IMG/VR virus record: IMGVR_UViG_3300031933_000215 | Location: 167,819 to 231,818 of that record | Strand: one strand, 5' to 3' | DNA: 64,000 bases | Shown: piece after piece, positions 1 to 64,000 of the stretch | How positions within the stretch are numbered: position 1 is the first letter of the stretch | Layout of the letters: each line of letters opens with the position of its first letter | Translations under genes and position numbers: made by a program | Notes under the pieces: generated by a model | Database searches by the model: none | Told to the model about the DNA's origin: nothing | Seen by the model: only the letters and a program-made list of their open reading frames with translations

Positions 1-2
1 TC

Positions 3-557
3 CAGTTCAATACCGGGGAAGGCAATGTCCTATTGACCGACGACGTTGGTAACCATGTACTGTTGGATAGTGCTAACACCAACATCCACCTAGAAAACAT
101 CGAAGGCACCATGGTGGAGTTGAACAAACAGGACATCAACTTTTACGCCCCCAACGACCTGAACGGCCTGGTTGACAACAACGTCAATCTGAAGGTCGGG
201 AACAACATGAACATTGACGTGGTCAAAGACATTAGCATCAAGGCGGGTAAAAACTACACGCTCACCGCTGGGGTGGACATCACGACGAACGCTGGAAAGA
301 ACAGCACCCACAACGCTGGTATGAACTACAGTGTGACCGCCCAACAGATGGTGAACGTCCTGGCCATGAAAACCGCAACGGTCACGGGCAATGTCAGTGC
401 GTCCTTAGTCAGTGGTGGGAATGGTCTAAACGTAACCCCCGCAGGGATCACCATGACAGGTGGCACATCAACCATGGGTATGACACCGGCGGGCGTTCAG
501 TTTGAGTCTCCGGCCATGAACATGAAGGTCGGTTCATTCGATGTAAAACAGGGGTAA
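3..557 (+). CDS. Baseplate central spike protein, C-terminal part (phiKZ gp164-like / VgrG-gp5-like beta-helix); 5' end is outside the window
   Basis: Frame is open from nt 3 (QFNTGEGNVLLTDD...). Has repeated ~8-residue beta-strand units (NLKVGNNM NIDVVKDI SIKAGKNY TLTAGVDI) and lies directly upstream of a PAAR gene. Confidence 0.8.
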   Translation, partial: QFNTGEGNVLLTDDVGNHVLLDSANTNIHLENIEGTMVELNKQDINFYAPNDLNGLVDNNVNLKVGNNMNIDVVKDISIKAGKNYTLTAGVDITTNAGKNSTHNAGMNYSVTAQQMVNVLAMKTATVTGNVSASLVSGGNGLNVTPAGITMTGGTSTMGMTPAGVQFESPAMNMKVGSFDVKQG

Positions 558-561
558 CGCA

Positions 562-825
562 ATGCCAGGTATCAGTTTAGTGGGTGTCGACGCCGCTGGC
601 GGAACTATTAACGGTGGTGGTCAAAGTGTCATGACAGTAGACGGTGCACCCGTAGCAGTCGTGGGTGACGCGGTGGCCGGTCACGGTAAGTCCCCACACG
701 CGGCGCCATCAATGACAGCGGGTTCCAGCATCATGCGCATCAACGGAATTCCTGTGTGTCGGGCAGGGGATTCGGCCAGCTGCGGACACGCCGCCAGTGG
801 GCAATCGTGGTTCAATGTGGATTAA
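562..825 (+). CDS. PAAR-repeat spike tip protein
   Basis: 87 aa with VDGAPVAVVGD and INGIPVCRAGD repeats, plus HGKSPH and CGH metal-binding residues. Confidence 0.9.
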   Translation: MPGISLVGVDAAGGTINGGGQSVMTVDGAPVAVVGDAVAGHGKSPHAAPSMTAGSSIMRINGIPVCRAGDSASCGHAASGQSWFNVD

Positions 826-826
826 G

Positions 827-862
827 GACATAAAGGCGCCCCGAAGGGCGCCAATATGTCGT
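827..862. terminator. Bidirectional terminator hairpin with GACATAAA/TATGTCG arms
   Basis: GGCGCCC/GGGCGCC stem between convergent genes. Confidence 0.7.
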
Positions 863-880
863 CATTTAAGGTAGAACCGA

Positions 881-3181
881 TTAGGCGGTTTCACCTTTTT
901 CTTTTTCTTTTTCTTCTTTTACTGCATGCTGTTTGTGGGTTTTGATGAAATACTCCAAAGTTGAAGCGTACGCTTTTGCTGTGGAAGCAACGTAAGCATG
1001 GAAATCACCTGTCGGTTTGACGAAGTTTCGGACGAGTTCGTTGAGGGTACGAACCGGAAGGTTGGTTCCGGCGCCGACCAACAGCTCGCCAATAGAAGAC
1101 GGACTCTTGCCGTTATTTTCATCCCTGACGATCTTGAACGTAACGTCGACCTTATCCGAAGACATCTTTCTACGGATCTGCTCGTACTTGTCTTGAGCGT
1201 TTTTCGAGTCCTCAAGAACCTTGACAAGAGTTTCCATGGATTTAAGCATACCCTTGATTTCATCCATGGATGGCAGGTCAACCGCGTCCATTTCCGGATT
1301 TGTACCTGTATTTACAGGCACGAAATCGAAGTATGAGAACTTACTCAACGACGGGTTATTATTCCCCTTCACGAACGATTCGATACGCGTCTGGGGTTGT
1401 ACCCACAAGACCAGCGCACGATCCCCTGGAAGGAGTGAGGAGCGTTTGATGCCCTCATAGCCCTTAACATGGTCGGGCAGATCCGATGCCTTTACATCCG
1501 TAGACCCAGGCAGTGGTTTAATGTGTTTCTGCGGGAGCATGAACAGTTCCCGAGCCGTCAGGTCCATAGTGGCTTTCAGGTCCTTTGACTTTGAGAAGTC
1601 GGTCGACATGATGTCGATGCCTTCTTTTATCATGCTCTCGTATTGGCGTGGGTATTGATTGAACATGTAATTAGACACGTCAATCATTGCCTTAATGGTC
1701 TCTGGTTTTGTGGGTCCGAATACCCCGGAAACCATCAAACGTTTACCGCCTTTAACATTTACCTTCTTACTGCCAGCTCCGGACTCAATGGACTCAACTT
1801 CTTTCTTAAGCTGATCCAGTTTCTTCTTGGTACCGGCGACGTCATCGTTGAATTTACCCCAAATGTGCCGGAGTAGTTCAAACAGTTTTTCCATCGCCTT
1901 CTTGCCGGCAGCGATGGTGGCTTTGAAGCCCGACTGGACGCTTTCCAGAGACACCTGGGTTGCGTACTGACGCGAGCTGGTCTGACCGAACGCTTCATTG
2001 GAGGGAATCAGCTGATCGCCACTGAACGACTCGTCCATATGCTCAAGACCAATGCGGATGGACTCGGCGGTAATGGAATCAATACCATCGCCACGTTCCA
2101 GAGCTTTGGTGAGAAGTGAATGGTAGGCTTCCAGAGACTCGCTCACTTTATCAAAATGGGCACCGTCTTGAGCGACCTGGTTCATGTCCTCGACCATCTT
2201 CTCTTCCGGTGAGGTAATGCCCACATCCAGGGACTCGTCTTCTTCAGCACTGACGGAAACATCGCCTTCGCCTTCACCGCTGGCTTCTTCGGTGCCCTTG
2301 GTGTCGGCCGATACCTCTTCTTCCGGCTTGGGAACGTCCTGTTGTGGACCTTCTTTCACTTCGCCAGTAGTTTCGGCTTCGCCGGATTCGGTTTCTTCAG
2401 ACACAGTCACCGGCTGGTGTTCAACATCGCCGTTTACTTCGGCGTCGCCAGCGGTTTCTTCTTCCGGATCACCGGCTTCGGATTCCACGTCGTCAGCTTC
2501 AGAGACCGATTCTTCTTCGGCTTGGGCTTCAGCTTCCGCAGGAGCTTCTTCAGCGGGTCCTTCTTCGACCACGGGTGTTTTCCCAGCTTCTTCCTCTTCC
2601 CCACCTTCTTCGGCGTCAGAGGCCGGCTCTTCACCAGACTGCTCGTCCACTTCTTCTTTTACAGCTTCGGCATCGTCGGCATCGGCTTCAGCAGACTCTT
2701 CCTCGGCATCGTCGGAAGAGGTTTCTTCTTCCTGCTCGCCATCGTCGGAAGCTTCTTCCTCGCCAGCTTCCTCTTCTTCCTCACCGGCTTCGGATTCTTC
2801 GCCGTCTTCTTCGGCTTCTTCCTCGTCCTTTTCTTCAGACTCTTCGTCTTTCTCTTCGGAGTCGTCGTCGGAGGACTCTTCCTCTTCCTCACGCTCCTCT
2901 TCTTCGTCCTTTTCCTCTTCCTCCTCTTCTTCCTTGCTGTCCTCGGAGGAAACGGTCACTTTTTGGTGACCTTGGTCTCTGGTCGTGTGTTTCGGAGCGT
3001 CGTCGGACGCCGCGTCGAGCTCCGCTACCGCCGGCTTGGCTGTATCCGCATCACCGCTCTGTTCATTGCTGGCGTCAGAGAAATCGTCTTTCGGGGTTTC
3101 ACCGTCCTGAACAACAACCTTCTGGTCTTCGTTGTTGTCTTCGTTACTGGACGTCAGCCATTGCTTGATAAATCGAGACAT
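881..3181 (-). CDS. Inner-head (ejection / inner-body) protein with a very long acidic N-terminal pro-region (phiKZ gp93/gp162 family-like)
   Basis: About 330 D/E-rich N-terminal residues, then SLEAY..L..G.GID..TAE.I.IGL and SNE/SLE motifs matching the S/A/G-x-E prohead protease site. Confidence 0.7.
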   Translation of the reverse strand: MSRFIKQWLTSSNEDNNEDQKVVVQDGETPKDDFSDASNEQSGDADTAKPAVAELDAASDDAPKHTTRDQGHQKVTVSSEDSKEEEEEEEKDEEEEREEEEESSDDDSEEKDEESEEKDEEEAEEDGEESEAGEEEEEAGEEEASDDGEQEEETSSDDAEEESAEADADDAEAVKEEVDEQSGEEPASDAEEGGEEEEAGKTPVVEEGPAEEAPAEAEAQAEEESVSEADDVESEAGDPEEETAGDAEVNGDVEHQPVTVSEETESGEAETTGEVKEGPQQDVPKPEEEVSADTKGTEEASGEGEGDVSVSAEEDESLDVGITSPEEKMVEDMNQVAQDGAHFDKVSESLEAYHSLLTKALERGDGIDSITAESIRIGLEHMDESFSGDQLIPSNEAFGQTSSRQYATQVSLESVQSGFKATIAAGKKAMEKLFELLRHIWGKFNDDVAGTKKKLDQLKKEVESIESGAGSKKVNVKGGKRLMVSGVFGPTKPETIKAMIDVSNYMFNQYPRQYESMIKEGIDIMSTDFSKSKDLKATMDLTARELFMLPQKHIKPLPGSTDVKASDLPDHVKGYEGIKRSSLLPGDRALVLWVQPQTRIESFVKGNNNPSLSKFSYFDFVPVNTGTNPEMDAVDLPSMDEIKGMLKSMETLVKVLEDSKNAQDKYEQIRRKMSSDKVDVTFKIVRDENNGKSPSSIGELLVGAGTNLPVRTLNELVRNFVKPTGDFHAYVASTAKAYASTLEYFIKTHKQHAVKEEKEKEKGETA

Positions 3182-3272
3182 TAGGATTACTCCTCGTTGC
3201 TACGTAACAAATAGAGCTGTATGCTCCAAAGGAAATGCCCGGCCGGGGGCATGTATGATTCCAAAGCATTGG

Positions 3273-3890
3273 TTACTCTGGGATCAAATTATTGTCTTTT
3301 AGGATCTGCTCCATGATGGCCAAACGCTGTTCGAGTTGGGCGTTTTTCTCCGACAACTCCAACACACGGGCATGGGACGTGGTGCGGTTGCTGATGGCCG
3401 CCGCGCGCGCGGTCTCCAACACCTCGTGCTGTTCGGGTGAGATGGTCCCTTTCATGGGAGCAACACCCAACTCCACTTTTGGTTGCATGCCGATGGTGTC
3501 TGACACCACCGCACCGACTTGATCCTGCAAGAAGGTTAAGTCTATATAATCGGGTAGGGGACCCAAAGACGCACTGAGCACCACATGGTGGTAATTACGA
3601 TGCGAGAGATCGGGGATCGCTTCAATATAACTACTGGGCACGTAGATGGGGGCGCTGGTCTCCGACGTCAGTGTGACGATTGCCACCTTTTCCCGTCGGT
3701 CTTTCTCAAAGACGTTCCGGTCCACCCCCATGGGCTGGTAGTAGTCTTCATAGACATCGAACCCAAGGTTCTCAATGTCCACGAAGTAGCGGATCGCCGC
3801 ACACGTGTACAGCGTGTCGGGCGAAGCGTTCCATGGGGACTTCAGACTGTAACGCCCTTTCATCCCCAACGTTGGGATAATCGATGCCAT
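3273..3890 (-). CDS. Conserved phiKZ-like virion structural protein
   Basis: 205-aa ORF with good RBS, in a structural operon; C-terminal coiled coil. Confidence 0.6.
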   Translation of the reverse strand: MASIIPTLGMKGRYSLKSPWNASPDTLYTCAAIRYFVDIENLGFDVYEDYYQPMGVDRNVFEKDRREKVAIVTLTSETSAPIYVPSSYIEAIPDLSHRNYHHVVLSASLGPLPDYIDLTFLQDQVGAVVSDTIGMQPKVELGVAPMKGTISPEQHEVLETARAAAISNRTTSHARVLELSEKNAQLEQRLAIMEQILKDNNLIPE

Positions 3891-3897
3891 GTTAACC

Positions 3898-5028
3898 TCA
3901 TGTTCTTAGGACCTGACGGACAGTGCCGTTGTGGTCGCGATAAAAGACTTTTCGGGTCGTTGTACTGAAACACATCCGGCCCGGTTTTAGAATGTCGTCC
4001 AGATTACCGGCCACCACGGACCAACTCTGACCATCCCAATCGTGACGACTGCCATCACGCAAGTCGTAAACACTCAAGGCATTGCCTGGGCGTTGATGCG
4101 CTTCCCAGATTGCGTTGTCCTGCGAGATCGCCACGTACCCATAAGGAGACGGACCTTTAAAGCGAGCCAAGGATGGATGGTCGTTCAAACTGAAGGTCAA
4201 TGTGGCTTCCGGGACCAATCCAGGTACGTCGTAATTACTGGTCTCGATGGTGAACTGGTCACCATTGCGGGTGACGCGCAGTTGAATCCCGTTCGGTGCT
4301 TCCGCCCAGGGTTTTACTGCATATGGGGCCGTACCACCCAAACTCTCTTTCGTTGGGGCCGGTCCCGTGGCGGGAGTTCCGTCTACCCACAACAACCCTT
4401 CGTTCTGTTCGGCAATGACAATACCACCAATGGTGTTGTAGTCCACGGCAACCTGCATGGCCGAGTCCAAGCCGGAATAGTTGTCCCAAACCGAACGGAA
4501 AACAGTCAACGTGTGGGTGGTCCCATCTGGGTCACGGACGTAGCCGAGTAATAACCCCAACGGGTCGTTCTGCCACGTAGAGGTTGACTTCAAGGTGACG
4601 TCCAATACATAATCTTCATACGCGTCGGGCGATACAAACCCAACCATGGATTTGGTATCGACACTGTTCTTAATGACATCGTTGGTCGCGTCGTAAGTGA
4701 AGCCCGCCAGATCGCCAGGGATGGCGTTATCACTGAAACCCACCTCAGCTTTTGTCGGTGAATTGTTCTGCCAGTTACCCCGGGAGATTTTCTGCCAACT
4801 ATTGAAAACGTATTCGTTGGATTGAAGGGTGGTTTTACTATACCCTAGATCTGTACTATTATTCACCACCGTGGTTTGCTTCACCAACGGGTCGTTCAAA
4901 AAAGAGAACTGACCATCATGGTTATCAATAAACAGGGCATTGTTCACCGGACCCGATGCTCGGGCTAATACCGTTCGTATTTTACTGGTATAACCAAGCA
5001 CTGAGTTCCGTAGAGTGGTCATGTCCAT
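3898..5028 (-). CDS. Putative tail-fibre/baseplate-associated protein with lectin-like beta-sandwich; paralogue of 5444..6505
   Basis: Collinear similarity to 5444..6505 (YDATNDVIKNSV vs YDADNDRIRSTV; GIQLRVTRNGDQFTIETS vs GIRLKVTREDDIITIETS). Confidence 0.6.
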   Translation of the reverse strand: MDMTTLRNSVLGYTSKIRTVLARASGPVNNALFIDNHDGQFSFLNDPLVKQTTVVNNSTDLGYSKTTLQSNEYVFNSWQKISRGNWQNNSPTKAEVGFSDNAIPGDLAGFTYDATNDVIKNSVDTKSMVGFVSPDAYEDYVLDVTLKSTSTWQNDPLGLLLGYVRDPDGTTHTLTVFRSVWDNYSGLDSAMQVAVDYNTIGGIVIAEQNEGLLWVDGTPATGPAPTKESLGGTAPYAVKPWAEAPNGIQLRVTRNGDQFTIETSNYDVPGLVPEATLTFSLNDHPSLARFKGPSPYGYVAISQDNAIWEAHQRPGNALSVYDLRDGSRHDWDGQSWSVVAGNLDDILKPGRMCFSTTTRKVFYRDHNGTVRQVLRT

Positions 5029-5043
5029 GTTGTTACCTTTGAG

Positions 5044-5436
5044 TTACATTGGGTTGGACCCGGTTGTGAGGTTCACCCGACTCAGTCGTAAATAACTGTC
5101 GCAGTAATACATCTTACCGGTGGGGGTAGAATAGCACAACGTGTTGGCCCGAAGGAAAGTCTGATCACCGCCATAGGTCGATACCGACCATGTCCCTGCC
5201 GTGAGTACCCACAGCTCAGTTGTTCGCATGTCGATGAACTGCGTCTGTGTTTGGCGGAGGGTGTTGATATCGGAGTCAGTCTCAGCGACCGCCAACGAAC
5301 TGACCGGATAGGCTTCGGTCATAATCAAACCACTGCTACCACCTACCGCGTGAACCAAACTACCATTGGCCGGAAGCGATAGGAAACGACCCACCACCAG
5401 ATCCAGCCATCGTCGAACCGATTGTTTTAATGACAT
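5044..5436 (-). CDS. Small virion protein sharing a C-terminal module with its neighbours
   Basis: C-terminus TLCYSTPTGKMYY resembles RMCFSTTTRKVFY (3898..5028) and WMHHNPTTGKYFY (5444..6505). Confidence 0.55.
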   Translation of the reverse strand: MSLKQSVRRWLDLVVGRFLSLPANGSLVHAVGGSSGLIMTEAYPVSSLAVAETDSDINTLRQTQTQFIDMRTTELWVLTAGTWSVSTYGGDQTFLRANTLCYSTPTGKMYYCDSYLRLSRVNLTTGSNPM

Positions 5437-5443
5437 GTTCGCC

Positions 5444-6505
5444 TCACAGTCTTAGGATGTTGTTAGCTGGGTCAACGTAAAAGTATTTCCCAGTGGTGGG
5501 GTTATGATGCATCCAGTTAGGAATCAACTTACCGGTGGTGACCAGATCGGCAACCGTTGTGGACTTAGGCTGCCATGACCCGTCTACGTAATCGTACTGA
5601 GTCATGGTCCTGAGATCCAAGATCGACATGCGGTCCCCGGCGCGTTGCAATACATCCCACGTACTACCGGCCTGCGATTGGCATGCGTACCCGTACCGCT
5701 GGGGCCCACGGAAAACCGCCAATTCAGGGTCGGAGGTAAGATCAATGACTGTTTTTGCTGGCTCATAATAAACCGTCGAGTTGATCTGGCTGGTTTCGAT
5801 GGTAATGATGTCGTCTTCGCGAGTGACTTTCAATCGGATACCGTTAGGCCAATTACCCCACCCGTAAGCGCCTGAGTTTTGGTTGCCTGCAAACGACCCG
5901 GTCGCAGTACTACCATCGGGCCACTTCAATCCACTGAATACATTACGGATTACTAGGTTATCAATCCCCCGGTCTTTTAAAATCCCCATAGGGGCTGCAC
6001 CCATCAACGAACGCATGACATCCAAGGTATGGGTTCGGCCATTCACGTCCGTTGCGTGCGCTATGACCAACCCGATGTAATCGTCATCGTTGTTCGATGA
6101 ACGCAGGATGGTTTCCAACGTGTAGTTGTTGTACCGTTGATTGGAGATAAACCCAATGAAACTTACTGAGTTTACCGTACTCCGAATTCGGTCATTGTCG
6201 GCGTCATACGACCATGAAGTCAATTCGCTGGGGTACGCCTCATCGTCGTATGGGTTATTAGGGTTCTCATCCCCTTTTCGGGCGAACCGTTGCCATTGAT
6301 TAAACACCACGTCAAATGATTCTTTTTGCTCCTGCTGTAGGGCCAATTCCTCATCGGTTTCAATGATGCCCAGTTGATTAACCACCGGTCTCGGTTTGAA
6401 CACACCGTCCTTCATGGCCAATACCTGGTTCTTGGTATTTACTGGCAAGGTGGTTCGTTGGTTGAACGCGGTGGCAAACCGTTTTAACGCGGCAACCACG
6501 GTCAT
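5444..6505 (-). CDS. Putative tail-fibre/baseplate-associated protein with lectin-like beta-sandwich
   Basis: Paralogue of 3898..5028; contains NNDDDYIGLV. Confidence 0.6.
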   Translation of the reverse strand: MTVVAALKRFATAFNQRTTLPVNTKNQVLAMKDGVFKPRPVVNQLGIIETDEELALQQEQKESFDVVFNQWQRFARKGDENPNNPYDDEAYPSELTSWSYDADNDRIRSTVNSVSFIGFISNQRYNNYTLETILRSSNNDDDYIGLVIAHATDVNGRTHTLDVMRSLMGAAPMGILKDRGIDNLVIRNVFSGLKWPDGSTATGSFAGNQNSGAYGWGNWPNGIRLKVTREDDIITIETSQINSTVYYEPAKTVIDLTSDPELAVFRGPQRYGYACQSQAGSTWDVLQRAGDRMSILDLRTMTQYDYVDGSWQPKSTTVADLVTTGKLIPNWMHHNPTTGKYFYVDPANNILRL

Positions 6506-6567
6506 GTTAATACCTCACTTGGTTTTCAAAAAAAAATAACAACTATCGCCGGCATGTTGTTTGAGAA

Positions 6568-6600
6568 TTATAAAGGGGGCTTTCGCTCCCCCTTTATAAT
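6568..6600. terminator. Rho-independent terminator hairpin
   Basis: ATTATAAAGGGGG/CCCCCTTTATAAT inverted repeat with poly-A/T flanks. Confidence 0.75.
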
Positions 6601-6635
6601 GTTATTTTGTCCAACAAAACCAACTACCAAACTCT

Positions 6636-7955
6636 TTAACCATTACCTGTCAACTCTTCTACCGTTGGCTTACCCACAATCAGGTAGTTCGCATTTTCGT
6701 ATGGGAAAATAACATACGAAACACCGCCCCGGGTGATCCGATTCATGGTCACTGGGAGCTCGCTGGTCGGACTCAGAGTCTCTGCGATTTTGACCGCTTC
6801 ACTCAACAGGGTAAAGAACTCTTGAGTGCGCGGTTGCATCCGGTTGTAATCGGAAGATTCGTTAGAGACAATGAGGTAGTCCTCAAACTTACTGTAAAAG
6901 CTGGTAATGCCGTCCTGGTTTTGTGGGTTACCCACAACCCCAAATGCCAGCGACTTGTACAATAGGTTTGAAAGCTCGTACTCGTTGTTGATCCACGCAT
7001 CGTTATACTGCGGTCCCAGTGTGGTCTTCCGTAACAGGCTGGTGATGTCTTTTGGCTTCACCGTAGGACTGTAGATACCCGCTTTCAGTTCACGGTTGGG
7101 TACGCCGTAATGAGTCCAGAACGGTGTGATCACAAACTCAGTGGTGATGAAGATCTCAGGTAGGATCTTGGACCAGTCATCTTCACCGTACTCGCTGTTA
7201 GCCAAGATGTAATCGACAATCGCCTGTTTCATCTTGTCGGGGTTATTACCCGCTGGACCATAAATGATGAGCAACCACTCGGTCGGGATTTCCCAACCGG
7301 TGTCGTTGGGGTCCACGTAATTAAAGCGCAGCGCTTTCAGGTCCGTGTATGGGTACTCACCCCGAGTGATTTCCACCTCACCCAGTTTCTCCACCAAGTC
7401 GAACTGATTCAACCGTTGCTGTACCCGCACCGGGTCCAAGAAGAAATCATCAATTGGGGTAAACGGTGGGATGACTTCAATCTGAGATTCGTCGTATTGG
7501 TACCGGAAGGCCGCGTCGGACAGCCAGACCGAAATGTAGTTTTCTTCACCGAGCTGCGAATCGGTAAAGCTGACCCAAGTGGGCATCCAAAGACCGTCCG
7601 AACGCTCCAACGGGCCAAATGTGAAATCGGCTATTTGATCAGCAAATTCAGCCTTGACCATCTGCAGAAAAGCGGTTCGGTCACTGCTGATTGACTGCTC
7701 GTTGGCCCGGTCGTAAATGTACTGACCCAGCGTCAGTATACGGGTCACCAACGTCATGTTCGGGTTAACTGGTTGGTTGTCCTTTACGCTATGAAACGAA
7801 ACAAGAGTCGTTACTGGAGCTTGTTCATCGGTGTGGTACGTTTTGTCTTTGGCATAGGTGGATGAATGCGTGGAAAGTTCGCCAAAACGGGCGACTGCAT
7901 CACGTGTGTTATCGACCAACGTCGAATAGCTGAAAAACCCTTTCAGTACAAACAT
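6636..7955 (-). CDS. Conserved phiKZ-like virion structural protein
   Basis: 439-aa ORF (MFVLKGF...FGELST...) with RBS, heading the structural operon. Confidence 0.6.
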   Translation of the reverse strand: MFVLKGFFSYSTLVDNTRDAVARFGELSTHSSTYAKDKTYHTDEQAPVTTLVSFHSVKDNQPVNPNMTLVTRILTLGQYIYDRANEQSISSDRTAFLQMVKAEFADQIADFTFGPLERSDGLWMPTWVSFTDSQLGEENYISVWLSDAAFRYQYDESQIEVIPPFTPIDDFFLDPVRVQQRLNQFDLVEKLGEVEITRGEYPYTDLKALRFNYVDPNDTGWEIPTEWLLIIYGPAGNNPDKMKQAIVDYILANSEYGEDDWSKILPEIFITTEFVITPFWTHYGVPNRELKAGIYSPTVKPKDITSLLRKTTLGPQYNDAWINNEYELSNLLYKSLAFGVVGNPQNQDGITSFYSKFEDYLIVSNESSDYNRMQPRTQEFFTLLSEAVKIAETLSPTSELPVTMNRITRGGVSYVIFPYENANYLIVGKPTVEELTGNG

Positions 7956-8164
7956 GCCTATTTTTCCTTTAATAAAGGTTGAAATCGATTGCGAGTTCCT
8001 ATAAAATCAACGGGCGATGCGGGAGTTAACCCCCGGTCGTCGGTTCGTTCCTAATAGCAATATCGGGAGTTTAGCGCTGTTACCTACCGTAAATGTGAAA
8101 AGACCTTCGTGACGGCCTAAGGTAGGAGTAGTATCACAACATGACAACTGTCACGAGGTAGTGC

Positions 8165-8503
8165 ATGTTATCAACCATACTAAAAGCCCTTGTGGTGGTC
8201 TGGCCTTTCTTCAAAGCCCTGATCTTTAAAGACCGTTCAGCCATGGAAGTGTTGAGCGATAATAAGCAGTTCACTGGCATGTTCGTAGTGTTGGTGGTGG
8301 TGGCTTTGATGTTTTACGTGACGTTGAACGAACTTTCTGAAACGAAAGTGGTTCTTCAAGCACGGGAGCAAGAATTGAGTCAACTCCAAAAGCGCTGTCG
8401 AACACCGGTGGTTCCAGGTGTCAATTCGCCTGTAATAGAAAAAGACGAAGAACCGCCGTTCGATAAGAGTCCGGTCCTAGAACTGCTGGACATCGAAGGA
8501 TAA
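8165..8503 (+). CDS. Membrane protein, candidate inner-membrane spanin (or holin-like)
   Basis: TM segment GMFVVLVVVALMFYVTL followed by a heptad-like helix, a Cys and a Pro-rich tail. Confidence 0.45.
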   Translation: MLSTILKALVVVWPFFKALIFKDRSAMEVLSDNKQFTGMFVVLVVVALMFYVTLNELSETKVVLQAREQELSQLQKRCRTPVVPGVNSPVIEKDEEPPFDKSPVLELLDIEG

Positions 8504-8506
8504 AAC

Positions 8507-8914
8507 ATGGAGTTTACCATGCTGCACCGTATTGGATTACTCAGCGGTGTTGTGTTGTTGGCATTGGGTGGGTGTACCGTGCACGTGGGGTACACCCCCA
8601 AACTTTACCTCGCCCAATCCGACCGTCTCCAAACGGATCTCGACACATCACCCACGTTTACCTTACAGAGCGAATCACGACCTGCAGTGATTCCCAATCC
8701 ACCCACAACTAACGGTGGTTGTGTAATACCACCCAAACCACCAAAAGTTCCCATTCCCGAACCGCTTCAACTGGTTAACCCCACGGTCGACAGTGATAAG
8801 AAAGTCACCGAGGTGCTGGCCAACCACGTCGTACTGCTGCGTGAGTTCATTGAAGCCGAACGGAAACGGGAACAAGAGTACCACACCGCCCTGCGTGAAG
8901 CGTGTAATCCGTAA
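8507..8914 (+). CDS. Lipoprotein, candidate outer-membrane spanin
   Basis: Signal peptide II with lipobox LGG-C, Pro-rich linker, extra Cys residues and a C-terminal helix. Confidence 0.5.
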   Translation: MEFTMLHRIGLLSGVVLLALGGCTVHVGYTPKLYLAQSDRLQTDLDTSPTFTLQSESRPAVIPNPPTTNGGCVIPPKPPKVPIPEPLQLVNPTVDSDKKVTEVLANHVVLLREFIEAERKREQEYHTALREACNP

Positions 8915-8973
8915 ATATTACCATCGGGCGTTATGGTGTAGCAGGTTCACCATAAGAAAAGGATAACGTTGTT

Positions 8974-10461
8974 TTGACTGATACCAATGAAAACAAAGGT
9001 TTGGGATTGGTTCTGTATGCCGATGGCAGTTTCCTACCGCGTCGCGCGGGTTGGGGTCTGCATGGGTATACCTTCACCCCCGAACCGCTCGTGAAGAAAC
9101 CCAAAGGTAAATTTCTACCAAGTGAAAAAGGATATTTGGAAACCAAAGAGTTGGATCAGACGGTCACGCCGGTTGTCTACATTGACTGTTACGGTCGGGT
9201 TGAAACCAACCCCACCAACAACACCGCCGAGCTACAAGCCGTCATCGAGGCGATCCGACTGGCCATGCGGTATCCGGTCACGCACCTGCACATTATGTCC
9301 GACAGTGAATACGTGCGCAAAGGTCTGACCAAGTACGTGAATACATGGCAGAAGAACAACTGGACCAAATCCGACGGGCAACCAGTGGCCAACCAAGACT
9401 ACTGGAAAGAACTGTTGGATGTGGAGCGGGAATGGAAGGCCGCTGACCGGACCTTGGACCTCGTGTGGGTCAAAGGTCACTCTGGGGAACCCGGCAACGA
9501 CGCAGCGGATGCGAACGCTAAAACCGCCAGCAAGTCTCAACGGCGCTATCGGTTTAAGGAAACCCCGGCCGAGGAGTACGCGGCCAAATTGCCGGACGCC
9601 AACCCCTTGATCATGAAGACACGGATGTTGTTCAACATGGGTGGGGACGGTACTACCGAACGGCCTGAGAGTAATACGTATTACCTCTACCAGCTCGGTC
9701 GCATGCAAACCTATGGTGTGAAACAACATGACACTGTGATAGAGCGACACAATAAGAGCGATCTTTTGTTGGGCCGTCGAATTGCAGATGCCACGTTTTG
9801 TGTCCTTCAAACCCCAGAACAGGACGAGTTTCTGGAGTCGTTGATGGAAATGCACAGCGACACACATAAAAAGGAAACCATCGAGCTGGCCGTAGCACGT
9901 TTGGACAATGCCTACAAAGCATCGGTTCAACAACGCCTGCGACAACTGGGTGGGATGAGTTTGATTGGACGCAAGGTTAATCACAGCTTGGTGACCCCGC
10001 ATGAGGATTTGGTCACCAAAACCTTAGACCCGCCCCGTTTGGCTCGGGAAGCTGTGAGTCAGTTTGCCATTCTTCAAGAGCGTCTGGAGAAACATCTGGC
10101 CGGGAAGTCCGGTCGGAGCGTTACCACCAAAGACATCACCGATGCATTTTATGCGGAGGAGAAAAATGGTAACAAAAAGACTAAGGTAAAACTTCATAAA
10201 CACATTACGAACAACCTACCGTACATTGAAGTTCCGGTCGAGTTCAAAGACCAGAAACTGAACATTCGGTTGGTATTGGGTGTGGACATCCCGCAACGCA
10301 ACCCACTGTCACGGATTGCTGAACTCAATCCCAAGGTCAGTGCGTTGGTCGTCGCAACAGGACCAGCGGCGTACTCGTTTGCGGTCGTGTTCGAAACGGA
10401 CGACGGTAATGCCATCTACCAGTCGCCGTATACCCAGTTCGTTCTCCCGTTAACCAAATAA
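8974..10461 (+). CDS. rnh: Ribonuclease H (RNase HI domain plus long phiKZ-type C-terminal extension)
   Basis: YADGS, TNNTAELQAV, SDSEYVRKG, WQKNNW, V.NQDYW and WVKGHSGEPGNDAAD motifs. Confidence 0.92.
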   Translation: MTDTNENKGLGLVLYADGSFLPRRAGWGLHGYTFTPEPLVKKPKGKFLPSEKGYLETKELDQTVTPVVYIDCYGRVETNPTNNTAELQAVIEAIRLAMRYPVTHLHIMSDSEYVRKGLTKYVNTWQKNNWTKSDGQPVANQDYWKELLDVEREWKAADRTLDLVWVKGHSGEPGNDAADANAKTASKSQRRYRFKETPAEEYAAKLPDANPLIMKTRMLFNMGGDGTTERPESNTYYLYQLGRMQTYGVKQHDTVIERHNKSDLLLGRRIADATFCVLQTPEQDEFLESLMEMHSDTHKKETIELAVARLDNAYKASVQQRLRQLGGMSLIGRKVNHSLVTPHEDLVTKTLDPPRLAREAVSQFAILQERLEKHLAGKSGRSVTTKDITDAFYAEEKNGNKKTKVKLHKHITNNLPYIEVPVEFKDQKLNIRLVLGVDIPQRNPLSRIAELNPKVSALVVATGPAAYSFAVVFETDDGNAIYQSPYTQFVLPLTK

Positions 10462-10478
10462 ACCCATAGGCACTTGTC

Positions 10479-10895
10479 ATGTCATCGAAACCTTCTGTAA
10501 TAAGAGGATTCTACAACGTCCTTCTACATTTGTGGTTTTACCTCTGGTCCAATGCAAACGATCGATGCAAGCGCATGTTTGTACTGTCATCCCTGTACGC
10601 ACGACTCATGCGCTGCGACGAAGATGACCTGGAAGAACTCAAGGAGCTGAACGAAAACCTGGATCTCAGTAGAGACACCAGAGCTTTACGAACGCCTACG
10701 TTGTTCTCGACGTGGGTGTGGGGGAACACTTTACCGCTGGAACGTGTGAATCTTGACCGCGTGGATTCTTACGTGATGCGATTGGTGAAGAAAACCCCGT
10801 GTTGGCTTTGGTATGCAGACCAAGAAACTCGCCGTAAAGACATTCAAGATCTGATCTTATACTGCGTGGAGCGAAAGACCATGGCTGTGGGATGA
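10479..10895 (+). CDS. Hypothetical protein
   Basis: 138-aa ORF co-oriented with rnh and ending at a terminator. Confidence 0.6.
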   Translation: MSSKPSVIRGFYNVLLHLWFYLWSNANDRCKRMFVLSSLYARLMRCDEDDLEELKELNENLDLSRDTRALRTPTLFSTWVWGNTLPLERVNLDRVDSYVMRLVKKTPCWLWYADQETRRKDIQDLILYCVERKTMAVG

Positions 10896-10910
10896 ACGTT
10901 CGATGAAGAC

Positions 10911-10952
10911 GTCATAAAGGACTCCCCTCGTGTGGGGAGTCCTCTTATGTCG
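10911..10952. terminator. Bidirectional terminator with CATAA/TTATG arms
   Basis: AGGACTCCCC/GGGGAGTCCT stem between convergent genes. Confidence 0.75.
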
Positions 10953-10956
10953 CAAA

Positions 10957-11814
10957 TCAGCCAATGCGAATCAGTGTCCGTTCCATGTGTTTCAGTGCGG
11001 TGGTGGTGTCGATGATTCGGGTCACCTGCACCGAATACCACTCCACCCAACGACCGGCCAATTCCAGCTCGTCGGCGAGGGCTTTCAGTACTTGCTTACT
11101 GACGTTGCCGCGTTTCTTGATGGCACCGAACAACGACTCGGCAATCTTCACCAACGCTTGGGTGTCTTTCTGGACGTCCTTGGGGTTGGCTTTGGCCCAC
11201 CGGACCTTGTTCACTTGATTGATGTGCGTCATGGCTTCAACGCACTGTTTGTTGTTTTCAAACAACTCACCGAAGTTAGCCTCGTTACTGCGGTTGCCTT
11301 CGATGTGCCACCGAGCCTCGGCTTCGATGTGTTTATTCAGCAGGTCGCGATTCAAGGCCATGATGCCTTCCTCAACGCGTTTTTCGTCGAGGTTGTCCAG
11401 GTCGTTCAGGTAGTACGCAAAACGCTTCCGACAGGCTTTGAGGACGTTCTCACGGATGGCGATGAGCGCTTCGAGACGTTCGGTGTCCAATTCTTTGCAG
11501 TACTGGTGAAGATTCCCCGTAAACGCCACCGGTTTGGCCACACGCACGTCGGCAAAATCGGTATAATGGTTCTTGCGCAGGATGCCGCTGATTGACATGG
11601 CGTTCAGACCTTCCGGGCGACTGAAGTCCCACGTGGTCATGAAACGGAACGCGTCCTTCAGGGCCGCACTGAGTTTGGGCAAACGCTCAGACACCACCTT
11701 TCCGATGTCGGATACGGCGAATGCCTCGTTGGAAACGGTTTGACAAGATTCCACCAGACGCTGAATTTCCAGAGTCTCGATGGCTGGGATTTGTGGGTTG
11801 TTGATCTCGGACAT
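10957..11814 (-). CDS. Head protein of phiKZ type (protease-processed)
   Basis: 285-aa helical protein with an SNE motif ~28 aa from the N-terminus; lies divergent from uvsX as in phiKZ-like genomes. Confidence 0.55.
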   Translation of the reverse strand: MSEINNPQIPAIETLEIQRLVESCQTVSNEAFAVSDIGKVVSERLPKLSAALKDAFRFMTTWDFSRPEGLNAMSISGILRKNHYTDFADVRVAKPVAFTGNLHQYCKELDTERLEALIAIRENVLKACRKRFAYYLNDLDNLDEKRVEEGIMALNRDLLNKHIEAEARWHIEGNRSNEANFGELFENNKQCVEAMTHINQVNKVRWAKANPKDVQKDTQALVKIAESLFGAIKKRGNVSKQVLKALADELELAGRWVEWYSVQVTRIIDTTTALKHMERTLIRIG

Positions 11815-11995
11815 AGTAAAACCTATTCAGCAGGTGGGTGGTGACGCGGGGTCACGAGTATTGTGTCATAGAATGTTCCCATAATAAGAAGTTAACCCAT
11901 GGCAGAAAAAACCACCTGAAGGCCCAATGAAGTGACTGTATGCTCACAGAAGCGCCTTTTCCTATTAACACTCAACCGGATAAGAAGCACTGTCT

Positions 11996-13456
11996 ATGTT
12001 TAACAAAGCATTTGCAAAACCACGGTTTCGACCAGCCATCAACGTTGGTTGTTTAATGGACGTTAGTACCGGTAAGTACGAGCGCGGGATTCACGGTGAG
12101 AACATCCTTAACGGGGGCATCTCCGGGATCACGGGGATCTGTGCTCGACCCAACAACTTCAAGACGGCGCTGGCGGTGTACTGCATGGCTATGCTCCGAC
12201 GCTCGTGTCATCACTCGCACGCGATCACCTACGACTCTGAGGGGACACTGTATCCCGTAGGTCGTTTCACCGCCGTTTCCAAGAACGACGAGTACCTCTC
12301 TGAAATCGATTACACCGAAGACGAACAGTTCGCCTTCACGGACATCTCCCAGTACACCGGGGACGAGTTCTTTGACTTGTTCCGCAAGACCGTGAACGAG
12401 AAGACCAAGGATGAGAAATCCCATTTGGGTACCACCCCGTTTGTGGATATGCACGGCAAACCGCGCACTGCACTCTACCCGTCCGGTGGCATGATCGACT
12501 CCCTGTCGCGGATGACCGTGAAAGCGGTGGAAGACATCTACGACAAGAACGTCATTGGTGAGTCGGGCATGAACACCGAAGCCATGAACAACGGTCGGGC
12601 CAAGAAGCAGATGTTCAACCAACTACCGCAGATTTGTGCCCGTACCGGCACCTACCTGTTCCTGACCGCGCACGTAAAAGACGTGATCAACATGGAGATG
12701 TACCCGACCGACAAACGGAACCTGTCTTACATGAAAAAGGACACGGTGCTCGAAGGTGTGTCCGGGGGGTTCTACTCGCTGCCCAACAACGTGTGGATGA
12801 TCACCGCCAACAAGCCGCTGCAGAACAAAGACAAGATGCCGGAGTACCCGTGGGACAACTCCGAAGCCATGAAAGGTGACACCGACCTCTCCATCCTCAC
12901 CATGATGAACATTCGTGGGAAGAACGGGCTGTCTGGCTTCCCCATCGACATCATCGTGTCTCAATCCGAAGGGGTATTGGCCTCACTGTCCGAGTTCCAT
13001 TATTGCAAGGACACCGACCGGTTTGGGCTGGGCGGTAACCTGCAGAACTATTACATGGAACTGCTTCCGGATGTGAAACTCAGTCGCACCACCGTGCGTC
13101 AGAAGCTGAACAAAGACTACCGCCTGCGTCGTGCGGTTCAGATCACGGCGGAACTGTTGCAGTTGATCCAGTTCCATCGCGACATGGACCCGGGTCTGCT
13201 CTGTGACCCCAAGACCCTCTACGACGATCTGACTGCCATGGGGTACAACTGGGACACGCTGCTGGAAACTCGGGGGTATTGGGTGTTTGATGAAGAGCTC
13301 AAGGAACATCCACGGAAATACCTTTCCACAAAAGACCTGCTGGAGATGCGGATTGGTAAATACGTCCCGTGGTGGCTGAGCAAGGAAGAGAAAGCCAACC
13401 TGAAGATGGAGAAAGCGGCCGGCGCCAGTAAGGCGGAGGATAAATCAGCCGCATGA
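11996..13456 (+). CDS. uvsX: UvsX/RecA-like recombinase of phiKZ type
   Basis: Divergent Walker A (GICARPNNFKT), YDSEG, IDSLS, and LFLTAH motifs. Confidence 0.85.
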   Translation: MFNKAFAKPRFRPAINVGCLMDVSTGKYERGIHGENILNGGISGITGICARPNNFKTALAVYCMAMLRRSCHHSHAITYDSEGTLYPVGRFTAVSKNDEYLSEIDYTEDEQFAFTDISQYTGDEFFDLFRKTVNEKTKDEKSHLGTTPFVDMHGKPRTALYPSGGMIDSLSRMTVKAVEDIYDKNVIGESGMNTEAMNNGRAKKQMFNQLPQICARTGTYLFLTAHVKDVINMEMYPTDKRNLSYMKKDTVLEGVSGGFYSLPNNVWMITANKPLQNKDKMPEYPWDNSEAMKGDTDLSILTMMNIRGKNGLSGFPIDIIVSQSEGVLASLSEFHYCKDTDRFGLGGNLQNYYMELLPDVKLSRTTVRQKLNKDYRLRRAVQITAELLQLIQFHRDMDPGLLCDPKTLYDDLTAMGYNWDTLLETRGYWVFDEELKEHPRKYLSTKDLLEMRIGKYVPWWLSKEEKANLKMEKAAGASKAEDKSAA

Positions 13457-13815
13457 TTGTCTACACTTACCAGTTGGCACACTGGCGGCGATTAGCCAAA
13501 ACCGGTGTGCCACTGGTTGACACAACCGTGAAAACCGGCGAGCTGCGTCTCGCGCCTTCCTGGGACATGGTCATGGGAATCAAGCGCGGGACGATCACTG
13601 AGGCGGAGTACACCCGCCTTTACCAGGCTCGTTTGGACCACTGGTGGTTTCAAGATCCTTTATTCTGGGATGAGTTGCTGACTCATCCCGTTTTGGCGTT
13701 CGGCTGCTACTGCCGAGCGGGGACGTTTTGCCACCGTCATTTATTAGTCGAGTTCTTAAAACGCGTCACCCACGTAGAGTATCGTGGCGAGCTGACCGGG
13801 GAACACGACCCTTAA
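13453..13815 (+). CDS. DUF488-like protein
   Basis: LAPSW.MV, EAEY...Y and LAFGCYC....FCHRHLL motifs; ATGA overlap with uvsX. Confidence 0.6.
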   Translation: MIVYTYQLAHWRRLAKTGVPLVDTTVKTGELRLAPSWDMVMGIKRGTITEAEYTRLYQARLDHWWFQDPLFWDELLTHPVLAFGCYCRAGTFCHRHLLVEFLKRVTHVEYRGELTGEHDP

Positions 13816-13833
13816 CCACATTCGGAGTTTATC

Positions 13834-14142
13834 ATGCCGCACCGCAACCACACCATCCGCACCAAAGTGTTTTACCTGATCCGCTACCACGACGTGGAGC
13901 TGGCGGAATCGTTCCTGCGTCACTGCCAACACGCCAACGACCTGGAAGACATCAACGCCTTCTTTCACCGTACCCTGGCTCAGATGACACCGGACACCAC
14001 CGCCATCCGTTCGGTACTGGAAACCAACATCACCGAAGAGCAGTGGCTGCAGCGGTTTGACCAGCACGTGCTGCCGTTCCTGCGTGAGCATCGATTCCCT
14101 CCACTGTCAGGTAAAAACGTTCCGTCGCTGTATTCAGAATAA
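13834..14142 (+). CDS. Hypothetical protein
   Basis: ORF with GGAG RBS in operon. Confidence 0.6.
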   Translation: MPHRNHTIRTKVFYLIRYHDVELAESFLRHCQHANDLEDINAFFHRTLAQMTPDTTAIRSVLETNITEEQWLQRFDQHVLPFLREHRFPPLSGKNVPSLYSE

Positions 14143-14151
14143 GGACATTCC

Positions 14152-14448
14152 ATGTCAATGGCAGAAGAGTTAGGTGTTCAACCGGTCGTGGTGGCTGCGG
14201 CGTGTCGCGTGGGTGATGTCATGGTAGTCAGTGCCCGCCACTTCGATCTGTTGATGCATCAGCAAATCAAACAACTGGGCATGACGAAAGACTTCCGGAC
14301 CAAGGCCGAACAGGGGTTCATTGACCAGTTCGGGGAGTTCCTCGATCGGTTCGAGGCGTTGGAAGTAGCCAAGGCGGCCGGGCAGTTGAACGTCCGGCGT
14401 CCCAAAACGTTCCCTCAAGACCGGTTATTCAGCGAAGACATCTACTGA
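14152..14448 (+). CDS. Conserved phage hypothetical protein
   Basis: ARHFD..M, EQGFIDQFG.FLDR.EA and LFSEDIY motifs of a widespread phage family. Confidence 0.7.
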   Translation: MSMAEELGVQPVVVAAACRVGDVMVVSARHFDLLMHQQIKQLGMTKDFRTKAEQGFIDQFGEFLDRFEALEVAKAAGQLNVRRPKTFPQDRLFSEDIY

Positions 14449-14503
14449 GCCCAGCGCGGGCTATTTTATGACAGAGCCCCCTAACACAAAGAGAGGTCAT
14501 CGC

Positions 14504-15178
14504 ATGACACCCAGAGAAAAGGCCACGCAAGAATTGTTGTACTTCATCGACCGTTTCGCGCCCGGTTCCGAAAACCGGGCCATTTATGAGAAGCGGCTGA
14601 ACGCCATGTCGAACCGCGAGTTCGAAGCGTTCATTGAGCGGTTGGAATCAGGCAGTGAAACCCTGTCCTTGTTCATTCCGAATCTGAGCGAGCACAAGCT
14701 CGACATCAACCGCAACTTCGAGATCGCCGAAGAGTTGGGTCACGAGTTCTACCAGCACTTGTACTTGACCGACCCCCAAACGGGTCAGGTGGTGAAAACC
14801 CCAGTCAAACACTTGGTGTTGATGTTGCCATTGCGTCGTCAGGCGCAGATGCTGTACAAGAAGATTTCCATACCGGAAAACAACCGCGCTGTGGACGATC
14901 GTTCCGGCCAGCCCACCGGGCCGTCGAAAGGCGCCAGTATCTCGTACCCGGAACTGCAGGTAAACGCCGCCAAAGGTTTGGACAACATGGTACTGGAGCT
15001 GATCAAGTACCGGGGTGGTGACACCCGGTCGTTCAACGCCATGAACCGCAGTATCATGGAAACCGGCGAAGCGTCAATGAATGAAATCGATAGCGAAGGC
15101 GATACCACCGTAAAGTCTACTCAGACCCTCGACGTTATGCTGAAAGCCATGCACCTGAATAGCAATCTACGACAATAA
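14504..15178 (+). CDS. rpoB: Virion RNA polymerase beta subunit, C-terminal fragment (phiKZ gp149-like)
   Basis: RSGQPTGPSKGASISYPELQV corresponds to the beta clamp region QQPLGG...GEME. Start at ATG 14504 after GAGAGG. Confidence 0.85.
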   Translation: MTPREKATQELLYFIDRFAPGSENRAIYEKRLNAMSNREFEAFIERLESGSETLSLFIPNLSEHKLDINRNFEIAEELGHEFYQHLYLTDPQTGQVVKTPVKHLVLMLPLRRQAQMLYKKISIPENNRAVDDRSGQPTGPSKGASISYPELQVNAAKGLDNMVLELIKYRGGDTRSFNAMNRSIMETGEASMNEIDSEGDTTVKSTQTLDVMLKAMHLNSNLRQ

Positions 15179-15187
15179 GGAATCGCA

Positions 15188-15703
15188 ATGCTATCACTGT
15201 ACGAAGAAGTCACTGTGGCCGTTACCGGCGCCATCGAAGAAGAGTTGAAGCTCCAACCGCGTGAGATGCACAATACGTTTTACGCTTGGGCATTACGGTT
15301 GCGTCACGAGCACCGCATTTATTACATCAACGCGGACATGGCACGCGAACAACTGTGGGCCGAGCTGCGCCGGGACGAGAAACTGCTTGACCTGATACTG
15401 CGTGCCAGCATCGGTTTTTACAACCGTTTGATGGACGATAACGGTGGCGACCACCGGTTTAGTTCGCAATGCACGACGTTGGCAAAAGGCATCAGCTCTG
15501 CAGTCAACAAAGCTGGGAGCGTTGCGGACGACACGTTCACAGAAAAAGTGCCCAAGCAGGAAACAGTGGCCAACTTGTTGCAGTCGGAAATCTGGTTGTG
15601 TTTCACCCTGTCGCTGGAGCGTTGCCTCACCCGTGTGATTCCCGGAAACCTACTCGAACCCCTGGTGGCACGAACGTCCGGGAGTAAAATAACGGAGGAA
15701 TAA
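15188..15703 (+). CDS. Hypothetical protein
   Basis: 171-aa ORF with RBS in operon. Confidence 0.65.
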   Translation: MLSLYEEVTVAVTGAIEEELKLQPREMHNTFYAWALRLRHEHRIYYINADMAREQLWAELRRDEKLLDLILRASIGFYNRLMDDNGGDHRFSSQCTTLAKGISSAVNKAGSVADDTFTEKVPKQETVANLLQSEIWLCFTLSLERCLTRVIPGNLLEPLVARTSGSKITEE

Positions 15704-15706
15704 CCC

Positions 15707-16417
15707 GTGCGTAAAATCTACATTGATTTGGACGGTCTGTTGGACACCCGACTGGGGACGGTGGCGAAGCTCAACCCCGAAGCGGCGATTCAGGTCATTC
15801 AGGGCGACCGTTATTGGGATCGGGAACACACGGACTGGCACGAACTGTCCAATGGGTACCTGAACAACGAGCAGTTCACCGAAGCCTGGGAACAGCGTGA
15901 CAAGGAAACCCTGAGGGAATCCGTCATGACGTCGATCCTGGCGGTGCTGGGGCGGGTTCTGGCTGAGTACCACCAGAACATGAAAGAAGGCATGACAGCC
16001 GACGAGGTGGCGGTTGAAATCAACGTGGCCCCGTACCCGTTCGACGACGAGGAAATGGAGGAGCTGGCGGACATCCTTAAGATGAACACGTACAAGGATC
16101 TCCCGGTGTTCTTCATCTCCCGTCCCTTGGACGAGCTCACCCCCGAATTCATCCGGGATAACTACGATGCCATGATCCTGTTTGATTTTCATCAATGGGT
16201 GCGCCACCACCACACGGCGTTGGTGAGGTGTCATTGTCGGGACGTGACGTTCATCATTCCCCGGTTGTTCGAGCGCAAACCCGAACGCCTGACGGACGAA
16301 CAAAAGCGCGACGAGTTCGTGGCGTTCCGGTTGGGGTTCTTGGACCACTTGGAGCTGGAGTTCATCGACCCGTCGTGGTTCTCGATGTTCCGCCCATTGA
16401 ACAAACCGCCCGAATAA
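15707..16417 (+). CDS. Conserved phiKZ-like protein with HAD-like N-terminal motif
   Basis: Starts IYIDLDGLLDT (DxD); GTG start after GGAGGA. Confidence 0.55.
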   Translation: MRKIYIDLDGLLDTRLGTVAKLNPEAAIQVIQGDRYWDREHTDWHELSNGYLNNEQFTEAWEQRDKETLRESVMTSILAVLGRVLAEYHQNMKEGMTADEVAVEINVAPYPFDDEEMEELADILKMNTYKDLPVFFISRPLDELTPEFIRDNYDAMILFDFHQWVRHHHTALVRCHCRDVTFIIPRLFERKPERLTDEQKRDEFVAFRLGFLDHLELEFIDPSWFSMFRPLNKPPE

Positions 16418-16450
16418 TAAGTGCCGTCCTTCGGGACGGCGTTTATGCCG
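16415..16450 (+). terminator. Terminator hairpin
   Basis: GCCGTCC-TTCG-GGACGGC followed by GTTTATGCCG. Confidence 0.75.
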
Positions 16451-16475
16451 TCTTCAATTCCAAGCAAACTGACGC

Positions 16476-16491
16476 CTATATCACTCAGGTG
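16476..16491 (+). promoter_or_regulatory. Early (vRNAP) promoter motif CTATATCAC-N4-RTG
   Basis: One of six intergenic copies; resembles the phiKZ early consensus TATATTAC. Confidence 0.7.
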
Positions 16492-16543
16492 GTATAACTC
16501 CAATCGAGTTAACCCTTATCACATTACTTTGAGGAAAAGTATC

Positions 16544-16717
16544 ATGATCATTAAAGTTGGCCCCGTAAGCTTCAACACCCGCAACAAGAAAATCAACTTG
16601 GATCGTCGGACCATCAAAGGTCAATCCGCCGCCAAACACGTCACCTACATTGCCGTGGGTGCCGCTGCAACCGCCGGTGTGGCCGCTGCGGTGAACTTCG
16701 TCAACCGTCAGTTTTAA
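16544..16717 (+). CDS. Small early protein with hydrophobic C-terminal helix
   Basis: ATG 16544 after GAGGA, downstream of an early promoter motif. Confidence 0.55.
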   Translation: MIIKVGPVSFNTRNKKINLDRRTIKGQSAAKHVTYIAVGAAATAGVAAAVNFVNRQF

Positions 16718-16773
16718 TCGTAGGGTTTGTCAATGATGTGCATTATACTCAATTCAAAAGAGGAGTGATGACC

Positions 16774-17421
16774 ATGACCACCTATGAAACAAACCACGAA
16801 GCCAAGGCTTTGTTTGTGATTCTGATGGGGGCGATCCTGTTTGTCTTTGCCCAATTGCCGAACTCGATCGTCATTAACCATGCGTTCTTTGAACCGACCC
16901 CTGAGACTCAGGTGGTTGAGGTCGCCACTCCTAACGGGGTTAGCGGTAAGATCGTCCGCACCGTCCACGACGTACCCCCGGAAACCTGGCGGGACAACAT
17001 TGCCATCGACCTACCGAAAGGTAACGATGTCATGACCGCCGATTGGAACGAAGTCGAATGCCTAGCGGTAAACATTTACCATGAATCACGTAACCAATCC
17101 CAACTCGGGCAGGAGTTGGTAGCGCAGGTCGTGGTCAATCGGATGGAAAACCGACATTACCCCAACACCGCCTGCGAGGTCATCCGTCAATCGTATCAGT
17201 TCAGCTGGACCCATGACGGTAAGAGTGACCAAGTTCGTGATCGGGTGGCGTATGAGAAGGCTTACACAACTGCAATAGAGTATCTTCTATTGAAAAAAGT
17301 AGCTGATGTTGAAAACGCAAAACGTCTATTAAATTACCATGCCGACTACGTGAATCCAGGTTGGTATAATCTCACGGTCGCGGTAGTTGAGGGGGCGCAT
17401 ATTTTCTATACAAGGGGATAA
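16774..17421 (+). CDS. Cell-wall hydrolase (SleB/CwlJ, Hydrolase_2 family) with N-terminal membrane anchor; chimeric 3' half
   Basis: CLAVNIYHESR, VAQVVVNR and YQFSW motifs; hydrophobic N-terminal segment. Confidence 0.88.
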   Translation: MTTYETNHEAKALFVILMGAILFVFAQLPNSIVINHAFFEPTPETQVVEVATPNGVSGKIVRTVHDVPPETWRDNIAIDLPKGNDVMTADWNEVECLAVNIYHESRNQSQLGQELVAQVVVNRMENRHYPNTACEVIRQSYQFSWTHDGKSDQVRDRVAYEKAYTTAIEYLLLKKVADVENAKRLLNYHADYVNPGWYNLTVAVVEGAHIFYTRG

Positions 17422-17426
17422 GTAAA

Positions 17427-18080
17427 ATGGGTAGTGCTCTTGACTTAACAGGTAAGACCTTTGGCAGACTTACCGTTGTTCGTTTAGAACCTAAAGAAAA
17501 AGGTAGACGGCGCTGGCGCTGTCTATGTTCTTGTGGCAATGAGGTAACTGTGATCAGTTATCAACTTACGGGCAATAAAACAAAAAGTTGCGGGTGCTAC
17601 CACAAAGAACGTGTTTCCAAAATGTTTCGTAAGCATGGTAAAAGCAATAACCCTACTTACAAAAGCTGGCAGGCAATGAAGAATCGTTGTGGAAATCCAA
17701 AAGCCAGTGATTACCCATACTACGGGGGTCGTGGAATAAAATACGACCCCCGTTGGGAGGACTTCGAAGCTTTCTTAAGCGATATGGGTGAGAAACCGAC
17801 ACCAAAACACACCATCGAAAGGATTAACAATGATGGGGATTACACAAAACAGAATTGTTATTGGGCAACTCGTTTAGAGCAGGCTCAAAATCAAACCCAT
17901 AGTGCCAGGATTGAATACCGTGGTGTGGAACACACGTTTATGGAACTCTCCAGACGTACTGGGGTTAAAGAGTCTATGCTTAGATATCGGATTCGCGTCA
18001 TGGGTATGAGCCCTGAGGAAGCAGTGGAAACACCAAATCGATACTCTAACAAACCCGATCCGCACTACACTTCGCTGTAA
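17427..18080 (+). CDS. Free-standing HNH homing endonuclease
   Basis: DLTGKTFGRLTV, CLCSCG, KSCGC, W.AMKNRC, YGGRGI, TIERINNDGDY...NCYWAT motifs. Confidence 0.88.
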   Translation: MGSALDLTGKTFGRLTVVRLEPKEKGRRRWRCLCSCGNEVTVISYQLTGNKTKSCGCYHKERVSKMFRKHGKSNNPTYKSWQAMKNRCGNPKASDYPYYGGRGIKYDPRWEDFEAFLSDMGEKPTPKHTIERINNDGDYTKQNCYWATRLEQAQNQTHSARIEYRGVEHTFMELSRRTGVKESMLRYRIRVMGMSPEEAVETPNRYSNKPDPHYTSL

Positions 18081-18086
18081 GGTTAG

Positions 18087-18440
18087 GCCCGTGGTGAGCC
18101 CGAACTGGGCCAAGAACTCGTTGCTCAGGTCGTGGTCAACCGCATGAAGAAGAAATGGTGGCCTGAGACGGCCTGTGGCGTCGTCAGAGAGGCGTATCAG
18201 TTCAGCTGGACCCACGATGGCCGGTCAGACCAAGTCACCGATGAAGAGGCCTACAAGGAGGCGTACTTGATTGCGGTCGAGTACCTACACCTCAAGAAGG
18301 TCGCCGAGTTGCCTTATGCCGAACAGATTGTCAACTACCATAATCACACTGTAGTACCCAATTGGGACAACATGCAGGCGGTTAGTACAGTAGGCAATCA
18401 CCAGTTCTATCGACCCACGTACTACGTGACGTCGGCATAA
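18087..18440 (+). pseudogene. Displaced native C-terminal half of the SleB-like hydrolase
   Basis: Reads ARGEPELGQELVAQVVVNRM...YQFSWTHDG...HQFY. It starts exactly one codon after the YHE catalytic motif position, has no RBS/start for the catalytic part, and is preceded by an in-frame TAG. Confidence 0.8.
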
Positions 18441-18483
18441 ACAGAGGGGCGCGTGCCCCTCTGTCACTCGGTCCTTTTCTTTT

Positions 18484-18993
18484 TTAATCACCCACGTCCT
18501 CATCCCCGGTAGGAGCCGGACGGACACCATTTTCCTTTTCCTTTTCCATGCGGGCCATGAACTCCTTGTAGGATTCATTGACCACACCCACTTCGGTTTC
18601 ACCTTCCACCAATTGATAATCGCCCAGCTTCTCCACATCCACACTGGGCGGCTGAAGTGACTCGGGTGCTGGTTGTTGGGGCACAACGCCCCCATCGGTC
18701 GAACGCTGGAATGGGTTCTTGTTCTGCTGCATCTGAATGAACTCGCTCATGGCCTCGGCCACCTGTTTCGAGGTGTCGGCGTTGCCTTGGTCGATGTCGT
18801 TCTTCCGATCCATCAACACGGTCTTATCCATATCCCCCAGTGCCTTAAGGACAACGTTCAGTTCCTTGGGGTCACTGGGGATACTGCCCTCACCTACAAA
18901 GTGGTCGACGATGCGTTTTCGCACGCCTTGGCTGTAATTCAATGTCTCGCGATATTCCATGGTGGCATCGCCACCGTCTTTATGTTCAGTCAT
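18484..18993 (-). CDS. Conserved phiKZ-like hypothetical protein
   Basis: 169-aa acidic ORF with coherent helical N-half. Confidence 0.6.
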   Translation of the reverse strand: MTEHKDGGDATMEYRETLNYSQGVRKRIVDHFVGEGSIPSDPKELNVVLKALGDMDKTVLMDRKNDIDQGNADTSKQVAEAMSEFIQMQQNKNPFQRSTDGGVVPQQPAPESLQPPSVDVEKLGDYQLVEGETEVGVVNESYKEFMARMEKEKENGVRPAPTGDEDVGD

Positions 18994-19054
18994 GGGATTC
19001 TCCAGAGAAATTACGGGTTACTCAGACTCTATAGTACTGAAGCCGACTTTAGAC

Positions 19055-19070
19055 CTATATCATCAGTTTG
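19055..19070 (+). promoter_or_regulatory. Early promoter motif variant CTATATCAT
   Basis: One mismatch to the repeated motif; intergenic. Confidence 0.5.
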
Positions 19071-19132
19071 GTATGACCAAACCTAATAACGATGCGGTCT
19101 CGGAGACTTTTGTAAAACCATAGGGGACCTAC

Positions 19133-19633
19133 ATGTTCATACGCGCTTGGCGACTGCGCCGATACCGTCGTCTATTGGAAAACTCATCCTTGGTGGTCAC
19201 CGACAGTGAGACCATCACCAGCGAACTTGAGAAACTGTGGAGGTGCTTAAAACCAGAAGATCTTTTTCCCATTACCACCGAATACCGCACGCAGCAACAC
19301 GTGGCTGTGTGTTATCCCAACCTACCTGCCCTCGTGGCGGCGTTGAAAAACCAAAACCAACTGATCGCGGACGAAGCGGATGCGCAGTTGGAAAGAAGAT
19401 TGGGACAGGACGGACGCGACACCAAGGTGGTCAGCTTGGACTTCTATTTGGCGGACGATCAACATCTCCCCATTGACGAGGTTCAGCTGTTCAACCGGTT
19501 ACGCGGTTTGATCCAAGCCCATCACTGTCTGGTGACTCGGCACACCGGACATTTCTATGAAAGACACAGCGAGATGATCTACAAGGATCTGGTCACTCTC
19601 ATCCATGTGTTGATCAACTCAATCCAGTCATAA
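19133..19633 (+). CDS. Hypothetical protein
   Basis: 166-aa ORF after AGGGGA RBS. Confidence 0.6.
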   Translation: MFIRAWRLRRYRRLLENSSLVVTDSETITSELEKLWRCLKPEDLFPITTEYRTQQHVAVCYPNLPALVAALKNQNQLIADEADAQLERRLGQDGRDTKVVSLDFYLADDQHLPIDEVQLFNRLRGLIQAHHCLVTRHTGHFYERHSEMIYKDLVTLIHVLINSIQS

Positions 19634-19752
19634 CAGAGGTCAAACGATGACATAATGATTCCTATTGCGACTGTATAAAGGCGTCAGTCGCACGTCGTTT
19701 GTGTTTTCACAAACCGGGTCAGTCTGGCCCAGCACCGTAGGGTGATAATAAA

Positions 19753-20508
19753 ATGAATCAAGATGTAAAAGATCTGCTCGCCGATCCCTTAAAAGGAACG
19801 AACCGAGCGCAGGGCATACTGTGTTACCTGTTCCGCAACACCCTGTTGTGGCGCAAGGTCAACCAGTTTACGTGGAACAAGAGGGCAAAGTTATTCTTTG
19901 AAAAACCTCACAACAAAAAGAAGGCCGACAAAGGCAACTTGAACAAGGCATTAACCCACGACGATTTCACGTGGGCCACGTTCAAGAAAGGGGTCGATTT
20001 TCTCAACCCTGTGTCGGCAACACTGACCATACAACTGACGTGGAAAAGCGGTCGGGTCTCGCGTTACCCGATTAAGATTGATCCCGCTGAAGACGAAGCC
20101 GATCCCGAACTGAATACGTTTGGGCCTGAGGAAAGCAACGTGTTCAGCGACATGAAAAAGCCAGCCAACACACTGGCCCGCCTTTTCCGTCGGATTGTTA
20201 CGGAGGAAGAAATCGACGTGATCCGTTGGAACGCGTTGTTGGAGGAATATGTCAAGAACCCATTGCAGGGTGTTCCGCAGACGCGTCAGGAGATCAACAG
20301 TGCGATCAATGCATTGCATCGCGACTTACTCGCCCCACGCATGTCGTGGAACGTGTTCCGGCGAGGCTTGGTGGCCTTGGGACCGAAGCAGGAGGACTAC
20401 ATCCTCGAAATGCGTTGGTCCAAAGATCCCACGGACATCAGTCTGCACACGGTAACCATCCGTGATCCACTATCTATAACACCCCCGTCTAAACGCGATA
20501 AGGGATAA
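19753..20508 (+). CDS. Hypothetical protein made of two tandem homologous domains
   Basis: GILCYLFRNTL...TWATFKKGVDFL vs NTLARLFRRIV...SWNVFRRGLVAL. Confidence 0.65.
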   Translation: MNQDVKDLLADPLKGTNRAQGILCYLFRNTLLWRKVNQFTWNKRAKLFFEKPHNKKKADKGNLNKALTHDDFTWATFKKGVDFLNPVSATLTIQLTWKSGRVSRYPIKIDPAEDEADPELNTFGPEESNVFSDMKKPANTLARLFRRIVTEEEIDVIRWNALLEEYVKNPLQGVPQTRQEINSAINALHRDLLAPRMSWNVFRRGLVALGPKQEDYILEMRWSKDPTDISLHTVTIRDPLSITPPSKRDKG

Positions 20509-20510
20509 TT

Positions 20511-20939
20511 ATGACGGCAGCACTTAGCAGTAGCGTAATCAACATCGCACCACGCACTGACAACCCGCTTGGGCGGGTCTTGGGGTACTATCACAGTGCC
20601 CCTAAGCAGACCATTGACGAACGGACCTTTCACATGTACGCCGGGTATTACTACTACGTGATCACTTCCGGCAACAACCAGCGGTTCTTACGCGCCAAGG
20701 ATACGTCCGAGCTGGCGGTGAAAAATAAGTACAGTTGGGAGAACGTGATTGGACTGGAACGGATGTTGGAGATGACCCTTCAACACAACCTTCGTCAATC
20801 ACCCATGACGGTCGAAATCCTGAAGCAACACCCTGGTCAGATTGTGTGGCGTGAACCCAACCGGGAACTCCGGAACTCGGAGAAACGCTGGTTACGCGTT
20901 GTGCAAAATGTGGTTCATCGGATTCGACAAAAGGACTGA
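20511..20939 (+). CDS. Hypothetical protein
   Basis: 142-aa ORF coupled to the previous gene, followed by a terminator. Confidence 0.6.
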   Translation: MTAALSSSVINIAPRTDNPLGRVLGYYHSAPKQTIDERTFHMYAGYYYYVITSGNNQRFLRAKDTSELAVKNKYSWENVIGLERMLEMTLQHNLRQSPMTVEILKQHPGQIVWREPNRELRNSEKRWLRVVQNVVHRIRQKD

Positions 20940-20944
20940 TAGAA

Positions 20945-20995
20945 GCCAACCCTCCCCATACAGGGGAGGGCTTTTATACCGCCTTTTCTTTTTTG
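20945..20995 (+). terminator. Terminator hairpin
   Basis: CCCTCCCC/GGGGAGGG stem followed by T tracts. Confidence 0.75.
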
Positions 20996-21047
20996 GTGGG
21001 TCTCATCGTATGACCTTTATCAATCAGACACTACATGGGGTTCGCTC

Positions 21048-22109
21048 ATGAGTAAACCAGCAAATACGGCGTTCAATGGTGGTCCCAGCGACGACCTTGA
21101 AGCGGTTGACGTCTACGGAGTGCGTGACCCGGAACGACGCAACAACTACCAAAGTGAAAACAGTGCATTCACCGATTCGTTGAACAACGCGTTCGGGGCT
21201 GCCAAAGGGTACGTTGAGAAAGCGAAAGACTTTGGCGAGGAATACAAAGGAAAAGCTGAGGACTGGGCCCGAGACCAAGGGATCGATCCCAAGCAAGCCG
21301 AACAGAACGTGCGTGGAGCACTAAAGGGTTCGAAACCAGCTTTGGATAAGGTTGGGGAAGACGTCAGTAAAGTCATTCTCGGCGACATCCAAGAAGGGAG
21401 TATGCTGAACGTTCCTGGCAGCGAAGGGAACTACTACAAAGCGTACAAGATCGTCGAGAAAAACATTACCGATGGGGCGGAAGAGGTTAAGAAGCTGACC
21501 AACGTTGATCCGGACAGCGCTCAGAGTGTGATGGACATGGTCAGCGACGTCACCGGTCACCCTTTGGTTCAGGGATCTGATCTGGGTGCCCATGCAGCGG
21601 TCCTTCACGGTGCCATTGAGAAGATGGCTGAATGGGGTGTGCCTGAACTGATCGACGAAACCCTGAAGAAAATCAAAGACGACGATCTTCGACGGGAAGT
21701 GGCTCGGCGCAGCGCCAGTAAACTGGTGCGGGCTGGAAACATCGACATGGTGGAAAGTGCCATCAAGAACGTTGGGGCGTCGGCATTGGTTGCTGAGAAC
21801 CCGCGCTTGCCCCAACAGGTGCTTCAGATGTACCAGTTCAAAGCCAAGACCACTCCGGCGGATTACCCCGAGCTGTTGACCCAACTGGTGTGGTGTATGG
21901 ACCGTCTCCAACCCAATTGGTTCTGGACACAACGAGCCGGCCAAGACGTTTGGAATTTGGCCACTTTGGTACGCATCAGTGACGATGCACGGGAGTTGTT
22001 GAGCAGCGATGAAACGTATCGGTCCCCAGCGATCACCGCTCAGTTCTTTCCGGAGCGTACCACCACCAACCTACTGCGAACCATGTACCCAGGCATTGCA
22101 TTGGTGTAA
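21048..22109 (+). CDS. Virion structural (tail/baseplate) protein of phiKZ type
   Basis: Starts with F.GGP.D.L.AVDVY; lies convergent with the protease gene as in phiKZ-like genomes. Confidence 0.55.
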   Translation: MSKPANTAFNGGPSDDLEAVDVYGVRDPERRNNYQSENSAFTDSLNNAFGAAKGYVEKAKDFGEEYKGKAEDWARDQGIDPKQAEQNVRGALKGSKPALDKVGEDVSKVILGDIQEGSMLNVPGSEGNYYKAYKIVEKNITDGAEEVKKLTNVDPDSAQSVMDMVSDVTGHPLVQGSDLGAHAAVLHGAIEKMAEWGVPELIDETLKKIKDDDLRREVARRSASKLVRAGNIDMVESAIKNVGASALVAENPRLPQQVLQMYQFKAKTTPADYPELLTQLVWCMDRLQPNWFWTQRAGQDVWNLATLVRISDDARELLSSDETYRSPAITAQFFPERTTTNLLRTMYPGIALV

Positions 22110-22111
22110 AC

Positions 22112-22200
22112 ACATAGCGGCACCCTGCGGGGTGCCTTTATGTCGTGTCGGCATAACTCCCCTCCCTTGTGGGGAGGGGAACACACCGATGGTATTTTTT
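22112..22200. terminator. Two back-to-back terminator hairpins
   Basis: GGCACCC/GGGTGCC with TTTATGTCG, then CATAA-CTCCCCTCCC/GGGGAGGGG and a T tract. Confidence 0.75.
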
Positions 22201-22201
22201 T

Positions 22202-22969
22202 TTACCAACGATCGTACACCGGCTTGGTCTTAGGCTTGTGGCCCTTGTCCCAACCCAGGTCTTTAGCCAGCGCTTCGTAGTCCGTCCCGCTGGATTCCAT
22301 GCCCATGGCGCGTTGACGTTTCTGTTCGTCCGCCAGCGACCACAACATGGTGGGGGTGATTTCCACTTCGTCGAAACTTTCCAGAGCCGGAGAGTAATAC
22401 TTGTTGGCTCGGAAAATACCCCCTTCGTTGACCATGTCCCAGGTCACGATTTCCTTGGTGTATTTGATGCCCCGCATCATGTCGTCCATGGTCAGACTGC
22501 GGACGGAGAAATACACATTCTCGTGGGGGTTGTCCAATGCATCTTTCAGGACTTGGCCGTAAGGACCGGAGGGACGTACCTCACCGATCACCACCGTGAT
22601 GGGGCGACCTTTCTCATCCTTGTGACCTTCTTCGAGCCTCAGGGACCGAATGTGGTGAGATACCCGATCGGAATCGATCTGACGAATGCGGCCGATGTAT
22701 TCCCGGTCGTCCTGACCCGGTTGTTTTTCCGGGTGCTTGTACTCGCCTCGCAACACGCCTTTCTCCAGCATGCGCATCAATGGGGAGCCCGGTTGGAAGA
22801 ACGGTCGGGCCGAGGCCAGGTCATAAAACATACCCATACTGTTGAAGGCCCCGTAGGCGCCCAGTACGACCGTGTAGTAGCCGTCAGCGTCGGGCTTTAA
22901 AACCCCTTTCTTTTCCGTACCCAGAAGCATGGTACAACCCATGCGTACGGAGCGTTGTGATTGAGTCAT
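22202..22969 (-). CDS. Prohead (head maturation) protease, phiKZ gp175-like
   Basis: KGVLKPDADGYY..VLG, LRGEYKHP, VSHHIR, V.PSGPYG, FSVRS and IVTWDMVNEGGI motifs. Confidence 0.85.
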   Translation of the reverse strand: MTQSQRSVRMGCTMLLGTEKKGVLKPDADGYYTVVLGAYGAFNSMGMFYDLASARPFFQPGSPLMRMLEKGVLRGEYKHPEKQPGQDDREYIGRIRQIDSDRVSHHIRSLRLEEGHKDEKGRPITVVIGEVRPSGPYGQVLKDALDNPHENVYFSVRSLTMDDMMRGIKYTKEIVTWDMVNEGGIFRANKYYSPALESFDEVEITPTMLWSLADEQKRQRAMGMESSGTDYEALAKDLGWDKGHKPKTKPVYDRW

Positions 22970-22981
22970 AATCGTTGTTCC

Positions 22982-23209
22982 TTAATAACGTCGCGGGTGA
23001 TCGATCGGCCAATGAATGACCACCGAGTACCCACGAAAATCACGATACCGCCGCCCGCCGGTGTTGGTTTTACCCGCGTTTATCCAGCGCCGTCCCGACG
23101 GGCTGTGACCGTCGTTCCACCAGAACCGATCGTGCACGTAACTGATGAACACCAGCCCGCACAGCAGTACTAGTAATGAACCGATGACAATGTTCATGAA
23201 TTGAACCAT
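22982..23209 (-). CDS. Small membrane protein
   Basis: N-terminal TM helix; RBS GAGGA. Confidence 0.5.
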   Translation of the reverse strand: MVQFMNIVIGSLLVLLCGLVFISYVHDRFWWNDGHSPSGRRWINAGKTNTGGRRYRDFRGYSVVIHWPIDHPRRY

Positions 23210-23215
23210 GTATCC

Positions 23216-24091
23216 TCACTTTACTGATTTGTCGATCAGTTTGGCAATGGATTTGATCAATGCGTCACGACACAGGTACAGTTCGGTATACCCCGGGTTG
23301 ACGAATTTGTCGATTTTGATCAACTCTTCGTGCCACGGGTTGCCTACCGGTACAGGATTTCGGAAAGAGGGACTTGAACCGACCTTTCCGAAAAACGCCA
23401 TGTAGTTTTCTGCCTGCATTTCGAATTCGCGGTCGTTCATCTCGAACAACTGGAGTATCAACTGCGCTGCTTGCTTGACTCCTTTTTTGTCGAGTGTTGG
23501 GAGTTCGGAAACAGACGGTTTAACCGCCAGATCGTAAACCGCTTCAATCGACGTAACGTCACCTTTATTGAGGTCGATACCACCAGCATCAACTTTCAGT
23601 TTTGGTTTGATGGGTTTTTCAAACAAATCAAAATAACCACCCACCCACATGTGAGTTGCCGGCGTGAGATTATCTTTCCAATTGGGCTTGTTCAGGATGC
23701 CAATTATTGCTTTGCTTTTCCGGACAACATCGCCCACTTTTTTGTAATGCGCGTCCAACTGGGTCTTATGTTGCTGTACCGACTTTTCAAGAAGGTCTAA
23801 AACACTTCTAGGTTTACGACCCTTATCGAAAAGCAGAACACCCTCTTTACCAAACGACACCGGACCTTCGACGTATGACTGTTTATCCAGCCACCCATCG
23901 TTCAGGTAGTTAGATCGAAGTGCCTGTTCATTGTCTGCCTTCATTCGAGGCTTTTCGTCCACATCGGGTTTCTTTCTCTTTGTTTTTAAGAAATCAAAAA
24001 ACCCTTCCATGGAAGGTTGGACAATATCGGTAACCAGTTGTCCGTCTTTAAAACTCGTTGACTGGCGTGTCAACCATGATTGAATATCCAC
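23216..24091 (-). CDS. Putative head protein with protease site (SME-GFFDFLK)
   Basis: 291-aa ORF, visibly AT-rich, with an S-x-E motif at residue ~29. Confidence 0.55.
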   Translation of the reverse strand: MDIQSWLTRQSTSFKDGQLVTDIVQPSMEGFFDFLKTKRKKPDVDEKPRMKADNEQALRSNYLNDGWLDKQSYVEGPVSFGKEGVLLFDKGRKPRSVLDLLEKSVQQHKTQLDAHYKKVGDVVRKSKAIIGILNKPNWKDNLTPATHMWVGGYFDLFEKPIKPKLKVDAGGIDLNKGDVTSIEAVYDLAVKPSVSELPTLDKKGVKQAAQLILQLFEMNDREFEMQAENYMAFFGKVGSSPSFRNPVPVGNPWHEELIKIDKFVNPGYTELYLCRDALIKSIAKLIDKSVK

Positions 24092-24096
24092 GTTTA

Positions 24097-24816
24097 TTAC
24101 GTCCTTAACAGTTCTTCGATCCGTTCGACCCGCTCACTCGGATTGACCAAGGCTGAGCTGATGCTGTCCCCGAAATACGCCCCGATCAATTTACTGGTCG
24201 TGTCGGAAGTGTTCCAGATGACGCTTCGGAATGGGACAATGGCCGGTGGGTTGGTTTCGATGTCCTTCGGTTTGCTCAAGACATGTCGATACAACGTGGT
24301 GTAATCGTTTCGATCCCGGGCGATGGTCGAGGCAATCAAGTCCAGGATGGCGCGGTTACCCAGGTTTACCCCGGCGTGTTCTTCAGCGGTCTCAAAGATG
24401 CGGGCCAGATCGTAATAGTTGAAATACCAAGGGATGCGACCCTTGGCGATGTGCTCGTCGTAAATGTAGTACGTCAAGGTGTCGTTCTTCACCAGGTCGG
24501 TGGAGTAGAACACCCGGTCCCCAGGTTCAAAGCTGAACTCCAGGTAATTGTCACCATTTACCTCAACCGTGTCGGTCGAGCTGGGCACAATGCGGATCAT
24601 CGCGTCGGTGATGGAGACTCCATAGTAGGAGTCCTCCATGATGATCGCAAAGAAACCCAGGATGTGTACCTCGTTACCGATGCTCGCCAGATGGCGCGTC
24701 AGATAGCGCTCAGGGACGTGAATCTTACAGGCGGTGTCTGTGTAGACACCGCCGTCTTCACGCTCTTGTAGGCGCTCCCAGACCCGCTCAGGCGCTCTCT
24801 GATACCTGGGCTTCAT
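24097..24816 (-). CDS. Virion RNA polymerase beta-prime C-terminal subunit (phiKZ gp176 / SPN3US gp244-like)
   Basis: Position between the gp177-like head protein and the protease matches conserved synteny; size 239 aa. Confidence 0.65.
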   Translation of the reverse strand: MKPRYQRAPERVWERLQEREDGGVYTDTACKIHVPERYLTRHLASIGNEVHILGFFAIIMEDSYYGVSITDAMIRIVPSSTDTVEVNGDNYLEFSFEPGDRVFYSTDLVKNDTLTYYIYDEHIAKGRIPWYFNYYDLARIFETAEEHAGVNLGNRAILDLIASTIARDRNDYTTLYRHVLSKPKDIETNPPAIVPFRSVIWNTSDTTSKLIGAYFGDSISSALVNPSERVERIEELLRT

Positions 24817-26329
24817 CCGTTACCGCTCCTTCTTCCTCAGGTTGGGGTTCAGGCTGGCGTGTTTCCTGATGCTCAATGCGAGCTTCGAACCGGTTGGCGG
24901 TGACCTGGGACGACAACCACGAGGCAGTCATCTCAATGGCCGCAACCGTGGCCACCTCACGTGGAGGCAGGTCGCTGTGGTCCTGCGCCACCTGATCCAT
25001 GGTTTCCAGGAATTCCAGGAACGGGGAGCCTGGGTAATAGATACCACACACCAGACGGGTCACGGTGCGGGGAATGTCGTCGAGGTCTTCTTCCCGCAGG
25101 GCGTCCACCTGCTGGTTTACCCGCTGCTCCAGTTCGGACACCGACAGCTTGGTTTCCGGAAGCAGTTCCTTCACGTCGTACGACGGGTGCAGGAACATGA
25201 ACCGCAGCTCTTCCCGACGCTGACGCAGGTAGTTGGTCAACTTGGCCTGACGGATCAGGTAATGCTTGCGTTCCCACACCTGGGTCAGCCCGTTTTCACG
25301 CCCTTCGAAGTCTTTGGCATGCAGACGGTTGGGTTCGGAGACCGCTGCGCCCAGCAGGACCTTCACGTCCCCACCTTGTTCCAGCCAGTCCGGGTAGACG
25401 TCGCCGTTCACGTGAACGATCACCCGACCACGACGGATCGCATCGTCCGCTTCGTAGGAGATCACCACGCGCTGGCGTTGACGGTCCCGCGCCCGACGTT
25501 CGTACGCACGGCACAGGGACGCACCCAAGAACCGATGCAGGGTCGCCATCGTTTCTTCCCACTCTTCCAGTGACACGCTTTCGCCGTTCACTTCCTGCGG
25601 GTTCGCACAGAGGTACGAGGTGATGAAGTACGCCGCCAGCAGTTTGTCCACGTTGAACGGCATCCGACCCAGGCTCACCAGGTCCAGCGAGTGTGGGTTG
25701 ATTTCCCGTGACGCGCCGAACAGCTGCAGCCAGACCGCTTCCATGTCGTCCGCACCCACGTTTTCCAACGCCCACTTCTTCACCAGCTCCGCGTCCACGT
25801 GGTTGGTGTGGGACATCCATTCGATCATGGTCTCAACGCTGGGGGTTGGGACCAGGAACGTCCGATACGTGTCCCGGCCACGGATGTTGTGGTAACTATG
25901 CACGTGTTCGGTCAGGGCCGGTTCGTTGTGAATGGCGTGGTAATTGAACGGGGTGATTTCGATGTGGGCCAGACGCTTCTGGTCACTGGATTCCTCGAAC
26001 CGTTGACGCTGCATCTTACACACGGGCACCACTTTGGAACGCACGGTGTTGAGCATGGATTCCAGGCCATGGGCCATCAGATCCACCAGCCGGTCGTGCT
26101 CGGCTTCAACCATCTCGGACGGACTTTCGTGGTACTCACGGAACATTTCCGTGATGCGATCGTAGTCGCCCGGGTTCAACGGCTTGAATTCGGCGTCCAC
26201 CGGGATGCGGAAGTGATCCGCCATGACCCCGACCGGCAGGTGACTGCCTTTGGGGGTCAGAATGATGTTGTTCTGCGTCAGGGTTTCAGCCACCGGACGA
26301 GCAACGCTGAGAGTCGTTGGTTTAAACAT
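24788..26329 (-). CDS. Head protein associated with the vRNAP cluster (phiKZ gp177 / SPN3US gp243-like)
   Basis: ATG 26329 after TAAGGAG; lies in the vRNAP operon. Confidence 0.65.
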   Translation of the reverse strand: MFKPTTLSVARPVAETLTQNNIILTPKGSHLPVGVMADHFRIPVDAEFKPLNPGDYDRITEMFREYHESPSEMVEAEHDRLVDLMAHGLESMLNTVRSKVVPVCKMQRQRFEESSDQKRLAHIEITPFNYHAIHNEPALTEHVHSYHNIRGRDTYRTFLVPTPSVETMIEWMSHTNHVDAELVKKWALENVGADDMEAVWLQLFGASREINPHSLDLVSLGRMPFNVDKLLAAYFITSYLCANPQEVNGESVSLEEWEETMATLHRFLGASLCRAYERRARDRQRQRVVISYEADDAIRRGRVIVHVNGDVYPDWLEQGGDVKVLLGAAVSEPNRLHAKDFEGRENGLTQVWERKHYLIRQAKLTNYLRQRREELRFMFLHPSYDVKELLPETKLSVSELEQRVNQQVDALREEDLDDIPRTVTRLVCGIYYPGSPFLEFLETMDQVAQDHSDLPPREVATVAAIEMTASWLSSQVTANRFEARIEHQETRQPEPQPEEEGAVTDEAQVSESA

Positions 26330-26342
26330 GTGACTGGTCTCC

Positions 26343-26546
26343 TTAACCGCCGAACCGCTTGGCCATCCGCGCGGCCAACAGTTCTTGAATGTCTTTGGTG
26401 CTTTGGGTCTCACCCGCAATCTGGGTGGAGGCGGCATCGCCGCCCATCACCTTTTGCAGGGCACTGGCGCCCAGTTCGATCCCGGCGGAAATCACCGCCA
26501 GGTTCTCACCGTACGCGCTATCAAGACTTCTCTTTGTTTCGGACAT
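26343..26546 (-). CDS. Small protein in vRNAP operon
   Basis: ATG 26546 after GAGGA; fills the gap between the beta gene and the head protein gene. Confidence 0.5.
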   Translation of the reverse strand: MSETKRSLDSAYGENLAVISAGIELGASALQKVMGGDAASTQIAGETQSTKDIQELLAARMAKRFGG

Positions 26547-27658
26547 CGGTAGTTCCTCTATAGACAGCTGCGATGTGTTTGGATAGAGCATAGAGCAACG
26601 CATTGGTTGTGCCCATCAGTTTGGGCGACAGCACAATCCGATCCTCAATACTGGTGTTGCCGAAGACGGCGTCGATGGGTTCTCCAGACTCGGTGGTATT
26701 GGTGCCGGTCATGACCCGCGAGAACACCGTTTTCATCTGGTTGCCGAATACACCCTTATCCCCAACAGCAGCCCCCACATCGTGATCGATGTAGATACGC
26801 AGGGCCACAGTGTCCGGGTCGAGGGCTTTCCCCTTAATGCGGAAACTGGTGTCCACCTGACCGGTAAAGGCCGGTTCACCCAGCGCCTTGGCACGACGCT
26901 TGCGTTTCCGATCGCTGGCGACGGCCAGCGTTTGCAGGTTTTCTGACAGGTCCTCGAACTCGCCGTGGTAGAAAACTTCCACCCGACTGACGGTACCGGT
27001 CACCTTAGCCCGGGGCGTCATGGCGGACAACCGACGAAGCGTGTCCATGGCGGCATCATCGAACAGCTGATTTTCAGCCGTTTCCGGATCTTCAATAGTG
27101 CATAGGATTGAGTCAATGTCGACGTGATCGCCTTCTTTGACCAAATCGTGCACGTACTGATCGAACCGAACTTCCACCGTCCGGGTTTCCGTAGTTTGGG
27201 TGGTCAACTTCTTCGCCGCTTCTTGCGAAATCGCCGAGCCGTCTTCCAAGGTGTCGATGTTGTCGATCAAAGCGGTCCGACACATCACCCCACCTTTCCA
27301 TACCACCTGGCCTGGGTTGAGGTGATCGGGGGTAAAGAACTTCTTGTTGTACGCCACGATATCCCCAGCTTTGACCTTACTGCCTTCTTTCAGGTCGGTT
27401 ACCACTTCGTGCGGGTAGGTTACCCCCGCCGCCGTGCCGTGTCGTTTACCCAACTCCACATGAAGCTTTTCACCATCCTTGTATTCAATCACCACCGACT
27501 GCTTGGATACGCTCACCACCTTCCCGTCTTGCTCGGCGGTCGCAGCGAAGATGTCACTGGTGCGATGAGCCACAACTTGCTCGTACCCAGTCCGCAGTGG
27601 CGTGGGCTCGTACCCGTCAGCGAACACCCCTTGTTGCTGCTGGATGGCAACAAAGTTA
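26521..27658 (-). CDS. rpoB: Virion RNA polymerase beta subunit N-terminal gene (phiKZ gp178-like), exon 2
   Basis: Continues ...R-I-NFVAIQQQQG after splicing. Contains the beta sandwich-barrel region, VGDKGVFGNQMKT and IDAVFG (bacterial GDK...GNKG..., D....N). Confidence 0.88.
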
Positions 27659-29053
27659 CACTTGTCCAGTACAGTCGCTACCTGTACCCGGTGTGCTCAG
27701 ACACCTGCTCGCCGTTTCCGACGAGGTCAGACCATCTCATCTCCCGCAATTTAAACTGGTAGGGAGCTTCCCGTTTCGATTTAAAGGTCTTACCGTCAGC
27801 ACCATTCCACGCTGAGCGCCTACCGCTTGGTTCTACTCTACTTGCTTGAATGGTCATTACACCACCACTCGACTTTACACGAGTGTCACTCGGCACCTTC
27901 CGGTGCTGCAGCTTTCGATGGCCGTTGAACACGTCCCTCTGGAGGGATTTCGTAACGGATTGTCTTTTTCATCTCTTCGGGTAAATCAGAATAGTAACAG
28001 TAACGTTTATTGTCGCTGTATACCTTCTGACCTTTTGATCTCAACCTGTAATTCAATGCTGTTGGTTTTAATCCATTAACCTTACAGCAAACAGCCGCCG
28101 ATTCATACCACATCGGGGAATCCCAATCTGCGTCGAAACTGAAAACTACCTTACAGTTCATCCCATCTTGAAGTTCTTCGAATACATCAATAACTTCACG
28201 CCAAGGAACAGCGTTGTTGGAAAACTGAATCTGGTACAGTCCCGGTATAACCGGTTGGGTATGATCATTGGCCCATGTCCAAACCGTAGGTAATTTATAA
28301 CCTACGTAAGGAAGTACATCGGAAAGTTTTTCATAGACCGTGGTGGTGTTGGTTCTTAAATCTTTGAGTAACACAAGTCGAGCACGACCAACCTGTATTT
28401 TCTCAGCGGGCGGCCAGGGATCGGAACTACTTACCCGATAACGCTTACCCTCCGGCCATACGCATTCAGAGCCACGTTCCAATCTACCGTGTATCGAGTA
28501 GCGGTTAACACCGGTGGCTTTTGAACACACGCCAATGGAGGGATAGGTAACAACAACACCACTTTCATGGTCCATTACGTCAACTGGAATTGATTCTTTT
28601 TTCTTACCCCCGTTCTTCCAGTGTTCGACGTTTTCTTTTTGAGTACACCACTCAAGGTTATCTTTCCAATCGTTCCCCGGAATGTGGTCTTTGTGATTAA
28701 CCACATGCTCATCCAAGTTACCTTCGGGTAATGGAAGATGTGCAAGGGCCACAGCGCGGTGACGCTTTATCCCTTGTCGTTCGCCTTCATCGTTCACCAA
28801 GATAGTGTAACGATAACCACGAACATCACTGGACGTCCGTAAGGGTTTTCCGGTTTTCAGGTTGAATAACCTAGCGTCAGACGTAACTCCGTAACGACTG
28901 AAACCAGGAATTGGTTTTATGTCCAACATAACTACACCATAAGTTTTAAACCTATAGCATATGTCAAACAACTTCACCGAAGTTCAGAATTAAGAGTTCT
29001 CCGTTTTAGGGAAGTTTTCGATCAGGGTTTCCCCTGAAAGGGACTATTTGTTA
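27659..29053 (-). mobile_element. Group I self-splicing intron (IA-like, large P7.1/P7.2 extension)
   Basis: P1 GGAU|UA with UAGUCC (U.G at the splice site); P3 CUUCCC/GGGAAG; P4 AACGGA/UCCGUU; P7 GGCCA/UGGUC; P8 CUCCC/GGGAG; P9 GAAA tetraloop; terminal G at 27659. Splicing restores the reading frame. Confidence 0.9.
27886..28977 (-). CDS. Intron-encoded NUMOD4-HNH homing endonuclease with NUMOD1-like C-terminal repeats
   Basis: PIPGFSRYGVTSDARL, HRAVALAHL, VNHKDHIPGND...NLEWCTQKEN motifs; AT-rich. The true start may be a downstream ATG. Confidence 0.88.
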   Translation of the reverse strand: MKLFDICYRFKTYGVVMLDIKPIPGFSRYGVTSDARLFNLKTGKPLRTSSDVRGYRYTILVNDEGERQGIKRHRAVALAHLPLPEGNLDEHVVNHKDHIPGNDWKDNLEWCTQKENVEHWKNGGKKKESIPVDVMDHESGVVVTYPSIGVCSKATGVNRYSIHGRLERGSECVWPEGKRYRVSSSDPWPPAEKIQVGRARLVLLKDLRTNTTTVYEKLSDVLPYVGYKLPTVWTWANDHTQPVIPGLYQIQFSNNAVPWREVIDVFEELQDGMNCKVVFSFDADWDSPMWYESAAVCCKVNGLKPTALNYRLRSKGQKVYSDNKRYCYYSDLPEEMKKTIRYEIPPEGRVQRPSKAAAPEGAE

Positions 29054-32000
29054 ATCCGTTTCGGATCGTCGTGGTCCACCGTGGGTGCCAGCAGGGCCGA
29101 GCTGGACAACAGCTTGGTCGCCCCGTCCGTGTCTTTATTAAAGCGACGGGTGGTGCCGCGCAGGTTTTCGATGTTGGCGTCCGGTGAGAGGTAAGCAATC
29201 ACCCCTACATCACCTGAGTCCACGGTGGATTCACTGACCACCCCCACATCGCTGTCGTGATAGATCCGGGTGTTCTCCACCATGGACTGTGCCCCACGAC
29301 CACCATCACCACGGTACGTCATGGCTTCCTGCTCGCGCAGGTTGGCAATCGGGTTGGAGTCTTCCACAATGGCCACCGACGGGTCTTGGACGATCTTCTG
29401 CCACACCGCGTGCGGGTTCAGTTCCACCGCGTTCTCCCCCACACTGGCACGGGCGTTGAAGGTTTTGGCCGCCCGGGTCAATTCCCCGTAGACCATGCCC
29501 GCCAAACGCTCGTAACCCCGGTACCGCATGTATTCACCACTGACCTCTTCCGGTGAGAAATCGGTCTGCAGCAATTCCACGGCCCGCAGTAGGAGTGGTA
29601 GGAACTCGGTGGGCTCGCCCATGTCTTCCAACAGACCCCGAGTGATCGGGTCCACCCACGCTTGGAACAACGTGTCCATCTCCCGCAGGTAACGAACGCC
29701 CAAACCGGCATCCTCGACCACCCGGTAAAAGACGTCCTTGCGATCAAAGTCCCACACCGAGTATTGCTTCAGTGTTTGGTGGTACCGGTTAAGACCGGCC
29801 AAGACCATGGTGGCCCGTTGATCCAGTCGGGAGAATACCAACACCTCGTCTTCGAAGATCAACGTGTACTCGTCGGATTGCGTCTGCCGTCGCTCACCAC
29901 GTCGCAGGCGGTTTACTTCACAGCCCAGGTACTTGATCAGTTCCGACAGGCCTAGGTGGTATGCCAACACGAACCCAATGGGGAACGTTTTGTTGGCAAT
30001 GCCCATTTCCACGATTTCCAGCGGGGCCTTCTGACTGTCAATGCCCAGCAGGTCGTGCACCGTACCAATGACCTCCATGCCATCGTTAGTCATGACATAA
30101 AAGGTGTTGTACGCGTCCACCACCAACGGATAGCGGTTGTACATACCCACCAGCACCTGCTGATCGGTTTCCACCTCAGCCACGTCAATGCCGTAGGTGT
30201 CTTTGAAATGCTCCGCCCGTCGTTGGTAGTCAAAGTAGAGTTCGTAGTTCCCGGCGTCGAACCGGACAAACCGTTTGGCCAACAAGCTGTAGATCCGTGG
30301 CAGGTGTTCGGTCTTCACAAACACGTTCGACAGCTTCAGGTTGGTGATGGTTTCGTTTTCCGGGTCCATGCCACGAGACGTGATCTGTTTGATCAACCAT
30401 TTCTCGTAGTTGTTCACGCTCCGTTCGGAACGGTCGATGAAAGTCTTATTGTAGTAAGACGTCAACGCCACCCGAGACGGGTTCACCTTTCGGATCGGAA
30501 CGTCGGCCCGTTGCAGACGCATTCGGTTAGTAACACCGTTGGAAATAAAGCGTCCGTCTTTGTCCACCACCGGCAGTCGAAAGCGGATGGTCGACTGGCG
30601 ACCTCGAACCGGTTTCAAGGTCACGGCATGGATCTCATAGTGGTTCATGGTATCGCGAACCGTTTCCACCGTGTAGTCCTTAATGGCCACGCCCTGATTT
30701 TGGACGGCCATGACCGAACTGATGACATCTTTCTTCAGTACGTCCTTAACGTACTTGCGTTGGATACCTTTCAGCTTGGATTCCCGCATGGACTTGTCGG
30801 GAATTGTGTCGGTGTCCGGTACCGGTGTGGGTTCCGGCAGCTCCAAATCCTCAGCACTGACCGTCAACATCTCGGACATCGACCGGCCGGAGCCGTACGG
30901 GTCTTTCAGAGACTGGTACGTTTTCGCGTCTTCAAGGGTACGCTCGTACGCACGGGCGGACATCAGTCCCGCTTCATGCAATTCAAACGCCCGCTTGGCA
31001 ATGCCATCAACCAGTCCTTCCTCAAAGCTGGGCGGCTCAGTGATGCTTTCCACCGGCCCGGTTTCCTCAGCCGGCAAGGTCACCGTTTTCTCAGACTCGC
31101 GCTCCCGCTGTTCGGGAAGTTCGTTGGAATCAAAGACCGGCGTTTCAATGTCACTGACTGGTTCAGGCAACACGATGTCGTCGTCCTCAAACTCCGGCAA
31201 CAATAAATCGTCGTCGTTGTCTTCGCTGACAGACGAGGCCTTGTCCGCCTTGGACTTACTGTCATCCTCAGTGGGTTCGGTTTCAGCCACCTCAACCGTC
31301 TGGGTTTCTTTGGGGTCGGCAGGGTTCTCACCAACCTGAGCGTCGTCTTCCTCGGCGCTGTCTTCGGGTGTGGTTACACCACTCATGAAGTCCCGAAGGC
31401 CATGTAGTAACCGCAGGAAGTACCGCTGCATCTGAGTACCGTCGAGGCCGGTATCGGAATCGTCCTCAGGGTTTTTCCGCCAGTCATCCAACACTCCCAG
31501 GTTGATCACGAAGAAATACCCTTTGAGTTTGACCAGCAAGTTGACCTTCTTCAAAGCGTCGTCGGACAGTACAGACAGGTTGGACTTCTCGCGCTCTTCC
31601 CCCATCCACTGCCACAGATCCAACAGGTTGAACTGCGCCTGGGTGTTGAACAACTCCAACGTCTTCTGGTTCAGGGTCCGACTGGCCCGTTTGAACTCTT
31701 CCAGGGTGGGGAGACGTTCCGGCAGGTGCAGGTCCAAATACTGGTTCCACCCAAACCGACGGTCAGCCTCGGCCACGCGGTTCCAGAACGTCTGGGCCAC
31801 GTTGTTCCAGCGGAAGTAAGGCACCTTGTACGACGGGATGTACCGATACAGCGATGACAGCATGCCGTAATTCACAATCAACACGTTGCGGGTGTTGATG
31901 GTCAGCGCCTGTTCCTTACGCAGGGGTTTGAAACCCCGGGTCTTACGACGGAACTCGTTCTGCAACATGGTGGGGTTCAGTACAGTCCGGCGCGGGTTAC

Positions 32001-32232
32001 CTTCGCGTCCGTCCAGTTCGGTGACGTGTTCAATGAACAGTCGTCCGTTCACATTGCTGAGCAGGGGGTCTTGAGGATTCGGGCCCATGGTGGCGGTGTC
32101 CACCGGCCAGAAGTGGTACACCACCTCGTACGGTAGAATGAGCTTTTCCATGGGAATCAGGCGAGGGCGCATGAGATGGTTGCGTTGCCTCACGCCGGTT
32201 TGACGGTAAAAGACCGATTGTTTTAAACGCAT
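29054..32232 (-). CDS. rpoB: Virion RNA polymerase beta subunit N-terminal gene (phiKZ gp178-like), exon 1
   Basis: Ends ...SESTVDSGDVG...HDDPKR (bacterial DDANR). Spliced product is 1438 aa by coordinate arithmetic. Confidence 0.9.
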
Positions 32233-32242
32233 GTCAACTACC

Positions 32243-33883
32243 TTATTGTGGGCCTGTCATAAAACGCATGGCCAGCGCGACGGTGTGGACGTTCACACTG
32301 AACGCCAGACCACCACCGGCCCGCAAATACGCGGCTCGGGTTTTGAAATACCGTTCCGCCTCTTCAGCGGCTTCTTTGGAGTACGCCGACAGTACCGAGA
32401 CGGTGTCGCCATCAAAGTCGGCGCCCAAAGGACCCAAACGACTGGGGTTGACCGACGTGGAGTCGTGGTACTGTGGTGTTTCGTTGGGTGGGAAGACTGG
32501 AAACTCCAACGCCACGTAGTCATCGCCCTTGCGTTCGAAGTTCTCGTCCAACTCGTAGCGCATTTCCCCCGTCACCGTGGTCTTCACGTACATGCGACAG
32601 GGAATGGAGGACATGAAGTTTTCGACCGGGTAGCGAGTTACGAACGCGTGGTTCTTGTTCCACATGCTCACGCCACTGAGGTAGATCAACTCCAGGTACG
32701 TGGTGGGACGAACCCGTTTGGGGTCGAGGCCTTCGGGAAGATCATCGATGCTGCGCATGATCTTGTAGTTTTCTTGATCGTCAGTGTAAATTAACGCCAA
32801 GTAATGGTCGGCCACTTTCACCGGCTGATGACGTTTCTCCACCACCGACAGTTCGTGGACCACTTTTTCCAGTCCCTCGTCAGTGCCCCACCGATCGATG
32901 TCTTCGTTTGCCACTTCCACCCATGTCCGTTTCAGGGTCTTGGGTTCTACCAGTTCGACGTTGTTCGCCTCAGTCTGGAAGATCTCACCGACCACACCCG
33001 TCTTCAAGGCATAAATGACTTTGGGTAACACGCACTTGGAGGCTTGATACAGCCCAACCACCACGTCGTTAAACTGAGGTCGGTTGCGTGCATCCAGATC
33101 CACCGCTGACGTATCCAAGGAGGACAGAACATTTCGAGTGGTATTGAAGACCCGACGCGAAGCCCAACGTCGTTGAATGAAACCGCCTTTACCGGAGAGC
33201 AGTTTCTCAAAGTGCTCGTACAGCTCCACCAACCGAAGGGTCAGACTGTAACGGGTCCGGTCGTACAGACTCAGGTCGTCGCGGGCCGTCACTCGATCGG
33301 GTAGGGTCCGGGTCAACATCAACACCTTTTGATAGATTTCGTTCACCTCGTCCATGGACAACCGACCGGTGGCGTCGATTTCGGCATCTCGCAGGCCCGC
33401 TGGCAGAACCAACAATTTGTCAAGGAACGCTTTGTCCCGGTATTTGTCCACCAACGTCACCCGAAGGTCACGGATCGCCGATCCGGTTTTCTTGGGCTTC
33501 AGGACTTCCCAGTGTGAGGTGAAGAAGGCGTACCCGGTTTGACCGTCCAATTCAGTGGCCTTTTCAAAGTCGCCGATTTCGGGGTTGAACTTGGCGTAGG
33601 CGCGACCGGACAGAATGTCGCCGTACAGCGATTTCAATTTTACCAGACGGGTGTACACCACCGGGTGCATGATGGGAATCTTGACGTCGATGTAACCAAA
33701 CCGCCGATCTCGATCTGGATCGCCAACACGGCCAAAGGTTTGCGTGGAAAACAAACCATCTTCGTGGAAGTTCCCTCCAGGACCGTCAATGATGTCCAAC
33801 GTCGTCACCGGACGAAGCATTCGCAACTGTTCCGGTGTCGGGACCAGTAGGTCCAGATTCAATGGTAGCAATGCTTTTTTCAT
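32243..33883 (-). CDS. rpoC: Virion RNA polymerase beta-prime subunit carrying the catalytic site (phiKZ gp180-like)
   Basis: DGLFSTQTFG, FGYI...HP, LVLPAGLRD, LLSGKGGFIQ, TRYP and GADFDGD motifs. Confidence 0.93.
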   Translation of the reverse strand: MKKALLPLNLDLLVPTPEQLRMLRPVTTLDIIDGPGGNFHEDGLFSTQTFGRVGDPDRDRRFGYIDVKIPIMHPVVYTRLVKLKSLYGDILSGRAYAKFNPEIGDFEKATELDGQTGYAFFTSHWEVLKPKKTGSAIRDLRVTLVDKYRDKAFLDKLLVLPAGLRDAEIDATGRLSMDEVNEIYQKVLMLTRTLPDRVTARDDLSLYDRTRYSLTLRLVELYEHFEKLLSGKGGFIQRRWASRRVFNTTRNVLSSLDTSAVDLDARNRPQFNDVVVGLYQASKCVLPKVIYALKTGVVGEIFQTEANNVELVEPKTLKRTWVEVANEDIDRWGTDEGLEKVVHELSVVEKRHQPVKVADHYLALIYTDDQENYKIMRSIDDLPEGLDPKRVRPTTYLELIYLSGVSMWNKNHAFVTRYPVENFMSSIPCRMYVKTTVTGEMRYELDENFERKGDDYVALEFPVFPPNETPQYHDSTSVNPSRLGPLGADFDGDTVSVLSAYSKEAAEEAERYFKTRAAYLRAGGGLAFSVNVHTVALAMRFMTGPQ

Positions 33884-33974
33884 GTCAATGCCTTTTTGTG
33901 TTTACCGTTTCTAAGGCAAGGTTCCCAAGCCGCAGAACGATATGACTCATTTACCCAAACCATGAGGTTATATC

Positions 33975-36900
33975 ATGGCAGACAAACGTAAAGATCTCGC
34001 CGATGACGAGTTCGCCCTTCCTTCTTTGGATCTGGACGATCTCGACGACGGTTTTGATATACCGGACCAACCCGAAGGTCCGGTTCGTAAATTCACGGTG
34101 AACTTCAAACGTGGGTTTTTGGAGCAAACCAAAACCCGCACCATGATGCGTAACTTCCTACGGGGTGCACTGCCCGACGGGTATTCCCGGGCAATGGCGG
34201 GGGCGGAAACCGCATGGGAAGAAGGGGCGGACATCGCCCGCAGTGTCGCTGAACACGCCGACGATGACCTAGAGACCATTGCTTCGAAGACTGAGCAACT
34301 ACTGCCTAAACTGAAGCGGTTTGCGCCGAAGCGGGCGTACGACAAGATCGAGTCCCGGGTCAGCGATGCCCGGAAGGGTTTTGCCAGCCGTGACCGTCGG
34401 ACCCTGTCCCAGCTTCAAGAAGAAAGCAAGGCCAACGAAGAAGCCGAAATTCTAAGGCAAGCGTTGGAGGGACTGGACGAGTCCTACCGTGAGGAAGCTC
34501 AGACCAGTGAGCAATCCGCTCAACGTCGGTTTGAGTCTGAACGGATTGAACGGTCCATCCACGAACAAATCAAGCGTGGTCAAATCGACGGCATCAACCG
34601 TCAGTTGGGTGCCATTCGTGGATCGGTTGAGCATCAGGTTACCTACCAAGACCAGATCACGTACCGGTATCAGCGCAAGTCTCTGGAGATGCAGTACCGC
34701 AGCTATTTCGTGCTGCGTGATCTGCGGAGCTATGCCGACGCCACCAAGAAGCTGCACGAAAACGCCTACTCCGCCATTGTTCACAACACCGGCTTGCCGG
34801 ATCATGCCAAAACCACCCAAGCCGAACGGGTTCGGTTCGGGATGCAGGACCGGACGTCCAGTGCGATCAGCGGTATGATGTCTCAGACGTTGGCCGAGTA
34901 CATGGCCAACTACCTACCGCAGTTGAAAGAGAACATCAAAGACAAGGCTATCTCGGGTGTCCGTGGTGTTGGGTCTATGCTCTCAATGGGTGGTCCGCCG
35001 ATTACCTCTGAGACCATTGGTCGGATGGCCGGCAGTGAAGCGTCCGAACAGGCACAGCGTTACGCCATTCCATTCCTGTCGCGCCTGGCCCGACCGTTTA
35101 TGCGGAAGGCCAGTGATCGCATGGGTGGTTATGACCACCTGGCGAACTACGCCATGAATAACGCTGGGTCCATGATCCAGGACTACACGCAGGATCTGAA
35201 CAACACCGCCGGCTGGCGGGGTATGCTCAAGAACGCGGTACGTTCGGTTGCACCCAGTTATTTCTTGGATGACCAGATCAAGGACGGTTCCTATCAAACC
35301 ATTGACCGGGAGGCGGCGTTTAACCAGCTGACCCAGCGGTCGATTGTGGACATCATTCCTGGGTATCTGTCTCGACTGTTACACGAAACCCGAATGATGC
35401 GAACCGGTCGGGACGATTTGGACCGGGAAGTCTACGACGTTACCTCCGGTAAGTTCAGCGGCTTTAAAGAAGCCAAAGCCAACGCCCGCAAACGGGTGGT
35501 CACCGAAGTCCAGCGTCAGAACATCAACAACACCCTCGATGAGGTGATTGGCAGTTACGATGGGGACGGGGAGCTATCACCCCAAGCACAAGAAGCGTTG
35601 CGTGAACGTCTGCTCCGAGACGCGGCCCGAGGCGGGCGGTTCGATGCCCGTCAGTACGCCGAAGGTGGGTACAGTGCCGATACGGACGAAGAGACCGTAG
35701 AAGAACTGACCTCGTTCTTCAAGAATCGGTTTGAGTTTGACAGCAACGGCCGTCTGGTTCGCAGTAAGGACAACTTCGAGCGGTTGGATGCGTACTCCAA
35801 TGCGTTCTTGGAGTTGAGAAACGTCGTACCCGACCCACGGGGCGAACTGCGCCGTCTCCACGGGGCCGGCTCGCAAGAAATGCTGCGGGAACTGGGTCTG
35901 ATTGACAGCAAGCACGGGGTCGATCGGATTAACTACGACCGCATTTGGGAACTGTACCGCAGCGGTGACCCGGTTGTTGACCCGGAACCGCCTGAGATGG
36001 GTACCGGTGGTGGACCCACCACCCCACCAAACGACTCGCCGAGTTTCCGTCAAAAGCTTAACGACCGCGTAAGGAACGCGGGGGATGTCCTCAGTACACG
36101 GATCAATGAGGCTCGGGAACACGACTGGAAAGGGACGGCTCAGGCCGGTCGGGACGCGTTGAATCGTCGGGTAGATACCGTCCGGGAAAAATCAAAGGGC
36201 ATGGGTTTTAACCCCGATGTGTTCAGTAAGTTCCAACCGGTCACCGACACCTCCATGTCGTTTGTGACCAGCCAGGTCAATAAAGCAAAGGACGCTTTCA
36301 CACCCGTTGGGGATGTCTACAACGGACTGCGGGAGCAACCGTTGCTGTTGGGACGTGACCTACAGGCCGGCAATTACATTGACGTAAACACCGGTAATGT
36401 GATTCGTTCCCTGAAAGACGTTACTGGGGAGATTCGCAACCGTTCAGGCTGGGTGGTGGCCACCGCCGCCGACTTGGCCGGGGACCTGCAGGACAGTACC
36501 GGCCGGTCACTGAAGAGCAGCATGATCGCCGATGCGATGGAGCGTGGTCAAGGAATTGCCGGAAGCTTCGGACGCGGCGTACGCAGCCAGGTTCAAGACT
36601 GGGCCGCCAAAGTCAACGAGCTTAAGGACATTTACCTACCCAATCGCGAAGAGCCGTTGATGTTGGCTCGCGACATCAAGGCCGGTAAGTACTACGATGT
36701 CAACAGCGGGGAACGCATTGAAACCGCCGATGACATCACCGGGGAAGTCAAGGATGAAGACGGCAACACGGTTGTGACCCCCGAGGAGTATGAAACCGGT
36801 TTGGTGGACAACGAAGGTCGCTCTGTAAAGAGTGGTCGCGCCAAAGCGTTCATGAGTCGGTACCTGTCGATCACCACCGCCCCTGGTAAACTTCTGGGTC

Positions 36901-39900
36901 GTGTGGGTATGACGGCCGGCCGTGCGGCTGCCCGTGGTGTGGGTCGTCTGTTGAAAGGTAAGGACCGCGACGCGTATTTGCCTGGTGAAGACGAACCGCG
37001 CATTACGGTTCAAGGTCTGAAGCGCGGACAGTACTTCGATGCGGAGAGTGGCGACGCCATTACGTCGTTCGATGCCATTAAAGGTGGTGTGGTCGATGCC
37101 GACGGTAACATGATTCTCAGCGCTGAAGAGCGCCAAGAACTGGTTACAGCTGGCGGTAAGAAACACCGGGCCGCTCAAGGCATCGTACGTCGAATGATTC
37201 GGGCGGGTACCACTGGACTGGCTAAGAAGGCTGCGGGTGCTTACTGGAACTGGACCAAGAACTATTACCGGAAGCTTCCGGGTCGCTTGGCCAAACTACC
37301 CAAAGTGCCTGGAAAGATCGGGTCGTTCCTTACGGCCAAGCCCCTTCGAGATAAAGTTGGGGAGTGGCTGAACGACGATGAGGAGGAGGTTCCAGAAGAT
37401 GCGGCGAAGACACCAACGGATGGTCTGCTCAAACGCATTCTGAAAACGTTGGACAAACGCCTGCCGGACGAAGATCCGGAGAAAGGGTCGTGGCAGAGTA
37501 TCCTGGCCCGCCGGAAGAAGGAGGACAAGGAAGAAGCGGCAGAGGAGGAATCCGAAAAGCGCGAAGGCAGTCTACTCAAGCGCCTCTTCGGTGGTGTCGG
37601 TGGCCTACTGGGCGCTGGCGGTCGCTGGGACGAAGAAGAGGAGGAGGAAGAAGACGATGGCGACATCAACGCGTACGGCGAGTACAACGGGGGTGACAAG
37701 GAAGACAAGGACCGTAAGAAACGCCGGAATCGTCGGAATCGTTCGCGCAAACCCCGAGGCAAGATCGGTCGTTTGTGGCAGGGTGCTAAGAACCTCGCCA
37801 AAGGCGGTTGGGACAAAGTTAAAGGCCTGGGACGCAGCGTGGCTGGGTCGAAATGGGGTGCTCGCGCACTGAACGTCGGGAAGTCGTTCCTCGGACCCAA
37901 AGGCTGGCTGGCACGGGGTGCCATGGCCGCTGGCAGTGCCATCGCTGGCGCGATCACGGCACCTGTGGCGATCACCGCTGCGGTGGTTGGTGGTGTGGCC
38001 GTGGGCGGTTACATGTACTACAAGAAGCGCAAGCGTGCTTCCGGTGTATTCCGGGAACTGCGCCTCACGCAGTACGGTTTCTCACCCAACGGCTGGAGCA
38101 ACCCTGGCAAGGTCCTGGACATTGAGGACGTTCTGTCTCCGGGTGTGGTTCACCAGTCATCCGGTATGCCCAAACTGGAACTGAACAAAATCGACATGGA
38201 AAAACTCTTCGAAGTCTCAGGGGTTGATAAGGACGACGAAGAGGAGGTGGCGGTATTCGCTGGTTGGTTGGAACATCGTTTCAAACCGATCTTCTTAGCG
38301 TACAATCACGCGCTGGCGGAGCTGGCACCGGAAGTCACCATTCAGGAACTGGATGACAAACTGCCCAAAGAAAAGGGTATGAAGTTCTTGGATATGGTTA
38401 CGTTCAAGGATAATGAGAACAGCCCATACCTGTACATGCACGATCCGTTCGATCCCGGCGATACCGTAGGGATAGACATGGACGACATCAAGGATCGCAT
38501 CGAAGAAGTGAAGGAGGTGTACAAGGAACACGACGAGGACGGGTCGTCCACCGCTGGGAAGACAGCCGTTGCAGCGGCAACCAGTGGCGCGTCGGCCAAT
38601 GCCAGACGGCGCGTCAGAGACCGAGCAACACAGACGGCGAACCGCCAAAACGGCCTCAGTGGAATCAACCCCGAGGACATCAAGCCGTACCAGTTCAATC
38701 GTGGTCGCGGTGGTGCCAATCGGGCCGTTGCGGCTGCTGGCGGCGGTGTGGTTACCATTGCTTCTACTACCGGCAGTGGGCCCGCCGGGTTCGGTAAGCC
38801 CAGTGGGATGCAAAGTCAAACCACCGACATTGCCATCACTCCACTTCAGGCCCTACGTCTACGGGCGTACGGGTTTGGCTCGGATCTGGACCAACCCACC
38901 GCCGAAGCGTTGCTGGCACTGGAAGACCGAGTATTTGACGGTGTGACGGTGCAGCGCAGTGGTAATGGTTCACGCATGTCGTTCAGTTTGAAACCACGCG
39001 AACTGTTTGATTGGTGGCAAGAGCATTACCCGAATGTGCCGGTGGTCTCCGGTCACGAAGGGCCGTTCCGATTCGGTGTCTGGTTACAGAAGAAGATGGG
39101 ACAAGTGGTGAAAGAGTATGTCCAAGGGGTCCTACAAACAGGCACCACCGAAAACTACGCCACGGCGGAGTTGGACATGACCATGGACCAGAAGCTTCAG
39201 GTCGCCACTCGAATCGTGAACATGCGGGTCATTCGGGGTAGCGGTACCGACCGCTACACGCAAAACATCTGGCAAACCCACGATTACATTCAGGCAGAAG
39301 AACCGGATTGGCAAGAGGTCGCTAAACTGGCCGAGGTCGATTACGAGTTCATGAAACGTGTCGCTAAGGAGGTGAAAGAGAAGCCACAAGCAAAAGCCGC
39401 TGAAGCTACTCAAAGTCAAGCCAACGATACCAGTCGTCAACAAAAGCCCCGGGACATCCATGGGCAACCGACCGGTATTGGTACGCGTCCAAACCCAACC
39501 CAGCGTGGTGGGGGCGGTCGTCCGTCATGGACCTCAGACGGCGGACCCATGTGGCAGCAGTACATGCCCAAGGGTCAGGTACAGATGAAAGGAAATGTGT
39601 TTGACGGGTTCACCAAAGGCAACGGCGGGGTGTGGGAGACCATCCCAATGCCTCGCAGTAATAAGTCCATGGAAGCGGCGATTCCGACACTGAGTGCGGT
39701 TGCCCAAATGACGGGTGTCGATCTTGGTATTTTGGTCACGTTCGTGTCCATCGAGTCGGCGTTCGATTATCTGGTCACGGCCCCAACGTCCAGTGCGACA
39801 GGGTGGTTCCAGTTCATCAACGCGACTTGGGATCAGATGCTGAACGAGCACGGAAGTAAGTACCAATTGCCAGCCGACGACGGCCAGCGGTCGCTTCGTA

Positions 39901-40823
39901 AGGACCCGCGTGCCAACGCCCTGATGGGGGCGGAGTTCTTGAAAGGAAACTACAACTTCATCGTTGAGGAACTGGGTCGTCGACCCAGTGACACCGATCT
40001 GTACCTGGCTCATTTCCTGGGTGCGGCCGGTGCGGTTAAGTTCCTCAAACAGGACACCAACGCGATTGCATCGCAGGTGTTCCCTGCCGCTGCCAAAGCG
40101 AACAAGTCGATCTTCATCCTACCCAGTGGACGAGCCCGGACCATCGGGGAAGTCTATCAGGTCATGGACGAGAAGGTGGCCAAGCATCGCCATGGTTTCG
40201 GTGGGCGTGACAGTGGACAACACACCGCCAACGATGAACAGTACTCCCCCGCTCAACCTCAGGTCGCCAATGGGGACATGATTCAGGTGAACGGTGCGGA
40301 CATGCCAACGGCGTATAAACACAAGTCTCAGGTGGGTCGCCCGCCGGGACAAGCGCCAATCAGCATGGCCCAACGTGCCAGTTCGACCGTGAATCCTGTG
40401 AACCAAACCAGCGCCTCGCCCGGTATGTCCATGGGTCAAGGACGACCACCGACTGGTGCACCCGGCGCGTCCGGTGTGCCGAATACCCCGCAGGAAGATC
40501 CGGTGATTCAACATCAGGCTGAACAGCGTCGTCAGGCGCTGGCGGCCGATCGACGTCAGCAAGTCCAAAACGCCCAAACGGCGAACTACTCGAAAGAGAT
40601 GGGCATGGTGATGGAGAAACAGTTGAAGATCCAAGAATCCATGCGGGATTACCTGAAAGAAATTGCGGGTAATATAGCCGGCGCCAAAGTGGATGAGGCG
40701 AGCACCTCAAGCAGTGGTGGGACTGGACAGGAAAGACCGTCCAATGATACGAGTAAACCAACACGCCCGCCTCAAGGGCCAGGATCTCGTAGCACGCCAC
40801 TACCGGTGAACCTGAAAGAGTAA
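33975..40823 (+). CDS. Tail tape-measure/cell-puncturing protein with lytic transglycosylase domain (phiKZ gp181-like)
   Basis: 2282 aa. SLT motifs IESAF, SSATGWFQFINATW, ANALMGAE and LYLAHFLG near 39680-40200; three internal beta repeats. Confidence 0.9.
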   Translation: MADKRKDLADDEFALPSLDLDDLDDGFDIPDQPEGPVRKFTVNFKRGFLEQTKTRTMMRNFLRGALPDGYSRAMAGAETAWEEGADIARSVAEHADDDLETIASKTEQLLPKLKRFAPKRAYDKIESRVSDARKGFASRDRRTLSQLQEESKANEEAEILRQALEGLDESYREEAQTSEQSAQRRFESERIERSIHEQIKRGQIDGINRQLGAIRGSVEHQVTYQDQITYRYQRKSLEMQYRSYFVLRDLRSYADATKKLHENAYSAIVHNTGLPDHAKTTQAERVRFGMQDRTSSAISGMMSQTLAEYMANYLPQLKENIKDKAISGVRGVGSMLSMGGPPITSETIGRMAGSEASEQAQRYAIPFLSRLARPFMRKASDRMGGYDHLANYAMNNAGSMIQDYTQDLNNTAGWRGMLKNAVRSVAPSYFLDDQIKDGSYQTIDREAAFNQLTQRSIVDIIPGYLSRLLHETRMMRTGRDDLDREVYDVTSGKFSGFKEAKANARKRVVTEVQRQNINNTLDEVIGSYDGDGELSPQAQEALRERLLRDAARGGRFDARQYAEGGYSADTDEETVEELTSFFKNRFEFDSNGRLVRSKDNFERLDAYSNAFLELRNVVPDPRGELRRLHGAGSQEMLRELGLIDSKHGVDRINYDRIWELYRSGDPVVDPEPPEMGTGGGPTTPPNDSPSFRQKLNDRVRNAGDVLSTRINEAREHDWKGTAQAGRDALNRRVDTVREKSKGMGFNPDVFSKFQPVTDTSMSFVTSQVNKAKDAFTPVGDVYNGLREQPLLLGRDLQAGNYIDVNTGNVIRSLKDVTGEIRNRSGWVVATAADLAGDLQDSTGRSLKSSMIADAMERGQGIAGSFGRGVRSQVQDWAAKVNELKDIYLPNREEPLMLARDIKAGKYYDVNSGERIETADDITGEVKDEDGNTVVTPEEYETGLVDNEGRSVKSGRAKAFMSRYLSITTAPGKLLGRVGMTAGRAAARGVGRLLKGKDRDAYLPGEDEPRITVQGLKRGQYFDAESGDAITSFDAIKGGVVDADGNMILSAEERQELVTAGGKKHRAAQGIVRRMIRAGTTGLAKKAAGAYWNWTKNYYRKLPGRLAKLPKVPGKIGSFLTAKPLRDKVGEWLNDDEEEVPEDAAKTPTDGLLKRILKTLDKRLPDEDPEKGSWQSILARRKKEDKEEAAEEESEKREGSLLKRLFGGVGGLLGAGGRWDEEEEEEEDDGDINAYGEYNGGDKEDKDRKKRRNRRNRSRKPRGKIGRLWQGAKNLAKGGWDKVKGLGRSVAGSKWGARALNVGKSFLGPKGWLARGAMAAGSAIAGAITAPVAITAAVVGGVAVGGYMYYKKRKRASGVFRELRLTQYGFSPNGWSNPGKVLDIEDVLSPGVVHQSSGMPKLELNKIDMEKLFEVSGVDKDDEEEVAVFAGWLEHRFKPIFLAYNHALAELAPEVTIQELDDKLPKEKGMKFLDMVTFKDNENSPYLYMHDPFDPGDTVGIDMDDIKDRIEEVKEVYKEHDEDGSSTAGKTAVAAATSGASANARRRVRDRATQTANRQNGLSGINPEDIKPYQFNRGRGGANRAVAAAGGGVVTIASTTGSGPAGFGKPSGMQSQTTDIAITPLQALRLRAYGFGSDLDQPTAEALLALEDRVFDGVTVQRSGNGSRMSFSLKPRELFDWWQEHYPNVPVVSGHEGPFRFGVWLQKKMGQVVKEYVQGVLQTGTTENYATAELDMTMDQKLQVATRIVNMRVIRGSGTDRYTQNIWQTHDYIQAEEPDWQEVAKLAEVDYEFMKRVAKEVKEKPQAKAAEATQSQANDTSRQQKPRDIHGQPTGIGTRPNPTQRGGGGRPSWTSDGGPMWQQYMPKGQVQMKGNVFDGFTKGNGGVWETIPMPRSNKSMEAAIPTLSAVAQMTGVDLGILVTFVSIESAFDYLVTAPTSSATGWFQFINATWDQMLNEHGSKYQLPADDGQRSLRKDPRANALMGAEFLKGNYNFIVEELGRRPSDTDLYLAHFLGAAGAVKFLKQDTNAIASQVFPAAAKANKSIFILPSGRARTIGEVYQVMDEKVAKHRHGFGGRDSGQHTANDEQYSPAQPQVANGDMIQVNGADMPTAYKHKSQVGRPPGQAPISMAQRASSTVNPVNQTSASPGMSMGQGRPPTGAPGASGVPNTPQEDPVIQHQAEQRRQALAADRRQQVQNAQTANYSKEMGMVMEKQLKIQESMRDYLKEIAGNIAGAKVDEASTSSSGGTGQERPSNDTSKPTRPPQGPGSRSTPLPVNLKE

Positions 40824-40877
40824 TCAACCCTGTTGGTCCCCGGCAATGCGCCGGGGACCTTTTATCCGGAGGTAAGA

Positions 40878-42884
40878 ATGGCGAATTTGAACCGTAACAG
40901 CTTATGGCTCCGCCATGCCTTCCTGCTGCCGACCAGTGAAGACATGTTGTCCTACGGGAGCAGAACCAAACGACGGTATGCCACGTCGGCGGCTTTTAAG
41001 TTTACCAACACTACGCTGGGTGGTAACTGGGCTATCAACAACCCACCCCAGTTCACCAGGTACGCTGATATCCGGCAACCTGGAAAGGGACGTACGGAAG
41101 CCGAACGCTCTCAGGGCATGGGTCGGTATTACAGCGAAGCCATTGATGATCCGAAACAGATCATCCATATGAGTTTTGGGGTCCCGCAGTTCTCCAGTTG
41201 GACCAGTTTCTTCACCAACTTCTACGACCGTAACGCGGCCTTGCTGGCCAACACCGGTCGGGTGTCTGGGCTTTGGTACAACGCCGGTTTTGTCGGGGGA
41301 TTCGTGGTAACGCTCCCACTGCAACCGTTCATCATGGGTGTTTCCGCCGTAAAACGAGTGTACGACTTCTTGGCAAAGAACCAGCCCAGTAAGTGGTACT
41401 ACTTCAAACCGACCATGCACGCGTACTGGTCAGCGGTAAATACCATCGCCAACGAAATGGCCATTGGGTTGGGACTGACACCCCGTGTCTTGGCACCCAC
41501 CCAGCTCGATTACAGTAACGATGGTAAAGCACCGAAGAAAGACCCGGGTCAAACCGTGGATGAGGATTTGCTGAAAAAGATCCACACGATGTTTCCGGAC
41601 ATTTTTCGTGAAGAGGGTGGTATCGATGTGATGTCCTTGGCCACTCGTACCCAGCGGATGTCGGACAACTCCCAACTAGCATTGGAACGTATGCAGGAAC
41701 AAGCTCGGAGCAACCAGGAACTCCGGGACAACTTTAGTAAGTACGTAGCGGAGAAAGAAACCGACCCCAACCCAGACATCTCTACCCAGAAGTACTTTGA
41801 AGAGTACCTTAAATCAGAGGCTGGTAAGGTAGCCGCTGAGGGCGCCACCACCGAGTCCATCAGCACGTGGGGCGACACGTCCTTCAAAGGACTGTATGAA
41901 TTCATGCGGGCACACCAACGGGACGGAAGTCAGTTTGCCAGTTTCCGGGTGAACCACAACGGGTCCATGTCCGAGTCGTTCAACAACTCGACGCGGGATT
42001 CCGAGGTGGCCCAGACACTGAACAGCAAAGTCGCCCAAGGTCGGCAGGCGAGCATGTCATTCATGGGTGGTAACATCACTGACATGTTCGGGGAGGCCAT
42101 GAACTACGTCCAGAGTTTTGTGGCTGGGGCGTTGGACAGTGTCAATTTGGGCGGCTTGGCCACGCTCACAGGCACAGCGTTCTTTGATATCCCAAAAATG
42201 TGGGATAGTTCCACGGCACAACTCCCACGGGCAGAATACACCGTCCCACTCCCGTCACCGTATGGGAACAAGTTGTCGCGGTTTATCAACATGTACGTAC
42301 CAATCGCCATGTTGTTAGCAGGCGGTCTCCCACGGTCGGCAGGGCGGAGTTCGTACACCAGTCCGTTCATCTGCCAGATCTTTCACCAAGGTCGGGTACA
42401 ATGTCAGCTCGGGATGATCGAATCCATCACCCTGACCCGGGGTACGGGTAACGTGGGCTGGAATGCTGATCACGACATGTTGGGGGCAGAACTGACCTTC
42501 TCGGTGGTGGACCTGTCCAGCATTATGCACATCCCAATTAAAAGCGGGTTTACCACAGGGAACTGGACCAAGGACCTGGCCTCGGCCGGTACCACTTTGG
42601 TCGCTGAGGGTCTCGGTGGGGACACCGCCGCCGGGCTGGCTCAAGCGGCAACCAACAGCCAGGTTTGGGACGAGCAGAGCTTGTTCTCCGATTATATGGC
42701 AGTGCTCACGTCGTTGCCGGTCTCAGACACCTACTATGTCAAGAACCGGCTGAACCTGAACATGACCCGAGCACTGCAAGGGTTTAAGAACTGGCGCTCG
42801 CCGAGTAACTTCTTGTCAATGACCATGGACACGGCTCCGGTCCGGGCGATCTCCGCGTTTGCCCAGACCAGTAACCGGTTCTAG
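40878..42884 (+). CDS. Tail/baseplate structural protein (phiKZ gp182-like)
   Basis: ATG 40878 after GGAGG; directly follows the gp181-like gene; LGMIESITLTRGTGNVGW motif. Confidence 0.7.
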   Translation: MANLNRNSLWLRHAFLLPTSEDMLSYGSRTKRRYATSAAFKFTNTTLGGNWAINNPPQFTRYADIRQPGKGRTEAERSQGMGRYYSEAIDDPKQIIHMSFGVPQFSSWTSFFTNFYDRNAALLANTGRVSGLWYNAGFVGGFVVTLPLQPFIMGVSAVKRVYDFLAKNQPSKWYYFKPTMHAYWSAVNTIANEMAIGLGLTPRVLAPTQLDYSNDGKAPKKDPGQTVDEDLLKKIHTMFPDIFREEGGIDVMSLATRTQRMSDNSQLALERMQEQARSNQELRDNFSKYVAEKETDPNPDISTQKYFEEYLKSEAGKVAAEGATTESISTWGDTSFKGLYEFMRAHQRDGSQFASFRVNHNGSMSESFNNSTRDSEVAQTLNSKVAQGRQASMSFMGGNITDMFGEAMNYVQSFVAGALDSVNLGGLATLTGTAFFDIPKMWDSSTAQLPRAEYTVPLPSPYGNKLSRFINMYVPIAMLLAGGLPRSAGRSSYTSPFICQIFHQGRVQCQLGMIESITLTRGTGNVGWNADHDMLGAELTFSVVDLSSIMHIPIKSGFTTGNWTKDLASAGTTLVAEGLGGDTAAGLAQAATNSQVWDEQSLFSDYMAVLTSLPVSDTYYVKNRLNLNMTRALQGFKNWRSPSNFLSMTMDTAPVRAISAFAQTSNRF

Positions 42885-42921
42885 CAACCCATTCACCCAT
42901 CACTCCTTAAAGGAACCTTCT

Positions 42922-43161
42922 ATGAAAACAGTCGTTATCAAAATGGTTCTCAAGGCCGCTCTTTACTTTCTGTTGCAGAACAGTCGCGTGCGTGACGTTC
43001 TCGCCTTTGTAAAGGAAGCCGAAGAAGAACTGAACAACCCGTTTGCCCGTCGGGGTCACGTCTACCGTCGTCTCAAAGAAACGGAAGGCGAGAGTAAACC
43101 GAAGAACGAACTCAACCTCGCCGTCGAGCTGGGCGTGGGTTTGTATCGGTTGATGAAATAA
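42922..43161 (+). CDS. Hypothetical protein
   Basis: ATG 42922 after AAGGA. Confidence 0.55.
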   Translation: MKTVVIKMVLKAALYFLLQNSRVRDVLAFVKEAEEELNNPFARRGHVYRRLKETEGESKPKNELNLAVELGVGLYRLMK

Positions 43162-43164
43162 CGC

Positions 43165-43207
43165 CGACGCAGACTGTGGGGCCTTCGGGCCCCACCTTTA
43201 TGTCGAT
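43165..43207 (+). terminator. Terminator hairpin
   Basis: GGGGCC-TTCG-GGCCCC followed by CTTTATGTCG. Confidence 0.7.
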
Positions 43208-43224
43208 TCTACCGGTCTTGAGAT

Positions 43225-43240
43225 CTATATCACCACTGTG
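43225..43240 (+). promoter_or_regulatory. Early promoter motif CTATATCAC-N4-GTG
   Basis: Exact motif copy after a terminator. Confidence 0.7.
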
Positions 43241-43341
43241 CATTGCCGCTGTAATAAACTACTTATACGGCAGCAACTATGAGGCGGTACACGCCTCGAC
43301 TCATGAGTCTAAACCAACTGCAAAAAAGAGAGAACCGTAAC

Positions 43342-43758
43342 ATGGCACTTAAGACCGAAAAATCCGTCGAGAAGTTTGGCATCTCCGACAAGATGAAGTT
43401 CGACGAAAAATCAGGTGTGATCAGCCTGCCGAAGAACTTCTACGAGAAGACGCTCGAAGACGGTGAGGTGGGTCTGACTCTGGACGAAGTGAAGAAGCTC
43501 CAGAAGCATGACAGTGAAGTGCTGGCAGCCACCACGTTGGCGGCCGGTCAGGTAGCCGCTGAGAAGTTCGAGTCCCATCCCGAACTGAAAGAAATCTCGG
43601 TGAACTACAACCACGGCCAGAACACCTCCTGGGCACACTTCGAGCGCGAGAGCACCACGCCGGTGCGTAACGTTGTTGAAGTCAAAGGCCTCGACGGTGG
43701 TGAGATGGGTAAAGTCCATCGTCATCTGAAAGGACTGTTCGACGACATCAACAGTTAA
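43342..43758 (+). CDS. Conserved jumbo-phage early protein of unknown function
   Basis: ATG 43342; strongly biased codons; own promoter and terminator. Confidence 0.65.
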   Translation: MALKTEKSVEKFGISDKMKFDEKSGVISLPKNFYEKTLEDGEVGLTLDEVKKLQKHDSEVLAATTLAAGQVAAEKFESHPELKEISVNYNHGQNTSWAHFERESTTPVRNVVEVKGLDGGEMGKVHRHLKGLFDDINS

Positions 43759-43842
43759 TCAACTGTTCGCGGACAAAGAGGCGGCCCTTCATTGGGTCGC
43801 CTTTATCCACATTCTTCTTTTTCATTTGTTTAAGGATTACCC

Positions 43843-44529
43843 ATGAGCTTAACATCACTCCCACCGCAGTTCATTGTTTTTGAAGGCGGTGACGGTGCCG
43901 GCAAAAGCACGCAACTCAAACTACTGTCCGAGAAACTCACCGAGCTGGGCATTGACCACATCACCACACGTGAGCCGGGTGGTACCCCCATGGCCGAAGA
44001 GATCCGCGACGTCATGTTGAAAAAACGGGACGAACCGGTGGCTGGAAACACTGAGCTGTTGTTGATTTTCGCCGCTCGCCAACAACACCTGGACAACCGC
44101 ATCCTGCCCGCCTTGGCTGAAGGTCGTTGGGTACTGTGTGATCGGTTCATTGAAACGACCTACGCGTACCAATGTGTTGGTCGCGGTGTCAACGAAGGCT
44201 TCTTTTTCGACATGATGGTGAACGTGGTGGGCGATCATTCCCCGCATCTGACCGTTTACCTCGACGTCGATGACGAGGTCAGCGTGCAGCGCCGAGCGGC
44301 CCGTAAAGACGGTAGTGATCGGATCGACGATGAGACCCAAGAGTTCTTCACTAAGATCAACGACACCCTGCGCGGGTTTGCTTTGAATCTCCCGCACCAT
44401 GCAACGGTGGATGGTAACCAGACCGAAGAAGCGGTAGCGAACGACGTCTTTGCCTTCGTGGAAGACCTCGCCAACAAAACCGACTCTGATCTCGATAGTA
44501 TGGCGGATACGCAAACCGCGTCTCCCTAA
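43843..44529 (+). CDS. tmk: Thymidylate kinase
   Basis: FIVFEGGDGAGKST, TREPGGT, ELLLIFAAR, LCDRF motifs. Confidence 0.95.
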   Translation: MSLTSLPPQFIVFEGGDGAGKSTQLKLLSEKLTELGIDHITTREPGGTPMAEEIRDVMLKKRDEPVAGNTELLLIFAARQQHLDNRILPALAEGRWVLCDRFIETTYAYQCVGRGVNEGFFFDMMVNVVGDHSPHLTVYLDVDDEVSVQRRAARKDGSDRIDDETQEFFTKINDTLRGFALNLPHHATVDGNQTEEAVANDVFAFVEDLANKTDSDLDSMADTQTASP

Positions 44530-44562
44530 CAACAACACTGTGACAAGGTAAATAGGTTAACC

Positions 44563-44766
44563 ATGCAGGATATAGTTTTGGAAGACAACATCGGGCGACT
44601 CTTCGTCAAACAGCGCCACGGACTGAAAACCCATGCTATACTGAAAGAGCTACGCCGGGACAAAGTCGTTTTGCAATGCCCGGAACGGGAAGATCGGTTT
44701 ACGATCAGCGCGAAGGAATTTCGTAAGTTCTACCAGCGGGTGGAAAAACGAAAACCGGCGGCGTAA
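44563..44766 (+). CDS. Hypothetical protein
   Basis: 67-aa ORF before a terminator. Confidence 0.5.
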   Translation: MQDIVLEDNIGRLFVKQRHGLKTHAILKELRRDKVVLQCPEREDRFTISAKEFRKFYQRVEKRKPAA

Positions 44767-44768
44767 CC

Positions 44769-44806
44769 TGCATAACCCTCCCTCCGAAGAGGGAGGGCGT
44801 TATGTT
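44769..44806 (+). terminator. Terminator with CATAA/TTATG arms
   Basis: CCCTCCCTC/GAGGGAGGG stem. Confidence 0.7.
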
Positions 44807-44837
44807 CATCAAACAACTAAGAACGAGTGAGGGACCC

Positions 44838-45137
44838 ATGTACAAAAAACGTATTTGCGACGCCATTCTGGCACTGATTGTTTTCTTCCTGATCATGCTG
44901 GTGACCAGCCCCGACCTGTACGCCAAAGAAAAGACGTACGAGGTGGTGTGTCCGGCATTCAGCGATTGGTGTGTGTTGGTCAAAGGCGACACCGCCATCA
45001 AGTTAACCCGAGACCAGTTGCCCGAATTCATCCCCATCAGTTACGAAGTAGAACGGTGTCACATTGAGTTCTGTGTGAACGCCGACATGGATGTCATTGG
45101 GCTGAACCCGAATTACTTTCTCTGGAGACATCGATGA
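44838..45137 (+). CDS. Exported/membrane-anchored Cys-containing protein
   Basis: N-terminal hydrophobic helix and four Cys; ATG 44838 after GAGGGA. Confidence 0.55.
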   Translation: MYKKRICDAILALIVFFLIMLVTSPDLYAKEKTYEVVCPAFSDWCVLVKGDTAIKLTRDQLPEFIPISYEVERCHIEFCVNADMDVIGLNPNYFLWRHR

Positions 45138-45751
45138 AAATCTTCACCGGTGTGGGCAGTCGTGACATTCCCGGTCCACGGGGACGGCTGCTCAGTTTCA
45201 TTGCGTGCTACCTCGTCCGGTTGGGTTGGGGGTTTCGGTCAGGCGGTGCCGACGGCTCCGACTCGGAATTCGAACGCGGGGCCGTGCGGGCCACCGGGAC
45301 CAGCCAATCGGAACAGATTGAGATCTACCTTCCTTGGCCCGGGTTTAACGGGCGCATCGATGTTCCCGAGAATCGCATCTTGGGGAAGAAGTCCAACCAG
45401 GAAGTCGCGCGTCAAATTGCCAAGAAGATTCACCCTGCTGGTGGTAACCTCAAAGAATCACACCTGAACTTGCATGGCCGAAACGGCTACCAGGTATTGG
45501 GGGAGAACCTAGATTTGCCTTCGGACTTCATCGTCTACTACGCCGAACCCGATGGGAAAGGGAGCGTGAAAGGCGGGACACGGACAGCGGTCGAATTGGC
45601 ACGGTGTTTGGGAATTCCCGAACTCAACCTCTGGTATGATCATGTGGCCCGACTGCTGTTTGATCTGATCAAAGCCAATCACCCCGACCCGTTGTGGGAG
45701 TGTTACAAGCAACTGAAATTGGGCGAGTTCCGGGAATGGCTACATGGTTAA
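45134..45751 (+). CDS. DprA/Smf-like (SLOG superfamily) protein
   Basis: FTGVGSR, RSGGADGSD..FE, EIYLPW.GFN, HGRN.YQVLG and GGTRTAV motifs. Confidence 0.8.
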   Translation: MKIFTGVGSRDIPGPRGRLLSFIACYLVRLGWGFRSGGADGSDSEFERGAVRATGTSQSEQIEIYLPWPGFNGRIDVPENRILGKKSNQEVARQIAKKIHPAGGNLKESHLNLHGRNGYQVLGENLDLPSDFIVYYAEPDGKGSVKGGTRTAVELARCLGIPELNLWYDHVARLLFDLIKANHPDPLWECYKQLKLGEFREWLHG

Positions 45752-45895
45752 CTTTTCCAGGGTATCCCCAATATTATGTCAGACCTGTCCTGACACGATC
45801 TTTTACAATTTGATTCGCGGACACACTCAGGCGGTTTTACCGTCCCAAGCATCTGCAAATACAGATGCGGTCTTTACGAAGGCCAAAACCACGGT

Positions 45896-45926
45896 AGCCC
45901 GGGCACCGCTTCGGCGGTGCCCGCTA
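45896..45926 (+). terminator. Strong hairpin (probable terminator)
   Basis: CGGGCACCGC-TTCG-GCGGTGCCCG. Confidence 0.7.
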
Positions 45927-45970
45927 TTCCGTCACCCCATAAAAACTACCCCGGGTGTGATGGTATGTAC

Positions 45971-46038
45971 ACGTCGTGTTATCTGATGAGTTCCCGACGT
46001 TAAAAGGAACGAAACTCCCACGGAGTCATAAGAGGCAC
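45971..46038 (+). ncRNA. Type I hammerhead ribozyme with loop II pseudoknot
   Basis: Core CUGAUGA 45983-89; stem II GUUCC/GGAAC; GAAA 46011-14; stem III ACUCC/GGAGU; GUC cleavage site at 46027; stem I UUAU/AUAA; ACGUCG (45971-76) is complementary to loop II CGACGU (45995-46000). Confidence 0.88.
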
Positions 46039-46320
46039 ATGCGCCTCCCTTCATCGAGTTTACGGTTGGAGATGTTAGGCACCTGCTGGGTGGTGTGATT
46101 GGTAGTCACACCGCTCGTAACCGTACGGGCGACGTACCTTACCAGTCGTCGCCAAGTTGTCGCTTGGGCTTATTCGTGCTAAACAAGGAACTATCCCTGA
46201 GCAGGCAGCCTGTAGGCGTTTTCTACAGCGCGGGTGATCCGGAGATCCGCCTCGAAACTCAAGACGCCTATGGGGTGCTTAAATGGCATCTTGGCCTGTC
46301 CTTCGGGGCAGGCCTCTATA
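46028..46320 (+). ncRNA. Candidate structured non-coding RNA released by the hammerhead
   Basis: Multiple nested helices, no credible ORF, ends at terminator 46293-46314. Confidence 0.5.
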
Positions 46321-46322
46321 CC
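46293..46322 (+). terminator. Terminator hairpin
   Basis: GGCCTGTCC-TTCG-GGGCAGGCC. Confidence 0.7.
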
Positions 46323-46344
46323 GCATCTGAACGAGGGTCACATC

Positions 46345-46587
46345 ATGGCTTTTATTGCAACGGTACAAATCTTGGTAGACGAGCCCACCGCCGCTGAGGC
46401 GCGTGAGAACTTGGAACAGCTGTTTGAATCCGCCCGGGTTACATCGGTAGATCAAACCGATGACGATCGAAACTGGTTGGTGGATTGGGTGTTTGACGAG
46501 GTCTACGCCGCTGGCGAAGATGTCGATGACGCCATCACCAACGACACTTACGAAGAAGGGGACGCGTTCGAAGGAATGGACGACTGA
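46345..46587 (+). CDS. Small acidic hypothetical protein
   Basis: ATG 46345 after GAGGG. Confidence 0.6.
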   Translation: MAFIATVQILVDEPTAAEARENLEQLFESARVTSVDQTDDDRNWLVDWVFDEVYAAGEDVDDAITNDTYEEGDAFEGMDD

Positions 46588-46601
46588 TCCATAATTGACA
46601 C

Positions 46602-46617
46602 CTATATCACTCAGGTG
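46602..46617 (+). promoter_or_regulatory. Early promoter motif CTATATCAC-TCAG-GTG
   Basis: Identical to the copy at 16476. Confidence 0.7.
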
Positions 46618-46671
46618 AGTTAAGTACTCAAAAAAAAAGACACACAACTGCAACCACAAAAGGAATCAACC

Positions 46672-47304
46672 ATGCAAATGAACACAAACTACTACATGAG
46701 CATGTCCCCTAAAGAACTGCGCGAGCGGGTCATGGAGATTCTGCACATGAAGTCCAAGGTCGTGCCTCAGAGCAATATGGTCGCCGGGGGTATCATGGAC
46801 AAGCGCCGACTCAGTCCATTCACGGCGGCGGACGTTACCAACGCACTCGCCCCAATGCTCCAGAAACTGGAGAAGGTCATCGCTCAAGACGGCTACACGG
46901 TATTCTCCGATGTGCGTCTCTTGGAAGAACCGGTCAATGAGGATGTCAATGAAGACCAGCCCGCGTGGCAACCCCCCAAGCACACGTTTGCGATCGTCCC
47001 TAACGGTGAATCGCATGTGGTGTACGTTGAGTTCCCCAGTGACATGTTCTTTGCGATCATGGCCAACCTGCTGCCAGGCTTTGGAAATGGCGGTTTTGGC
47101 ACATACCAGCCGGGCCCACGGCCCACCATGGGCATGGGTGATCCGACCGGTGGATACCAGCAGTTTGGGGCACAGCCTGACCCACGCAATTACGGCATGT
47201 ACCCAAACCCATACCCCATCCAGCCGGAACACCAGTTCATGTTCCTAGTCCGTTTCTTGCTGATCGAATCGAACCATGAAGTCCGAGACATGGGCTTTAT
47301 GTAA
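46672..47304 (+). CDS. Early hypothetical protein
   Basis: AAGGA RBS; downstream of an early promoter; followed by a terminator. Confidence 0.65.
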   Translation: MQMNTNYYMSMSPKELRERVMEILHMKSKVVPQSNMVAGGIMDKRRLSPFTAADVTNALAPMLQKLEKVIAQDGYTVFSDVRLLEEPVNEDVNEDQPAWQPPKHTFAIVPNGESHVVYVEFPSDMFFAIMANLLPGFGNGGFGTYQPGPRPTMGMGDPTGGYQQFGAQPDPRNYGMYPNPYPIQPEHQFMFLVRFLLIESNHEVRDMGFM

Positions 47305-47312
47305 GCCGTCGA

Positions 47313-47345
47313 ACAAGAGGACCTTCGGGTCCTCTTTTTTTTTTG
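47313..47345 (+). terminator. Rho-independent terminator
   Basis: AAGAGGACC-TTCG-GGTCCTCTT plus poly-T. Confidence 0.85.
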
Positions 47346-47392
47346 TCGCGTCCCCACGGCCCAATGATGTGATCGTACATTAAGGGGGCGTT

Positions 47393-47743
47393 GTGATTTA
47401 CGTTTCTATTATACTGGCCACGTTGTTTGTGCAGATACCGAACATCTGGGCCGTTAAAGTACTACAAACGAACGGTCAACTTCGGTCAATATTGTTCATC
47501 GCACTGATGTGTCTTCCAGCCAGTTACGTCGCCACAGTTTGTTATGCCTACTATTATGGTCGGGGTTATGAAACACTGAGTTACCCCACCTTGGCGGTCA
47601 CCGCCTATGGAACCGGGTTGTTAGTCAGTGTGTTGATTCAAGTGGTGGTACTAAAGGCCAAAACCGTCACCGGTGTGGAAGTACTGGGTATGACACTGGT
47701 GATTGCCGGCTTGTTGTTGATCGTCTTTAAAGATCGTCTGTAA
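47393..47743 (+). CDS. Four-TM membrane protein, DMT/SMR (EamA-like) fold
   Basis: 116 aa with four hydrophobic helices and C-terminal G..LVIAG. Confidence 0.55.
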   Translation: MIYVSIILATLFVQIPNIWAVKVLQTNGQLRSILFIALMCLPASYVATVCYAYYYGRGYETLSYPTLAVTAYGTGLLVSVLIQVVVLKAKTVTGVEVLGMTLVIAGLLLIVFKDRL

Positions 47744-47806
47744 CTTTTTTTTTATTTATCCCGGTTATGAGTATGATTACCAAACCTATCAAGTAAGGAT
47801 GTCCTA

Positions 47807-48241
47807 ATGCAGTTGTTTATCGATTGTGAATTTAACAGTATGGGCGGTGGATTGATTTCCATGGCACTGGTCAGTGAAGACGGGGAACGTGAGTTCTATG
47901 AAGTGGTCGAATGCTCCGAAGCCATCGACCCGTGGGTCAAAGAAAACGTCATGCCGATCCTAGAGAAAGACCCCATTCCACTGGTGGAGTTTCAGGACCG
48001 GTTGAAAAAGTTCCTGGGTCAGTTCCCAGCGGTTCACGTGACCGCCGACTACCCGGACGACATCAAGCACTTCTGTAACGCGGTGATTACCGGTGCAGGA
48101 GAATGGTTTGAGGTCCAACCCTTAACCATGGAAGTCGATGAGGAATGCAGTGCCAAAGCTTCGGCCGTACCACACAACGCCCTACATGATGCCCGCGCCA
48201 TCCGTAAAAGCTGGTTGGCCGCCAACGGCATTGCTGAGTAA
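47807..48241 (+). CDS. DEDDh 3'-5' exoribonuclease (Rv2179c/DUF5051-like)
   Basis: LFIDCEF, LISMALV, WVKENV, D...D and HNALHDAR motifs. Confidence 0.8.
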   Translation: MQLFIDCEFNSMGGGLISMALVSEDGEREFYEVVECSEAIDPWVKENVMPILEKDPIPLVEFQDRLKKFLGQFPAVHVTADYPDDIKHFCNAVITGAGEWFEVQPLTMEVDEECSAKASAVPHNALHDARAIRKSWLAANGIAE

Positions 48242-48243
48242 CC

Positions 48244-48282
48244 GCATAATACCCTCCCCATTCGGGGAGGGCTTATGTCGTT
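48244..48282. terminator. Bidirectional terminator with CATAA/TTATG arms
   Basis: CCCTCCCC/GGGGAGGG stem between convergent genes. Confidence 0.75.
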
Positions 48283-50080
48283 AGGCGACCACCAAACCAC
48301 CGGCGGTTGTGTACTGATAGACGACACCGGTGTTCAGAGCCCGCACACGGGCCGAGTTACCAAACAGGTACGAGAAGTTGGTTACGTCCGTAACCCGCTC
48401 CCAAGAGCTTCCTGTGCGCTTGTAGAGGTATATGTTGGTGCCTTCCACCACAATGGCGGACACGTGGTCGCTTGGGATGACTCCGCGACCATTGCTGAAC
48501 TCCGTCGTGGATTGGAAAACGTAGAGTCCAAACTCGGGCACGGGTTGTAGGTATCGGTCAATCGCCAGTTTCTGACGGGCTGCGTCGATGACCTGTGGAC
48601 CCTGCGTCAATGTTTGGGTCGCCTGTTCCGCGAACGCCCGCAAACGCTGTCGGTCGGGCACTGCTGTGAAATCGTAGACATCCAACCATTTAGCGAGTCT
48701 GGCTGGGGTGACGACTTCTGGAAGAGCCACCAACGACTGAGGCGGTAAGCCCTCAATGGTCAGATCCAAGTAATACAGCACTGGGGTGGTGACGTGGAGT
48801 GTGAATGCCTGCGGCCCATTGTCGATGGGAAACCCAGCTCCAGGACCAGCGTACCATTTATAAGTGGTGCCGTTATCATCCACGTTGAACTCGCCCACCG
48901 GGATGTCATTCACCAACACTTCACCTTGCAGTGTCCCAAAACTAGGTTTGCTGTTGTGTAGGGGGTAGACAAACCGACGGTGCGGGGTTTTCATGGACTG
49001 AGTGTCATTGGGTCCGTCCATCATCTCCACAAACAGGAAGTTCCCTTCGCCGACCGTATAGGCATACCGAACCGTGGCAACTTCGCCGGACGCGGTGAGC
49101 ATCAGGAAGTTCAAGTCGTACTGACCGGGTTGGTCAAGTACGGTGGGTGGGAAATTGCCTGGGGCCATGGTGGGTGTCTCAGTGACCACCACCTGACTCT
49201 CAGAACCGCCTGCAGAGATGTATTCCGAGCCCGCCATGCCATTGTACAGTGGGTGATCACCGTAGTTGTTACGTAAGAACCCCACGTTCACCGACGTACG
49301 GTCGTAGTTGCCTTTGAAGTACGCGCCAAAGTTCACAATCAGTCGGTTCGCCCCTACGAAAAACCCCGTGCTTGAGTAAGCCGCCGTTTCCAAACTGGAG
49401 GGGTAGTTCCCGTGGTCGGTGATGATGATCAGTCCGTTGCCCTGGTACCGGTAACTGACCAGATCCGACACACAAGCTTCGGTGATCGAGCCCTGCCAAT
49501 CTGACGCGTAACGGGAGGACATGTAGATGACGCAGCAGTATTGATCCAATTCAGCCAGGCGGGCATCCAGTGACCCACCGTAATCCGACCCGTCTTTGAT
49601 GGTAATGTCGTACCCAGCGACTGCTGCCAAACGCTCAAAACTGGTCCGGAAATCCGAAGATCGTGTTCCCTTCACTTGATAACTACTCGTCCCATGGGCG
49701 TCACCTAACAGCAGTACCTTACGGTTTCCTGCCGCAACCTTCTCCGGATTGGCCACAAAGTTCAATGCGTTGTACAAGTATTTAAAACTGGCGTTCAGGC
49801 CTGAGAAACTGTTAACGGTCGACGCTGGTGCCTTGTTGTTATAGAACTTAGGGAAACCGCCGTCATACACCACATTGCCCCGACCGTCTTGGGTGACGGC
49901 GATGAACGGGTTCGGTGGGTTCAACGTGTCGTAGGCGATGTACTTGGAAATGGCCGGTGGGATACCGTTGGTGTTAAACGCCACTTCCGTCACATCCGAG
50001 GTGAATGTCCAGTTGATGGTTACAGACCCGGTGTAATACGCCGGGCGTTTATCAGGGGTGACCTGTGGCATACTCAACAC
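48281..50080 (-). CDS. Virion structural protein, putative tail fibre/appendage
   Basis: 599 aa, beta-rich, with GRGNVVYDGGFPKFYN; C-terminal module resembles that of the 3898-6505 family. Confidence 0.6.
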   Translation of the reverse strand: MLSMPQVTPDKRPAYYTGSVTINWTFTSDVTEVAFNTNGIPPAISKYIAYDTLNPPNPFIAVTQDGRGNVVYDGGFPKFYNNKAPASTVNSFSGLNASFKYLYNALNFVANPEKVAAGNRKVLLLGDAHGTSSYQVKGTRSSDFRTSFERLAAVAGYDITIKDGSDYGGSLDARLAELDQYCCVIYMSSRYASDWQGSITEACVSDLVSYRYQGNGLIIITDHGNYPSSLETAAYSSTGFFVGANRLIVNFGAYFKGNYDRTSVNVGFLRNNYGDHPLYNGMAGSEYISAGGSESQVVVTETPTMAPGNFPPTVLDQPGQYDLNFLMLTASGEVATVRYAYTVGEGNFLFVEMMDGPNDTQSMKTPHRRFVYPLHNSKPSFGTLQGEVLVNDIPVGEFNVDDNGTTYKWYAGPGAGFPIDNGPQAFTLHVTTPVLYYLDLTIEGLPPQSLVALPEVVTPARLAKWLDVYDFTAVPDRQRLRAFAEQATQTLTQGPQVIDAARQKLAIDRYLQPVPEFGLYVFQSTTEFSNGRGVIPSDHVSAIVVEGTNIYLYKRTGSSWERVTDVTNFSYLFGNSARVRALNTGVVYQYTTAGGLVVA

Positions 50081-50086
50081 TCCTGG

Positions 50087-50455
50087 TTACTGATTCGGAC
50101 TATGCGGTACGTCAATCCGGATATAGAACGACAAATTCATCGTGCTGTGGTTGTGTATAACGACGGTCCCGCTGTCATTGACACCCGCACTGACAATCGC
50201 GCTGGCATCGACGTACGTGTTGTGCGTGGGGGAATTAGCGTCGGTATCCAGAACCTTAACAATGATGGCCGACCCACGGTAGTCGAAGGCGTTGGGGTTA
50301 TTGACCAACAAAGCGGCCAGGTCATACTGACGCTGAGCACCGGCCGCGATTGACGCGGTCTCTTGCACCGCAATGGTACCGTACCCAAGTGAGGTTCGAT
50401 CAATGATGGCGGCGGTGAACCGCTGGATCGAGGTTCTTAATGCTTCTGTACCCAT
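50087..50455 (-). CDS. Small virion structural protein
   Basis: Beta-rich 122-aa ORF co-transcribed with the fibre-like gene. Confidence 0.55.
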   Translation of the reverse strand: MGTEALRTSIQRFTAAIIDRTSLGYGTIAVQETASIAAGAQRQYDLAALLVNNPNAFDYRGSAIIVKVLDTDANSPTHNTYVDASAIVSAGVNDSGTVVIHNHSTMNLSFYIRIDVPHSPNQ

Positions 50456-50509
50456 GACTGTTTCCTATTAAAGGCCCTGGATCACCCAGGGCCGCTATGT
50501 CGTTGGTGG

Positions 50510-52555
50510 TTACCAGTCCATGTACGATGGCGATTCCTTTGATCCTGCCAGAACGTCCGTCACGGTGACCGTGTTGGCAAGACCGTAGTCCTCGTTGGCG
50601 ACCGTTACCCTACCATCGCCCTCTTCCACTTCGAACGGGGACTTGATGCCCATGATCTGCTCCACCTGTTGTTGGGACCAGGCCAGGATGTCCCCCGAAC
50701 GGGTGGAGATGTTAGGCTCCTGACCGGTGTCCAGACTGGCTTCCCAAACTGTAGTCTGCGTATCGGCACCCAGACGGTGAATCCGGGAAATCGCCTGTTC
50801 GTGGATGTAGGCACGGAATGGGGCGTTGATCATGATCATGTTGTCGGCCATGACCAGAGGTACCGCTGTGGACAGTGACTGGTAGGTGGCAATCAGCGGG
50901 TTGAGGTCTTCTTGTTTCTCAAACATCTGAATCGTTTTGTTCAGTTCGCTGTTGGTTTTACCGTACACCGCCACCGGGTTCATCTGTACCGTGTCCAAGA
51001 AATTCTTCGAGGCTTCCAACGCCTCAACAAACGAGGTAAACACCACCGTCTTCTTCTCGGTCGAGTTACAGATCCCTTTGAAGTCGATGTAGGGTACCAT
51101 GTCCACATGACACTGAATGCGTTTGCGACCCAACACGCGACCCAAGGCTTCACCCTGGATCTTCAGGTTCACGTACTTCACAATGGACTTGACGTTCTTG
51201 AATTCGTTGCGCAGTTCTTTGGGTAGTGACGGAATCACCCGGTGTTTCTCGTACCAGTTGGTCCGTTGGATCTCGTCTTTACAGAACCGAGCGTCACCCT
51301 TGTTCTTGATCACCACGTCCACGTCCGCAAAGTATTGCAACAGGTCTTTGTCGGAGGACCCTTTTCTCAGCGTCTTTTCATGGAGTGTCATACACCGGTA
51401 GTAAAACTCCAGATCGCCTTTCTTTCGGGCCTGGTAGTACCGTACACGTTCGGTGATGAACGCCTGCATGTCTTTACGGATGGCCTTGAGGGTGTAGTCT
51501 TTGCCGTTGGGGATGACCACCTTGTGTTTCTTCATCACCGGTTTGTCCAGCCCCAACTGATGTTTCTCCACCTTGTACGAGATCACGCCCATGCGCTGGC
51601 GGAGGATGTCCACCCCACGGTTACCGTCACGACCAAAGATCTTCTTGAACCGTTCCTGCACGTCCTTGGTGAAATAGGGATCAATGGATTTCAGCAACGG
51701 AATACTCTCACCGCCCAGAGCCTTAATCGGGGTACCCGACATCCACAGGGTATCCTCGACATCCAGCTTTTCCACCATGTCCAAGAACAGCTGTGTCCGC
51801 AACGACTGAATCTCATTCAGGTTGTGCGATTCATCAAGAATTACCACCGTGTTTGATGATTTAAGAGACTCCACCATATCCATGGCCACGTTCAGAGACT
51901 CGTAATGGAACACAGCTATGCGTTCATTCTTGTACGGTTTGCCGTGGGCATAGATCCAGTGCGATTGTGGTTTCTTGAACAGCTTCTGAATCTCGCCGTG
52001 CCAGACACGGTCGATGGCGTTCTTGGGACAGACGATCACAATCCGTTCGGCTTTCAAGCATTCGGCCAAAGCCAACGAGATGTACGTCTTACCACTCCCG
52101 GCTACCGCTGACAACAGATAACCCATCAGGTGGTATTGTTGTTTCAACAGGTCGTACGACTCAAAGAACTTTTGCTGGTAATCCAGCGGTTTGTAAATCA
52201 GGTTATTGAGTCGTTTCAAATCCACCCGAGGTTGCGGTTCCAGTTGGGTATCCCGCAGCCAGGTTTCAGTCATCAACAGATCTTTGATCTTAGCGATGGT
52301 ACGCACGTTGGTCCATCGCGACCGGTGGGTGGTCATGGTATCCAACATGTAGTACACGTCGGGAGCAAAGAACAACGGAAACGACAACGTGTTACGTGAC
52401 GCCGTTGAGAACATGTGTTTGTTGATTCGGGACGTTTTCCAGATTTTGGAGATGTCCCGCTGAATAACATCGGCTGGTAGGCCGGTGATTACAATTTCTT
52501 TTTCGGTTTGGACGACTCGGACATTCCCGAGCAGTCGTCGAATGCCAGAAAACAT
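50510..52555 (-). CDS. SF2 (SNF2-like) helicase
   Basis: AGSGKT, DESH, SGTPIK and QAISRIHRLG motifs. Confidence 0.9.
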   Translation of the reverse strand: MFSGIRRLLGNVRVVQTEKEIVITGLPADVIQRDISKIWKTSRINKHMFSTASRNTLSFPLFFAPDVYYMLDTMTTHRSRWTNVRTIAKIKDLLMTETWLRDTQLEPQPRVDLKRLNNLIYKPLDYQQKFFESYDLLKQQYHLMGYLLSAVAGSGKTYISLALAECLKAERIVIVCPKNAIDRVWHGEIQKLFKKPQSHWIYAHGKPYKNERIAVFHYESLNVAMDMVESLKSSNTVVILDESHNLNEIQSLRTQLFLDMVEKLDVEDTLWMSGTPIKALGGESIPLLKSIDPYFTKDVQERFKKIFGRDGNRGVDILRQRMGVISYKVEKHQLGLDKPVMKKHKVVIPNGKDYTLKAIRKDMQAFITERVRYYQARKKGDLEFYYRCMTLHEKTLRKGSSDKDLLQYFADVDVVIKNKGDARFCKDEIQRTNWYEKHRVIPSLPKELRNEFKNVKSIVKYVNLKIQGEALGRVLGRKRIQCHVDMVPYIDFKGICNSTEKKTVVFTSFVEALEASKNFLDTVQMNPVAVYGKTNSELNKTIQMFEKQEDLNPLIATYQSLSTAVPLVMADNMIMINAPFRAYIHEQAISRIHRLGADTQTTVWEASLDTGQEPNISTRSGDILAWSQQQVEQIMGIKSPFEVEEGDGRVTVANEDYGLANTVTVTDVLAGSKESPSYMDW

Positions 52556-52627
52556 ACGTTTATCTCTTCAATGAATGGGTAGACGAACAAAGTCATAACA
52601 TAAGTCAACCACCAAGGAAACCGCCCT

Positions 52628-53350
52628 ATGAGCATCCTCTCCGACCACAGTATCTACAAGCTTTGCGTACCACCCACTCACATGGTGGGGGATTTCATCA
52701 CCAACCGTACCGGTACTCGGGAGTTGGCCTGGAAAGACCACACGTACACCGCCGAGAAGCTGGACGACTTGGCCCGTCGATACTGCGCCGTTGAATTGGA
52801 CGATGACTGTCCGGAAGTCAAAGAGTTCAAACCGATGATTGCCCCGTTCTCCCCGGAGCAAGTGCGAGAAGTCGATGGGGAACGAATTGTATCCTACGGG
52901 CTGTCGTCTTACGGATACGATGTGCGTCTGGGCCGGGAATTCAAGATCTTTACCAACGCACGTAACGCCATGATCGATCCATTGAACCCCGATCCGGATT
53001 GTTTCATTGAACACGTGGGCGATTACTGCATCATCCCACCCAACAGCTACATTCTGGGCACCACCATGGAATGGTTCGATATTCCCCGCGATGTCATGGT
53101 GGTGTGTGTGGGGAAATCCACGTACGCACGACTGGCCTCCATTGTCAACGTCACCCCGATCGAGCCGGAGTTCAAAGGCAACGTGGTGATTGAGATCGCC
53201 AACTGCTCGCCCCTGCCGATGAAAGTCTATGCGGGGATGGGCATTGCGCAGTTCATGTTCTTTGAAGGCGACCGCCCGTGCGACGTTTCTTACGCTGATA
53301 AAGGTGGGAAGTACCAGAACCAGAAAGGACTGACCCTGGCACGACTCTAA
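52628..53350 (+). CDS. dcd: dCTP deaminase
   Basis: [38 protein letters not shown] and YQNQKG motifs; N-terminal insertion. Confidence 0.95.
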
Positions 53351-53362
53351 GTTTCCCCACAT

Positions 53363-53378
53363 CTATATCACCCAGATG
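53363..53378 (+). promoter_or_regulatory. Early promoter motif CTATATCAC-N4-ATG
   Basis: Exact core copy, intergenic. Confidence 0.7.
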
Positions 53379-53456
53379 ACATTGAAACAATAAAAGGCAA
53401 CACGTATGGGGGTTTAATTGGTATAGATGTTATCTGGTTTGCGTTAAGGGACCGAC

Positions 53457-53786
53457 ATGAACGACGAAAAACCCAGAGTGATCGGCGTCATTGATCACTG
53501 GAAACCCGGTGTGACCGCCACCATTGTGGATAAATTAAGAACCATGGGGATTGAGCGCTACGGCGATGGCCCCGACATCATAAACGTAAAGGAGGACAAC
53601 GTGAAACCAATCAACGCAGTATTGGGTGCCTTGGAAGCCAACGGCATCATGACCCCGTTCGGGAAAGGCCGGAAGAAGAAAAAGAAACGGGAAGACCCGA
53701 AACACATTCAGCAACAGCGACTGCAAGCCGCTGAAGAAAAACGGAAACGCAAGGCGGAAAACCGCAAGCGTCAAGCCGGACTTTAA
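53457..53786 (+). CDS. Hypothetical protein with highly basic C-terminal tail
   Basis: KGRKKKKKRE...KRKRKAENRKRQ. Confidence 0.6.
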   Translation: MNDEKPRVIGVIDHWKPGVTATIVDKLRTMGIERYGDGPDIINVKEDNVKPINAVLGALEANGIMTPFGKGRKKKKKREDPKHIQQQRLQAAEEKRKRKAENRKRQAGL

Positions 53787-53814
53787 ATCATAACGACCAT
53801 TAAGGAATCGAACT

Positions 53815-54507
53815 GTGGATATTCAACAACTGGAAGACCTCGGCTTTAACGCCCCGCAGATTGCGGTACTGGAAGAATTATCCAACAACCAAGTCAACGA
53901 ACTTAAAATTGAAGGTTTGTTGGATCAGGCCAAGGACGATTCGTACACAAAAGAAGAAGTGTACAACGCCTTGCTGAAAATGATCGTTCAGTTCAACACC
54001 GAAAAGCTGGCCAAAGAACACCGTCAGCGGGTTAAGGATGGCGGGTTTTCCATTCAGAGTGTGGACGGTCCGGTGTCGTTCTCCTACTCGGTTGGACTGG
54101 CCGAGCAACTCGGCTACGAATTGATCTTGCGGGCACGTACCTCCGCGCAGACACTGGGGATTATCCTCAATACCGTGGCGCGGAAACTTCTGGCCGATGC
54201 CGTAGTGACGGTCAACAACGGACACTTCGACCTCAACGAGTTCACCGTGGATGAACGGCCACTGCGGTTGAAGATGGTTCAGTGTCTGGACACCAACTTC
54301 ATTCTGACCAATTACGCGTTGATGGCCACCAACCCCAAGTTCGTGGATACGCCCCCGGAGTCGTTCCGTCAGATTTTCATCTGCGATGCCAACCACCTCC
54401 TGCCTGAGGAAGAAGGCTACAACGAAGCGGTTGGGCAAGACCTGACGCAATCGGTCGATGACGTCTTGGCCATGGCGGCTCCCGCCGACGCACAACAAAC
54501 CAACTGA
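53815..54507 (+). CDS. DUF4262-like domain protein
   Basis: FSYSVGL....YELIL...LN motif. Confidence 0.55.
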   Translation: MDIQQLEDLGFNAPQIAVLEELSNNQVNELKIEGLLDQAKDDSYTKEEVYNALLKMIVQFNTEKLAKEHRQRVKDGGFSIQSVDGPVSFSYSVGLAEQLGYELILRARTSAQTLGIILNTVARKLLADAVVTVNNGHFDLNEFTVDERPLRLKMVQCLDTNFILTNYALMATNPKFVDTPPESFRQIFICDANHLLPEEEGYNEAVGQDLTQSVDDVLAMAAPADAQQTN

Positions 54508-54527
54508 CACACCATAGGAATCGAGAC

Positions 54528-56933
54528 ATGCCAAAGATTGATGACATGCACGCTCCGTACATACTACCTATTACGCCAAGCGACGCCGACGTTCAGTATT
54601 TCGGTGTTATTAAAGACATTTTGGATGAGCAGCAAAGCACGTCCAAAGTGGACCGCACCGGTGTAGGTACGCAAGGGGTGTTCGGCCGTCAAATGCGCTT
54701 TGACATCAGCAACAAGAAACTTCCACTGCTCACCAGTAAGAAGGTGTTCACCAAGGGCATCGTTCACGAACTGCTCTGGATGTTGTCAGGCGATACCAAC
54801 GTGCAGTACCTCAACGCCCACGGCGTGAGCATTTGGAACAGTTGGGTAAAACCAGAAACAGCACAATACCGTCGAGCCACCTGGGATGACTGGTTCGCCA
54901 TCATCCGACGTAGAAAACTGGAACCCTCGTTCGTTTTCATGTTGCGTGAGCATCTGAGCGAAGCCGAGATTCTCCACTTCCATATCAAGGGCGAATTCCC
55001 GTGGGCCGGTCAGGACGTCGGTGATGACCATCCAGCGGTCAATGCAATCTTGAAGTGGATGAAAGACCACGACATGCCGGAACGGTTCTTGGTGGCTGGG
55101 GAACTCCCCAAGATCTATCAACACCAGTGGCGTCAATGGGAAGACACTCGACTGGTTCCGATGGATATCTGGGTTACCGACGACTGGTACCAAAACAACG
55201 GCTTTGTGCTGTTGAATGAGTACTTCGATGCCGAGTTGGGTGAGGAAATTGCGATCGTCCACCGGAAGATCGATCAAATTCAGAAGGTCATTGACCAACT
55301 GAAAACCAACCCCGATTCTCGACGGATCATTGTCAGTGCCTGGAACGCGGCGGAGATCGAAGAGATGGCACTCCCACCGTGTTTTATACCTGGAAGTCTG
55401 GTTAGCACACCCGACGGTTATAAGAAAATAGAGACTCTAACTGAGGGTGATGTTGTTCACTCCGGGACCGGTCAGGAACGCAGAATAAACAAAGTATGGA
55501 GAACTCCATATAAAGGCAAAATACTTTATATTAGACCTGCCCTAGTGGGTGTTCCAATCGCCTGTACTCCAAATCACCCATTTCTAGTTAGAAATAAGGG
55601 ATGGGTGGACGCTAAAGATCTAAAGGAAGGGGATTACTTAGCAATCCCGAAAACCAAGTCAATTAAAGATTTGGAGTTTAACTACAGTATCAATCATGGG
55701 TCGAGTGGTAAGCAAATACATCGTACTGTAAAATGTACAAACGAAGATTACTACACATTTGGTTACTTTCTCGGTAATGGGTGGGCAAGTGTGAACGAAA
55801 ATAGAATATCGTTTGCCATTCCTCACAGTAAAGTTGATGAAATACTTCCACGTTTAAGGAAAACAATAAAAGTATCAAGAAAACCCGGTAGTGGCGACAA
55901 TGTATCTACATACATGACTCATTCTGAAAAATGGATCTCAGTATTTAGAAGTTTTGGGAGTGGTGCTCATAATAAAATTATCCCAGACTGGGTTATGACT
56001 TCGACAATGGGTGCCAAGAAAGCTTTTATCGATGGGTTCTTAGCGGCAGATGGGTATCGGATTGACGAGGGTCGTTTCGATATTTGTTGTACGTCACCCA
56101 ATATTATTTTGGGGCTCCAACGTCTGTTTGCTGAACAAGATCACGCTGTCGGTACTGGGTTTCAAGTTCGTCCAGATAAAACGGAAATAGAAGGCAGGGT
56201 GGTGAACCAAAAGAATACATACCACCTAAAATCAAGAAGTGGATCGAAATCTAAGAATAACACCAATGTGGAATATGATGACGAGTACATGTGGGTACCA
56301 ATAAGAAAAATATTCTACGGTGATTCAAACACAACAGTTTATAATCTTGATGTTGAGGAGGAACACACGTACACTGTAAGTAACATAGTTAATCACAATT
56401 GTCATACCCTGTTCCAGTTTTACACCCGTGAGATGGACTCCAGTGAGCGTGAGAGTTGGTTGGTAACCCATCTGGGTCGTGAGACCATGGACCAGTACCG
56501 TCGTGAGCTGGGCGAGGTCAGTCAAGCCAACGACGGTGACGCGGTGTGCGATACCGTGACGTTACACGCTCTGTTGGACCATTACAAGGTTCCACGGCGG
56601 GCGTTGTCGTGTCAACTCTATCAGCGCAGTGCGGACTACCCGATTGGAGTGCCCTTCAATATCGTTCAATACTCGCTTCTGACTCACCTGGTGGCTCGTA
56701 CAGTTGGGATGGCCACGGACGAGTTCATTTGGACCGGTGGTGATTGTCACATCTACAAGAACCAGTTTGAAGGCATCCACGAACAGTTGGATCGGGAGCC
56801 TTTGAACGTTCCGGCCCCGACGGTGGAATTGAACCCTGAGATTGACAACCTGTTCGACTTTACGTACGACGACATTAAGATCGTTGGATATGAAAGTCAC
56901 CCGGTGGTCAAATTCCCACCCGCTGCCGTGTAA
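54528..56933 (+). CDS. thyA: Thymidylate synthase interrupted by an intein (mature ~461 aa)
   Basis: DRTGVGT, ELLWMLSG, YQHQWR, SRRIIVSAWN, LPP[intein]CH, YQRSAD..GVPFN and HIYKN motifs. Confidence 0.95.
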   Translation: MPKIDDMHAPYILPITPSDADVQYFGVIKDILDEQQSTSKVDRTGVGTQGVFGRQMRFDISNKKLPLLTSKKVFTKGIVHELLWMLSGDTNVQYLNAHGVSIWNSWVKPETAQYRRATWDDWFAIIRRRKLEPSFVFMLREHLSEAEILHFHIKGEFPWAGQDVGDDHPAVNAILKWMKDHDMPERFLVAGELPKIYQHQWRQWEDTRLVPMDIWVTDDWYQNNGFVLLNEYFDAELGEEIAIVHRKIDQIQKVIDQLKTNPDSRRIIVSAWNAAEIEEMALPPCFIPGSLVSTPDGYKKIETLTEGDVVHSGTGQERRINKVWRTPYKGKILYIRPALVGVPIACTPNHPFLVRNKGWVDAKDLKEGDYLAIPKTKSIKDLEFNYSINHGSSGKQIHRTVKCTNEDYYTFGYFLGNGWASVNENRISFAIPHSKVDEILPRLRKTIKVSRKPGSGDNVSTYMTHSEKWISVFRSFGSGAHNKIIPDWVMTSTMGAKKAFIDGFLAADGYRIDEGRFDICCTSPNIILGLQRLFAEQDHAVGTGFQVRPDKTEIEGRVVNQKNTYHLKSRSGSKSKNNTNVEYDDEYMWVPIRKIFYGDSNTTVYNLDVEEEHTYTVSNIVNHNCHTLFQFYTREMDSSERESWLVTHLGRETMDQYRRELGEVSQANDGDAVCDTVTLHALLDHYKVPRRALSCQLYQRSADYPIGVPFNIVQYSLLTHLVARTVGMATDEFIWTGGDCHIYKNQFEGIHEQLDREPLNVPAPTVELNPEIDNLFDFTYDDIKIVGYESHPVVKFPPAAV
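55380..56399 (+). mobile_element. Intein (340 aa) with LAGLIDADG homing endonuclease
   Basis: Starts CFIPGSLVSTPDG; block B TPNHPFL; FGYFLGNGW and FIDGFLAADG motifs; ends VYNLDVEEEHTY....HN followed by +1 Cys; AT-rich. Confidence 0.93.
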
Positions 56934-56944
56934 CACCACGGCGG

Positions 56945-56985
56945 TATAAAAGAGGAGGCAAAACCTCCTCTTTTTTTTTTTATTT
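56945..56985 (+). terminator. Rho-independent terminator
   Basis: AAAAGAGGAGG/CCTCCTCTTTT plus poly-T. Confidence 0.85.
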
Positions 56986-57012
56986 CATTTCAGGTAAGTA
57001 GGCTAGTGTACG

Positions 57013-57396
57013 ATGTCCAATGACAACCACGTTATTCACATTAGGCTCAATCTAAGAGAAACCCATCAACAAGCCAAGCCATACTCGCGGGAAGTTCCCA
57101 TCATACGCGACGGGTTCAGCCCCCGGAAAACACTGCGCACCATCACGTCCGTAATTGAGACCCTCAACGAGTATAAAGGAACCACCGGTCCTTTGTCGGT
57201 TTGTACACTGTACGACCAAGACGATTTGGATTCGGACGTGTTTCACGTAGCCAATGCGTTGATTGATCTACTGGGAGAAAGTCGATTGGGGTACCTTCCA
57301 GCCCCGATGATCTACATTGAAAACCCCACCCAAGAAATAGGGGATGGTACTGCGTTTGCAATCCTCCAAGCGCCACCCATTCTTGCCCACCGATAA
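57013..57396 (+). CDS. Hypothetical protein
   Basis: 127-aa ORF between terminator and promoter. Confidence 0.5.
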   Translation: MSNDNHVIHIRLNLRETHQQAKPYSREVPIIRDGFSPRKTLRTITSVIETLNEYKGTTGPLSVCTLYDQDDLDSDVFHVANALIDLLGESRLGYLPAPMIYIENPTQEIGDGTAFAILQAPPILAHR

Positions 57397-57421
57397 ACCA
57401 CGGATGCAAAAAATGTCAGAC

Positions 57422-57437
57422 CTATATCACCCTCGTG
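57422..57437 (+). promoter_or_regulatory. Early promoter motif CTATATCAC-N4-GTG
   Basis: Exact core copy, 60 nt upstream of ATG 57482. Confidence 0.7.
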
Positions 57438-57481
57438 AGAATACCATAACCAATGCAGATAGGCTGCATAACGAGGATATA

Positions 57482-57862
57482 ATGACTAAATACGAAGAAA
57501 CGTTTCTGGAGTTGGTGGACAACGGTGTGTTCGGCATGGAACTGGTCGATAAGATGAAAGAGCAGTACAGCACGCGATGCTTGCCGCTGCTGATTGCCCT
57601 GTGCGGTGACGGTGACTTTTACATGCACACGCTGTTCAGTCGCTTTCAGGTACGCAGTCTGGTGCGGTCTGCGTACAACCTTCGCTCATCGAACTACGCC
57701 ATTGATGCTGACTTCATGAACAAGCTCTGCGACCGGGCGTTTTGGGAACTGAACCGGAAACAGATGTTGAAGCTGACGGTGGAACTGACCTTCCTGTACC
57801 CAGAGAAGTTCGAATTCCTGGAACGGTGGGAAGATCAATACCATCGCATCGGCACCGCGTAA
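57482..57862 (+). CDS. Early hypothetical protein
   Basis: ATG 57482 after GAGGA. Confidence 0.6.
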   Translation: MTKYEETFLELVDNGVFGMELVDKMKEQYSTRCLPLLIALCGDGDFYMHTLFSRFQVRSLVRSAYNLRSSNYAIDADFMNKLCDRAFWELNRKQMLKLTVELTFLYPEKFEFLERWEDQYHRIGTA

Positions 57863-57891
57863 GTAACCGCAAACCAAAAAGGAATCTGATA

Positions 57892-58266
57892 ATGAATTAC
57901 GAACTGGTTTCCAATCCCTGCGACTTTAAGAACAAGACCCTCCGTGAGACCATCCAACCGGTTGACGCTATGGTCCCCGAGTCACTGTGTCCGGAGTTCT
58001 TGTACTTGGCCGTATTCAACGCCGACGTCTACTTCCCGACGTCTGAGAAATACCGGGCCTTACTGAAAGAGCATCTGGACAATGACATGTTGGTCGATTG
58101 CGTGACCACCCAAATCCCAGCCAGTGAGTTTGGGTTTGGGACCGAGGACTACTACGTCACGGTTCGGACATGGATAGTAACCAATGAGACCACTGCGACC
58201 GATCCAACCTCGGCCATGGTCGTTACCATCATTCACGTGGATGAGCCCTCCGAGGTTCGGGTGTGA
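57892..58266 (+). CDS. Hypothetical protein
   Basis: ATG 57892 after AAGGA. Confidence 0.6.
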   Translation: MNYELVSNPCDFKNKTLRETIQPVDAMVPESLCPEFLYLAVFNADVYFPTSEKYRALLKEHLDNDMLVDCVTTQIPASEFGFGTEDYYVTVRTWIVTNETTATDPTSAMVVTIIHVDEPSEVRV

Positions 58267-58469
58267 CGATGTCGGACAGTGAAGGATCTACGTACAACCG
58301 ATCAAAACCAACCGGCACTGACCGTGAAGTAATTGAAGCGTACGAAAAAGGTAAGTACCGCACCTTTAGGGCCAGTAGTCGGTTGGACGGTGTTGAACTC
58401 TCAGAGCAGGAACCCACCGAGAGCCTTAGTGACATTATTGCTCGACTGAAACAACCCAACCAGCCATAG
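58263..58469 (+). CDS. Hypothetical protein
   Basis: Overlapping start/stop; followed by a terminator. Confidence 0.45.
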   Translation: MTMSDSEGSTYNRSKPTGTDREVIEAYEKGKYRTFRASSRLDGVELSEQEPTESLSDIIARLKQPNQP

Positions 58470-58525
58470 CCAAATATAGAAGGGACTCCCGGTCCCTTCT
58501 TTTTTGTCCTAACTTAGGAATCGTT

Positions 58526-58912
58526 GTGATGTCTGAACACAAAGAATACATTGACGCAAAGCTGAATCGAATTGAGGAACTCCTTAGTGACGCGGTGGAT
58601 CAGCACCCGTTGGACATAAACACGAATGACCTTGAGACGGCGTTGCGCATGGTCCGGGACATTAAGGCCTTGGACAACCTGAGCACCCAAGACCAGCAAC
58701 TGTTGAAACGGGTCGAGATGTACCGTCGTGTGATGATCGAATCTAAGGGATACACCAACGAGCAGGTTGGCCGCATCATTGCAAATGCGGCGGACTTACG
58801 CCATCTCTGCACGTCCATGGCGTTCACCGTGAACGGCCAAATGGGAGCCCATGCTCCCGATCGAGATTATTTCAACCTATGGACACGTCCCTCCGAACCC
58901 CCAGAAGAATGA
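58526..58912 (+). CDS. Hypothetical protein
   Basis: 128-aa helical ORF after AGGA. Confidence 0.55.
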   Translation: MMSEHKEYIDAKLNRIEELLSDAVDQHPLDINTNDLETALRMVRDIKALDNLSTQDQQLLKRVEMYRRVMIESKGYTNEQVGRIIANAADLRHLCTSMAFTVNGQMGAHAPDRDYFNLWTRPSEPPEE

Positions 58913-59008
58913 CTTGCCGTTTTAATGATAAAGCGGAGACCCACAGCGCCGTGGGAGAAGCGATTTACAACCACCTGTAAGGGCTATGACGCCCAAGGAG
59001 TAAATAGA

Positions 59009-59998
59009 ATGACCCTTGAAAACAAATACCCGCAGTCAGCACTGGACGTGGTGACGTCTCAGTTCAAACCCGAAAAGATCGTTTACAGCGAAGGTTACTT
59101 TGTCATCGCCGAAGGCAAATGGGTTGACGCACCGATGCCTGTGATTGCGATTCGCTGGCACGTACCGGGCAAGATCGGCTACCCGAATGGGTTTGGGAAG
59201 CCCCAGTGGATGCGTACGGTCATTGACCCCGGACGTATTCAATCTACCGGGAACCCCATCTTGCCAAACGCCATTACCATTACGATGTTGGGCGACACGA
59301 GAAACCTTGAAGTAGGTTCGTGGGCCCACGATGGTTTGGACTGGCACATGGTCACTTACATCTACGGTGATGGTACTGGCATGATTTCCGGTGCCGGTCT
59401 TGGTAAGCGTGGCTCGTACCCATTGAACATTGGTGAAATCCAACACGTGGATCAGGGACGCTCGTTGATGGACGTGTGGTTCAGTGAGGTCATGAATGGG
59501 GATGTGTGCCTATGGATGGACCCCGTGGGGCATATCCACGTCACGTTCAAAACCCCCTCTAACATGATCTGGGAACAGAAGAACCCCAGAAACGTCTACA
59601 GTAGCGTTACCCTCAACCAGTCTCCCGCTACCGGTGAATGGGTTTGGGGCGAAGTCATCCCCTGCGTGTTCGACTACATGTTGGATAATCATACGTTAAT
59701 TGGACGCATCAGCGCGACCGACGTAATTCTGATTGAGGATGACAACCGAGTCGCGGTTGATACAGGTAAGATCAAAGAACGTTTCAGTCAACGCTTGAAT
59801 GAGCTTGATCTGAAATTGATCTACGTGCGCAGCGCCCGACAGTTCGATCAGGTGCCGGACGGTCTGGATCTGAACTATGATCCAGTGGATATGCCAAACA
59901 CCAAACGCAACTTCCAGTCGGATTTGACCACGGAACAGGAAGCCGAAGTGTTCGATGGGGATTGCTCATTTGGTTGCGATTATTTCGTCGCTATTTAA
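59009..59998 (+). CDS. Hypothetical multidomain protein
   Basis: ATG 59009 after AAGGAG; N-terminal W..IGYP.G.GKPQW module. Confidence 0.6.
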   Translation: MTLENKYPQSALDVVTSQFKPEKIVYSEGYFVIAEGKWVDAPMPVIAIRWHVPGKIGYPNGFGKPQWMRTVIDPGRIQSTGNPILPNAITITMLGDTRNLEVGSWAHDGLDWHMVTYIYGDGTGMISGAGLGKRGSYPLNIGEIQHVDQGRSLMDVWFSEVMNGDVCLWMDPVGHIHVTFKTPSNMIWEQKNPRNVYSSVTLNQSPATGEWVWGEVIPCVFDYMLDNHTLIGRISATDVILIEDDNRVAVDTGKIKERFSQRLNELDLKLIYVRSARQFDQVPDGLDLNYDPVDMPNTKRNFQSDLTTEQEAEVFDGDCSFGCDYFVAI

Positions 59999-60060
59999 CA
60001 CTGAATCGGGGGACCTGCGGGTCCCTCGCCTTATACCAGTTTTAAAGGAAGAAGAAAACA

Positions 60061-60268
60061 ATGACCGAACGTTACAGTGGGTTTGTCGTGGTATTGGATG
60101 AGGATCGTCGCGAGGATGACTCTGAAGCAATCATTCAGGCCATTCGTCAATTGAAAGGTGTGCTCAAAGTGGAACCGGTGGTGTCAGACCCCGCGATCCA
60201 CATTGCCCATCAGTCGAGCCAAGGCCGAAATGGAAGAACGCATCTGGAGAGCCATTCATGACAGTTAG
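60061..60268 (+). CDS. Small ACT-like hypothetical protein, possibly frameshifted at 60214
   Basis: GFVVVLDED.REDD...IIQAI..LKGV..V; the shifted frame continues RAKAEMEERIWRAIHDS. Confidence 0.5.
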
Positions 60269-60872
60269 TATTGAACCGGTGTTTCCACGCTCTTATTGGG
60301 TGGAGGGTACTCGGATTCCGACCATTAAAGGGATATCAAAGTACGGGGCGGCGTTTGAGTTCCGGACCACGTATGTTCGCGATACCGCGTGGTGCGTTCT
60401 AACACAAGAGGTTGCGCTCATCTTGGGCGAACTTCTGTGGGATAAAAACGTGGTGGAGGTGTTTGCCGGCACCGGACACGTCGCCCACCACCTGAGACGG
60501 GTTGCTGGGAAAGACCGGAAGACGTACCGCGCGTACGACAACTTCACCTTTAGCACCCGATACCGGTACCCAAACAGTGTCTCTAAAAAGAACGCATTCC
60601 GTGCGCCCATTAAAGACGCCGACGTGGTACTGATGACCTGGCCGGAATACAACAAGAACCATGCCGAACGGGTTGTTAAGAAAATGGAGGTCGATCAGAT
60701 TCTGGTGTTCAATGGCGAACCTCGGGGTGGGTGTACCGGTAACGACGCGTTCTATGACCTCTTAGAAAAAGACTTCGTTCCAATGGAGGGACTCAATGAT
60801 CGTTTGGACGACGCTCATTATCAGTTCCCAGGCATCCACGACTGGTGGTCGGTCCACCTTAAGGTAAACTAA
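60258..60872 (+). CDS. Class I SAM-dependent methyltransferase-like protein
   Basis: VVEVFAGTGH, VLMTWP and GEPRGGCTG motifs. Confidence 0.7.
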   Translation: MTVSIEPVFPRSYWVEGTRIPTIKGISKYGAAFEFRTTYVRDTAWCVLTQEVALILGELLWDKNVVEVFAGTGHVAHHLRRVAGKDRKTYRAYDNFTFSTRYRYPNSVSKKNAFRAPIKDADVVLMTWPEYNKNHAERVVKKMEVDQILVFNGEPRGGCTGNDAFYDLLEKDFVPMEGLNDRLDDAHYQFPGIHDWWSVHLKVN

Positions 60873-60873
60873 C

Positions 60874-61512
60874 ATGGTAAAGAAAATTAAAAACGCAACG
60901 GTCTCTGGGGTTTTCAGGAACGACTCGGCCATTATTTATCAGTCGATTTCCAACTGTCGCCCCATTTTCCATTCGGTGGTTTGTAAACTCGAACGTCAGG
61001 CGTTCCGACGAGGACACTTGACCAATAACCCATACATCTTCCCGTACCAAGATCAGAATAGTCCTTCTTACTGTCTTACCACCGTCAAGGGAATCTATGG
61101 GTTTTTGATTTATAAAGCGGTCATAGTGGAAACGATGGCCCACCGTGGGTTTAAGGTTACCGTCACTGCTCAAGATGGTAACTACATGACGAACGGAAAA
61201 CACATCAACCTCCGGATAAAATTCCACCTCGACGATGTTCCACCGCTGGAAGACACTTTTGAGTTGCCCATATTGGAAACCCCGGTGTGGCACCCGAAAA
61301 TCAACGGTGGGTGTTGGACAATCTTTGAACGACATCACGGACGTTGTTGGGGTCTTACCATGCAGTTGATCAGACAGGTTGGAATGCATATACGAAACCA
61401 CTTACATTCCGTCGATCGGCTACGGACAATGGGTGATTCATGGCGAGTCCTACCCACAAAACATGTACGGCGGATGACCGGGGTGGATAACATCGAACCT
61501 TGGGGAAAATAA
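60874..61512 (+). CDS. Hypothetical protein
   Basis: 212-aa ORF directly after the methyltransferase-like gene. Confidence 0.5.
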   Translation: MVKKIKNATVSGVFRNDSAIIYQSISNCRPIFHSVVCKLERQAFRRGHLTNNPYIFPYQDQNSPSYCLTTVKGIYGFLIYKAVIVETMAHRGFKVTVTAQDGNYMTNGKHINLRIKFHLDDVPPLEDTFELPILETPVWHPKINGGCWTIFERHHGRCWGLTMQLIRQVGMHIRNHLHSVDRLRTMGDSWRVLPTKHVRRMTGVDNIEPWGK

Positions 61513-61626
61513 GGAACTACTAGGGGATTGGATAATTTGGAACCTATACCGACTGTTTGTAATTAAAACCACAACCCGTCGTATGGGGTTGGGATAGACA
61601 ACCTTGGATAAAATGGAAGCATCATT

Positions 61627-61995
61627 ATGACAGACCGGACTTTGAAATTTAATGACTTCCAGAAGTACCAACTTCGTGTTGGGTTGGATTTAATCCTACG
61701 CTATGACGGACTGGGTCCGTCGATCACCCGTATCTTGAATCGCCTCACAGAAAGCTGTGAGAGCCACACTGTGGTTCACGTACATTTCGATGTCCCGGTC
61801 GAGGAAACCGTACTGGAAGGCGCTGAGGTGTACGAGATGTCCGGTGTGGTTGGTTTGTTGGACAAGGAACTGGGGCAATCTGAATTGTTTCGGATTCGAG
61901 TACTCGAAAACCACATCACCGACTGTGAGCAACACCCCCTTCGGCGCCTTGATATTCACTACGACCACCAACATAAAAGGAACCTCCATGCCTGA
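61627..61995 (+). CDS. Hypothetical protein
   Basis: 122-aa ORF overlapping the sspB start. Confidence 0.55.
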   Translation: MTDRTLKFNDFQKYQLRVGLDLILRYDGLGPSITRILNRLTESCESHTVVHVHFDVPVEETVLEGAEVYEMSGVVGLLDKELGQSELFRIRVLENHITDCEQHPLRRLDIHYDHQHKRNLHA

Positions 61996-62410
61996 AGAAT
62001 TCAAAATCACACCCATCAACCACCACATCCTTTCGGCCTACCACGCGTGGATGACGGAGAACGGTGCGGTCATTCACCTGATGGTCGACGCTCAACAGCT
62101 GGACGATGACAGCTTCTTACACGCCTACGCCAATGAGCAACACAACCTGAGTCTCAGTGTGGGTGGCAACGCCGCTCGGGAACTGTTGATTGACCATGAA
62201 GGTGTCAGCTTTAACGCTACCTTCAACAAACAACAGCGGGTCGTGTTCGTTCCCATCGGGGCGATCAAAGGAATCGTTGGATGGCTGAACGGTGGAGAAT
62301 CGGGTCCGGTTTCATTTATGTTACCGCCCTTGGACGCGTTCGACATACCAGAGGAGAAACCCAAGCCTGAGAAAGAAAAATCAAAACCCAAACTTACCGT
62401 AGTGAAGTAG
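61988..62410 (+). CDS. sspB: Stringent starvation protein B (ClpXP adaptor) homologue
   Basis: LSAYHAWM.EN...HLMVDA, LSVG.NA..L.I....VSFNATF, VFVPIGAI..I motifs; acidic/Pro linker; C-terminal KPKLTVVK (ClpX-binding-like). Confidence 0.88.
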   Translation: MPEEFKITPINHHILSAYHAWMTENGAVIHLMVDAQQLDDDSFLHAYANEQHNLSLSVGGNAARELLIDHEGVSFNATFNKQQRVVFVPIGAIKGIVGWLNGGESGPVSFMLPPLDAFDIPEEKPKPEKEKSKPKLTVVK

Positions 62411-62482
62411 TAACAATGGGGTCTTCTGTGGCCCCTGTCTATGCCGTAATCAATAATTAAGAACCTAGAAGGAATTAGAACC

Positions 62483-62869
62483 ATGGGACGTGTACACACC
62501 AAAGGACCCTTAAAGATCGACTGGTACGATTTCGAACCCGTCCGCGAAAGTGTTTTCTCACTGCGACGGTGTCGAGATTCGGACAACGAACGAATCAACC
62601 GAGCTGGGGAGATGCTGCGGCCTCAATTGGGTCAGACGTTAGAACTCCGGGTGAAGGTCACCGATCCCGACCTGGCGCAAGCGGTTCTCCTTTCCATGTA
62701 CGGAGAAGACGACTGCATGATCCCCGGCATGGAGTTAGAACGCATTATCATAGACACCCAGAACGAAGCGCGGCGGTCAATGGCCGACAAACTCCGGGAG
62801 CTGGCCAACCGAGTTGAAAGTGGCGAACTCGATGAACCTGAACCGAACCTTTTGGATCAACCCGCCTAA
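62483..62869 (+). CDS. Hypothetical protein
   Basis: AAGGA RBS; ends at a bidirectional terminator. Confidence 0.6.
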   Translation: MGRVHTKGPLKIDWYDFEPVRESVFSLRRCRDSDNERINRAGEMLRPQLGQTLELRVKVTDPDLAQAVLLSMYGEDDCMIPGMELERIIIDTQNEARRSMADKLRELANRVESGELDEPEPNLLDQPA

Positions 62870-62872
62870 ACG

Positions 62873-62918
62873 GCATAAGGGAGTGGGGTAGCCCCACTCC
62901 CATTTATGTTTTTTTTTG
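62873..62918. terminator. Bidirectional terminator with CATAA/TTATG arms
   Basis: GGGAGTGGGG/CCCCACTCCC stem plus T tract. Confidence 0.8.
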
Positions 62919-62919
62919 G

Positions 62920-63192
62920 TCATTGACCGTCGATCACGTCTTTCATTCGGTTCACGTGACACGCGTGACAAACAAACCGATGGTCTCCGTTATACCCAAG
63001 CGACAATGCCACGATCGCCGGGTAGCTGGTAGGGTGTCCAGACATCGTTTTCAGGTACGTGTGCCAATCCGGGAACTCCTCCGAAAAGTGGTCTTGGATC
63101 GCACCCACAAACCCAGCTTGGGTACGCACCAAGTAAATCCCCTCCGAGACCTTCGTCATGTTCTTTTTGCCACGAATCGAGTCCTTAACCAT
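62920..63192 (-). CDS. Hypothetical protein
   Basis: 90-aa ORF in a minus-strand operon. Confidence 0.5.
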   Translation of the reverse strand: MVKDSIRGKKNMTKVSEGIYLVRTQAGFVGAIQDHFSEEFPDWHTYLKTMSGHPTSYPAIVALSLGYNGDHRFVCHACHVNRMKDVIDGQ

Positions 63193-63222
63193 TGCAGTAG
63201 CTCCATGATTCCACTGTGGGTG

Positions 63223-63435
63223 TTACTTGACTTCTTGGGTCAAACAACGACGACACAAACACCCGTTCCCGATTTCAGGGCTTGTGGGGTGTGTGGGTTC
63301 CACGTCCATACACCAACACAGGTTGGCTGACTTACCGTCTTCCATGGCACAGTAAGCTGGACCACTACACTCAGGACATTCATGCGTTGAGATTTGGTCC
63401 CTGATCTTTCTCAGGGTGGTCATACGCGCGTCCAT
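63223..63435 (-). CDS. Cys-rich CWC-family protein
   Basis: CPEC...YC......CWC........CLCRRCL. Confidence 0.75.
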   Translation of the reverse strand: MDARMTTLRKIRDQISTHECPECSGPAYCAMEDGKSANLCWCMDVEPTHPTSPEIGNGCLCRRCLTQEVK

Positions 63436-63447
63436 ACCTTCTCCTTT

Positions 63448-63936
63448 TTAACTGCCGATCATCAAGACCGTAGGGAACCGGGTGCTGTGTTCAGCAATCC
63501 AGGTGAACAGACGCATGTCCTTTTTGAGGCGCTTCATGACATAATTGGCCTCGTCTACGACAAAGAAATCGAACTGTGCGTGTTCGAAAACATCCGTACC
63601 GTCAAGACCATCGTGAATCTCTTTCACTGTGACGATGGGGAAATCCACACGACCCCGGTTCTTGAGCAGTTCACGATAGTTATCATTGACCACAACCATA
63701 CAGCTGTTCGTGGCTGGGTCGTTAAGACGTTCATTGAAGTTATTGAGGGCGGCTGTTACCCAAGATGTCTTACCGGTCTGACGAGGTGTCCCCAGCCAAT
63801 AGGTGCAATGTTCACGTATGAAACCGCTGCGCTCAGGCCAATATTTCGCACGCTGCTTCAACCAGTCGGTATCTTCTCGCAACACCATGAGCTCTTTGAA
63901 AATCGCATCGTAATTGATGGTTTTTGGAGACGTCAT
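63448..63936 (-). CDS. Small P-loop protein resembling a terminase/SF2 ATPase N-domain
   Basis: PRQTGKT Walker A and FFVVDEA Walker B in only 162 aa. Confidence 0.6.
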   Translation of the reverse strand: MTSPKTINYDAIFKELMVLREDTDWLKQRAKYWPERSGFIREHCTYWLGTPRQTGKTSWVTAALNNFNERLNDPATNSCMVVVNDNYRELLKNRGRVDFPIVTVKEIHDGLDGTDVFEHAQFDFFVVDEANYVMKRLKKDMRLFTWIAEHSTRFPTVLMIGS

Positions 63937-63961
63937 TTTACAGTTCCTTTCGGTTAGGGAA

Positions 63962-64000
63962 TAAAAGAGGCCCCGTGTGGGTGGAGCCTCTTTTTTTTTT
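63962..64000. terminator. Terminator hairpin at window end
   Basis: AAAAGAGGC/GCCTCTTTT plus poly-T. Confidence 0.7.

What the first reader, a model, noticed from the sequence alone, without database searches (positions are those of the whole stretch)
27659..29053. Group I intron with HNH endonuclease splitting the virion RNAP beta subunit at DDPKR-I-NF
Seen: all core pairings are present, with a compensated P7 (GGCCA/UGGUC instead of GACUA/UAGUC). Predicted junction ...AAA CGG AT|T AAC TTT... restores a 1438-aa subunit; unspliced RNA stops at TAG 29044. Known: RNAP-gene introns occur in jumbo phages, and the PhiPA3 intron endonuclease gp210 was reported to attack a co-infecting relative. Inference: this element may also mediate phage-phage interference, and virion infectivity depends on splicing.
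Basis: partly seen in the sequence, partly recalled or inferred. Interest (0 to 1): 0.6.

Follow-up and report, generated by a model that had tools for sequence, protein, structure and literature searches.

The report
Mobile intron in phage polymerase gene
A 1,395-base self-splicing group I intron carrying its own DNA-nicking enzyme gene interrupts an essential RNA polymerase gene of an uncultured jumbo phage. A nearly identical phage from another sample lacks exactly these 1,395 bases, so the element is real, precisely bounded and mobile, but it belongs to an already known kind.

Summary
On the minus strand, 29053..27659 is a group I intron that splits the orthologue of phiKZ gp178 / PhiPA3 gp211-209 (virion RNA polymerase beta). 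It sits after the second base of an Ile codon, in ..DDPKR-I|NF...

The strongest evidence is a 226-kb contig of a 97.5%-identical phage that lacks exactly these 1,395 bases. It encodes an uninterrupted 1,438-aa protein, 99% identical to the two exons.

Four related introns at the same site, two of them without an ORF, align over the whole ribozyme. They show compensatory changes in P1, P2, P4, P5, P7.1, P7.2, P8, P9 and P9.2.

The 347-aa HNH gene (28929..27886) lies in loop L5. Its last ~32 codons overlap P5'-P7.1. It is under purifying selection and is a full-length homologue (37%) of PhiPA3 gp210.

- The insertion site is 11 nt downstream of the PhiPA3 site.
- The ribozyme is of a different lineage, closest to a phage EL intron.
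- Exon differences from the intron-less allele cluster within 105 nt upstream and 298 nt downstream, as in a co-conversion tract.
- Three staggered insertion sites with homologous endonucleases lie within 20 nt.

Splicing, cleavage and phage-phage interference remain untested, because no RNA data exist.

The parts
29054..32232 (-). Exon 1 of the virion RNAP beta-subunit gene (codons 1-1059 plus the first two bases of Ile-1060). If unspliced, the frame runs on to TAG 29046..29044.
   Evidence: phrog_3148 profile positions 2-1055 of 1424. 47% identical to phage Noxifer and collinear up to R1075 of its intact gene. 1055/1059 identical to residues 1-1059 of the intron-less P0028.
27659..29053 (-). 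Group I intron, 1,395 nt, from U 29053 to omega-G 27659.
   Evidence: Exactly these 1,395 bases are absent from the X7 contig / L014. RF00028 gives 25.8 bits, E 4.9e-4. Its ORF-less homologues score 57.6 bits (L015) and 49.6 bits (L016). Covariation is shown.
29041..29057 (-). P1: exon GGAU (29057..29054) plus intron UA (29053..29052) pair with the internal guide UAGUCC (29046..29041). The splice-site U pairs with G.
   Evidence: Read from the sequence. Exon and guide covary: GGAU/GUCC in the window, L013, L015 and L016, against GAGU/GCUC in L018.
29022..29037 (-). P2 hairpin UCAGGG-GAAA-CCCUGA.
   Evidence: 6/6 pairs are kept in all five introns, with four different stem sequences.
28992..29014 (-). 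5' strands of P3 (CUUCCC, 29014..29009), P4 (ACGGA, 29004..29000) and P5 (UCUU, 28995..28992), joined by J3/4 UAAAA. All lie upstream of the ORF.
   Evidence: They align column for column with the contiguous ORF-less introns L015 and L016. Their partners are GGGAAG 27772..27767, UCCGU 27959..27955 and AAGA 27966..27963. P4 and P5 show compensatory changes.
27967..28991 (-). The ~1,025-nt insert in loop L5/P5a that carries the endonuclease gene. It is absent from the ORF-less relative L015, where P5 closes with a 3-nt loop.
   Evidence: Alignment of the window, L013 and L018 against L015 and L016.
27886..28929 (-). HNH homing-endonuclease gene, 347 aa, ATG 28929 to TGA 27888..27886. A longer frame from GTG 28977 is possible, but relatives start at the ATG. 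The last ~32 codons overlap P5', P4', P6, J6/7, P7 and P7.1.
   Evidence: Pfam HNH_3 25.8 bits against a cut-off of 24.8, and phrog_59 at 4e-34. 37% identical to PhiPA3 gp210 over 319 aa, with H79 aligned to the catalytic H82 (PMC11620839). I-HmuI (1U3E) at E 6.7e-8. pN 0.20 against pS 0.80 over codons 1-315, and pS 0.20 in the overlap.
27917..27966 (-). 3' strands of P5 and P4, then P6/P6a (27954..27930), J6/7 UUCAAC (27929..27924) and the 5' strand of P7, GGCCAUC (27923..27917).
27773..27906 (-). Peripheral extension between P7 and P3'. It holds P7.1 (27906..27893), P7.2 (27885..27866) and further hairpins, a hallmark of subgroup IA introns.
   Evidence: Compensatory changes in P7.1, P7.2 and the following hairpins. 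The stretch 27851..27767 is ~80% identical to group I introns of Acinetobacter, Brochothrix and Yersinia phages.
27730..27772 (-). P3 3' strand GGGAAG (27772..27767), P8 (27766..27741), J8/7, and the P7 3' strand GAUGGUC (27736..27730).
   Evidence: J8/7-P7 aligns to the RF00028 consensus.
27659..27725 (-). P9 (27725..27708), P9.1 (27705..27690), P9.2 (27687..27669) and the terminal ..GGACAAGUG ending in omega-G 27659.
   Evidence: Compensatory changes in P9 and P9.2. 78-79% identical to the 3' end of the phage EL RNAP-gene intron, with covarying stems.
26521..27658 (-). Exon 2 (third base of Ile-1060, codons 1061-1438, stop). Bases +5..+9 (UUUGU) can pair with ACAAA of the P1 loop, giving a candidate P10.
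   Evidence: phrog_3148 positions 1055-1423. Collinear with Noxifer from F1078. 377/378 identical to P0028 residues 1061-1438. The P10 covariation, UUUGU/ACAAA in the window against UUCGU/ACGAA in L013, is read.
27361..29158 (-). Zone of clustered, almost purely synonymous differences from the intron-less allele. It covers 105 nt of exon 1 (29158..29054) and 298 nt of exon 2 (27658..27361) around the intron, and looks like a co-conversion tract.
   Evidence: 19 mismatches in the 105 nt and 38 in the 298 nt. Beyond them there are 5 in the next ~2,100 nt upstream and 4 in 840 nt downstream. Over both exons 103 changes are synonymous and 5 are not.

Best explanation
Bases 29053..27659 (minus strand) are a mobile, self-splicing group I intron. 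Its core is of the subgroup-IA kind, with P7.1/P7.2 and P9.1/P9.2 extensions. It interrupts the virion RNA polymerase beta-subunit gene 11 nt downstream of the codons for the conserved DD motif.

Inferred mechanism:
1. The pre-mRNA folds so that exon bases GGAU pair with the internal guide GUCC, placing a U.G wobble at the cleavage site.
2. Exogenous guanosine, bound at P7, attacks after U 29054.
3. The freed exon attacks after omega-G 27659.
4. The result is CGG AUU AAC and an uninterrupted 1,438-aa subunit. Without splicing, translation stops three codons into the intron.

Loop L5 holds a separately acquired 347-aa I-HmuI-like HNH endonuclease gene, homologous to PhiPA3 gp210. Its tail is read through the ribozyme core.

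The enzyme most likely nicks the intron-less allele in or near the conserved ..DD.KR.. coding stretch. Repair from the intron-bearing genome would then copy the intron together with some flanking exon sequence.

Shown here: the boundaries, the conserved RNA structure, the intact and selected endonuclease gene, and presence/absence among near-identical phages with a conversion-like tract.

Inferred only: splicing activity, nicking and its position, the direction of the transfer, and any competitive effect.
For: Junction:
- The phrog_3148 profile is covered 2-1055 by exon 1 and 1055-1423 by exon 2.
- In the intact Noxifer gene, exon 1 ends at R1075 and exon 2 begins at F1078. That leaves exactly the two residues (I, N) the junction supplies.
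- Run X7 holds a 226,237-bp contig at depth 95 that skips exactly 1,395 bases here.
- Its gene (L014) encodes the 1,438-aa P0028. Exon 1 maps to residues 1-1059 and exon 2 to 1061-1438.
- L016 has no border repeat, and only the same position gives U before and G at the end of the intron.

Ribozyme:
- RF00028 matches at E 4.9e-4 on the stretch and 1.6e-5 on the genome.
- The ORF-less homologues score 57.6 and 49.6 bits. Their cores are 79% and 87% identical to the window's.
- All helices P2-P9.2 are kept in five introns. 36 of 82 pairs in the 3' half have compensatory changes.
- P1 covaries between exon and guide.

Endonuclease.

Mobility:
- The intron is 46% G+C against 56% in the exons.
- Identical intron-bearing contigs occur in three freshwater runs from three other studies.
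Against: - No RNA evidence exists. No RNA run holds the sequence, so splicing is inferred from structure and from conservation of the gene.
- The window itself stays below Rfam's gathering score (25.8 against 50).
- P3, P6 and most of P7 are invariant in the five introns, so they are compatible with the structure but not proven by covariation.
- The ORF overlaps the ribozyme core, which could let translation interfere with folding.
- Whether the tract marks intron gain in this lineage or intron loss in the X7 lineage could not be resolved.
Confidence: 0.9

Rival explanations
1. The gene is naturally split into two separately translated subunit genes, with a free-standing HNH gene between them and no splicing. 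This is how public gene calls treat it: 1,062 aa plus 350 or 368 aa.
For: Gene callers in public collections report fragments of 1,062, 350 and 368 aa. Multisubunit RNAPs of these phages do have split beta and beta' genes elsewhere (annotation notes; phrog hits).
Against: - A complete group I fold flanks the HNH gene and is kept by compensatory changes.
- The break falls inside a codon.
- Exon 2 has no start codon until GTG 27627, ten codons in. That would delete the conserved NFVAIQQQQG stretch.
- Two relatives carry the same intervening RNA with no ORF at all.
- A 97.5%-identical phage has one continuous gene.
Confidence: 0.03
2. The intron is a decayed, splicing-incompetent relic, and the polymerase gene of this phage is a pseudogene or depends on a helper.
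For: No RNA data exist. The Rfam score is low. One relative (L015) has two extra bases after the expected omega-G, which would break the frame.
Against: - Every core element of the window's copy is intact and pairs fully.
- The low Rfam score is explained by the ORF in L5. ORF-bearing relatives score 31-36 bits and ORF-less ones 50-58 bits.
- Both exons are 99% identical in protein to the intact orthologue, with 103 synonymous and 5 non-synonymous differences.
- The same sequence recurs in runs from several studies.
Confidence: 0.04
3. The ribozyme splices, but the HNH protein no longer acts as a homing enzyme. It would be inactive or domesticated, for example as a maturase or for an unrelated DNA function, and the presence/absence polymorphism would come from ordinary recombination.
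For: No cleavage data exist. The direction of the conversion event is unresolved. ORF-less versions of the intron persist in relatives.
Against: - The catalytic His aligned to gp210 H82 and the HNH motif are kept.
- The protein is under strong purifying selection over its whole length, pN 0.20 against pS 0.80.
- It keeps full-length homology, including the C-terminal two thirds, to gp210, an endonuclease shown to nick this target region (PMC11620839).
- The recombination tract is centred exactly on the insertion site.
Confidence: 0.2

Closest known systems
PhiPA3 gp210 intron (Birkholz et al. 2024, Science; PMC11620839) and its unannotated counterpart in Serratia phage Haymo/2050HW
   Same: - Same host gene (orthologue of phiKZ gp178) and same conserved DD..KR region.
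- Group I intron carrying an HNH endonuclease of the same family: 37% and 33% identity over ~317 aa, with the catalytic His conserved.
- Same gene neighbourhood.
   Different: - The insertion site is 11 nt further downstream. PhiPA3 and Haymo read GAU GAU | AUG/CCA AAA, while the window reads ..AAA CGG AU | U AAC.
- The ORF lies in L5 and overlaps the core. In PhiPA3 and Haymo it lies upstream of P2/P3.
- P7 is GGCCAUC/GAUGGUC, not GACUA/UAGUC.
- There is a much longer P7.1-P7.2 region.
- No functional data exist for the window's element.
Group I intron with HNH gene in another RNAP beta-subunit gene of Pseudomonas phage EL (ORF024/025/026) and EL-like phages
   Same: - Closest published ribozyme. 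It has the same P7 (GGCCA/UGGUC), and its last ~88 nt are 78-79% identical, with covarying P9 and P9.2 stems and the same ..GGACAAGUG end.
- RF00028 scores it 54.9 bits.
   Different: - A different host gene (phrog_2987).
- The ORF lies upstream of P3.
- Its endonuclease matches the window's only in the N-terminal HNH domain, over 65 aa.
SPO1/SP82 DNA-polymerase introns with the nicking HNH enzymes I-HmuI and I-HmuII (Goodrich-Blair & Shub 1996; Landthaler et al. 2004; cited from PMC12908238 and from memory)
   Same: - A phage group I intron in a conserved motif of an essential polymerase gene.
- An I-HmuI-type HNH domain (1U3E, E 6.7e-8).
- The expected mechanism: a nick, repair from the intron-bearing genome, and co-conversion of flanks with marker exclusion.
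   Different: - A different gene and a different phage group.
- Those enzymes were characterised biochemically, whereas here nothing has been tested.
T4 td / I-TevI and Bacillus mojavensis thyA / I-BmoI: related endonucleases in introns at staggered positions of one conserved target (Edgell & Shub 2001; recalled from memory, paper not held)
   Same: Homologous endonucleases tied to one conserved coding stretch but carried by different introns inserted a few to some tens of bases apart. Here the same pattern is seen for sites C, A and B.
   Different: - Those enzymes are GIY-YIG, not HNH.
- The exact spacing in that system is from memory and was not checked.

Membership tests
Group I intron (Rfam RF00028) | 5' exon ends in U, which forms a U.G wobble with the internal guide sequence in P1 | tested here: met
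   GGAU|UA pairs with UAGUCC. The pairing covaries with L018, GAGU/GCUC.
Group I intron (Rfam RF00028) | Intron ends in G (omega-G) | tested here: met
   G 27659. The same ..GGACAA(N2-4)G end is found in L013, L016, L018 and phage EL.
Group I intron (Rfam RF00028) | Conserved core: P3-P4-P5-P6 and P7-P3'-P8-P7', with conserved J3/4, J6/7 and J8/7 | tested here: met
   All helices are found and kept in five homologous introns. P4, P5, P8 and the peripheral helices show compensatory changes. P3 and P6 are invariant, and P7 varies on one side only (G.U in four introns, A-U in L015), so these three are compatible but not proven by two-sided change.
Group I intron (Rfam RF00028) | Score at or above Rfam's gathering threshold (50 bits) | tested here: not met
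   The window scores 25.8 bits, E 4.9e-4. The 1-kb ORF in L5 splits the model. The contiguous ORF-less homologues score 57.6 bits (L015, met) and 49.6 bits (L016). I could not submit an ORF-deleted construct to the Rfam tool.
Group I intron (Rfam RF00028) | Excision restores an uninterrupted, collinear reading frame | tested here: met
   Contiguous profile coverage, collinearity with Noxifer, and a natural intron-less allele shorter by exactly 1,395 nt.
Group I intron (Rfam RF00028) | Guanosine-dependent self-splicing | not testable with these tools
   No RNA run holds the sequence. An in-vitro assay or RT-PCR is needed.
HNH homing endonuclease of the I-HmuI / gp210 type | HNH catalytic motif with the conserved His | tested here: met
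   Pfam HNH_3 25.8 bits (cut-off 24.8) at residues 56-101. H79 aligns with gp210 H82, whose H82R mutant is inactive (PMC11620839). I-HmuI 1U3E at E 6.7e-8.
HNH homing endonuclease of the I-HmuI / gp210 type | Encoded inside a self-splicing intron, with full-length similarity to a characterised member | tested here: met
   The ORF lies in L5 of the intron. It is 37% identical over 319 of 347 aa to gp210.
HNH homing endonuclease of the I-HmuI / gp210 type | Site-specific nicking or cleavage of the intron-less allele near the insertion site | not testable with these tools
   Only indirect evidence: purifying selection and a conversion-like tract centred on the site.
PhiPA3-type interference intron (gp210 system) | Same insertion site as the PhiPA3 intron (directly after the DD codons) | tested here: not met
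   The window's site is 11 nt downstream.
PhiPA3-type interference intron (gp210 system) | The endonuclease damages the homologous gene of a co-infecting relative and lowers its fitness | not testable with these tools
   A natural intron-less relative exists in a similar habitat: X7 is an oil production facility sample, and the source-like runs are gas well, rock and subsurface samples. Co-infection and cleavage are unknown.

The most novel reading that the evidence does not exclude
The 20-nt stretch coding ..D|HDD|xKR-I|N.. of the virion RNAP beta gene may be a battleground of at least three rival introns. They sit at site C (9 nt upstream of the PhiPA3 site), site A (PhiPA3) and site B (this window). 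Their endonucleases are full-length homologues that recognise the same conserved DNA, but they ride in different ribozymes.

Each insertion would destroy the target of the others. An endonuclease from one site could then attack not only intron-less genomes but also genomes carrying a rival intron, as I-HmuI and I-HmuII do. The element would then work as an exclusion weapon between jumbo phages that share a host. The conversion tract seen here would be the trace of one such encounter.
Probability: 0.25. Interest if true: 0.65.

Novelty: new member of a known kind. Interest (0 to 1): 0.45.

Why it matters
The only studied case of an intron endonuclease acting as a weapon between viruses is PhiPA3 gp210. 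This window shows that the same endonuclease family sits in the same polymerase motif of distant, uncultured jumbo phages, at a different insertion point and in a different ribozyme.

It also supplies a natural matched pair. One genome carries the intron and one lacks it, they are otherwise ~99.8% identical around the gene, and a sharply bounded tract of foreign exon sequence surrounds the site. That pair gives the exact homing site for cleavage assays, and it is a direct population-level trace of intron movement or removal.

For annotation, public gene calls split this essential gene into 1,062-aa and 350/368-aa fragments. At least 13 of 24 sampled homologues are interrupted within the same 20 nt, mostly unannotated.

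Tried and rejected
- Rfam at the gathering threshold on the whole window found nothing. The match appears only in E-value mode.
- Megablast of the region against published phages found nothing. No close published relative exists; the best RNAP beta match is 47% (Noxifer).
- A scan of viral contigs for the conserved P7'-P9.1 pattern returned only phage EL.
- No RNA sequencing run holds the stretch, so splicing could not be observed.
- I tried to tell intron gain from intron loss in two ways. I compared the divergent tract of both alleles with four outgroups, and I looked at GC3 and substitution direction. Both gave mixed results and no conclusion.
- Adding phage EL to the alignment of 3' halves misaligned P6-P7, so EL was left out of the covariation count.
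- In my first helix table, three helices (P7.2a, P7.3, P9.1) were anchored at the wrong place. For these I rely on RNAalifold.
- Papers on I-HmuI/I-BasI and I-BmoI/I-TevI site spacing are not held. Those comparisons are from memory.
- Intein and frameshift readings were considered and dropped. The intervening sequence has stops in the exon frame and folds as a ribozyme.
All searches and comparisons were done exon by exon, by reference. The two exon strings were put together once, inside a script, only to count G+C.
Full report
**What is there.** The feature lies on the minus strand. A 1,062-codon frame (32232..29044) ends ..GAC GAT CCG AAA CGG ATT AAC AAA TAG. About 1.4 kb downstream, the text ..AAGTG TAAC TTT GTT GCC ATC CAG.. 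resumes a frame that runs to 26521. Between them lies a 347-codon ORF, ATG 28929 to TGA 27886.

**Host gene and surroundings.** Exon 1 matches PHROG 3148 ("RNA polymerase beta subunit") over profile positions 2-1055 of 1424, and exon 2 over 1055-1423. The two pieces therefore abut on the profile without gap or overlap. The best published relatives are jumbo phages: Noxifer at 47%, PhiPA3 gp211 at 47%, and phiKZ gp178 at 51% over the C-terminal two thirds. Birkholz et al. identify phiKZ gp178 and PhiPA3 gp211/209 as a virion RNAP subunit (PMC11620839). The neighbours match the PhiPA3 order:
- a phrog_2986 RNAP subunit gene at 33883..32243;
- a divergently transcribed 2,282-aa giant gene at 33975..40823.

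The window is bases 167819-231818 of a 231,818-bp IMG/VR virus record with terminal repeats.

**The junction.** Everything below is exon by exon.
- In the uninterrupted 1,454-aa Noxifer gene, exon 1 aligns up to R1075 and exon 2 from F1078. That leaves exactly two residues, which the predicted junction supplies as I and N.
- Laying public contigs on the gene gave the decisive result. Run X7 (an oil production facility metagenome) holds a 226,237-bp contig at depth 95. It matches both exons and skips exactly 1,395 bases at this place.
- That contig's gene (L014 3001-7317) encodes the 1,438-aa P0028. Window exon 1 maps to residues 1-1059 (1055/1059 identical), and exon 2 to 1061-1438 (377/378).
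- The intron-less allele reads CGG ATC AAC TTC where the window reads CGG AT | T AAC TTT.
- Because TAAC stands at both borders in the window, the excision could be drawn in five registers. Only 29053..27659 gives U before the 5' site and G as the last intron base.
- In the relative L016 the borders share no repeat, and the same register is the only one that fits.

**The ribozyme.** Rfam's gathering threshold is not reached in the window. In E-value mode RF00028 matches 28079..27708 at 25.8 bits, E 4.9e-4, or 1.6e-5 for the single family on the whole genome. The aligned parts are P6, J6/7-P7, J8/7-P7' and P9.

The low score has a clear cause, revealed by relatives found through a protein search with exon 1 and their contigs. 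Four other phages, whose RNAP beta is 81%, 59%, 59% and 36% identical, carry an intron at the same codon position:

| Locus | Intron length | HNH ORF | RF00028 score |
|---|---|---|---|
| L013 | 1,398 nt | yes | 30.8 bits |
| L018 | 1,399 nt | yes | 36.2 bits |
| L016 | 386 nt | no | 49.6 bits |
| L015 | 372 nt | no | 57.6 bits |

The ORF-less cores are 87% (L016) and 79% (L015) identical to the window's ribozyme, and they align to it end to end.

The alignment shows that the window's 5' 62 nt hold P1, P2 and the 5' strands of P3 (CUUCCC), P4 (ACGGA) and P5 (UCUU). A 1,025-nt insert follows in loop L5. The 3' strands of P5 and P4, then P6, P7 and the rest, come after it. In L015, P5 closes with a three-base loop at exactly this point.

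All helices are kept in all five introns. Compensatory changes occur in P2, P4, P5, P7.1, P7.2, P8/P8a, P9 and P9.2. RNAalifold on the contiguous 3' halves finds 82 pairs, 36 of them with double changes. P3 and P6 are invariant.

L015 has GACCAUC, which turns the G.U into A-U.

P1 covaries between exon and guide, which fixes the 5' splice site independently. It is GGAU/GUCC in four introns and GAGU/GCUC in L018, where the exon codons are AGA GU instead of CGG AU.

A candidate P10 pairs exon-2 bases +5..+9 with the P1 loop. It covaries between the window (UUUGU/ACAAA) and L013 (UUCGU/ACGAA).

The long P7.1/P7.2 region marks the core as subgroup-IA-like. That assignment is an inference from established group I classification.

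**The endonuclease.**
- The ORF has a Pfam HNH_3 domain (25.8 bits, cut-off 24.8) and matches phrog_59 at 4e-34.
- It matches I-HmuI (1U3E) at 6.7e-8 over residues 5-111.
- It is 37% identical to PhiPA3 gp210 over 319 residues. H79 aligns with H82, the residue whose mutation abolishes nicking by gp210 (PMC11620839).
- Against the copies in L013 (72% aa) and L018 (60% aa), codons 1-315 show pN 0.20-0.27 against pS 0.77-0.80. The protein is therefore under purifying selection.
- In the last 32 codons pS falls to 0.20-0.28. This is expected where the same bases must also form P5', P4', P6, P7 and P7.1.

**Signs of mobility.** The window and the intron-less X7 phage differ at 109 of 4,317 exon positions, of which 103 are synonymous. 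These differences are not spread evenly:
- 19 lie in the 105 nt just upstream of the intron;
- 38 lie in the 298 nt just downstream;
- only 5 lie in the next ~2,100 nt upstream, and 4 in the remaining 840 nt downstream.

This sharply bounded, asymmetric patch of about 13-18% divergence, centred on the insertion site, is what co-conversion of flanking exons during homing leaves behind. Removal of the intron by recombination with a divergent intron-less phage would leave the same patch. Outgroup comparisons and composition did not settle the direction.

Two further observations bear on mobility. The intron is 46% G+C against 56% for the exons. Contigs identical to the intron-bearing form occur in three freshwater metagenome runs from three further studies.

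**Comparison with the known case.** The PhiPA3 and Haymo introns lie directly after the DD codons, GAU GAU | AUG or CCA AAA. I call this site A. The window's intron lies 11 nt further on, at site B.

A third site, C, is used in L011. It lies 9 nt upstream of A and reads ..GCG GAU | CAU GAC GAU.., with a 518-aa ORF.

Among 24 homologues whose border could be read, the counts are as follows:

| State | Number of homologues |
|---|---|
| Site B | 7 |
| Site A | 5 |
| Site C | 1 |
| Intact | 11 |

The endonucleases of sites A, B and C are homologous over their full length, 29-39% over about 315 aa. The HNH proteins of introns in other RNAP genes match only in the N-terminal nuclease domain; these are phage EL ORF025 and the second intron of this same genome. 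The DNA-binding part thus goes with the target region, not with the ribozyme.

The ribozymes differ. Site-A introns have the canonical GACUA/UAGUC P7, a short P7-P3' spacer, and the ORF upstream of P2/P3. The window's core is closest to the phage EL intron in a different RNAP gene.

In the published collection, 245 of 278 phages with a match are uninterrupted across this region. A few are split at site A. Raoultella phage VB_ZK_P1 is split at or within one base of site B, and that intron is not annotated.

**How it most likely works.**
- Shown: precise boundaries, a conserved group I fold, an intact and selected HNH gene, and presence/absence with a conversion-like tract.
- Inferred from the established group I and I-HmuI/gp210 mechanisms: guanosine-initiated two-step splicing that yields the 1,438-aa subunit, followed by nicking of intron-less alleles in the DD..KR coding stretch and repair-mediated copying of the intron with its flanks.
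- Inferred from the gp178 phenotype in PMC11620839: without splicing the subunit is truncated at residue 1,062, which should block production of infectious particles.
- Possible but untested: interference against co-infecting relatives.

**Verdict.** This is a real, precisely defined mobile group I intron with an HNH homing-endonuclease gene, and it is a new member of a known kind. The points of interest are the staggered site, the different ribozyme with the ORF in L5, the natural intron-less partner with its tract, and the three-site hot spot.

Noticed in passing
Outside the window: own genome G000:C1 about 50250-51560 (+), = L008 587-1872: A second group I intron (RF00028 69.7 bits, canonical GACUA/UAGUC P7) with a 330-aa HNH gene splits another RNAP beta-subunit gene of the same phage. 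The break is at position 403 of the phrog_3295 profile.
   Followed up: partly
L011 3373-3742, 8779-9126, 10098-10424 (JGI contig, RNAP beta 62% identical): Three RF00028 matches above threshold lie within 7 kb: one in the upstream RNAP gene and two in the gp178 orthologue. The first of those two sits at a third site (..APCAD|HDD..), 9 nt upstream of the PhiPA3 site, with a 518-aa NUMOD-type ORF.
   Followed up: partly
L015 3960-3975: The ORF-less site-B intron of this Logan contig has two extra bases (CA) between the expected terminal ..GUG and exon 2. Splicing at the homologous G would therefore shift the frame. This may be an assembly error, a decaying intron, or an unusual 3' site.
   Followed up: no
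window 28978..28955 (-), within L5 upstream of the HNH start: A stretch reading GUUUGACAUAUGCUAUAGG is identical in the window and L013 and similar in L018. It lies about 30-50 nt before the endonuclease start codon, and it may be a promoter or translational control element for the ORF. It was not tested.
   Followed up: no
L019 (Raoultella phage VB_ZK_P1, PV662128.1) about 760-2190: This published phage has an unannotated HNH-bearing group I intron in the same gene, at or within one base of site B (CGG U|CA CUU by the U / omega-G rule). It combines a canonical P7 and an ORF upstream of P3 with a window-like 3' end..CACACCGGG..GGACAAUAGG.
   Followed up: partly
window about 27905-27970, runs X4-X6 (tables 4 and 7): Low-depth freshwater contigs match the window on one side of P5'/P7 and then run into other sequence. 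One continues as an ORF-less 5' half (..CCCUAAAACGGGG..). This hints at variants of the same intron with and without the ORF, or with another 3' half, in one sample.
   Followed up: no
window about 31294..32150 (-), 5' part of exon 1: A second patch of clustered differences from the X7 phage: 44 mismatches between 2,241 and about 3,100 nt upstream of the junction, next to long identical stretches. This suggests mosaic recombination unrelated to the intron.
   Followed up: no
L018 2917-3247: Another near-threshold RF00028 match (47.8 bits) lies in the gene upstream of the gp178 orthologue of this distant relative. Introns in several RNAP genes therefore seem common in this phage group.
   Followed up: no

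What the first reader, a model, noticed from the sequence alone, without database searches (positions are those of the whole stretch)
45964..46050. Type I hammerhead ribozyme with pseudoknot in a jumbo phage intergenic gap
Seen: all conserved core nucleotides (C3-U-G-A-U-G8-A9, G12-A-A-A15, G-U-C17), perfect stems II and III, a 4-bp stem I (extendable across a bulge), and a 6-bp match between loop II (CGACGU) and the 5' flank (ACGUCG). Known: loop II/stem I tertiary contacts, including pseudoknots, give fast cleavage at physiological Mg. A TATG (phiKZ late-promoter core) lies at 45964-67, just 5' of the ribozyme. Inference: the ribozyme is a dedicated 5'-end maturation device that cuts after C46027 and leaves a 5'-OH product. 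The product can refold into a GAGGC/GCCUC hairpin (46032-46047) that blocks re-ligation. I know of no description of this in nucleus-forming phages.
Basis: partly seen in the sequence, partly recalled or inferred. Interest (0 to 1): 0.85.

Follow-up and report, generated by a model that had tools for sequence, protein, structure and literature searches.

The report
Pseudoknotted hammerhead ribozyme in jumbo phage
A genuine self-cutting hammerhead RNA sits between two genes of a phiKZ-like giant phage, where it most likely trims the front end of a structured non-coding RNA; the ribozyme type is long known in phages, but this sub-family had gone unannotated in giant phages.

Summary
Window 45971-46031 (+) is a complete type I hammerhead. 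It has a canonical core, a 5-bp stem II, a 5-bp stem III, a 4-bp stem I and a pseudoknot between the 5' flank and loop II. It is the only such motif in the window, and chance expectation is below 0.005.

A covariance model built without this sequence scores it 64.4 bits (E about 1e-15). Rfam's own models stay below threshold (22.1 vs 34 bits).

The same sub-family occurs unannotated in published phages: Erwinia RAY and other Agricanvirus, Klebsiella Miami, and Pseudomonas ZC03/ZC08. phiKZ lacks it. The pseudoknot and stem II covary across these phages.

In the window the ribozyme lies in a lineage-variable insert between two phiKZ-type terminators. It is followed by a roughly 290-nt highly structured RNA and then an 80-aa acidic protein gene. 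Two of five related lineages have it, one of them with a U4C core change.

The best reading is that it sets the 5' end of the downstream RNA, leaving a 5'-OH. The same layout recurs in other phages, including upstream of two GOLLD RNAs.

The TATG promoter is plausible but unproven. The "anti-religation hairpin" idea is not supported. This is a new member of a known kind.

The parts
45971..45976 (+). 5' strand of the pseudoknot (ACGUCG). It pairs with loop II 45995-46000. The conserved part is 45972-45976.
   Evidence: Sequence. Covariation on alignment A2: the variable pair is CG in 4 sequences, AU in 2 and GC in 1; the GUCG/CGAC core is invariant. Chance of a 6-bp match is 0.015.
45979..45982 (+). 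Stem I, 5' strand (UUAU). It pairs with 46028-46031.
   Evidence: Descriptor parse. Stem I differs but stays paired in L014, Miami, KPN8, ZC03, ZC08 and RAY.
45983..45989 (+). Catalytic core strand C3-U4-G5-A6-U7-G8-A9 (CUGAUGA).
45990..46010 (+). Stem II (GUUCC/GGAAC, closed by G10.1-C11.1) with the 11-nt loop II CGACGUUAAAA.
   Evidence: Four of five stem II pairs show compensatory changes across seven sequences.
46011..46027 (+). G12-A13-A14, then stem III (ACUCC/GGAGU including A15.1-U16.1, loop CAC), then C17. The predicted scissile bond is 46027/46028.
46028..46031 (+). Stem I, 3' strand (AUAA). These are the first four nucleotides of the 5'-OH product.
46032..46047 (+). Hairpin GAGGC-ACAUGC-GCCUC directly abutting stem I. 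It is conserved in L014.
   Evidence: Comparable hairpins follow stem I in Miami, ZC03, ZC08, L002 and L004.
46028..46324 (+). Predicted 3' cleavage product up to terminator T2: a roughly 297-nt highly structured non-coding RNA, or the 5' UTR of the next gene.
   Evidence: MFE -128 kcal/mol, z = -4.57. No conserved ORF. Helix 46209-19 with 46264-75 shows the series C-G, U.G, U-A in the window, L019, and L014/L010.
46293..46324 (+). phiKZ-type terminator T2 (GGCCUGUCC-UUCG-GGGCAGGCC plus UCUAUACCGC), 20 nt before the ATG at 46345.
   Evidence: Motif as in PMC10914365. About 11 hairpin-plus-tail sites among 19 tail-motif matches in the window. Conserved in all five lineages.
45894..45931 (+). 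phiKZ-type terminator T1, which ends the conserved upstream sRNA-like block.
45942..45967 (+). Candidate promoter P2: AAAACTACC (45942-50) plus TATG (45964-67, with G as +1).
   Evidence: Motifs compared with PMC4666361. This is the only such combination in the window. L010 has TTATG at the same distance from T1. It is unproven.
46345..46587 (+). Downstream gene: an 80-aa acidic protein (pI 4.05) found only in this phage clade.

Best explanation
Window 45971-46031 (+) is a catalytically competent type I hammerhead ribozyme. It belongs to a pseudoknot-stabilised sub-family that is spread patchily among phages. The sub-family layout is: 5' flank NGUCG, then 6 nt including the stem I 5' strand, then CUGAUGA, then a 5-bp stem II with loop CGACNYUAAAN.

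It is transcribed with the surrounding + strand genes. Transcription starts either from a phiKZ-type TATG start at 45967 or by read-through of the weak terminator T1. The ribozyme cuts itself between C46027 and A46028.

Because the topology is type I, nearly the whole ribozyme stays on the discarded upstream piece, which ends in a 2',3'-cyclic phosphate. The downstream RNA is released with a 5'-OH and only four ribozyme nucleotides.

That downstream RNA is a roughly 290-nt highly structured element. It ends at the phiKZ-type terminator T2, or runs on as the 5' UTR of the 80-aa gene. The ribozyme therefore acts as a 5'-end-defining, leader-removing device for a structured phage RNA.

Shown here: the motif, its statistics, covariation, sub-family membership, its position between two terminators, and its lineage-variable presence. 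Inferred: that it cleaves, where transcription starts, and the benefit of a 5'-OH end.
For: - Motif statistics. The motif is complete and unique in the window. Chance expectation is 0.005 or less.
- Leave-out model. The covariance model built without this sequence gives 64.4 bits, E about 1e-15.
- Covariation. Cells paired are 92% against 26-44% when partners are slid. The variable pseudoknot pair is CG in 4 sequences, AU in 2 and GC in 1. Four of five stem II pairs show compensatory changes.
- Homologues with the same architecture. These occur in L014, Miami, KPN8, BUCTxx100, ZC03, ZC08 and RAY and in eight further IMG/VR contigs.
- Strand. It is co-oriented with all genes from 43279 to 48241.
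- Downstream RNA. It is non-coding and strongly structured, z = -4.57.
- Terminators. Both T1 and T2 match the phiKZ terminator motif.
- Same layout elsewhere. In L002 and L004 a sigma70-like promoter sits 10-15 nt before the hammerhead, and C17 lies 395 and 397 nt before the conserved GOLLD motif. That is about where hammerhead-less GOLLD genes have their promoter or a tRNA end. L036 and L037 have hammerhead, 215-235 nt RNA, phiKZ-type terminator, then SD-ATG.
- Relative without the ribozyme. L010 has TTATG at the equivalent spot and runs straight into the shared 3' part of the RNA.
Against: - No cleavage or transcript data exist for this uncultured phage.
- Rfam's curated hammerhead models stay below gathering score: 22.1 vs 34 bits.
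- Stem I is only four A-U pairs and is not predicted to form without the tertiary contact.
- Three of five related lineages lack the ribozyme altogether (L010, L015, L016). The one other carrier, L014, has U4C in the core and a weakened stem III. The element is therefore dispensable and may be decaying in places.
- The TATG is weak evidence for a promoter (p about 0.05) and is not conserved in L014.
- In many other phages the ribozyme follows a tRNA. There it is not at the 5' end of a primary transcript.
Confidence: 0.6

Rival explanations
1. Transcript separator. Transcription comes from upstream, either the conserved TATG at 45775-78 that drives the sRNA-like block or the DprA operon, and reads through T1. 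The hammerhead's job is then to uncouple the upstream RNA from the downstream RNA or mRNA, as proposed for prophage hammerheads that flank genes. It would not be trimming a dedicated primary transcript.
For: - T1 and T2 both deviate from the TTTAT tail consensus (CUAUU and CUAUA). In relatives without the ribozyme the 80-aa gene sits directly behind T1 and T2 in tandem, so read-through must occur.
- In L029, L031, L032, L035 and L036 the ribozyme starts 2-27 nt after a tRNA or tRNA-like 3' end, so it is clearly internal to a longer transcript.
- Perreault et al. proposed operon processing for phage hammerheads (PMC3088659).
Against: - AAAACTACC-N13-TATG just upstream resembles a phiKZ middle/late promoter, and L010 has TTATG at the same position.
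- L002 and L004 place the ribozyme right after a promoter.
- The consequence for the downstream RNA, a clean 5'-OH end, is the same in both models. This rival differs mainly in where transcription starts.
Confidence: 0.25
2. A dispensable passenger or relic. The hammerhead arrived with an inserted RNA module, or as a selfish element, and has no role the phage depends on. It may still cleave, or it may be decaying.
For: - It is present in 2 of 5 related lineages. L014 carries U4C and a weaker stem III.
- It is absent from phiKZ.
- Its distribution is patchy across unrelated phage groups, and the flanking RNAs share no sequence similarity.
Against: - In the window the core is fully canonical.
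- The pseudoknot and all three stems are kept by compensatory changes across distant phages, which indicates selection on the fold.
- The position relative to the downstream structured RNA recurs.
Confidence: 0.12
3. Chance resemblance to the hammerhead consensus.
For: Rfam gathering thresholds are not reached.
Against: Expected number per window is 0.005 or less. The independent model gives 64.4 bits. Homologues show covariation.
Confidence: 0.01

Closest known systems
Pseudoknot-stabilised hammerhead ribozymes of bacteria and phages (Perreault et al. 2011, PMC3088659; Rfam clan CL00010, Hammerhead_1 RF00163)
   Same: Same catalytic core, three-way junction, G10.1-C11.1 and A15.1-U16.1 pairs, and cleavage after H17. 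A stem I / stem II contact made by a 4-6 bp pseudoknot was reported for all three topologies and shown to be needed for fast cleavage at 0.5 mM Mg2+. Occurrence in phage and prophage intergenic regions was also reported.
   Different: This sub-family has a fixed layout: NGUCG flank, 6 nt to the core, and an 11-nt loop II CGACNYUAAAN. It scores below Rfam's gathering thresholds in every instance examined. It is unannotated in the published genomes that carry it. No paper in the searchable library links hammerheads with jumbo or nucleus-forming phages.
Theta (minimal HDV-like) ribozymes next to phage tRNAs (PMC10879173)
   Same: Both are small self-cleaving ribozymes embedded in phage non-coding RNA loci and used to mature the end of a neighbouring RNA. 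Many members of the present hammerhead sub-family also sit in tRNA arrays.
   Different: HDV-like ribozymes cut at their own 5' edge and so finish the 3' end of the upstream tRNA. A type I hammerhead cuts at its own 3' edge and so finishes the 5' end of the downstream RNA. The fold is different.
glmS ribozyme and synthetic ribozyme insulators such as RiboJ (from my own knowledge, not tested here)
   Same: Both are ribozymes in a 5' leader that remove promoter-proximal sequence and leave a 5'-OH on the functional RNA. RiboJ also pairs the ribozyme with an adjacent hairpin.
   Different: glmS is metabolite-dependent and has an unrelated fold. RiboJ is engineered from a type III satellite hammerhead that stays on the 3' product. 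Here the ribozyme is discarded with the leader.
GOLLD RNA loci of phages (RF02032)
   Same: In L002 and L004 a type I hammerhead with the same stem II precedes GOLLD. Its cleavage site lies about 395 nt before the conserved GOLLD motif, where other GOLLD genes start. This is the same 'hammerhead then large structured RNA' layout as in the window.
   Different: The window's downstream RNA has no Rfam match to GOLLD, ROOL or anything else and is much shorter. Only 2 of 8 GOLLD loci examined carry the hammerhead.

Membership tests
Hammerhead ribozyme | Conserved core C3 U4 G5 A6 N7 G8 A9 / G12 A13 A14 / A15.1-U16.1 / H17 (not G) | tested here: met
   CUGAUGA 45983-89, GAA 46011-13, A46014-U46026, C46027.
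Hammerhead ribozyme | Three helices around the core with G10.1-C11.1 closing stem II, kept by compensatory changes in relatives | tested here: met
   Stems I/II/III are 4/5/5 bp. Four of five stem II pairs covary. Stems I and III differ in sequence but stay paired in L014, Miami, ZC03, ZC08, RAY and L029-L037.
Hammerhead ribozyme | [quoted passage not shown] | tested here: met
   ACGUCG/CGACGU. Five bp are conserved. The variable pair is CG in 4 sequences, AU in 2 and GC in 1, with none unpaired.
Hammerhead ribozyme | Score at or above the curated Rfam gathering threshold | tested here: not met
   RF00163 gives 22.1 bits vs GA 34. RF00008 gives 17.5 vs 48.5. The same models also miss clean relatives such as Miami and ZC03. 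A sub-family model built without the window gives 64.4 bits.
Hammerhead ribozyme | Site-specific self-cleavage giving 2',3'-cyclic phosphate and 5'-OH | not testable with these tools
   Needs in vitro transcription and cleavage, or 5'-OH end mapping.
Type I topology | Stem I open; stems II and III closed by loops | tested here: met
   Loop II is 11 nt and loop III is 3 nt. The stem I strands are 45979-82 and 46028-31.
phiKZ late (nvRNAP) promoter | 5'-TATG-3' with G as the transcription start, plus undefined downstream determinants | tested here: inconclusive
   TATG is present at 45964-67. [quoted passage not shown] There are 125 TATG on the strand. L010 has TTATG at the equivalent position but L014 has TATAG.
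phiKZ-type intrinsic terminator | GC-rich hairpin followed by YTTATKYYGT | tested here: met
   T2 is hairpin 46293-46314 plus UCUAUACCGC, matching 7 of 10 tail positions; relatives have TTTATACCGT or TTTATTCCGT. T1 is hairpin plus GCUAUUCCG. About 11 hairpin-plus-tail sites among 19 tail-motif matches in the window.
GOLLD / ROOL large phage RNAs (for the downstream RNA) | Match to RF02032 or RF03087 | tested here: not met
   No such match, even at E up to 10, on 45700-47400.

The most novel reading that the evidence does not exclude
Type I pseudoknotted hammerheads may be a general, modular phage device for giving large structured non-coding RNAs and leaders a defined 5'-OH end. The targets would include GOLLD, unknown 250-1000-nt RNAs in tRNA arrays, and 5' UTR RNAs of phiKZ-like phages. 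The device would be interchangeable with a direct promoter start or a tRNA boundary. In nucleus-forming phages the 5'-OH could matter for RNA stability, export or escape from 5'-end-dependent host nucleases. The roughly 290-nt RNA released here would then be a new functional phage RNA.
Probability: 0.3. Interest if true: 0.6.

Novelty: new member of a known kind. Interest (0 to 1): 0.4.

Why it matters
There are four reasons it matters.

- **Annotation gap.** A well-defined hammerhead sub-family is invisible to Rfam's gathering thresholds. It is therefore unannotated in published genomes of giant phages, including lab-tractable ones (RAY, Miami) and the smaller ZC03/ZC08. That gives an immediate experimental handle on what natural phage hammerheads do.
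- **A testable function.** The recurrent order is start or tRNA, then hammerhead, then structured RNA, then terminator. This suggests that phage hammerheads make the 5' ends of non-coding RNAs. That role has been hard to pin down since 2011.
- **A link to GOLLD.** The occasional hammerhead at the 5' boundary of GOLLD bears on how these cage-forming RNAs are matured.
- **RNA content of the locus.** This intergenic gap of a phiKZ-like phage holds at least two structured RNAs and two terminators, which points to RNA-level regulation.

Tried and rejected
- **Rfam, whole window.** No match at gathering threshold. E-value mode first gave only a partial type III alignment using a different GUC. I rejected that reading because it leaves stem III with 2 bp and no stem I hairpin.
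- **tRNA scan of the window.** None found.
- **Megablast of 44000-48000 against INPHARED.** No match.
- **The search for related loci with the DprA-like protein in IMG/VR.** Only the window's own contig came back.
- **Sub-family pattern in metagenome contigs.** Only the window's own contig and one coding-region chance match, L021, which lacks C3-U4.
- **Rfam on the downstream RNA, for GOLLD, ROOL or a second ribozyme that could give a circular RNA.** Nothing found.
- **Sequence similarity among downstream RNAs of different phages.** None outside close relatives.
- **ORF 45744-45986 (80 aa) across the gap.** Rejected as a gene because the frame is broken in L010, L015 and L016.
- **Relaxed-descriptor hit at 15999-16177.** It has CCGACGA, a 3-bp stem II and a 150-nt stem III loop, lies in an ORF-dense stretch (15707-16417), and has no model support. 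I treat it as chance.
- **phiKZ genome scan with model R1 and the descriptor.** No credible hammerhead.
- **General HH-GOLLD link.** Only 2 of 8 GOLLD loci carry a hammerhead, so it is an option rather than a rule.
- **Nested MFE folding of 45967-46050.** It prefers the pseudoknot helix over stem II because the program cannot draw pseudoknots. The hammerhead fold plus the pseudoknot duplex is about as stable (-14.8 and -7.0 against -22.1 kcal/mol).

Full report
**1. What is in the sequence**

- CUGAUGA lies at 45983-89.
- A 5-bp stem II (GUUCC/GGAAC, closed by G10.1-C11.1) carries an 11-nt loop, CGACGUUAAAA.
- GAAA lies at 46011-14.
- A 5-bp stem III (ACUCC/GGAGU, including A15.1-U16.1) follows, and C17 is at 46027.
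- Stem I is 4 bp (UUAU 45979-82 with AUAA 46028-31).
- The flank ACGUCG (45971-76) is complementary to the first six bases of loop II.
- Stems II and III are closed and stem I is open, so the topology is type I and the scissile bond is 46027/46028.

**2. Is it more than chance?**

- My own type I descriptor finds this as the only hit on either strand of the window, even at relaxed stem lengths.
- In 400 Markov simulations of the window, the expected number is 0.0375 (relaxed), 0.005 (medium) and 0 (observed stringency).
- Rfam gives nothing at gathering threshold.
- In E-value mode Hammerhead_1 aligns end to end at 22.1 bits (GA 34, E = 0.022).
- An earlier partial type III alignment is structurally poor, and I reject it.

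The decisive statistic is a covariance model (R1). I built it from eight other phage sequences, without the window or its relative L014. It scores 45971-46035 at 64.4 bits, E about 1.4e-15. The next hit in the window is at 9.7 bits.

**3. Relatives and covariation**

blastn of the whole gap against INPHARED hits only with the ribozyme part. The hits are:
- 17 Erwinia phage records; all 14 listed are Agricanvirus-type (RAY, Ea35-70, Deimos-Minion and others);
- Klebsiella Miami, YC1, KPN8 and phiKp_32;
- Stenotrophomonas BUCTxx100 and Raoultella P1;
- Pseudomonas ZC03 and ZC08.

At nearly all of these places no feature is annotated.

Parsing these sequences and eight IMG/VR contigs found with a sub-family pattern shows one architecture:
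- flank NGUCG;
- exactly 6 nt to CUGAUGA;
- a 5-bp stem II;
- an 11-nt loop CGACNYUAAAN.

On a seven-sequence alignment (A2), 92% of cells pair, against 26-44% when partners are slid. The variable pseudoknot pair is C-G in four sequences, A-U in two and G-C in one. Four of five stem II pairs carry compensatory changes. The sixth pseudoknot pair of the window is lineage-specific.

Stems I and III differ freely but stay paired. RAY-like copies carry a roughly 100-nt insert in stem III and an imperfect stem II.

Rfam models report none of these copies at E up to 0.1 or at gathering threshold. That explains why they are unannotated.

phiKZ itself has no copy.

**4. The phage and the locus**

The window comes from a 231.8-kb IMG/VR contig. 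Several lines mark it as phiKZ-like.
- It encodes split RNAP beta subunits.
- It has homologues of phiKZ gp181, gp182, thymidylate kinase, RNase H, gp201 and gp203 in phiKZ order.
- It uses phiKZ-type terminators, a hairpin followed by TTTATRYCG, at about 11 hairpin-plus-tail sites in the window.

All genes from 43279 to 48241 are on the + strand.

The ribozyme lies in the 593-nt gap between a DprA-like gene (45134-45751) and an 80-aa acidic protein gene (46345-46587, pI 4.05).

Syntenic relatives were fetched through both flanking proteins. Five lineages share three things:
- a conserved ..AATAnTATGTC.. just after the DprA stop;
- a roughly 150-nt hairpin-rich sRNA-like block that ends in terminator T1 (45894-45931);
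- a second terminator T2 (46293-46324), about 20 nt before the 80-aa gene.

Between T1 and T2 the length varies: 355 nt in the window, about 250 in L014, about 110 in L010, and about 40 and 25 in L015 and L016.

Only the window lineage and L014 carry the ribozyme. R1 confirms its absence from L010, L015 and L016. L014's copy has CCGAUGA (U4 to C) and a weakened stem III, but a compensated stem I and pseudoknot.

**5. What is released**

The 3' product, 46028 to T2, is non-coding and strongly structured.
- ORFs across the gap are not conserved.
- MFE is -128 kcal/mol with z = -4.57.
- Its 3' third is shared with L010 and L014. This includes a helix (46209-19 with 46264-75) whose variable pair runs C-G (window), U.G (L019), U-A (L014, L010).
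- It matches no Rfam family.

**6. How it most likely works**

Type I topology leaves the ribozyme on the upstream fragment and only AUAA on the downstream RNA. The natural reading is therefore 5'-end definition of the downstream RNA. The same order of parts recurs elsewhere.
- In L002 and L004 a sigma70-like promoter (TTGACA-17-TAnnAT) lies 10-15 nt before the ribozyme. C17 lies 395 and 397 nt before the conserved GOLLD motif.
- In six other GOLLD loci there is no hammerhead upstream; in five of them (L038, L040, L043; L041, L042) a promoter-like sequence or a tRNA end lies about 400 nt before the motif.
- L036 and L037 have hammerhead, 215-235 nt of structured RNA, a phiKZ-type terminator, then SD-ATG.
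- In L029, L031, L032, L035 and L036 the ribozyme starts 2-27 nt after a tRNA or tRNA-like 3' end, inside tRNA arrays. It is followed by 250-1000 nt without a tRNA; in L031, L032 and L036 that stretch contains ORFs of 89-233 aa, so it is not established to be non-coding.

So the ribozyme marks a 5' boundary whether transcription begins just upstream or far upstream.

**7. The promoter question**

TATG with G as +1 is the phiKZ late-promoter core, but it is necessary and not sufficient (PMC4666361).
- In favour of a promoter at 45964-67: AAAACTACC lies about 21 nt upstream (compare the phiKZ middle motif AAanTTACc). This is the only such combination in the window. L010 has TTATG at the same distance from T1.
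- Against: the chance p is about 0.05, and L014 has TATAG.

I rate this as plausible and unproven. The rival is read-through from the conserved upstream TATG across a weak T1.

**8. The hairpin claim**

GAGGC/GCCUC (46032-47) exists and is conserved in L014. It contains no stem I nucleotide, so it cannot form by refolding of the product and cannot sequester stem I. Similar hairpins abut stem I in Miami, ZC03, ZC08, L002 and L004. They may stack on the short stem I; that is inference. A 4-bp A-U stem I already favours product release.

**9. Energetics**

The nested hammerhead fold with the 3' hairpin is -14.8 kcal/mol. The pseudoknot duplex adds about -7. The nested MFE (-22.1) uses the pseudoknot helix instead of stem II because pseudoknots cannot be drawn. 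The ribozyme fold is therefore competitive.

**10. Comparison with what is known, and novelty**

Hammerheads in phage and prophage intergenic regions, type I/II/III pseudoknots, and tolerated core variants were all described in 2011 (PMC3088659). No paper in the searchable library links hammerheads to jumbo or nucleus-forming phages, or to GOLLD. Even so, homologues sit in published genomes of such phages.

This is a new member of a known kind. The useful extras are a defined sub-family that Rfam misses, and a recurrent genomic logic that makes the function testable.

Confidence that it is a true hammerhead is above 0.9. Confidence in the 5'-end-defining role is about 0.6.

Noticed in passing
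window 45765-45931 (+): A conserved sRNA-like gene. It starts at the G of a conserved ..AATAnTATGTC.. (a phiKZ late-promoter-like TATG at 45775-78). It has four to five hairpins and ends in a phiKZ-type terminator. It is present in all five related lineages. Of 33 predicted pairs, 10 show compensatory change. A single-stranded stretch CGAUCUUUUACAAUUUGAU is nearly invariant. MFE z = -5.43.
   Followed up: partly
window 46209-46219 with 46264-46275, and 46293-46324: A conserved leader element before the 80-aa gene. A long-range helix has a variable pair that runs C-G (window), U.G (L019), U-A (L014, L010). It is followed by terminator T2 only 20 nt before the ATG, which looks like an attenuator-type 5' UTR.
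   Followed up: partly
window 46345-46587 (+): An 80-aa, very acidic protein (24 D/E, 3 K/R, pI 4.05) with homologues only in this phage clade. There is no PHROG match. The composition is reminiscent of small DNA-mimic or anti-defence proteins, but this is untested.
   Followed up: no
L002 7079-7033 (-) with GOLLD 6653-6186; L004 6566-6528 (-) with GOLLD 6146-5724: A type I hammerhead sits just after a sigma70-like promoter, with its cleavage site 395 and 397 nt before a conserved GOLLD motif. That is at the 5' edge of GOLLD RNA. Only 2 of 8 GOLLD loci of this subgroup have it; five of the other six show a promoter-like sequence or a tRNA end about 400 nt before the motif. I found no paper mentioning this.
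   Followed up: partly
L003 7407-7472 (-) and 6413-6371 (-): A Pistol ribozyme (42.1 bits, above GA) lies about 1 kb upstream of a type I hammerhead on the same strand of a 51-kb phage contig. The RNA between them would carry a 5'-OH and a 2',3'-cyclic phosphate.
   Followed up: no
L029, L031, L032/L033, L035 (ZC08), L036, L025 (ZC03): Members of the hammerhead sub-family start 2-27 nt after the 3' end of a tRNA or tRNA-like element inside phage tRNA arrays. They are followed by 250-1000 nt without a tRNA. In ZC03 and ZC08 this stretch is a conserved, highly paired roughly 250-nt RNA.
   Followed up: partly
L023 (Erwinia phage RAY) 1348-1411 and 1894-3163; L024 (Miami) 2251-3240: RAY has a 1.27-kb gene-free gap around its hammerhead. 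It also has a partial Y RNA-like (YrlA) match at 44.5 bits (GA 69) and a T-arm-like GGTTCAACTCC upstream. Miami has a similar T-arm-like motif. Its annotated minus-strand ORFs gp268 and gp269 lie over the stretch downstream of the hammerhead, which the BUCTxx100 annotation leaves empty.
   Followed up: no
window 54528-56933 (+): A thymidylate-synthase-like ORF of 801 aa matches the family at residues 16-286 and 599-797. A roughly 340-aa insert between them hits other families. This may be an intein or an inserted domain.
   Followed up: no
window, for example 10944, 16442, 20973, 22137, 43197, 48272, 62438 (+); 62879, 56950, 18441 (-): A hairpin followed by (Y)TTTATRYCG recurs at gene ends. 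This matches the phiKZ terminator motif published for phiKZ and 201phi2-1.
   Followed up: partly
Rfam models RF00163 / RF00008 against window, L023-L025, L029-L037: The curated hammerhead models do not report any of the roughly 15 sub-family members at gathering threshold. For Miami and ZC03 they do not report them even at E up to 0.1. Genome annotation pipelines will therefore miss them.
   Followed up: yes

What the first reader, a model, noticed from the sequence alone, without database searches (positions are those of the whole stretch)
46028..46320. Unclassified ~290-nt structured RNA framed by the hammerhead and a terminator: candidate ribozyme-matured phage ncRNA system
Seen: TACGGTT/AACCGTA (46061-67/46119-25) encloses a 13-bp hairpin with three G.U pairs (46088-46116). 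Further helices are GGCGACG/CGTCGCC, CCAAG/CTTGG, CTGTAG/CTACAG, GCGGGT/ATCCGC and GGTGC/GCATC, ending in a 9-bp TTCG terminator. No ORF with an RBS lies inside. It does not fit tRNA, tmRNA, SRP, RNase P or intron patterns that I can recognise. Inference: a stable 5'-OH ncRNA (resistant to 5'-monophosphate-dependent RNase E decay) could be a scaffold, a decoy for host defence or RNAP, or a packaged RNA. Nearby genes (DprA/SLOG-like protein, DEDDh exoribonuclease) are candidate partners, but that link is speculative.
Basis: partly seen in the sequence, partly recalled or inferred. Interest (0 to 1): 0.75.

Follow-up and report, generated by a model that had tools for sequence, protein, structure and literature searches.

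The report
Hammerhead-led structured RNA in jumbo phage
A phiKZ-like jumbo phage carries a likely self-contained RNA unit (promoter, hammerhead ribozyme, about 290 nt of folded RNA, terminator) built around a hairpin that recurs in many unrelated phages and matches no Rfam 15 family, but the unit is optional, varies in size, and may simply be the leader of the next gene.

Summary
The helices, the hammerhead and the terminator are all in the sequence at the stated coordinates. The + strand folds far better than shuffles (z = -4.8). The hammerhead core is canonical and is the only such site in the 232-kb genome. The terminator fits a hairpin + YTTATTCCG motif used about ten times in this genome. 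A phiKZ-type middle-promoter motif sits 16 nt upstream of the ribozyme.

Comparison changes the picture. Of four close relatives, two lack the RNA entirely, one keeps only the 3' ~125 nt without a ribozyme, and one has a shorter version with a degraded ribozyme.

The conserved part is one hairpin, 46205-46219 paired with 46264-46278. It has an invariant tandem U.G/G.U. A covariance model built without the window finds it here at 35 bits. The model also finds it behind hammerheads in two other lineages of phiKZ-like jumbo phages. In smaller phages and some proteobacterial MAGs it lies between ORFs without a ribozyme. Pairing is 97% with 9 of 16 pairs compensatory. Rfam has no match.

Most likely this is an accessory, ribozyme-trimmed leader/ncRNA unit upstream of a very acidic 80-aa protein. 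A trans-acting role is not excluded. There are no expression data.

The parts
45942..45967 (+). phiKZ-type middle-promoter-like element: AAAACTACC (45942-45950) and TATG (45964-45967), predicted start at G45967
   Evidence: It matches the published phiKZ motifs, AAanTTACc near -24 and T(-3)ATG(+1) (PMC4666361). The same arrangement is in L011 and L008 at the homologous place. Only two such sites exist in the genome. In silico only.
45976..46027 (+). Type I hammerhead ribozyme: stem I 5' strand 45979-45982, core 45983-45989, stem II 45990-46010, GAAA 46011-46014, stem III 46015-46025, U46026 C46027, cleavage before A46028
   Evidence: It is the only such site in the genome, against 0 in 20 shuffles. 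Stem I shows one compensatory change against L011. Homologous ribozymes are in L147 and L153. Rfam score is only 17.5 bits. Stem I is only 4 A-U pairs.
46028..46204 (+). Variable 5' domain: 5'-terminal hairpin 46032-46047, helix 46061-46067/46119-46125 enclosing the 13-bp hairpin 46088-46116, and window-specific hairpins 46128-46167
   Evidence: The 5' hairpin is shared with L011. The enclosing helix plus long G.U-rich hairpin has a covarying counterpart in L147, judged by eye. CAAGTTGTC lies 43 nt before the core in both the window and L153. The domain is absent from L008, L012 and L013.
46205..46278 (+). Conserved core hairpin: 5' strand 46205-46219, 3' strand 46264-46278, with a G.G mismatch, an invariant tandem U.G/G.U and a window-specific 44-nt apical insert (46220-46263) containing GCGGGT/ATCCGC
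   Evidence: Model R2, built without the window, scores 35.1 bits (E about 5e-8 to 8e-8). Across 13 members 97.1% of cells pair, 9 of 16 pairs are compensatory, and 0 of 500 shuffles reach that. Single copy in this genome.
46272..46292 (+). Alternative hairpin 2 (GGGGUGCU / GGCAUCUU), which re-uses the 3' strand of the core's lower stem
   Evidence: Present with covariation in most family members, e.g. GGUGC/GCACC against GAUGC/GCAUC. It is 5.2 kcal/mol less stable than the full core hairpin here.
46293..46322 (+). Terminator T2: 9-bp UUCG hairpin 46293-46314 followed by CTCTATACCG
   Evidence: It fits the genome's recurring hairpin + YTTATTCCG terminator motif. The stem covaries in L011 and L008. 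Similar terminators in related jumbo phages are picked up by R1.
46345..46587 (+). Downstream ORF: 80 aa, 24 D+E against 3 K+R, pI 4.05, with its RBS directly after T2
   Evidence: It is conserved at 75-85% identity in relatives with and without the RNA. It has no Pfam or PHROG family.

Best explanation
The interval is a real, strand-specific RNA unit of a phiKZ-like (Chimalliviridae-type) jumbo phage.

Proposed steps:
1. A phiKZ-type middle promoter starts transcription at about G45967.
2. The first ~61 nt fold into a type I hammerhead that cuts after C46027. This removes the triphosphate end and anything transcribed from upstream, and leaves a 5'-OH RNA.
3. That RNA has a lineage-variable 5' domain followed by a conserved hairpin with an invariant tandem U.G/G.U.
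4. Transcription stops, fully or partly, at the phage-type terminator T2, about 20 nt before the RBS of a very acidic 80-aa protein.

I read it as an accessory leader/ncRNA cassette. The conserved hairpin is a cis-acting mRNA element, probably a protein- or ribosome-sensitive stem that competes with hairpin 2. Smaller phages use the same hairpin between ORFs. Jumbo phages have enlarged it and placed it behind a ribozyme.

Termination at T2 would give the ~290-nt RNA. Read-through would give the mRNA of the acidic protein.

Shown: the sequence features, their conservation and covariation, and their modular presence or absence.
Inferred: transcription, cleavage, termination and every function.
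For: Fold and strand:
- Fold z = -4.79 on the + strand against -3.31 on the - strand.
- The invariant G.U pairs would be A.C mismatches on the other strand.

Hammerhead:
- The core is canonical and is the only such site in 232 kb, with 0 in 20 shuffles.
- Homologous ribozymes with different stems sit 85-210 nt upstream of the same core hairpin in L011, L147 and L153.

Promoter and terminator:
- The promoter motif matches the published phiKZ middle/late consensus and is conserved in L011 and L008.
- T2 belongs to the genome's terminator motif and covaries.

Core hairpin:
- R2, built without the window, scores 35.1 bits here.
- 97% paired, 9 of 16 pairs compensatory, 0 of 500 shuffles.
- R1, built from the window clade, finds the G001 copy at 26.4 bits, E = 7e-6, with the next best hit at 4.8 bits.

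Cis reading:
- In smaller phages the hairpin starts 0-4 nt after a stop codon and ends 23-49 nt before the next start codon.
- No other promoter-like motif lies between T2 and ORF 46345.
- phiKZ-like phages are reported to make 5'UTR-derived sRNAs by premature termination (PMC11512511).
- Prophage hammerheads are reported directly upstream of single genes such as ardA (PMC3088659).
Against: - No RNA data: no RNA run was listed, and the DNA runs only show the same phage.
- Stem I of the hammerhead is only 4 A-U pairs. The L011 copy has C at core position 4 and no clean stem III. The ribozyme may therefore be weak or decaying.
- Rfam scores the ribozyme far below threshold.
- L012 and L013 keep the same ORF without the RNA, so the ORF does not need it.
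- A strong terminator between the RNA and the ORF, and different downstream genes in G001 and G006, fit a stand-alone RNA equally well.
- Only 4-5 jumbo-phage members exist. The 5' domain has almost no comparative support.
Confidence: 0.5

Rival explanations
1. It is a stand-alone, trans-acting ncRNA. The ribozyme-trimmed, terminator-ended ~290-nt RNA accumulates and acts on its own. Its conserved U.G/G.U hairpin would bind and titrate a host or phage RNA-binding protein or nuclease, as a decoy or scaffold. Closeness to ORF 46345 would be incidental.
For: - It has its own promoter-like motif and a consensus terminator.
- The same ribozyme-RNA-terminator unit lies next to unrelated genes in G001 (a NUMOD4 endonuclease) and in G006 (just after a tRNA-Thr).
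- There is one copy per jumbo genome.
- Hammerheads also sit directly 5' of GOLLD RNAs in L016 and L018, so ribozyme-defined 5' ends of phage ncRNAs recur.
Against: - In smaller phages the same hairpin is plainly an intergenic mRNA element with no terminator or ribozyme.
- Size and 5' domain are not conserved even among close relatives.
- No partner protein co-varies with presence of the RNA.
- There are no expression data.
Confidence: 0.25
2. It is a decaying remnant of a mobile cassette. The region between two similar terminators (T1 and T2) is a recombination-prone slot that gains and loses inserts, for example with homing-endonuclease traffic. The present RNA would be a leftover with little or no function.
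For: - The slot holds 23, 45, ~150, ~270 or ~390 nt in five close relatives.
- The ribozyme is weak here and degraded in L011.
- An HNH/NUMOD4 endonuclease lies directly downstream in G001.
- T1 and T2 share the same 3' motif.
Against: - The core hairpin keeps pairing through many compensatory changes and keeps invariant wobble pairs across very distant phages. That indicates selection.
- The hammerhead core in the window is fully canonical.
- Near-identical copies of this phage in several environments show one substitution in the stretch (C46217T in run X7). These are essentially the same phage at low coverage, so this is weak evidence.
Confidence: 0.17
3. It is a DNA-level signal or an unrecognised protein-coding region. 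The inverted repeats would act in double-stranded DNA as an operator, origin or recombination site, or a small ORF would be encoded.
For: A GTG-started 100-aa frame (46095-46397) overlaps the region. Imperfect inverted repeats are common protein-binding sites.
Against: - The invariant G.U pairs and a 21 kcal/mol strand asymmetry argue for a single-stranded + strand.
- The element always points the same way as the flanking genes.
- Indels among relatives do not respect any reading frame, and there is no Shine-Dalgarno.
Confidence: 0.03

Closest known systems
Hammerhead ribozymes flanking single genes in prophages and phages (Perreault et al. 2011, PMC3088659)
   Same: A canonical hammerhead lies in a phage intergenic region, upstream of a small accessory gene. 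[quoted passage not shown] In haloviruses the mapped transcript 5' end lies at the cleavage site.
   Different: Here the ribozyme is separated from the ORF by ~290 nt of structured RNA and a terminator. It is coupled in three jumbo-phage lineages to one particular conserved hairpin. There is only one ribozyme, not a flanking pair or triplet.
5'UTR-derived sRNAs made by premature termination in phiKZ-like phages (201phi2-1 and phiKZ; PMC11512511)
   Same: A phiKZ-type promoter is followed closely by a phage-type terminator upstream of an ORF, giving a short structured RNA. The host family is the same.
   Different: Hammerheads are not mentioned in the passages and sections I read. The conserved sRNA they describe lies upstream of the gp182/gp277 homologue, which is ORF 40833-42884 here and not this locus. 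No sequence relation was tested.
GOLLD and ROOL large phage-associated ncRNAs
   Same: They are phage-borne structured RNAs that often lie near tRNA genes. The G006 member of the present family lies just after a tRNA-Thr.
   Different: There is no Rfam match to GOLLD or ROOL here. This RNA is much smaller, poorly conserved outside one hairpin, and shows no multistem conserved core.
Processing or attenuator hairpins between phage genes (T7-type RNase III sites; HK022 put-type antiterminator RNAs)
   Same: A ~16-20-bp irregular hairpin with a conserved lower stem and internal mismatch sits tightly between ORFs, or just before a terminator. This is a resemblance from general knowledge only.
   Different: No cleavage or antitermination was tested. 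The phage encodes no RNase III. The sequence matches no described site that I could check.

Membership tests
Hammerhead ribozyme (type I topology) | Catalytic core C3-U4-G5-A6-N7-G8-A9 ... G12-A13-A14, with an A15.1-U16.1 pair and H17 at the cleavage site | tested here: met
   CUGAUGA 45983-45989, GAAA 46011-46014, U46026, C46027. The L011 copy has C at position 4.
Hammerhead ribozyme (type I topology) | Three helices around the core, with pairs directly adjacent to the core | tested here: met
   Stem II 5 bp, stem III 4 bp plus A15.1-U16.1, stem I 4 bp and all A-U. Stem I shows one compensatory change against L011. Stems differ but are kept in L147 and L153.
Hammerhead ribozyme (type I topology) | Score at or above Rfam's gathering threshold | tested here: not met
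   Best is RF00008 at 17.5 bits against 48.5. The other clear phage hammerheads in L016-L020 and L153 also gave no gathering-level hit, so this test is insensitive for them.
Hammerhead ribozyme (type I topology) | Site-specific self-cleavage giving a 2',3'-cyclic phosphate and a 5'-OH | not testable with these tools
   Needs in vitro transcription or cyclic-phosphate/5'-OH RNA-seq.
WAUGGRGUGC flanks pairing around a G.G mismatch, a tandem U.G/G.U, and a variable perfect upper stem | tested here: met
   Window 46202-46281 scores 35.1 bits with a model that did not include it.
phiKZ-type intrinsic terminator | GC-rich hairpin followed by the U-rich YTTATTCCG-like tract seen at other gene ends of the same genome | tested here: met
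   T2 and T1 are among about 10 strong instances in the genome. Termination itself was not tested.
phiKZ middle/late promoter | AAanTTACc near -24 and TATG with the start at G | tested here: met
   AAAACTACC 45942-45950 (centre at -21) and TATG 45964-45967. Activity was not tested, and this phage's own RNA polymerase specificity is unknown.
tRNA / tmRNA / known Rfam RNAs (GOLLD, ROOL, HEARO, group I intron, riboswitches, 6S, RNase P, SRP) | Match to ARAGORN or to any of 4227 Rfam models | tested here: not met
   No tRNA or tmRNA. No gathering-level Rfam hit in the window. Only chance-level hits at E up to 10.
RNase III processing site | Cleavage by RNase III at a defined position of a ~20-bp irregular hairpin | not testable with these tools
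   Only the shape and the intergenic position resemble it. The phage has no RNase III gene.

The most novel reading that the evidence does not exclude
The conserved U.G/G.U hairpin could be a new, widespread class of phage RNA element with an active role. One candidate role is a put-like RNA that makes RNA polymerase read through the terminator placed right behind it. Another is a new processing or self-cleaving module that travels with hammerheads. In that case jumbo phages would have turned it into a ribozyme-matured, free-standing regulatory RNA.
Probability: 0.12. Interest if true: 0.8.

Novelty: new variant of a known kind. Interest (0 to 1): 0.5.

Why it matters
Hammerheads are common in phages, but their purpose is mostly unknown. 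Here one is tied, in three lineages of nucleus-forming-type jumbo phages, to a specific conserved hairpin and a terminator. That gives a concrete, testable unit for asking what ribozyme-defined 5'-OH ends are for.

The hairpin itself has strong covariation, invariant wobble pairs and a fixed position between phage ORFs. It matches no Rfam family, so it is a candidate new RNA motif.

The unit sits upstream of a strongly acidic small protein, in a slot that changes between close relatives. That is the sort of place where accessory or anti-defence functions are often found, but this is inference only.

Tried and rejected
- Rfam at gathering and at E up to 10: nothing meaningful. The weak isrK, SorY and ClpQY-promoter hits are just hairpins.
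- ARAGORN: no tRNA or tmRNA in the window or the genome.
- blastn of the intergenic region against 50,697 phage records: no match.
- nhmmer against syntenic loci of six related jumbo phages at 56-60% protein identity: no match. Those loci carry tRNAs further downstream instead.
- The search for related loci with single flanking proteins: nothing.
- Pattern scan for the conserved upstream module in metagenome and viral contigs: only the phage itself.
None had a continuing helix, so the scan was wasted.
- R1 with default filters missed the G001 copy. It was found only with filters off.
- Sequencing runs: only DNA runs of the same phage, with no variation of use. No RNA run was listed.
- Strict core pattern in 185,579 prokaryote genomes: nothing. 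A looser pattern found a few MAG contigs.
- RtcB and RNase III in the phage genome: absent. An encoded ligase or processing partner is therefore not supported.
- The idea that CCTATGGGG is a late promoter was dropped once it proved to be the 3' strand of the conserved helix.

Full report
**Context**

The window is the last 64 kb of a 231,818-bp IMG/VR phage record with direct terminal repeats. Its 683-aa structural protein (40833-42884) is 56-58% identical to proteins of PhiPA3, Noxifer and phiKZ-type Pseudomonas phages. The phage is therefore a phiKZ-like (Chimalliviridae-type) jumbo phage.

Near-identical DNA occurs in gas-well, subsurface, freshwater and marine metagenomes.

The finding lies in a 593-nt gap. 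Upstream is a DprA-like gene (45134-45751, phrog_768). Downstream is an 80-aa ORF (46345-46587) with no family assignment. All neighbouring genes are on the + strand.

**The observation**

- The 293 nt fold at -126.6 kcal/mol, z = -4.79, with no shuffle as good.
- The reverse strand gives -105.8, z = -3.31. The structure is therefore strand-specific, largely through G.U pairs.
- There is no tRNA or tmRNA in the window or the whole genome. There is no Rfam match at gathering level, and only chance-level hits at E up to 10.

**The hammerhead**

The layout is:
- core CUGAUGA at 45983-45989;
- stem II of 5 bp at 45990-46010, with an 11-nt loop;
- GAAA at 46011-46014;
- stem III CUCC/GGAG at 46015-46025;
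- U46026 and C46027, with cleavage before A46028.

Stem I is only UUAU/AUAA, followed by a G.G mismatch.

Rfam gives 17.5 bits against a 48.5-bit threshold. A simple descriptor finds one site in the real genome and none in 20 shuffled genomes. I accept it as a genuine hammerhead with a weak stem I. Activity is untested.

**Promoter and terminators**

*Terminators.* A GC-rich hairpin followed by YTTATTCCG recurs at about ten strong sites in this genome. Two of them are in this gap: T1 (about 45900-45937) and T2 (46293-46322). Model R1 also picks up such terminators in related jumbo phages.

*Promoter.* Between T1 and the ribozyme lie AAAACTACC (45942-45950) and TATG (45964-45967).
- Published work on phiKZ defines middle promoters by AAanTTACc near -24.
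- It defines late promoters by T(-3)ATG(+1), with the start at G (PMC4666361).
- The same two-part arrangement is at the homologous place in L011 and L008.
- It occurs only twice in this genome.

The predicted start, G45967, is 16 nt before the ribozyme core.

A different, much commoner promoter-like motif, CTATATCACCCnnnTGA, precedes at least ten genes. A further copy at 46605 precedes the next gene, ORF 46672. It does not precede ORF 46345.

**Close relatives**

Protein searches found four relatives with the same gene order. Their 80-aa ORF is 75-85% identical and their DprA-like gene 64-65% identical. Aligning the gaps gives three zones.

1. An upstream module (window about 45795-45937) is conserved in all five. 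It has covarying hairpins, with 12 of 32 pairs compensatory.
2. The last hairpin before the RBS (T2) is present in all five.
3. The stretch between T1 and T2 varies:
   - 23 nt in L013;
   - 45 nt in L012;
   - about 150 nt in L008, with the promoter motif but no ribozyme;
   - about 270 nt in L011, with a ribozyme that has C at core position 4 and no clean stem III;
   - about 390 nt in the window.

The 290-nt RNA is therefore an optional insert of variable size, not a conserved gene of this clade. The DprA-like and DEDDh/RNase H-like genes are present regardless.

**The conserved part**

The window, L011 and L008 share a long helix. GCAGCCUGUAGGYGU pairs with ACRCCUAUGGGGUGC, with one compensatory change. 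In the window this is 46205-46219 with 46264-46278.

*G001.* A scan for the ribozyme's stem II sequence found L020, which lies in G001, a complete 219.8-kb phage.
- Its structural protein is 42% identical to the window's.
- There a hammerhead is followed by about 330 nt of non-coding RNA, the same helix with a quite different upper stem, and a terminator.
- Model R1, built only from the window clade, hits that place at 26.4 bits, E = 7e-6. The next best hit is 4.8 bits.

*Exact-flank scan.* A scan for the exact helix flanks found further members.
- L153 lies in G006, a complete 244.7-kb phage with 40-45% structural-protein identity. The order there is tRNA-Thr, about 20 nt, a hammerhead, about 140 nt, the hairpin, then a terminator-like hairpin.
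- Several smaller phage contigs (L148, L149, L150, L152, L154, L155) carry a compact 46-nt version with no ribozyme.

*Model R2.* R2 was built from six of those sequences, not including the window.
- It scores the window at 35.1 bits, L011 at 37.8, G001 at 37.1 and L008 at 24.5.
- On 13 members, 97.1% of cells pair and 9 of 16 pairs show compensatory change. No shuffle in 500 reaches the observed values.
- A C-G pair and a tandem U.G/G.U are invariant.

*Distribution.*
- There is one copy in each of G000, G001 and G006, and none in two other jumbo relatives.
- The smaller phages have 2-3 copies, 0.7-1.3 kb apart. Each starts 0-4 nt after a stop codon and ends 23-49 nt before the next start codon.
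- Copies also occur on MAG contigs of Sulfuritalea, Burkholderiaceae and Paracoccaceae.
- Rfam has nothing at these sites.

**A second, competing hairpin**

In most members the 3' strand of the lower stem (GGGGUGC) can instead pair with a downstream GCACC or GCAUC. This pairing covaries: GGUGC/GCACC in one copy, GAUGC/GCAUC in another.

The full core hairpin is favoured by 5-7 kcal/mol. Hairpin 2 should therefore form only if the lower stem is opened, for example by a terminating ribosome in the small phages or by a bound protein.

**The 5' domain (46028-46204)**

- The hairpin right after the cleavage site is shared with L011.
- The TACGGTT/AACCGTA helix enclosing the 13-bp G.U-rich hairpin has a counterpart in G001. 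That counterpart has different stem sequences, a similar loop and a similar 3' flank. This rests on two sequences compared by eye.
- CAAGTTGTC lies exactly 43 nt before the core in both the window and L153.
- GGCGACG/CGTCGCC and CCAAG/CTTGG have no counterpart anywhere.

**Interpretation**

The best-supported reading is an accessory RNA cassette: promoter, hammerhead, variable domain, conserved hairpin, terminator.

Because T2 lies only about 20 nt before the RBS, and no other promoter motif intervenes, ORF 46345 probably depends on read-through of T2. The ~290-nt RNA and the leader of that mRNA would then be two outcomes of one transcription unit.

This fits two published observations. phiKZ-like phages make 5'UTR-derived sRNAs by premature termination (PMC11512511). 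Hammerheads lie directly upstream of single accessory genes such as ardA in prophages (PMC3088659).

The downstream protein is extremely acidic: 24 D+E against 3 K+R, pI 4.05. That invites an anti-restriction-like guess, but nothing was tested.

A stand-alone trans-acting RNA remains a serious rival, because the unit sits next to unrelated genes in G001 and G006. A decaying mobile remnant is also possible, given the weak stem I and the degraded L011 ribozyme.

The phage encodes neither RtcB nor RNase III.

**Limits**

- There are no expression data of any kind.
- Only four or five jumbo-phage members exist.
- The loci used as background for R2 had been selected by the same sequence flanks, so their scores of 15-24 bits are not a fair null. 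The independent figures are the whole-genome searches and the R1 result.
- E-values from the shortened calibration are rough.

Noticed in passing
window 45795-45937: An upstream module is conserved in all five clade members. It has several hairpins and ends in a long stem (ACGGUAGC...GCUAUUCCGU) that contains terminator T1. 12 of 32 predicted pairs show compensatory change. It is preceded by a conserved CCCYAATAYTATGTC block. It may be a conserved sRNA or the 3' UTR of the DprA-like gene.
   Followed up: partly
L016:6186-7077(-) and L018:5724-6564(-): In two unrelated phage contigs a sigma-70-like promoter is followed by a canonical hammerhead directly at the 5' end of a GOLLD RNA (Rfam 201.8 and 189.5 bits), within tRNA arrays. 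My one literature search and the two papers it returned turned up no description of this.
   Followed up: partly
window 46605-46622, and at least 10 other sites in the genome (e.g. window 43225, 53363, 57422): A promoter-like motif, CTATATCACCCnnnTGA, recurs upstream of many genes. It is probably one promoter class of this phage's own RNA polymerases.
   Followed up: partly
window 45900-45937, 46293-46322, 20950, 56973 and other genome sites: A genome-wide terminator motif: a GC-rich hairpin, often with a UUCG loop, followed by YTTATTCCG. Similar sites occur in related jumbo phages.
   Followed up: partly
G000:C1:21413-21600 (outside the window): This is the only other middle-promoter-like site in the genome (AAAAATACG ... 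TATG). It is followed after about 150 nt by a consensus terminator, inside a 443-nt gap. It may be a second small transcription unit or a small ORF.
   Followed up: no
window 46345-46587: An 80-aa protein with 24 acidic and 3 basic residues, pI 4.05, and no Pfam or PHROG family. It is found only in five close relatives. A DNA-mimic-like or anti-defence role is a guess.
   Followed up: partly
L148, L149, L154 (G002, G003, G005); L160, L162, L163: The 46-nt hairpin occurs in 2-3 copies flanking single genes in smaller phages. The flanked genes include a DnaN-like clamp and a DUF7249 protein. It also occurs on MAG contigs of Sulfuritalea, Burkholderiaceae and Paracoccaceae.
   Followed up: partly
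L147:4406-4903(-) (G001): A NUMOD4/HNH-type homing endonuclease lies directly downstream of the G001 copy of the ribozyme-RNA unit. This hints that the unit sits in mobile or variable DNA.
   Followed up: no
L017 and L019: Hammerheads with the same stem II sequence lie about 0.7-1 kb from pistol ribozymes in two other phage contigs.
   Followed up: no
window 40823-40833: ORF 40833-42884 is the homologue of PhiPA3 gp214, which equates with phiKZ gp182. A conserved 5'UTR sRNA is reported upstream of that gene in phiKZ-like phages (PMC11512511). Here the upstream 2282-aa ORF ends only about 10 nt before it, so that sRNA may be absent or embedded.
   Followed up: no
whole genome G000: ARAGORN finds no tRNA gene in the 232-kb genome. 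Related jumbo phages carry several tRNAs a few kb downstream of the homologous structural gene.
   Followed up: no
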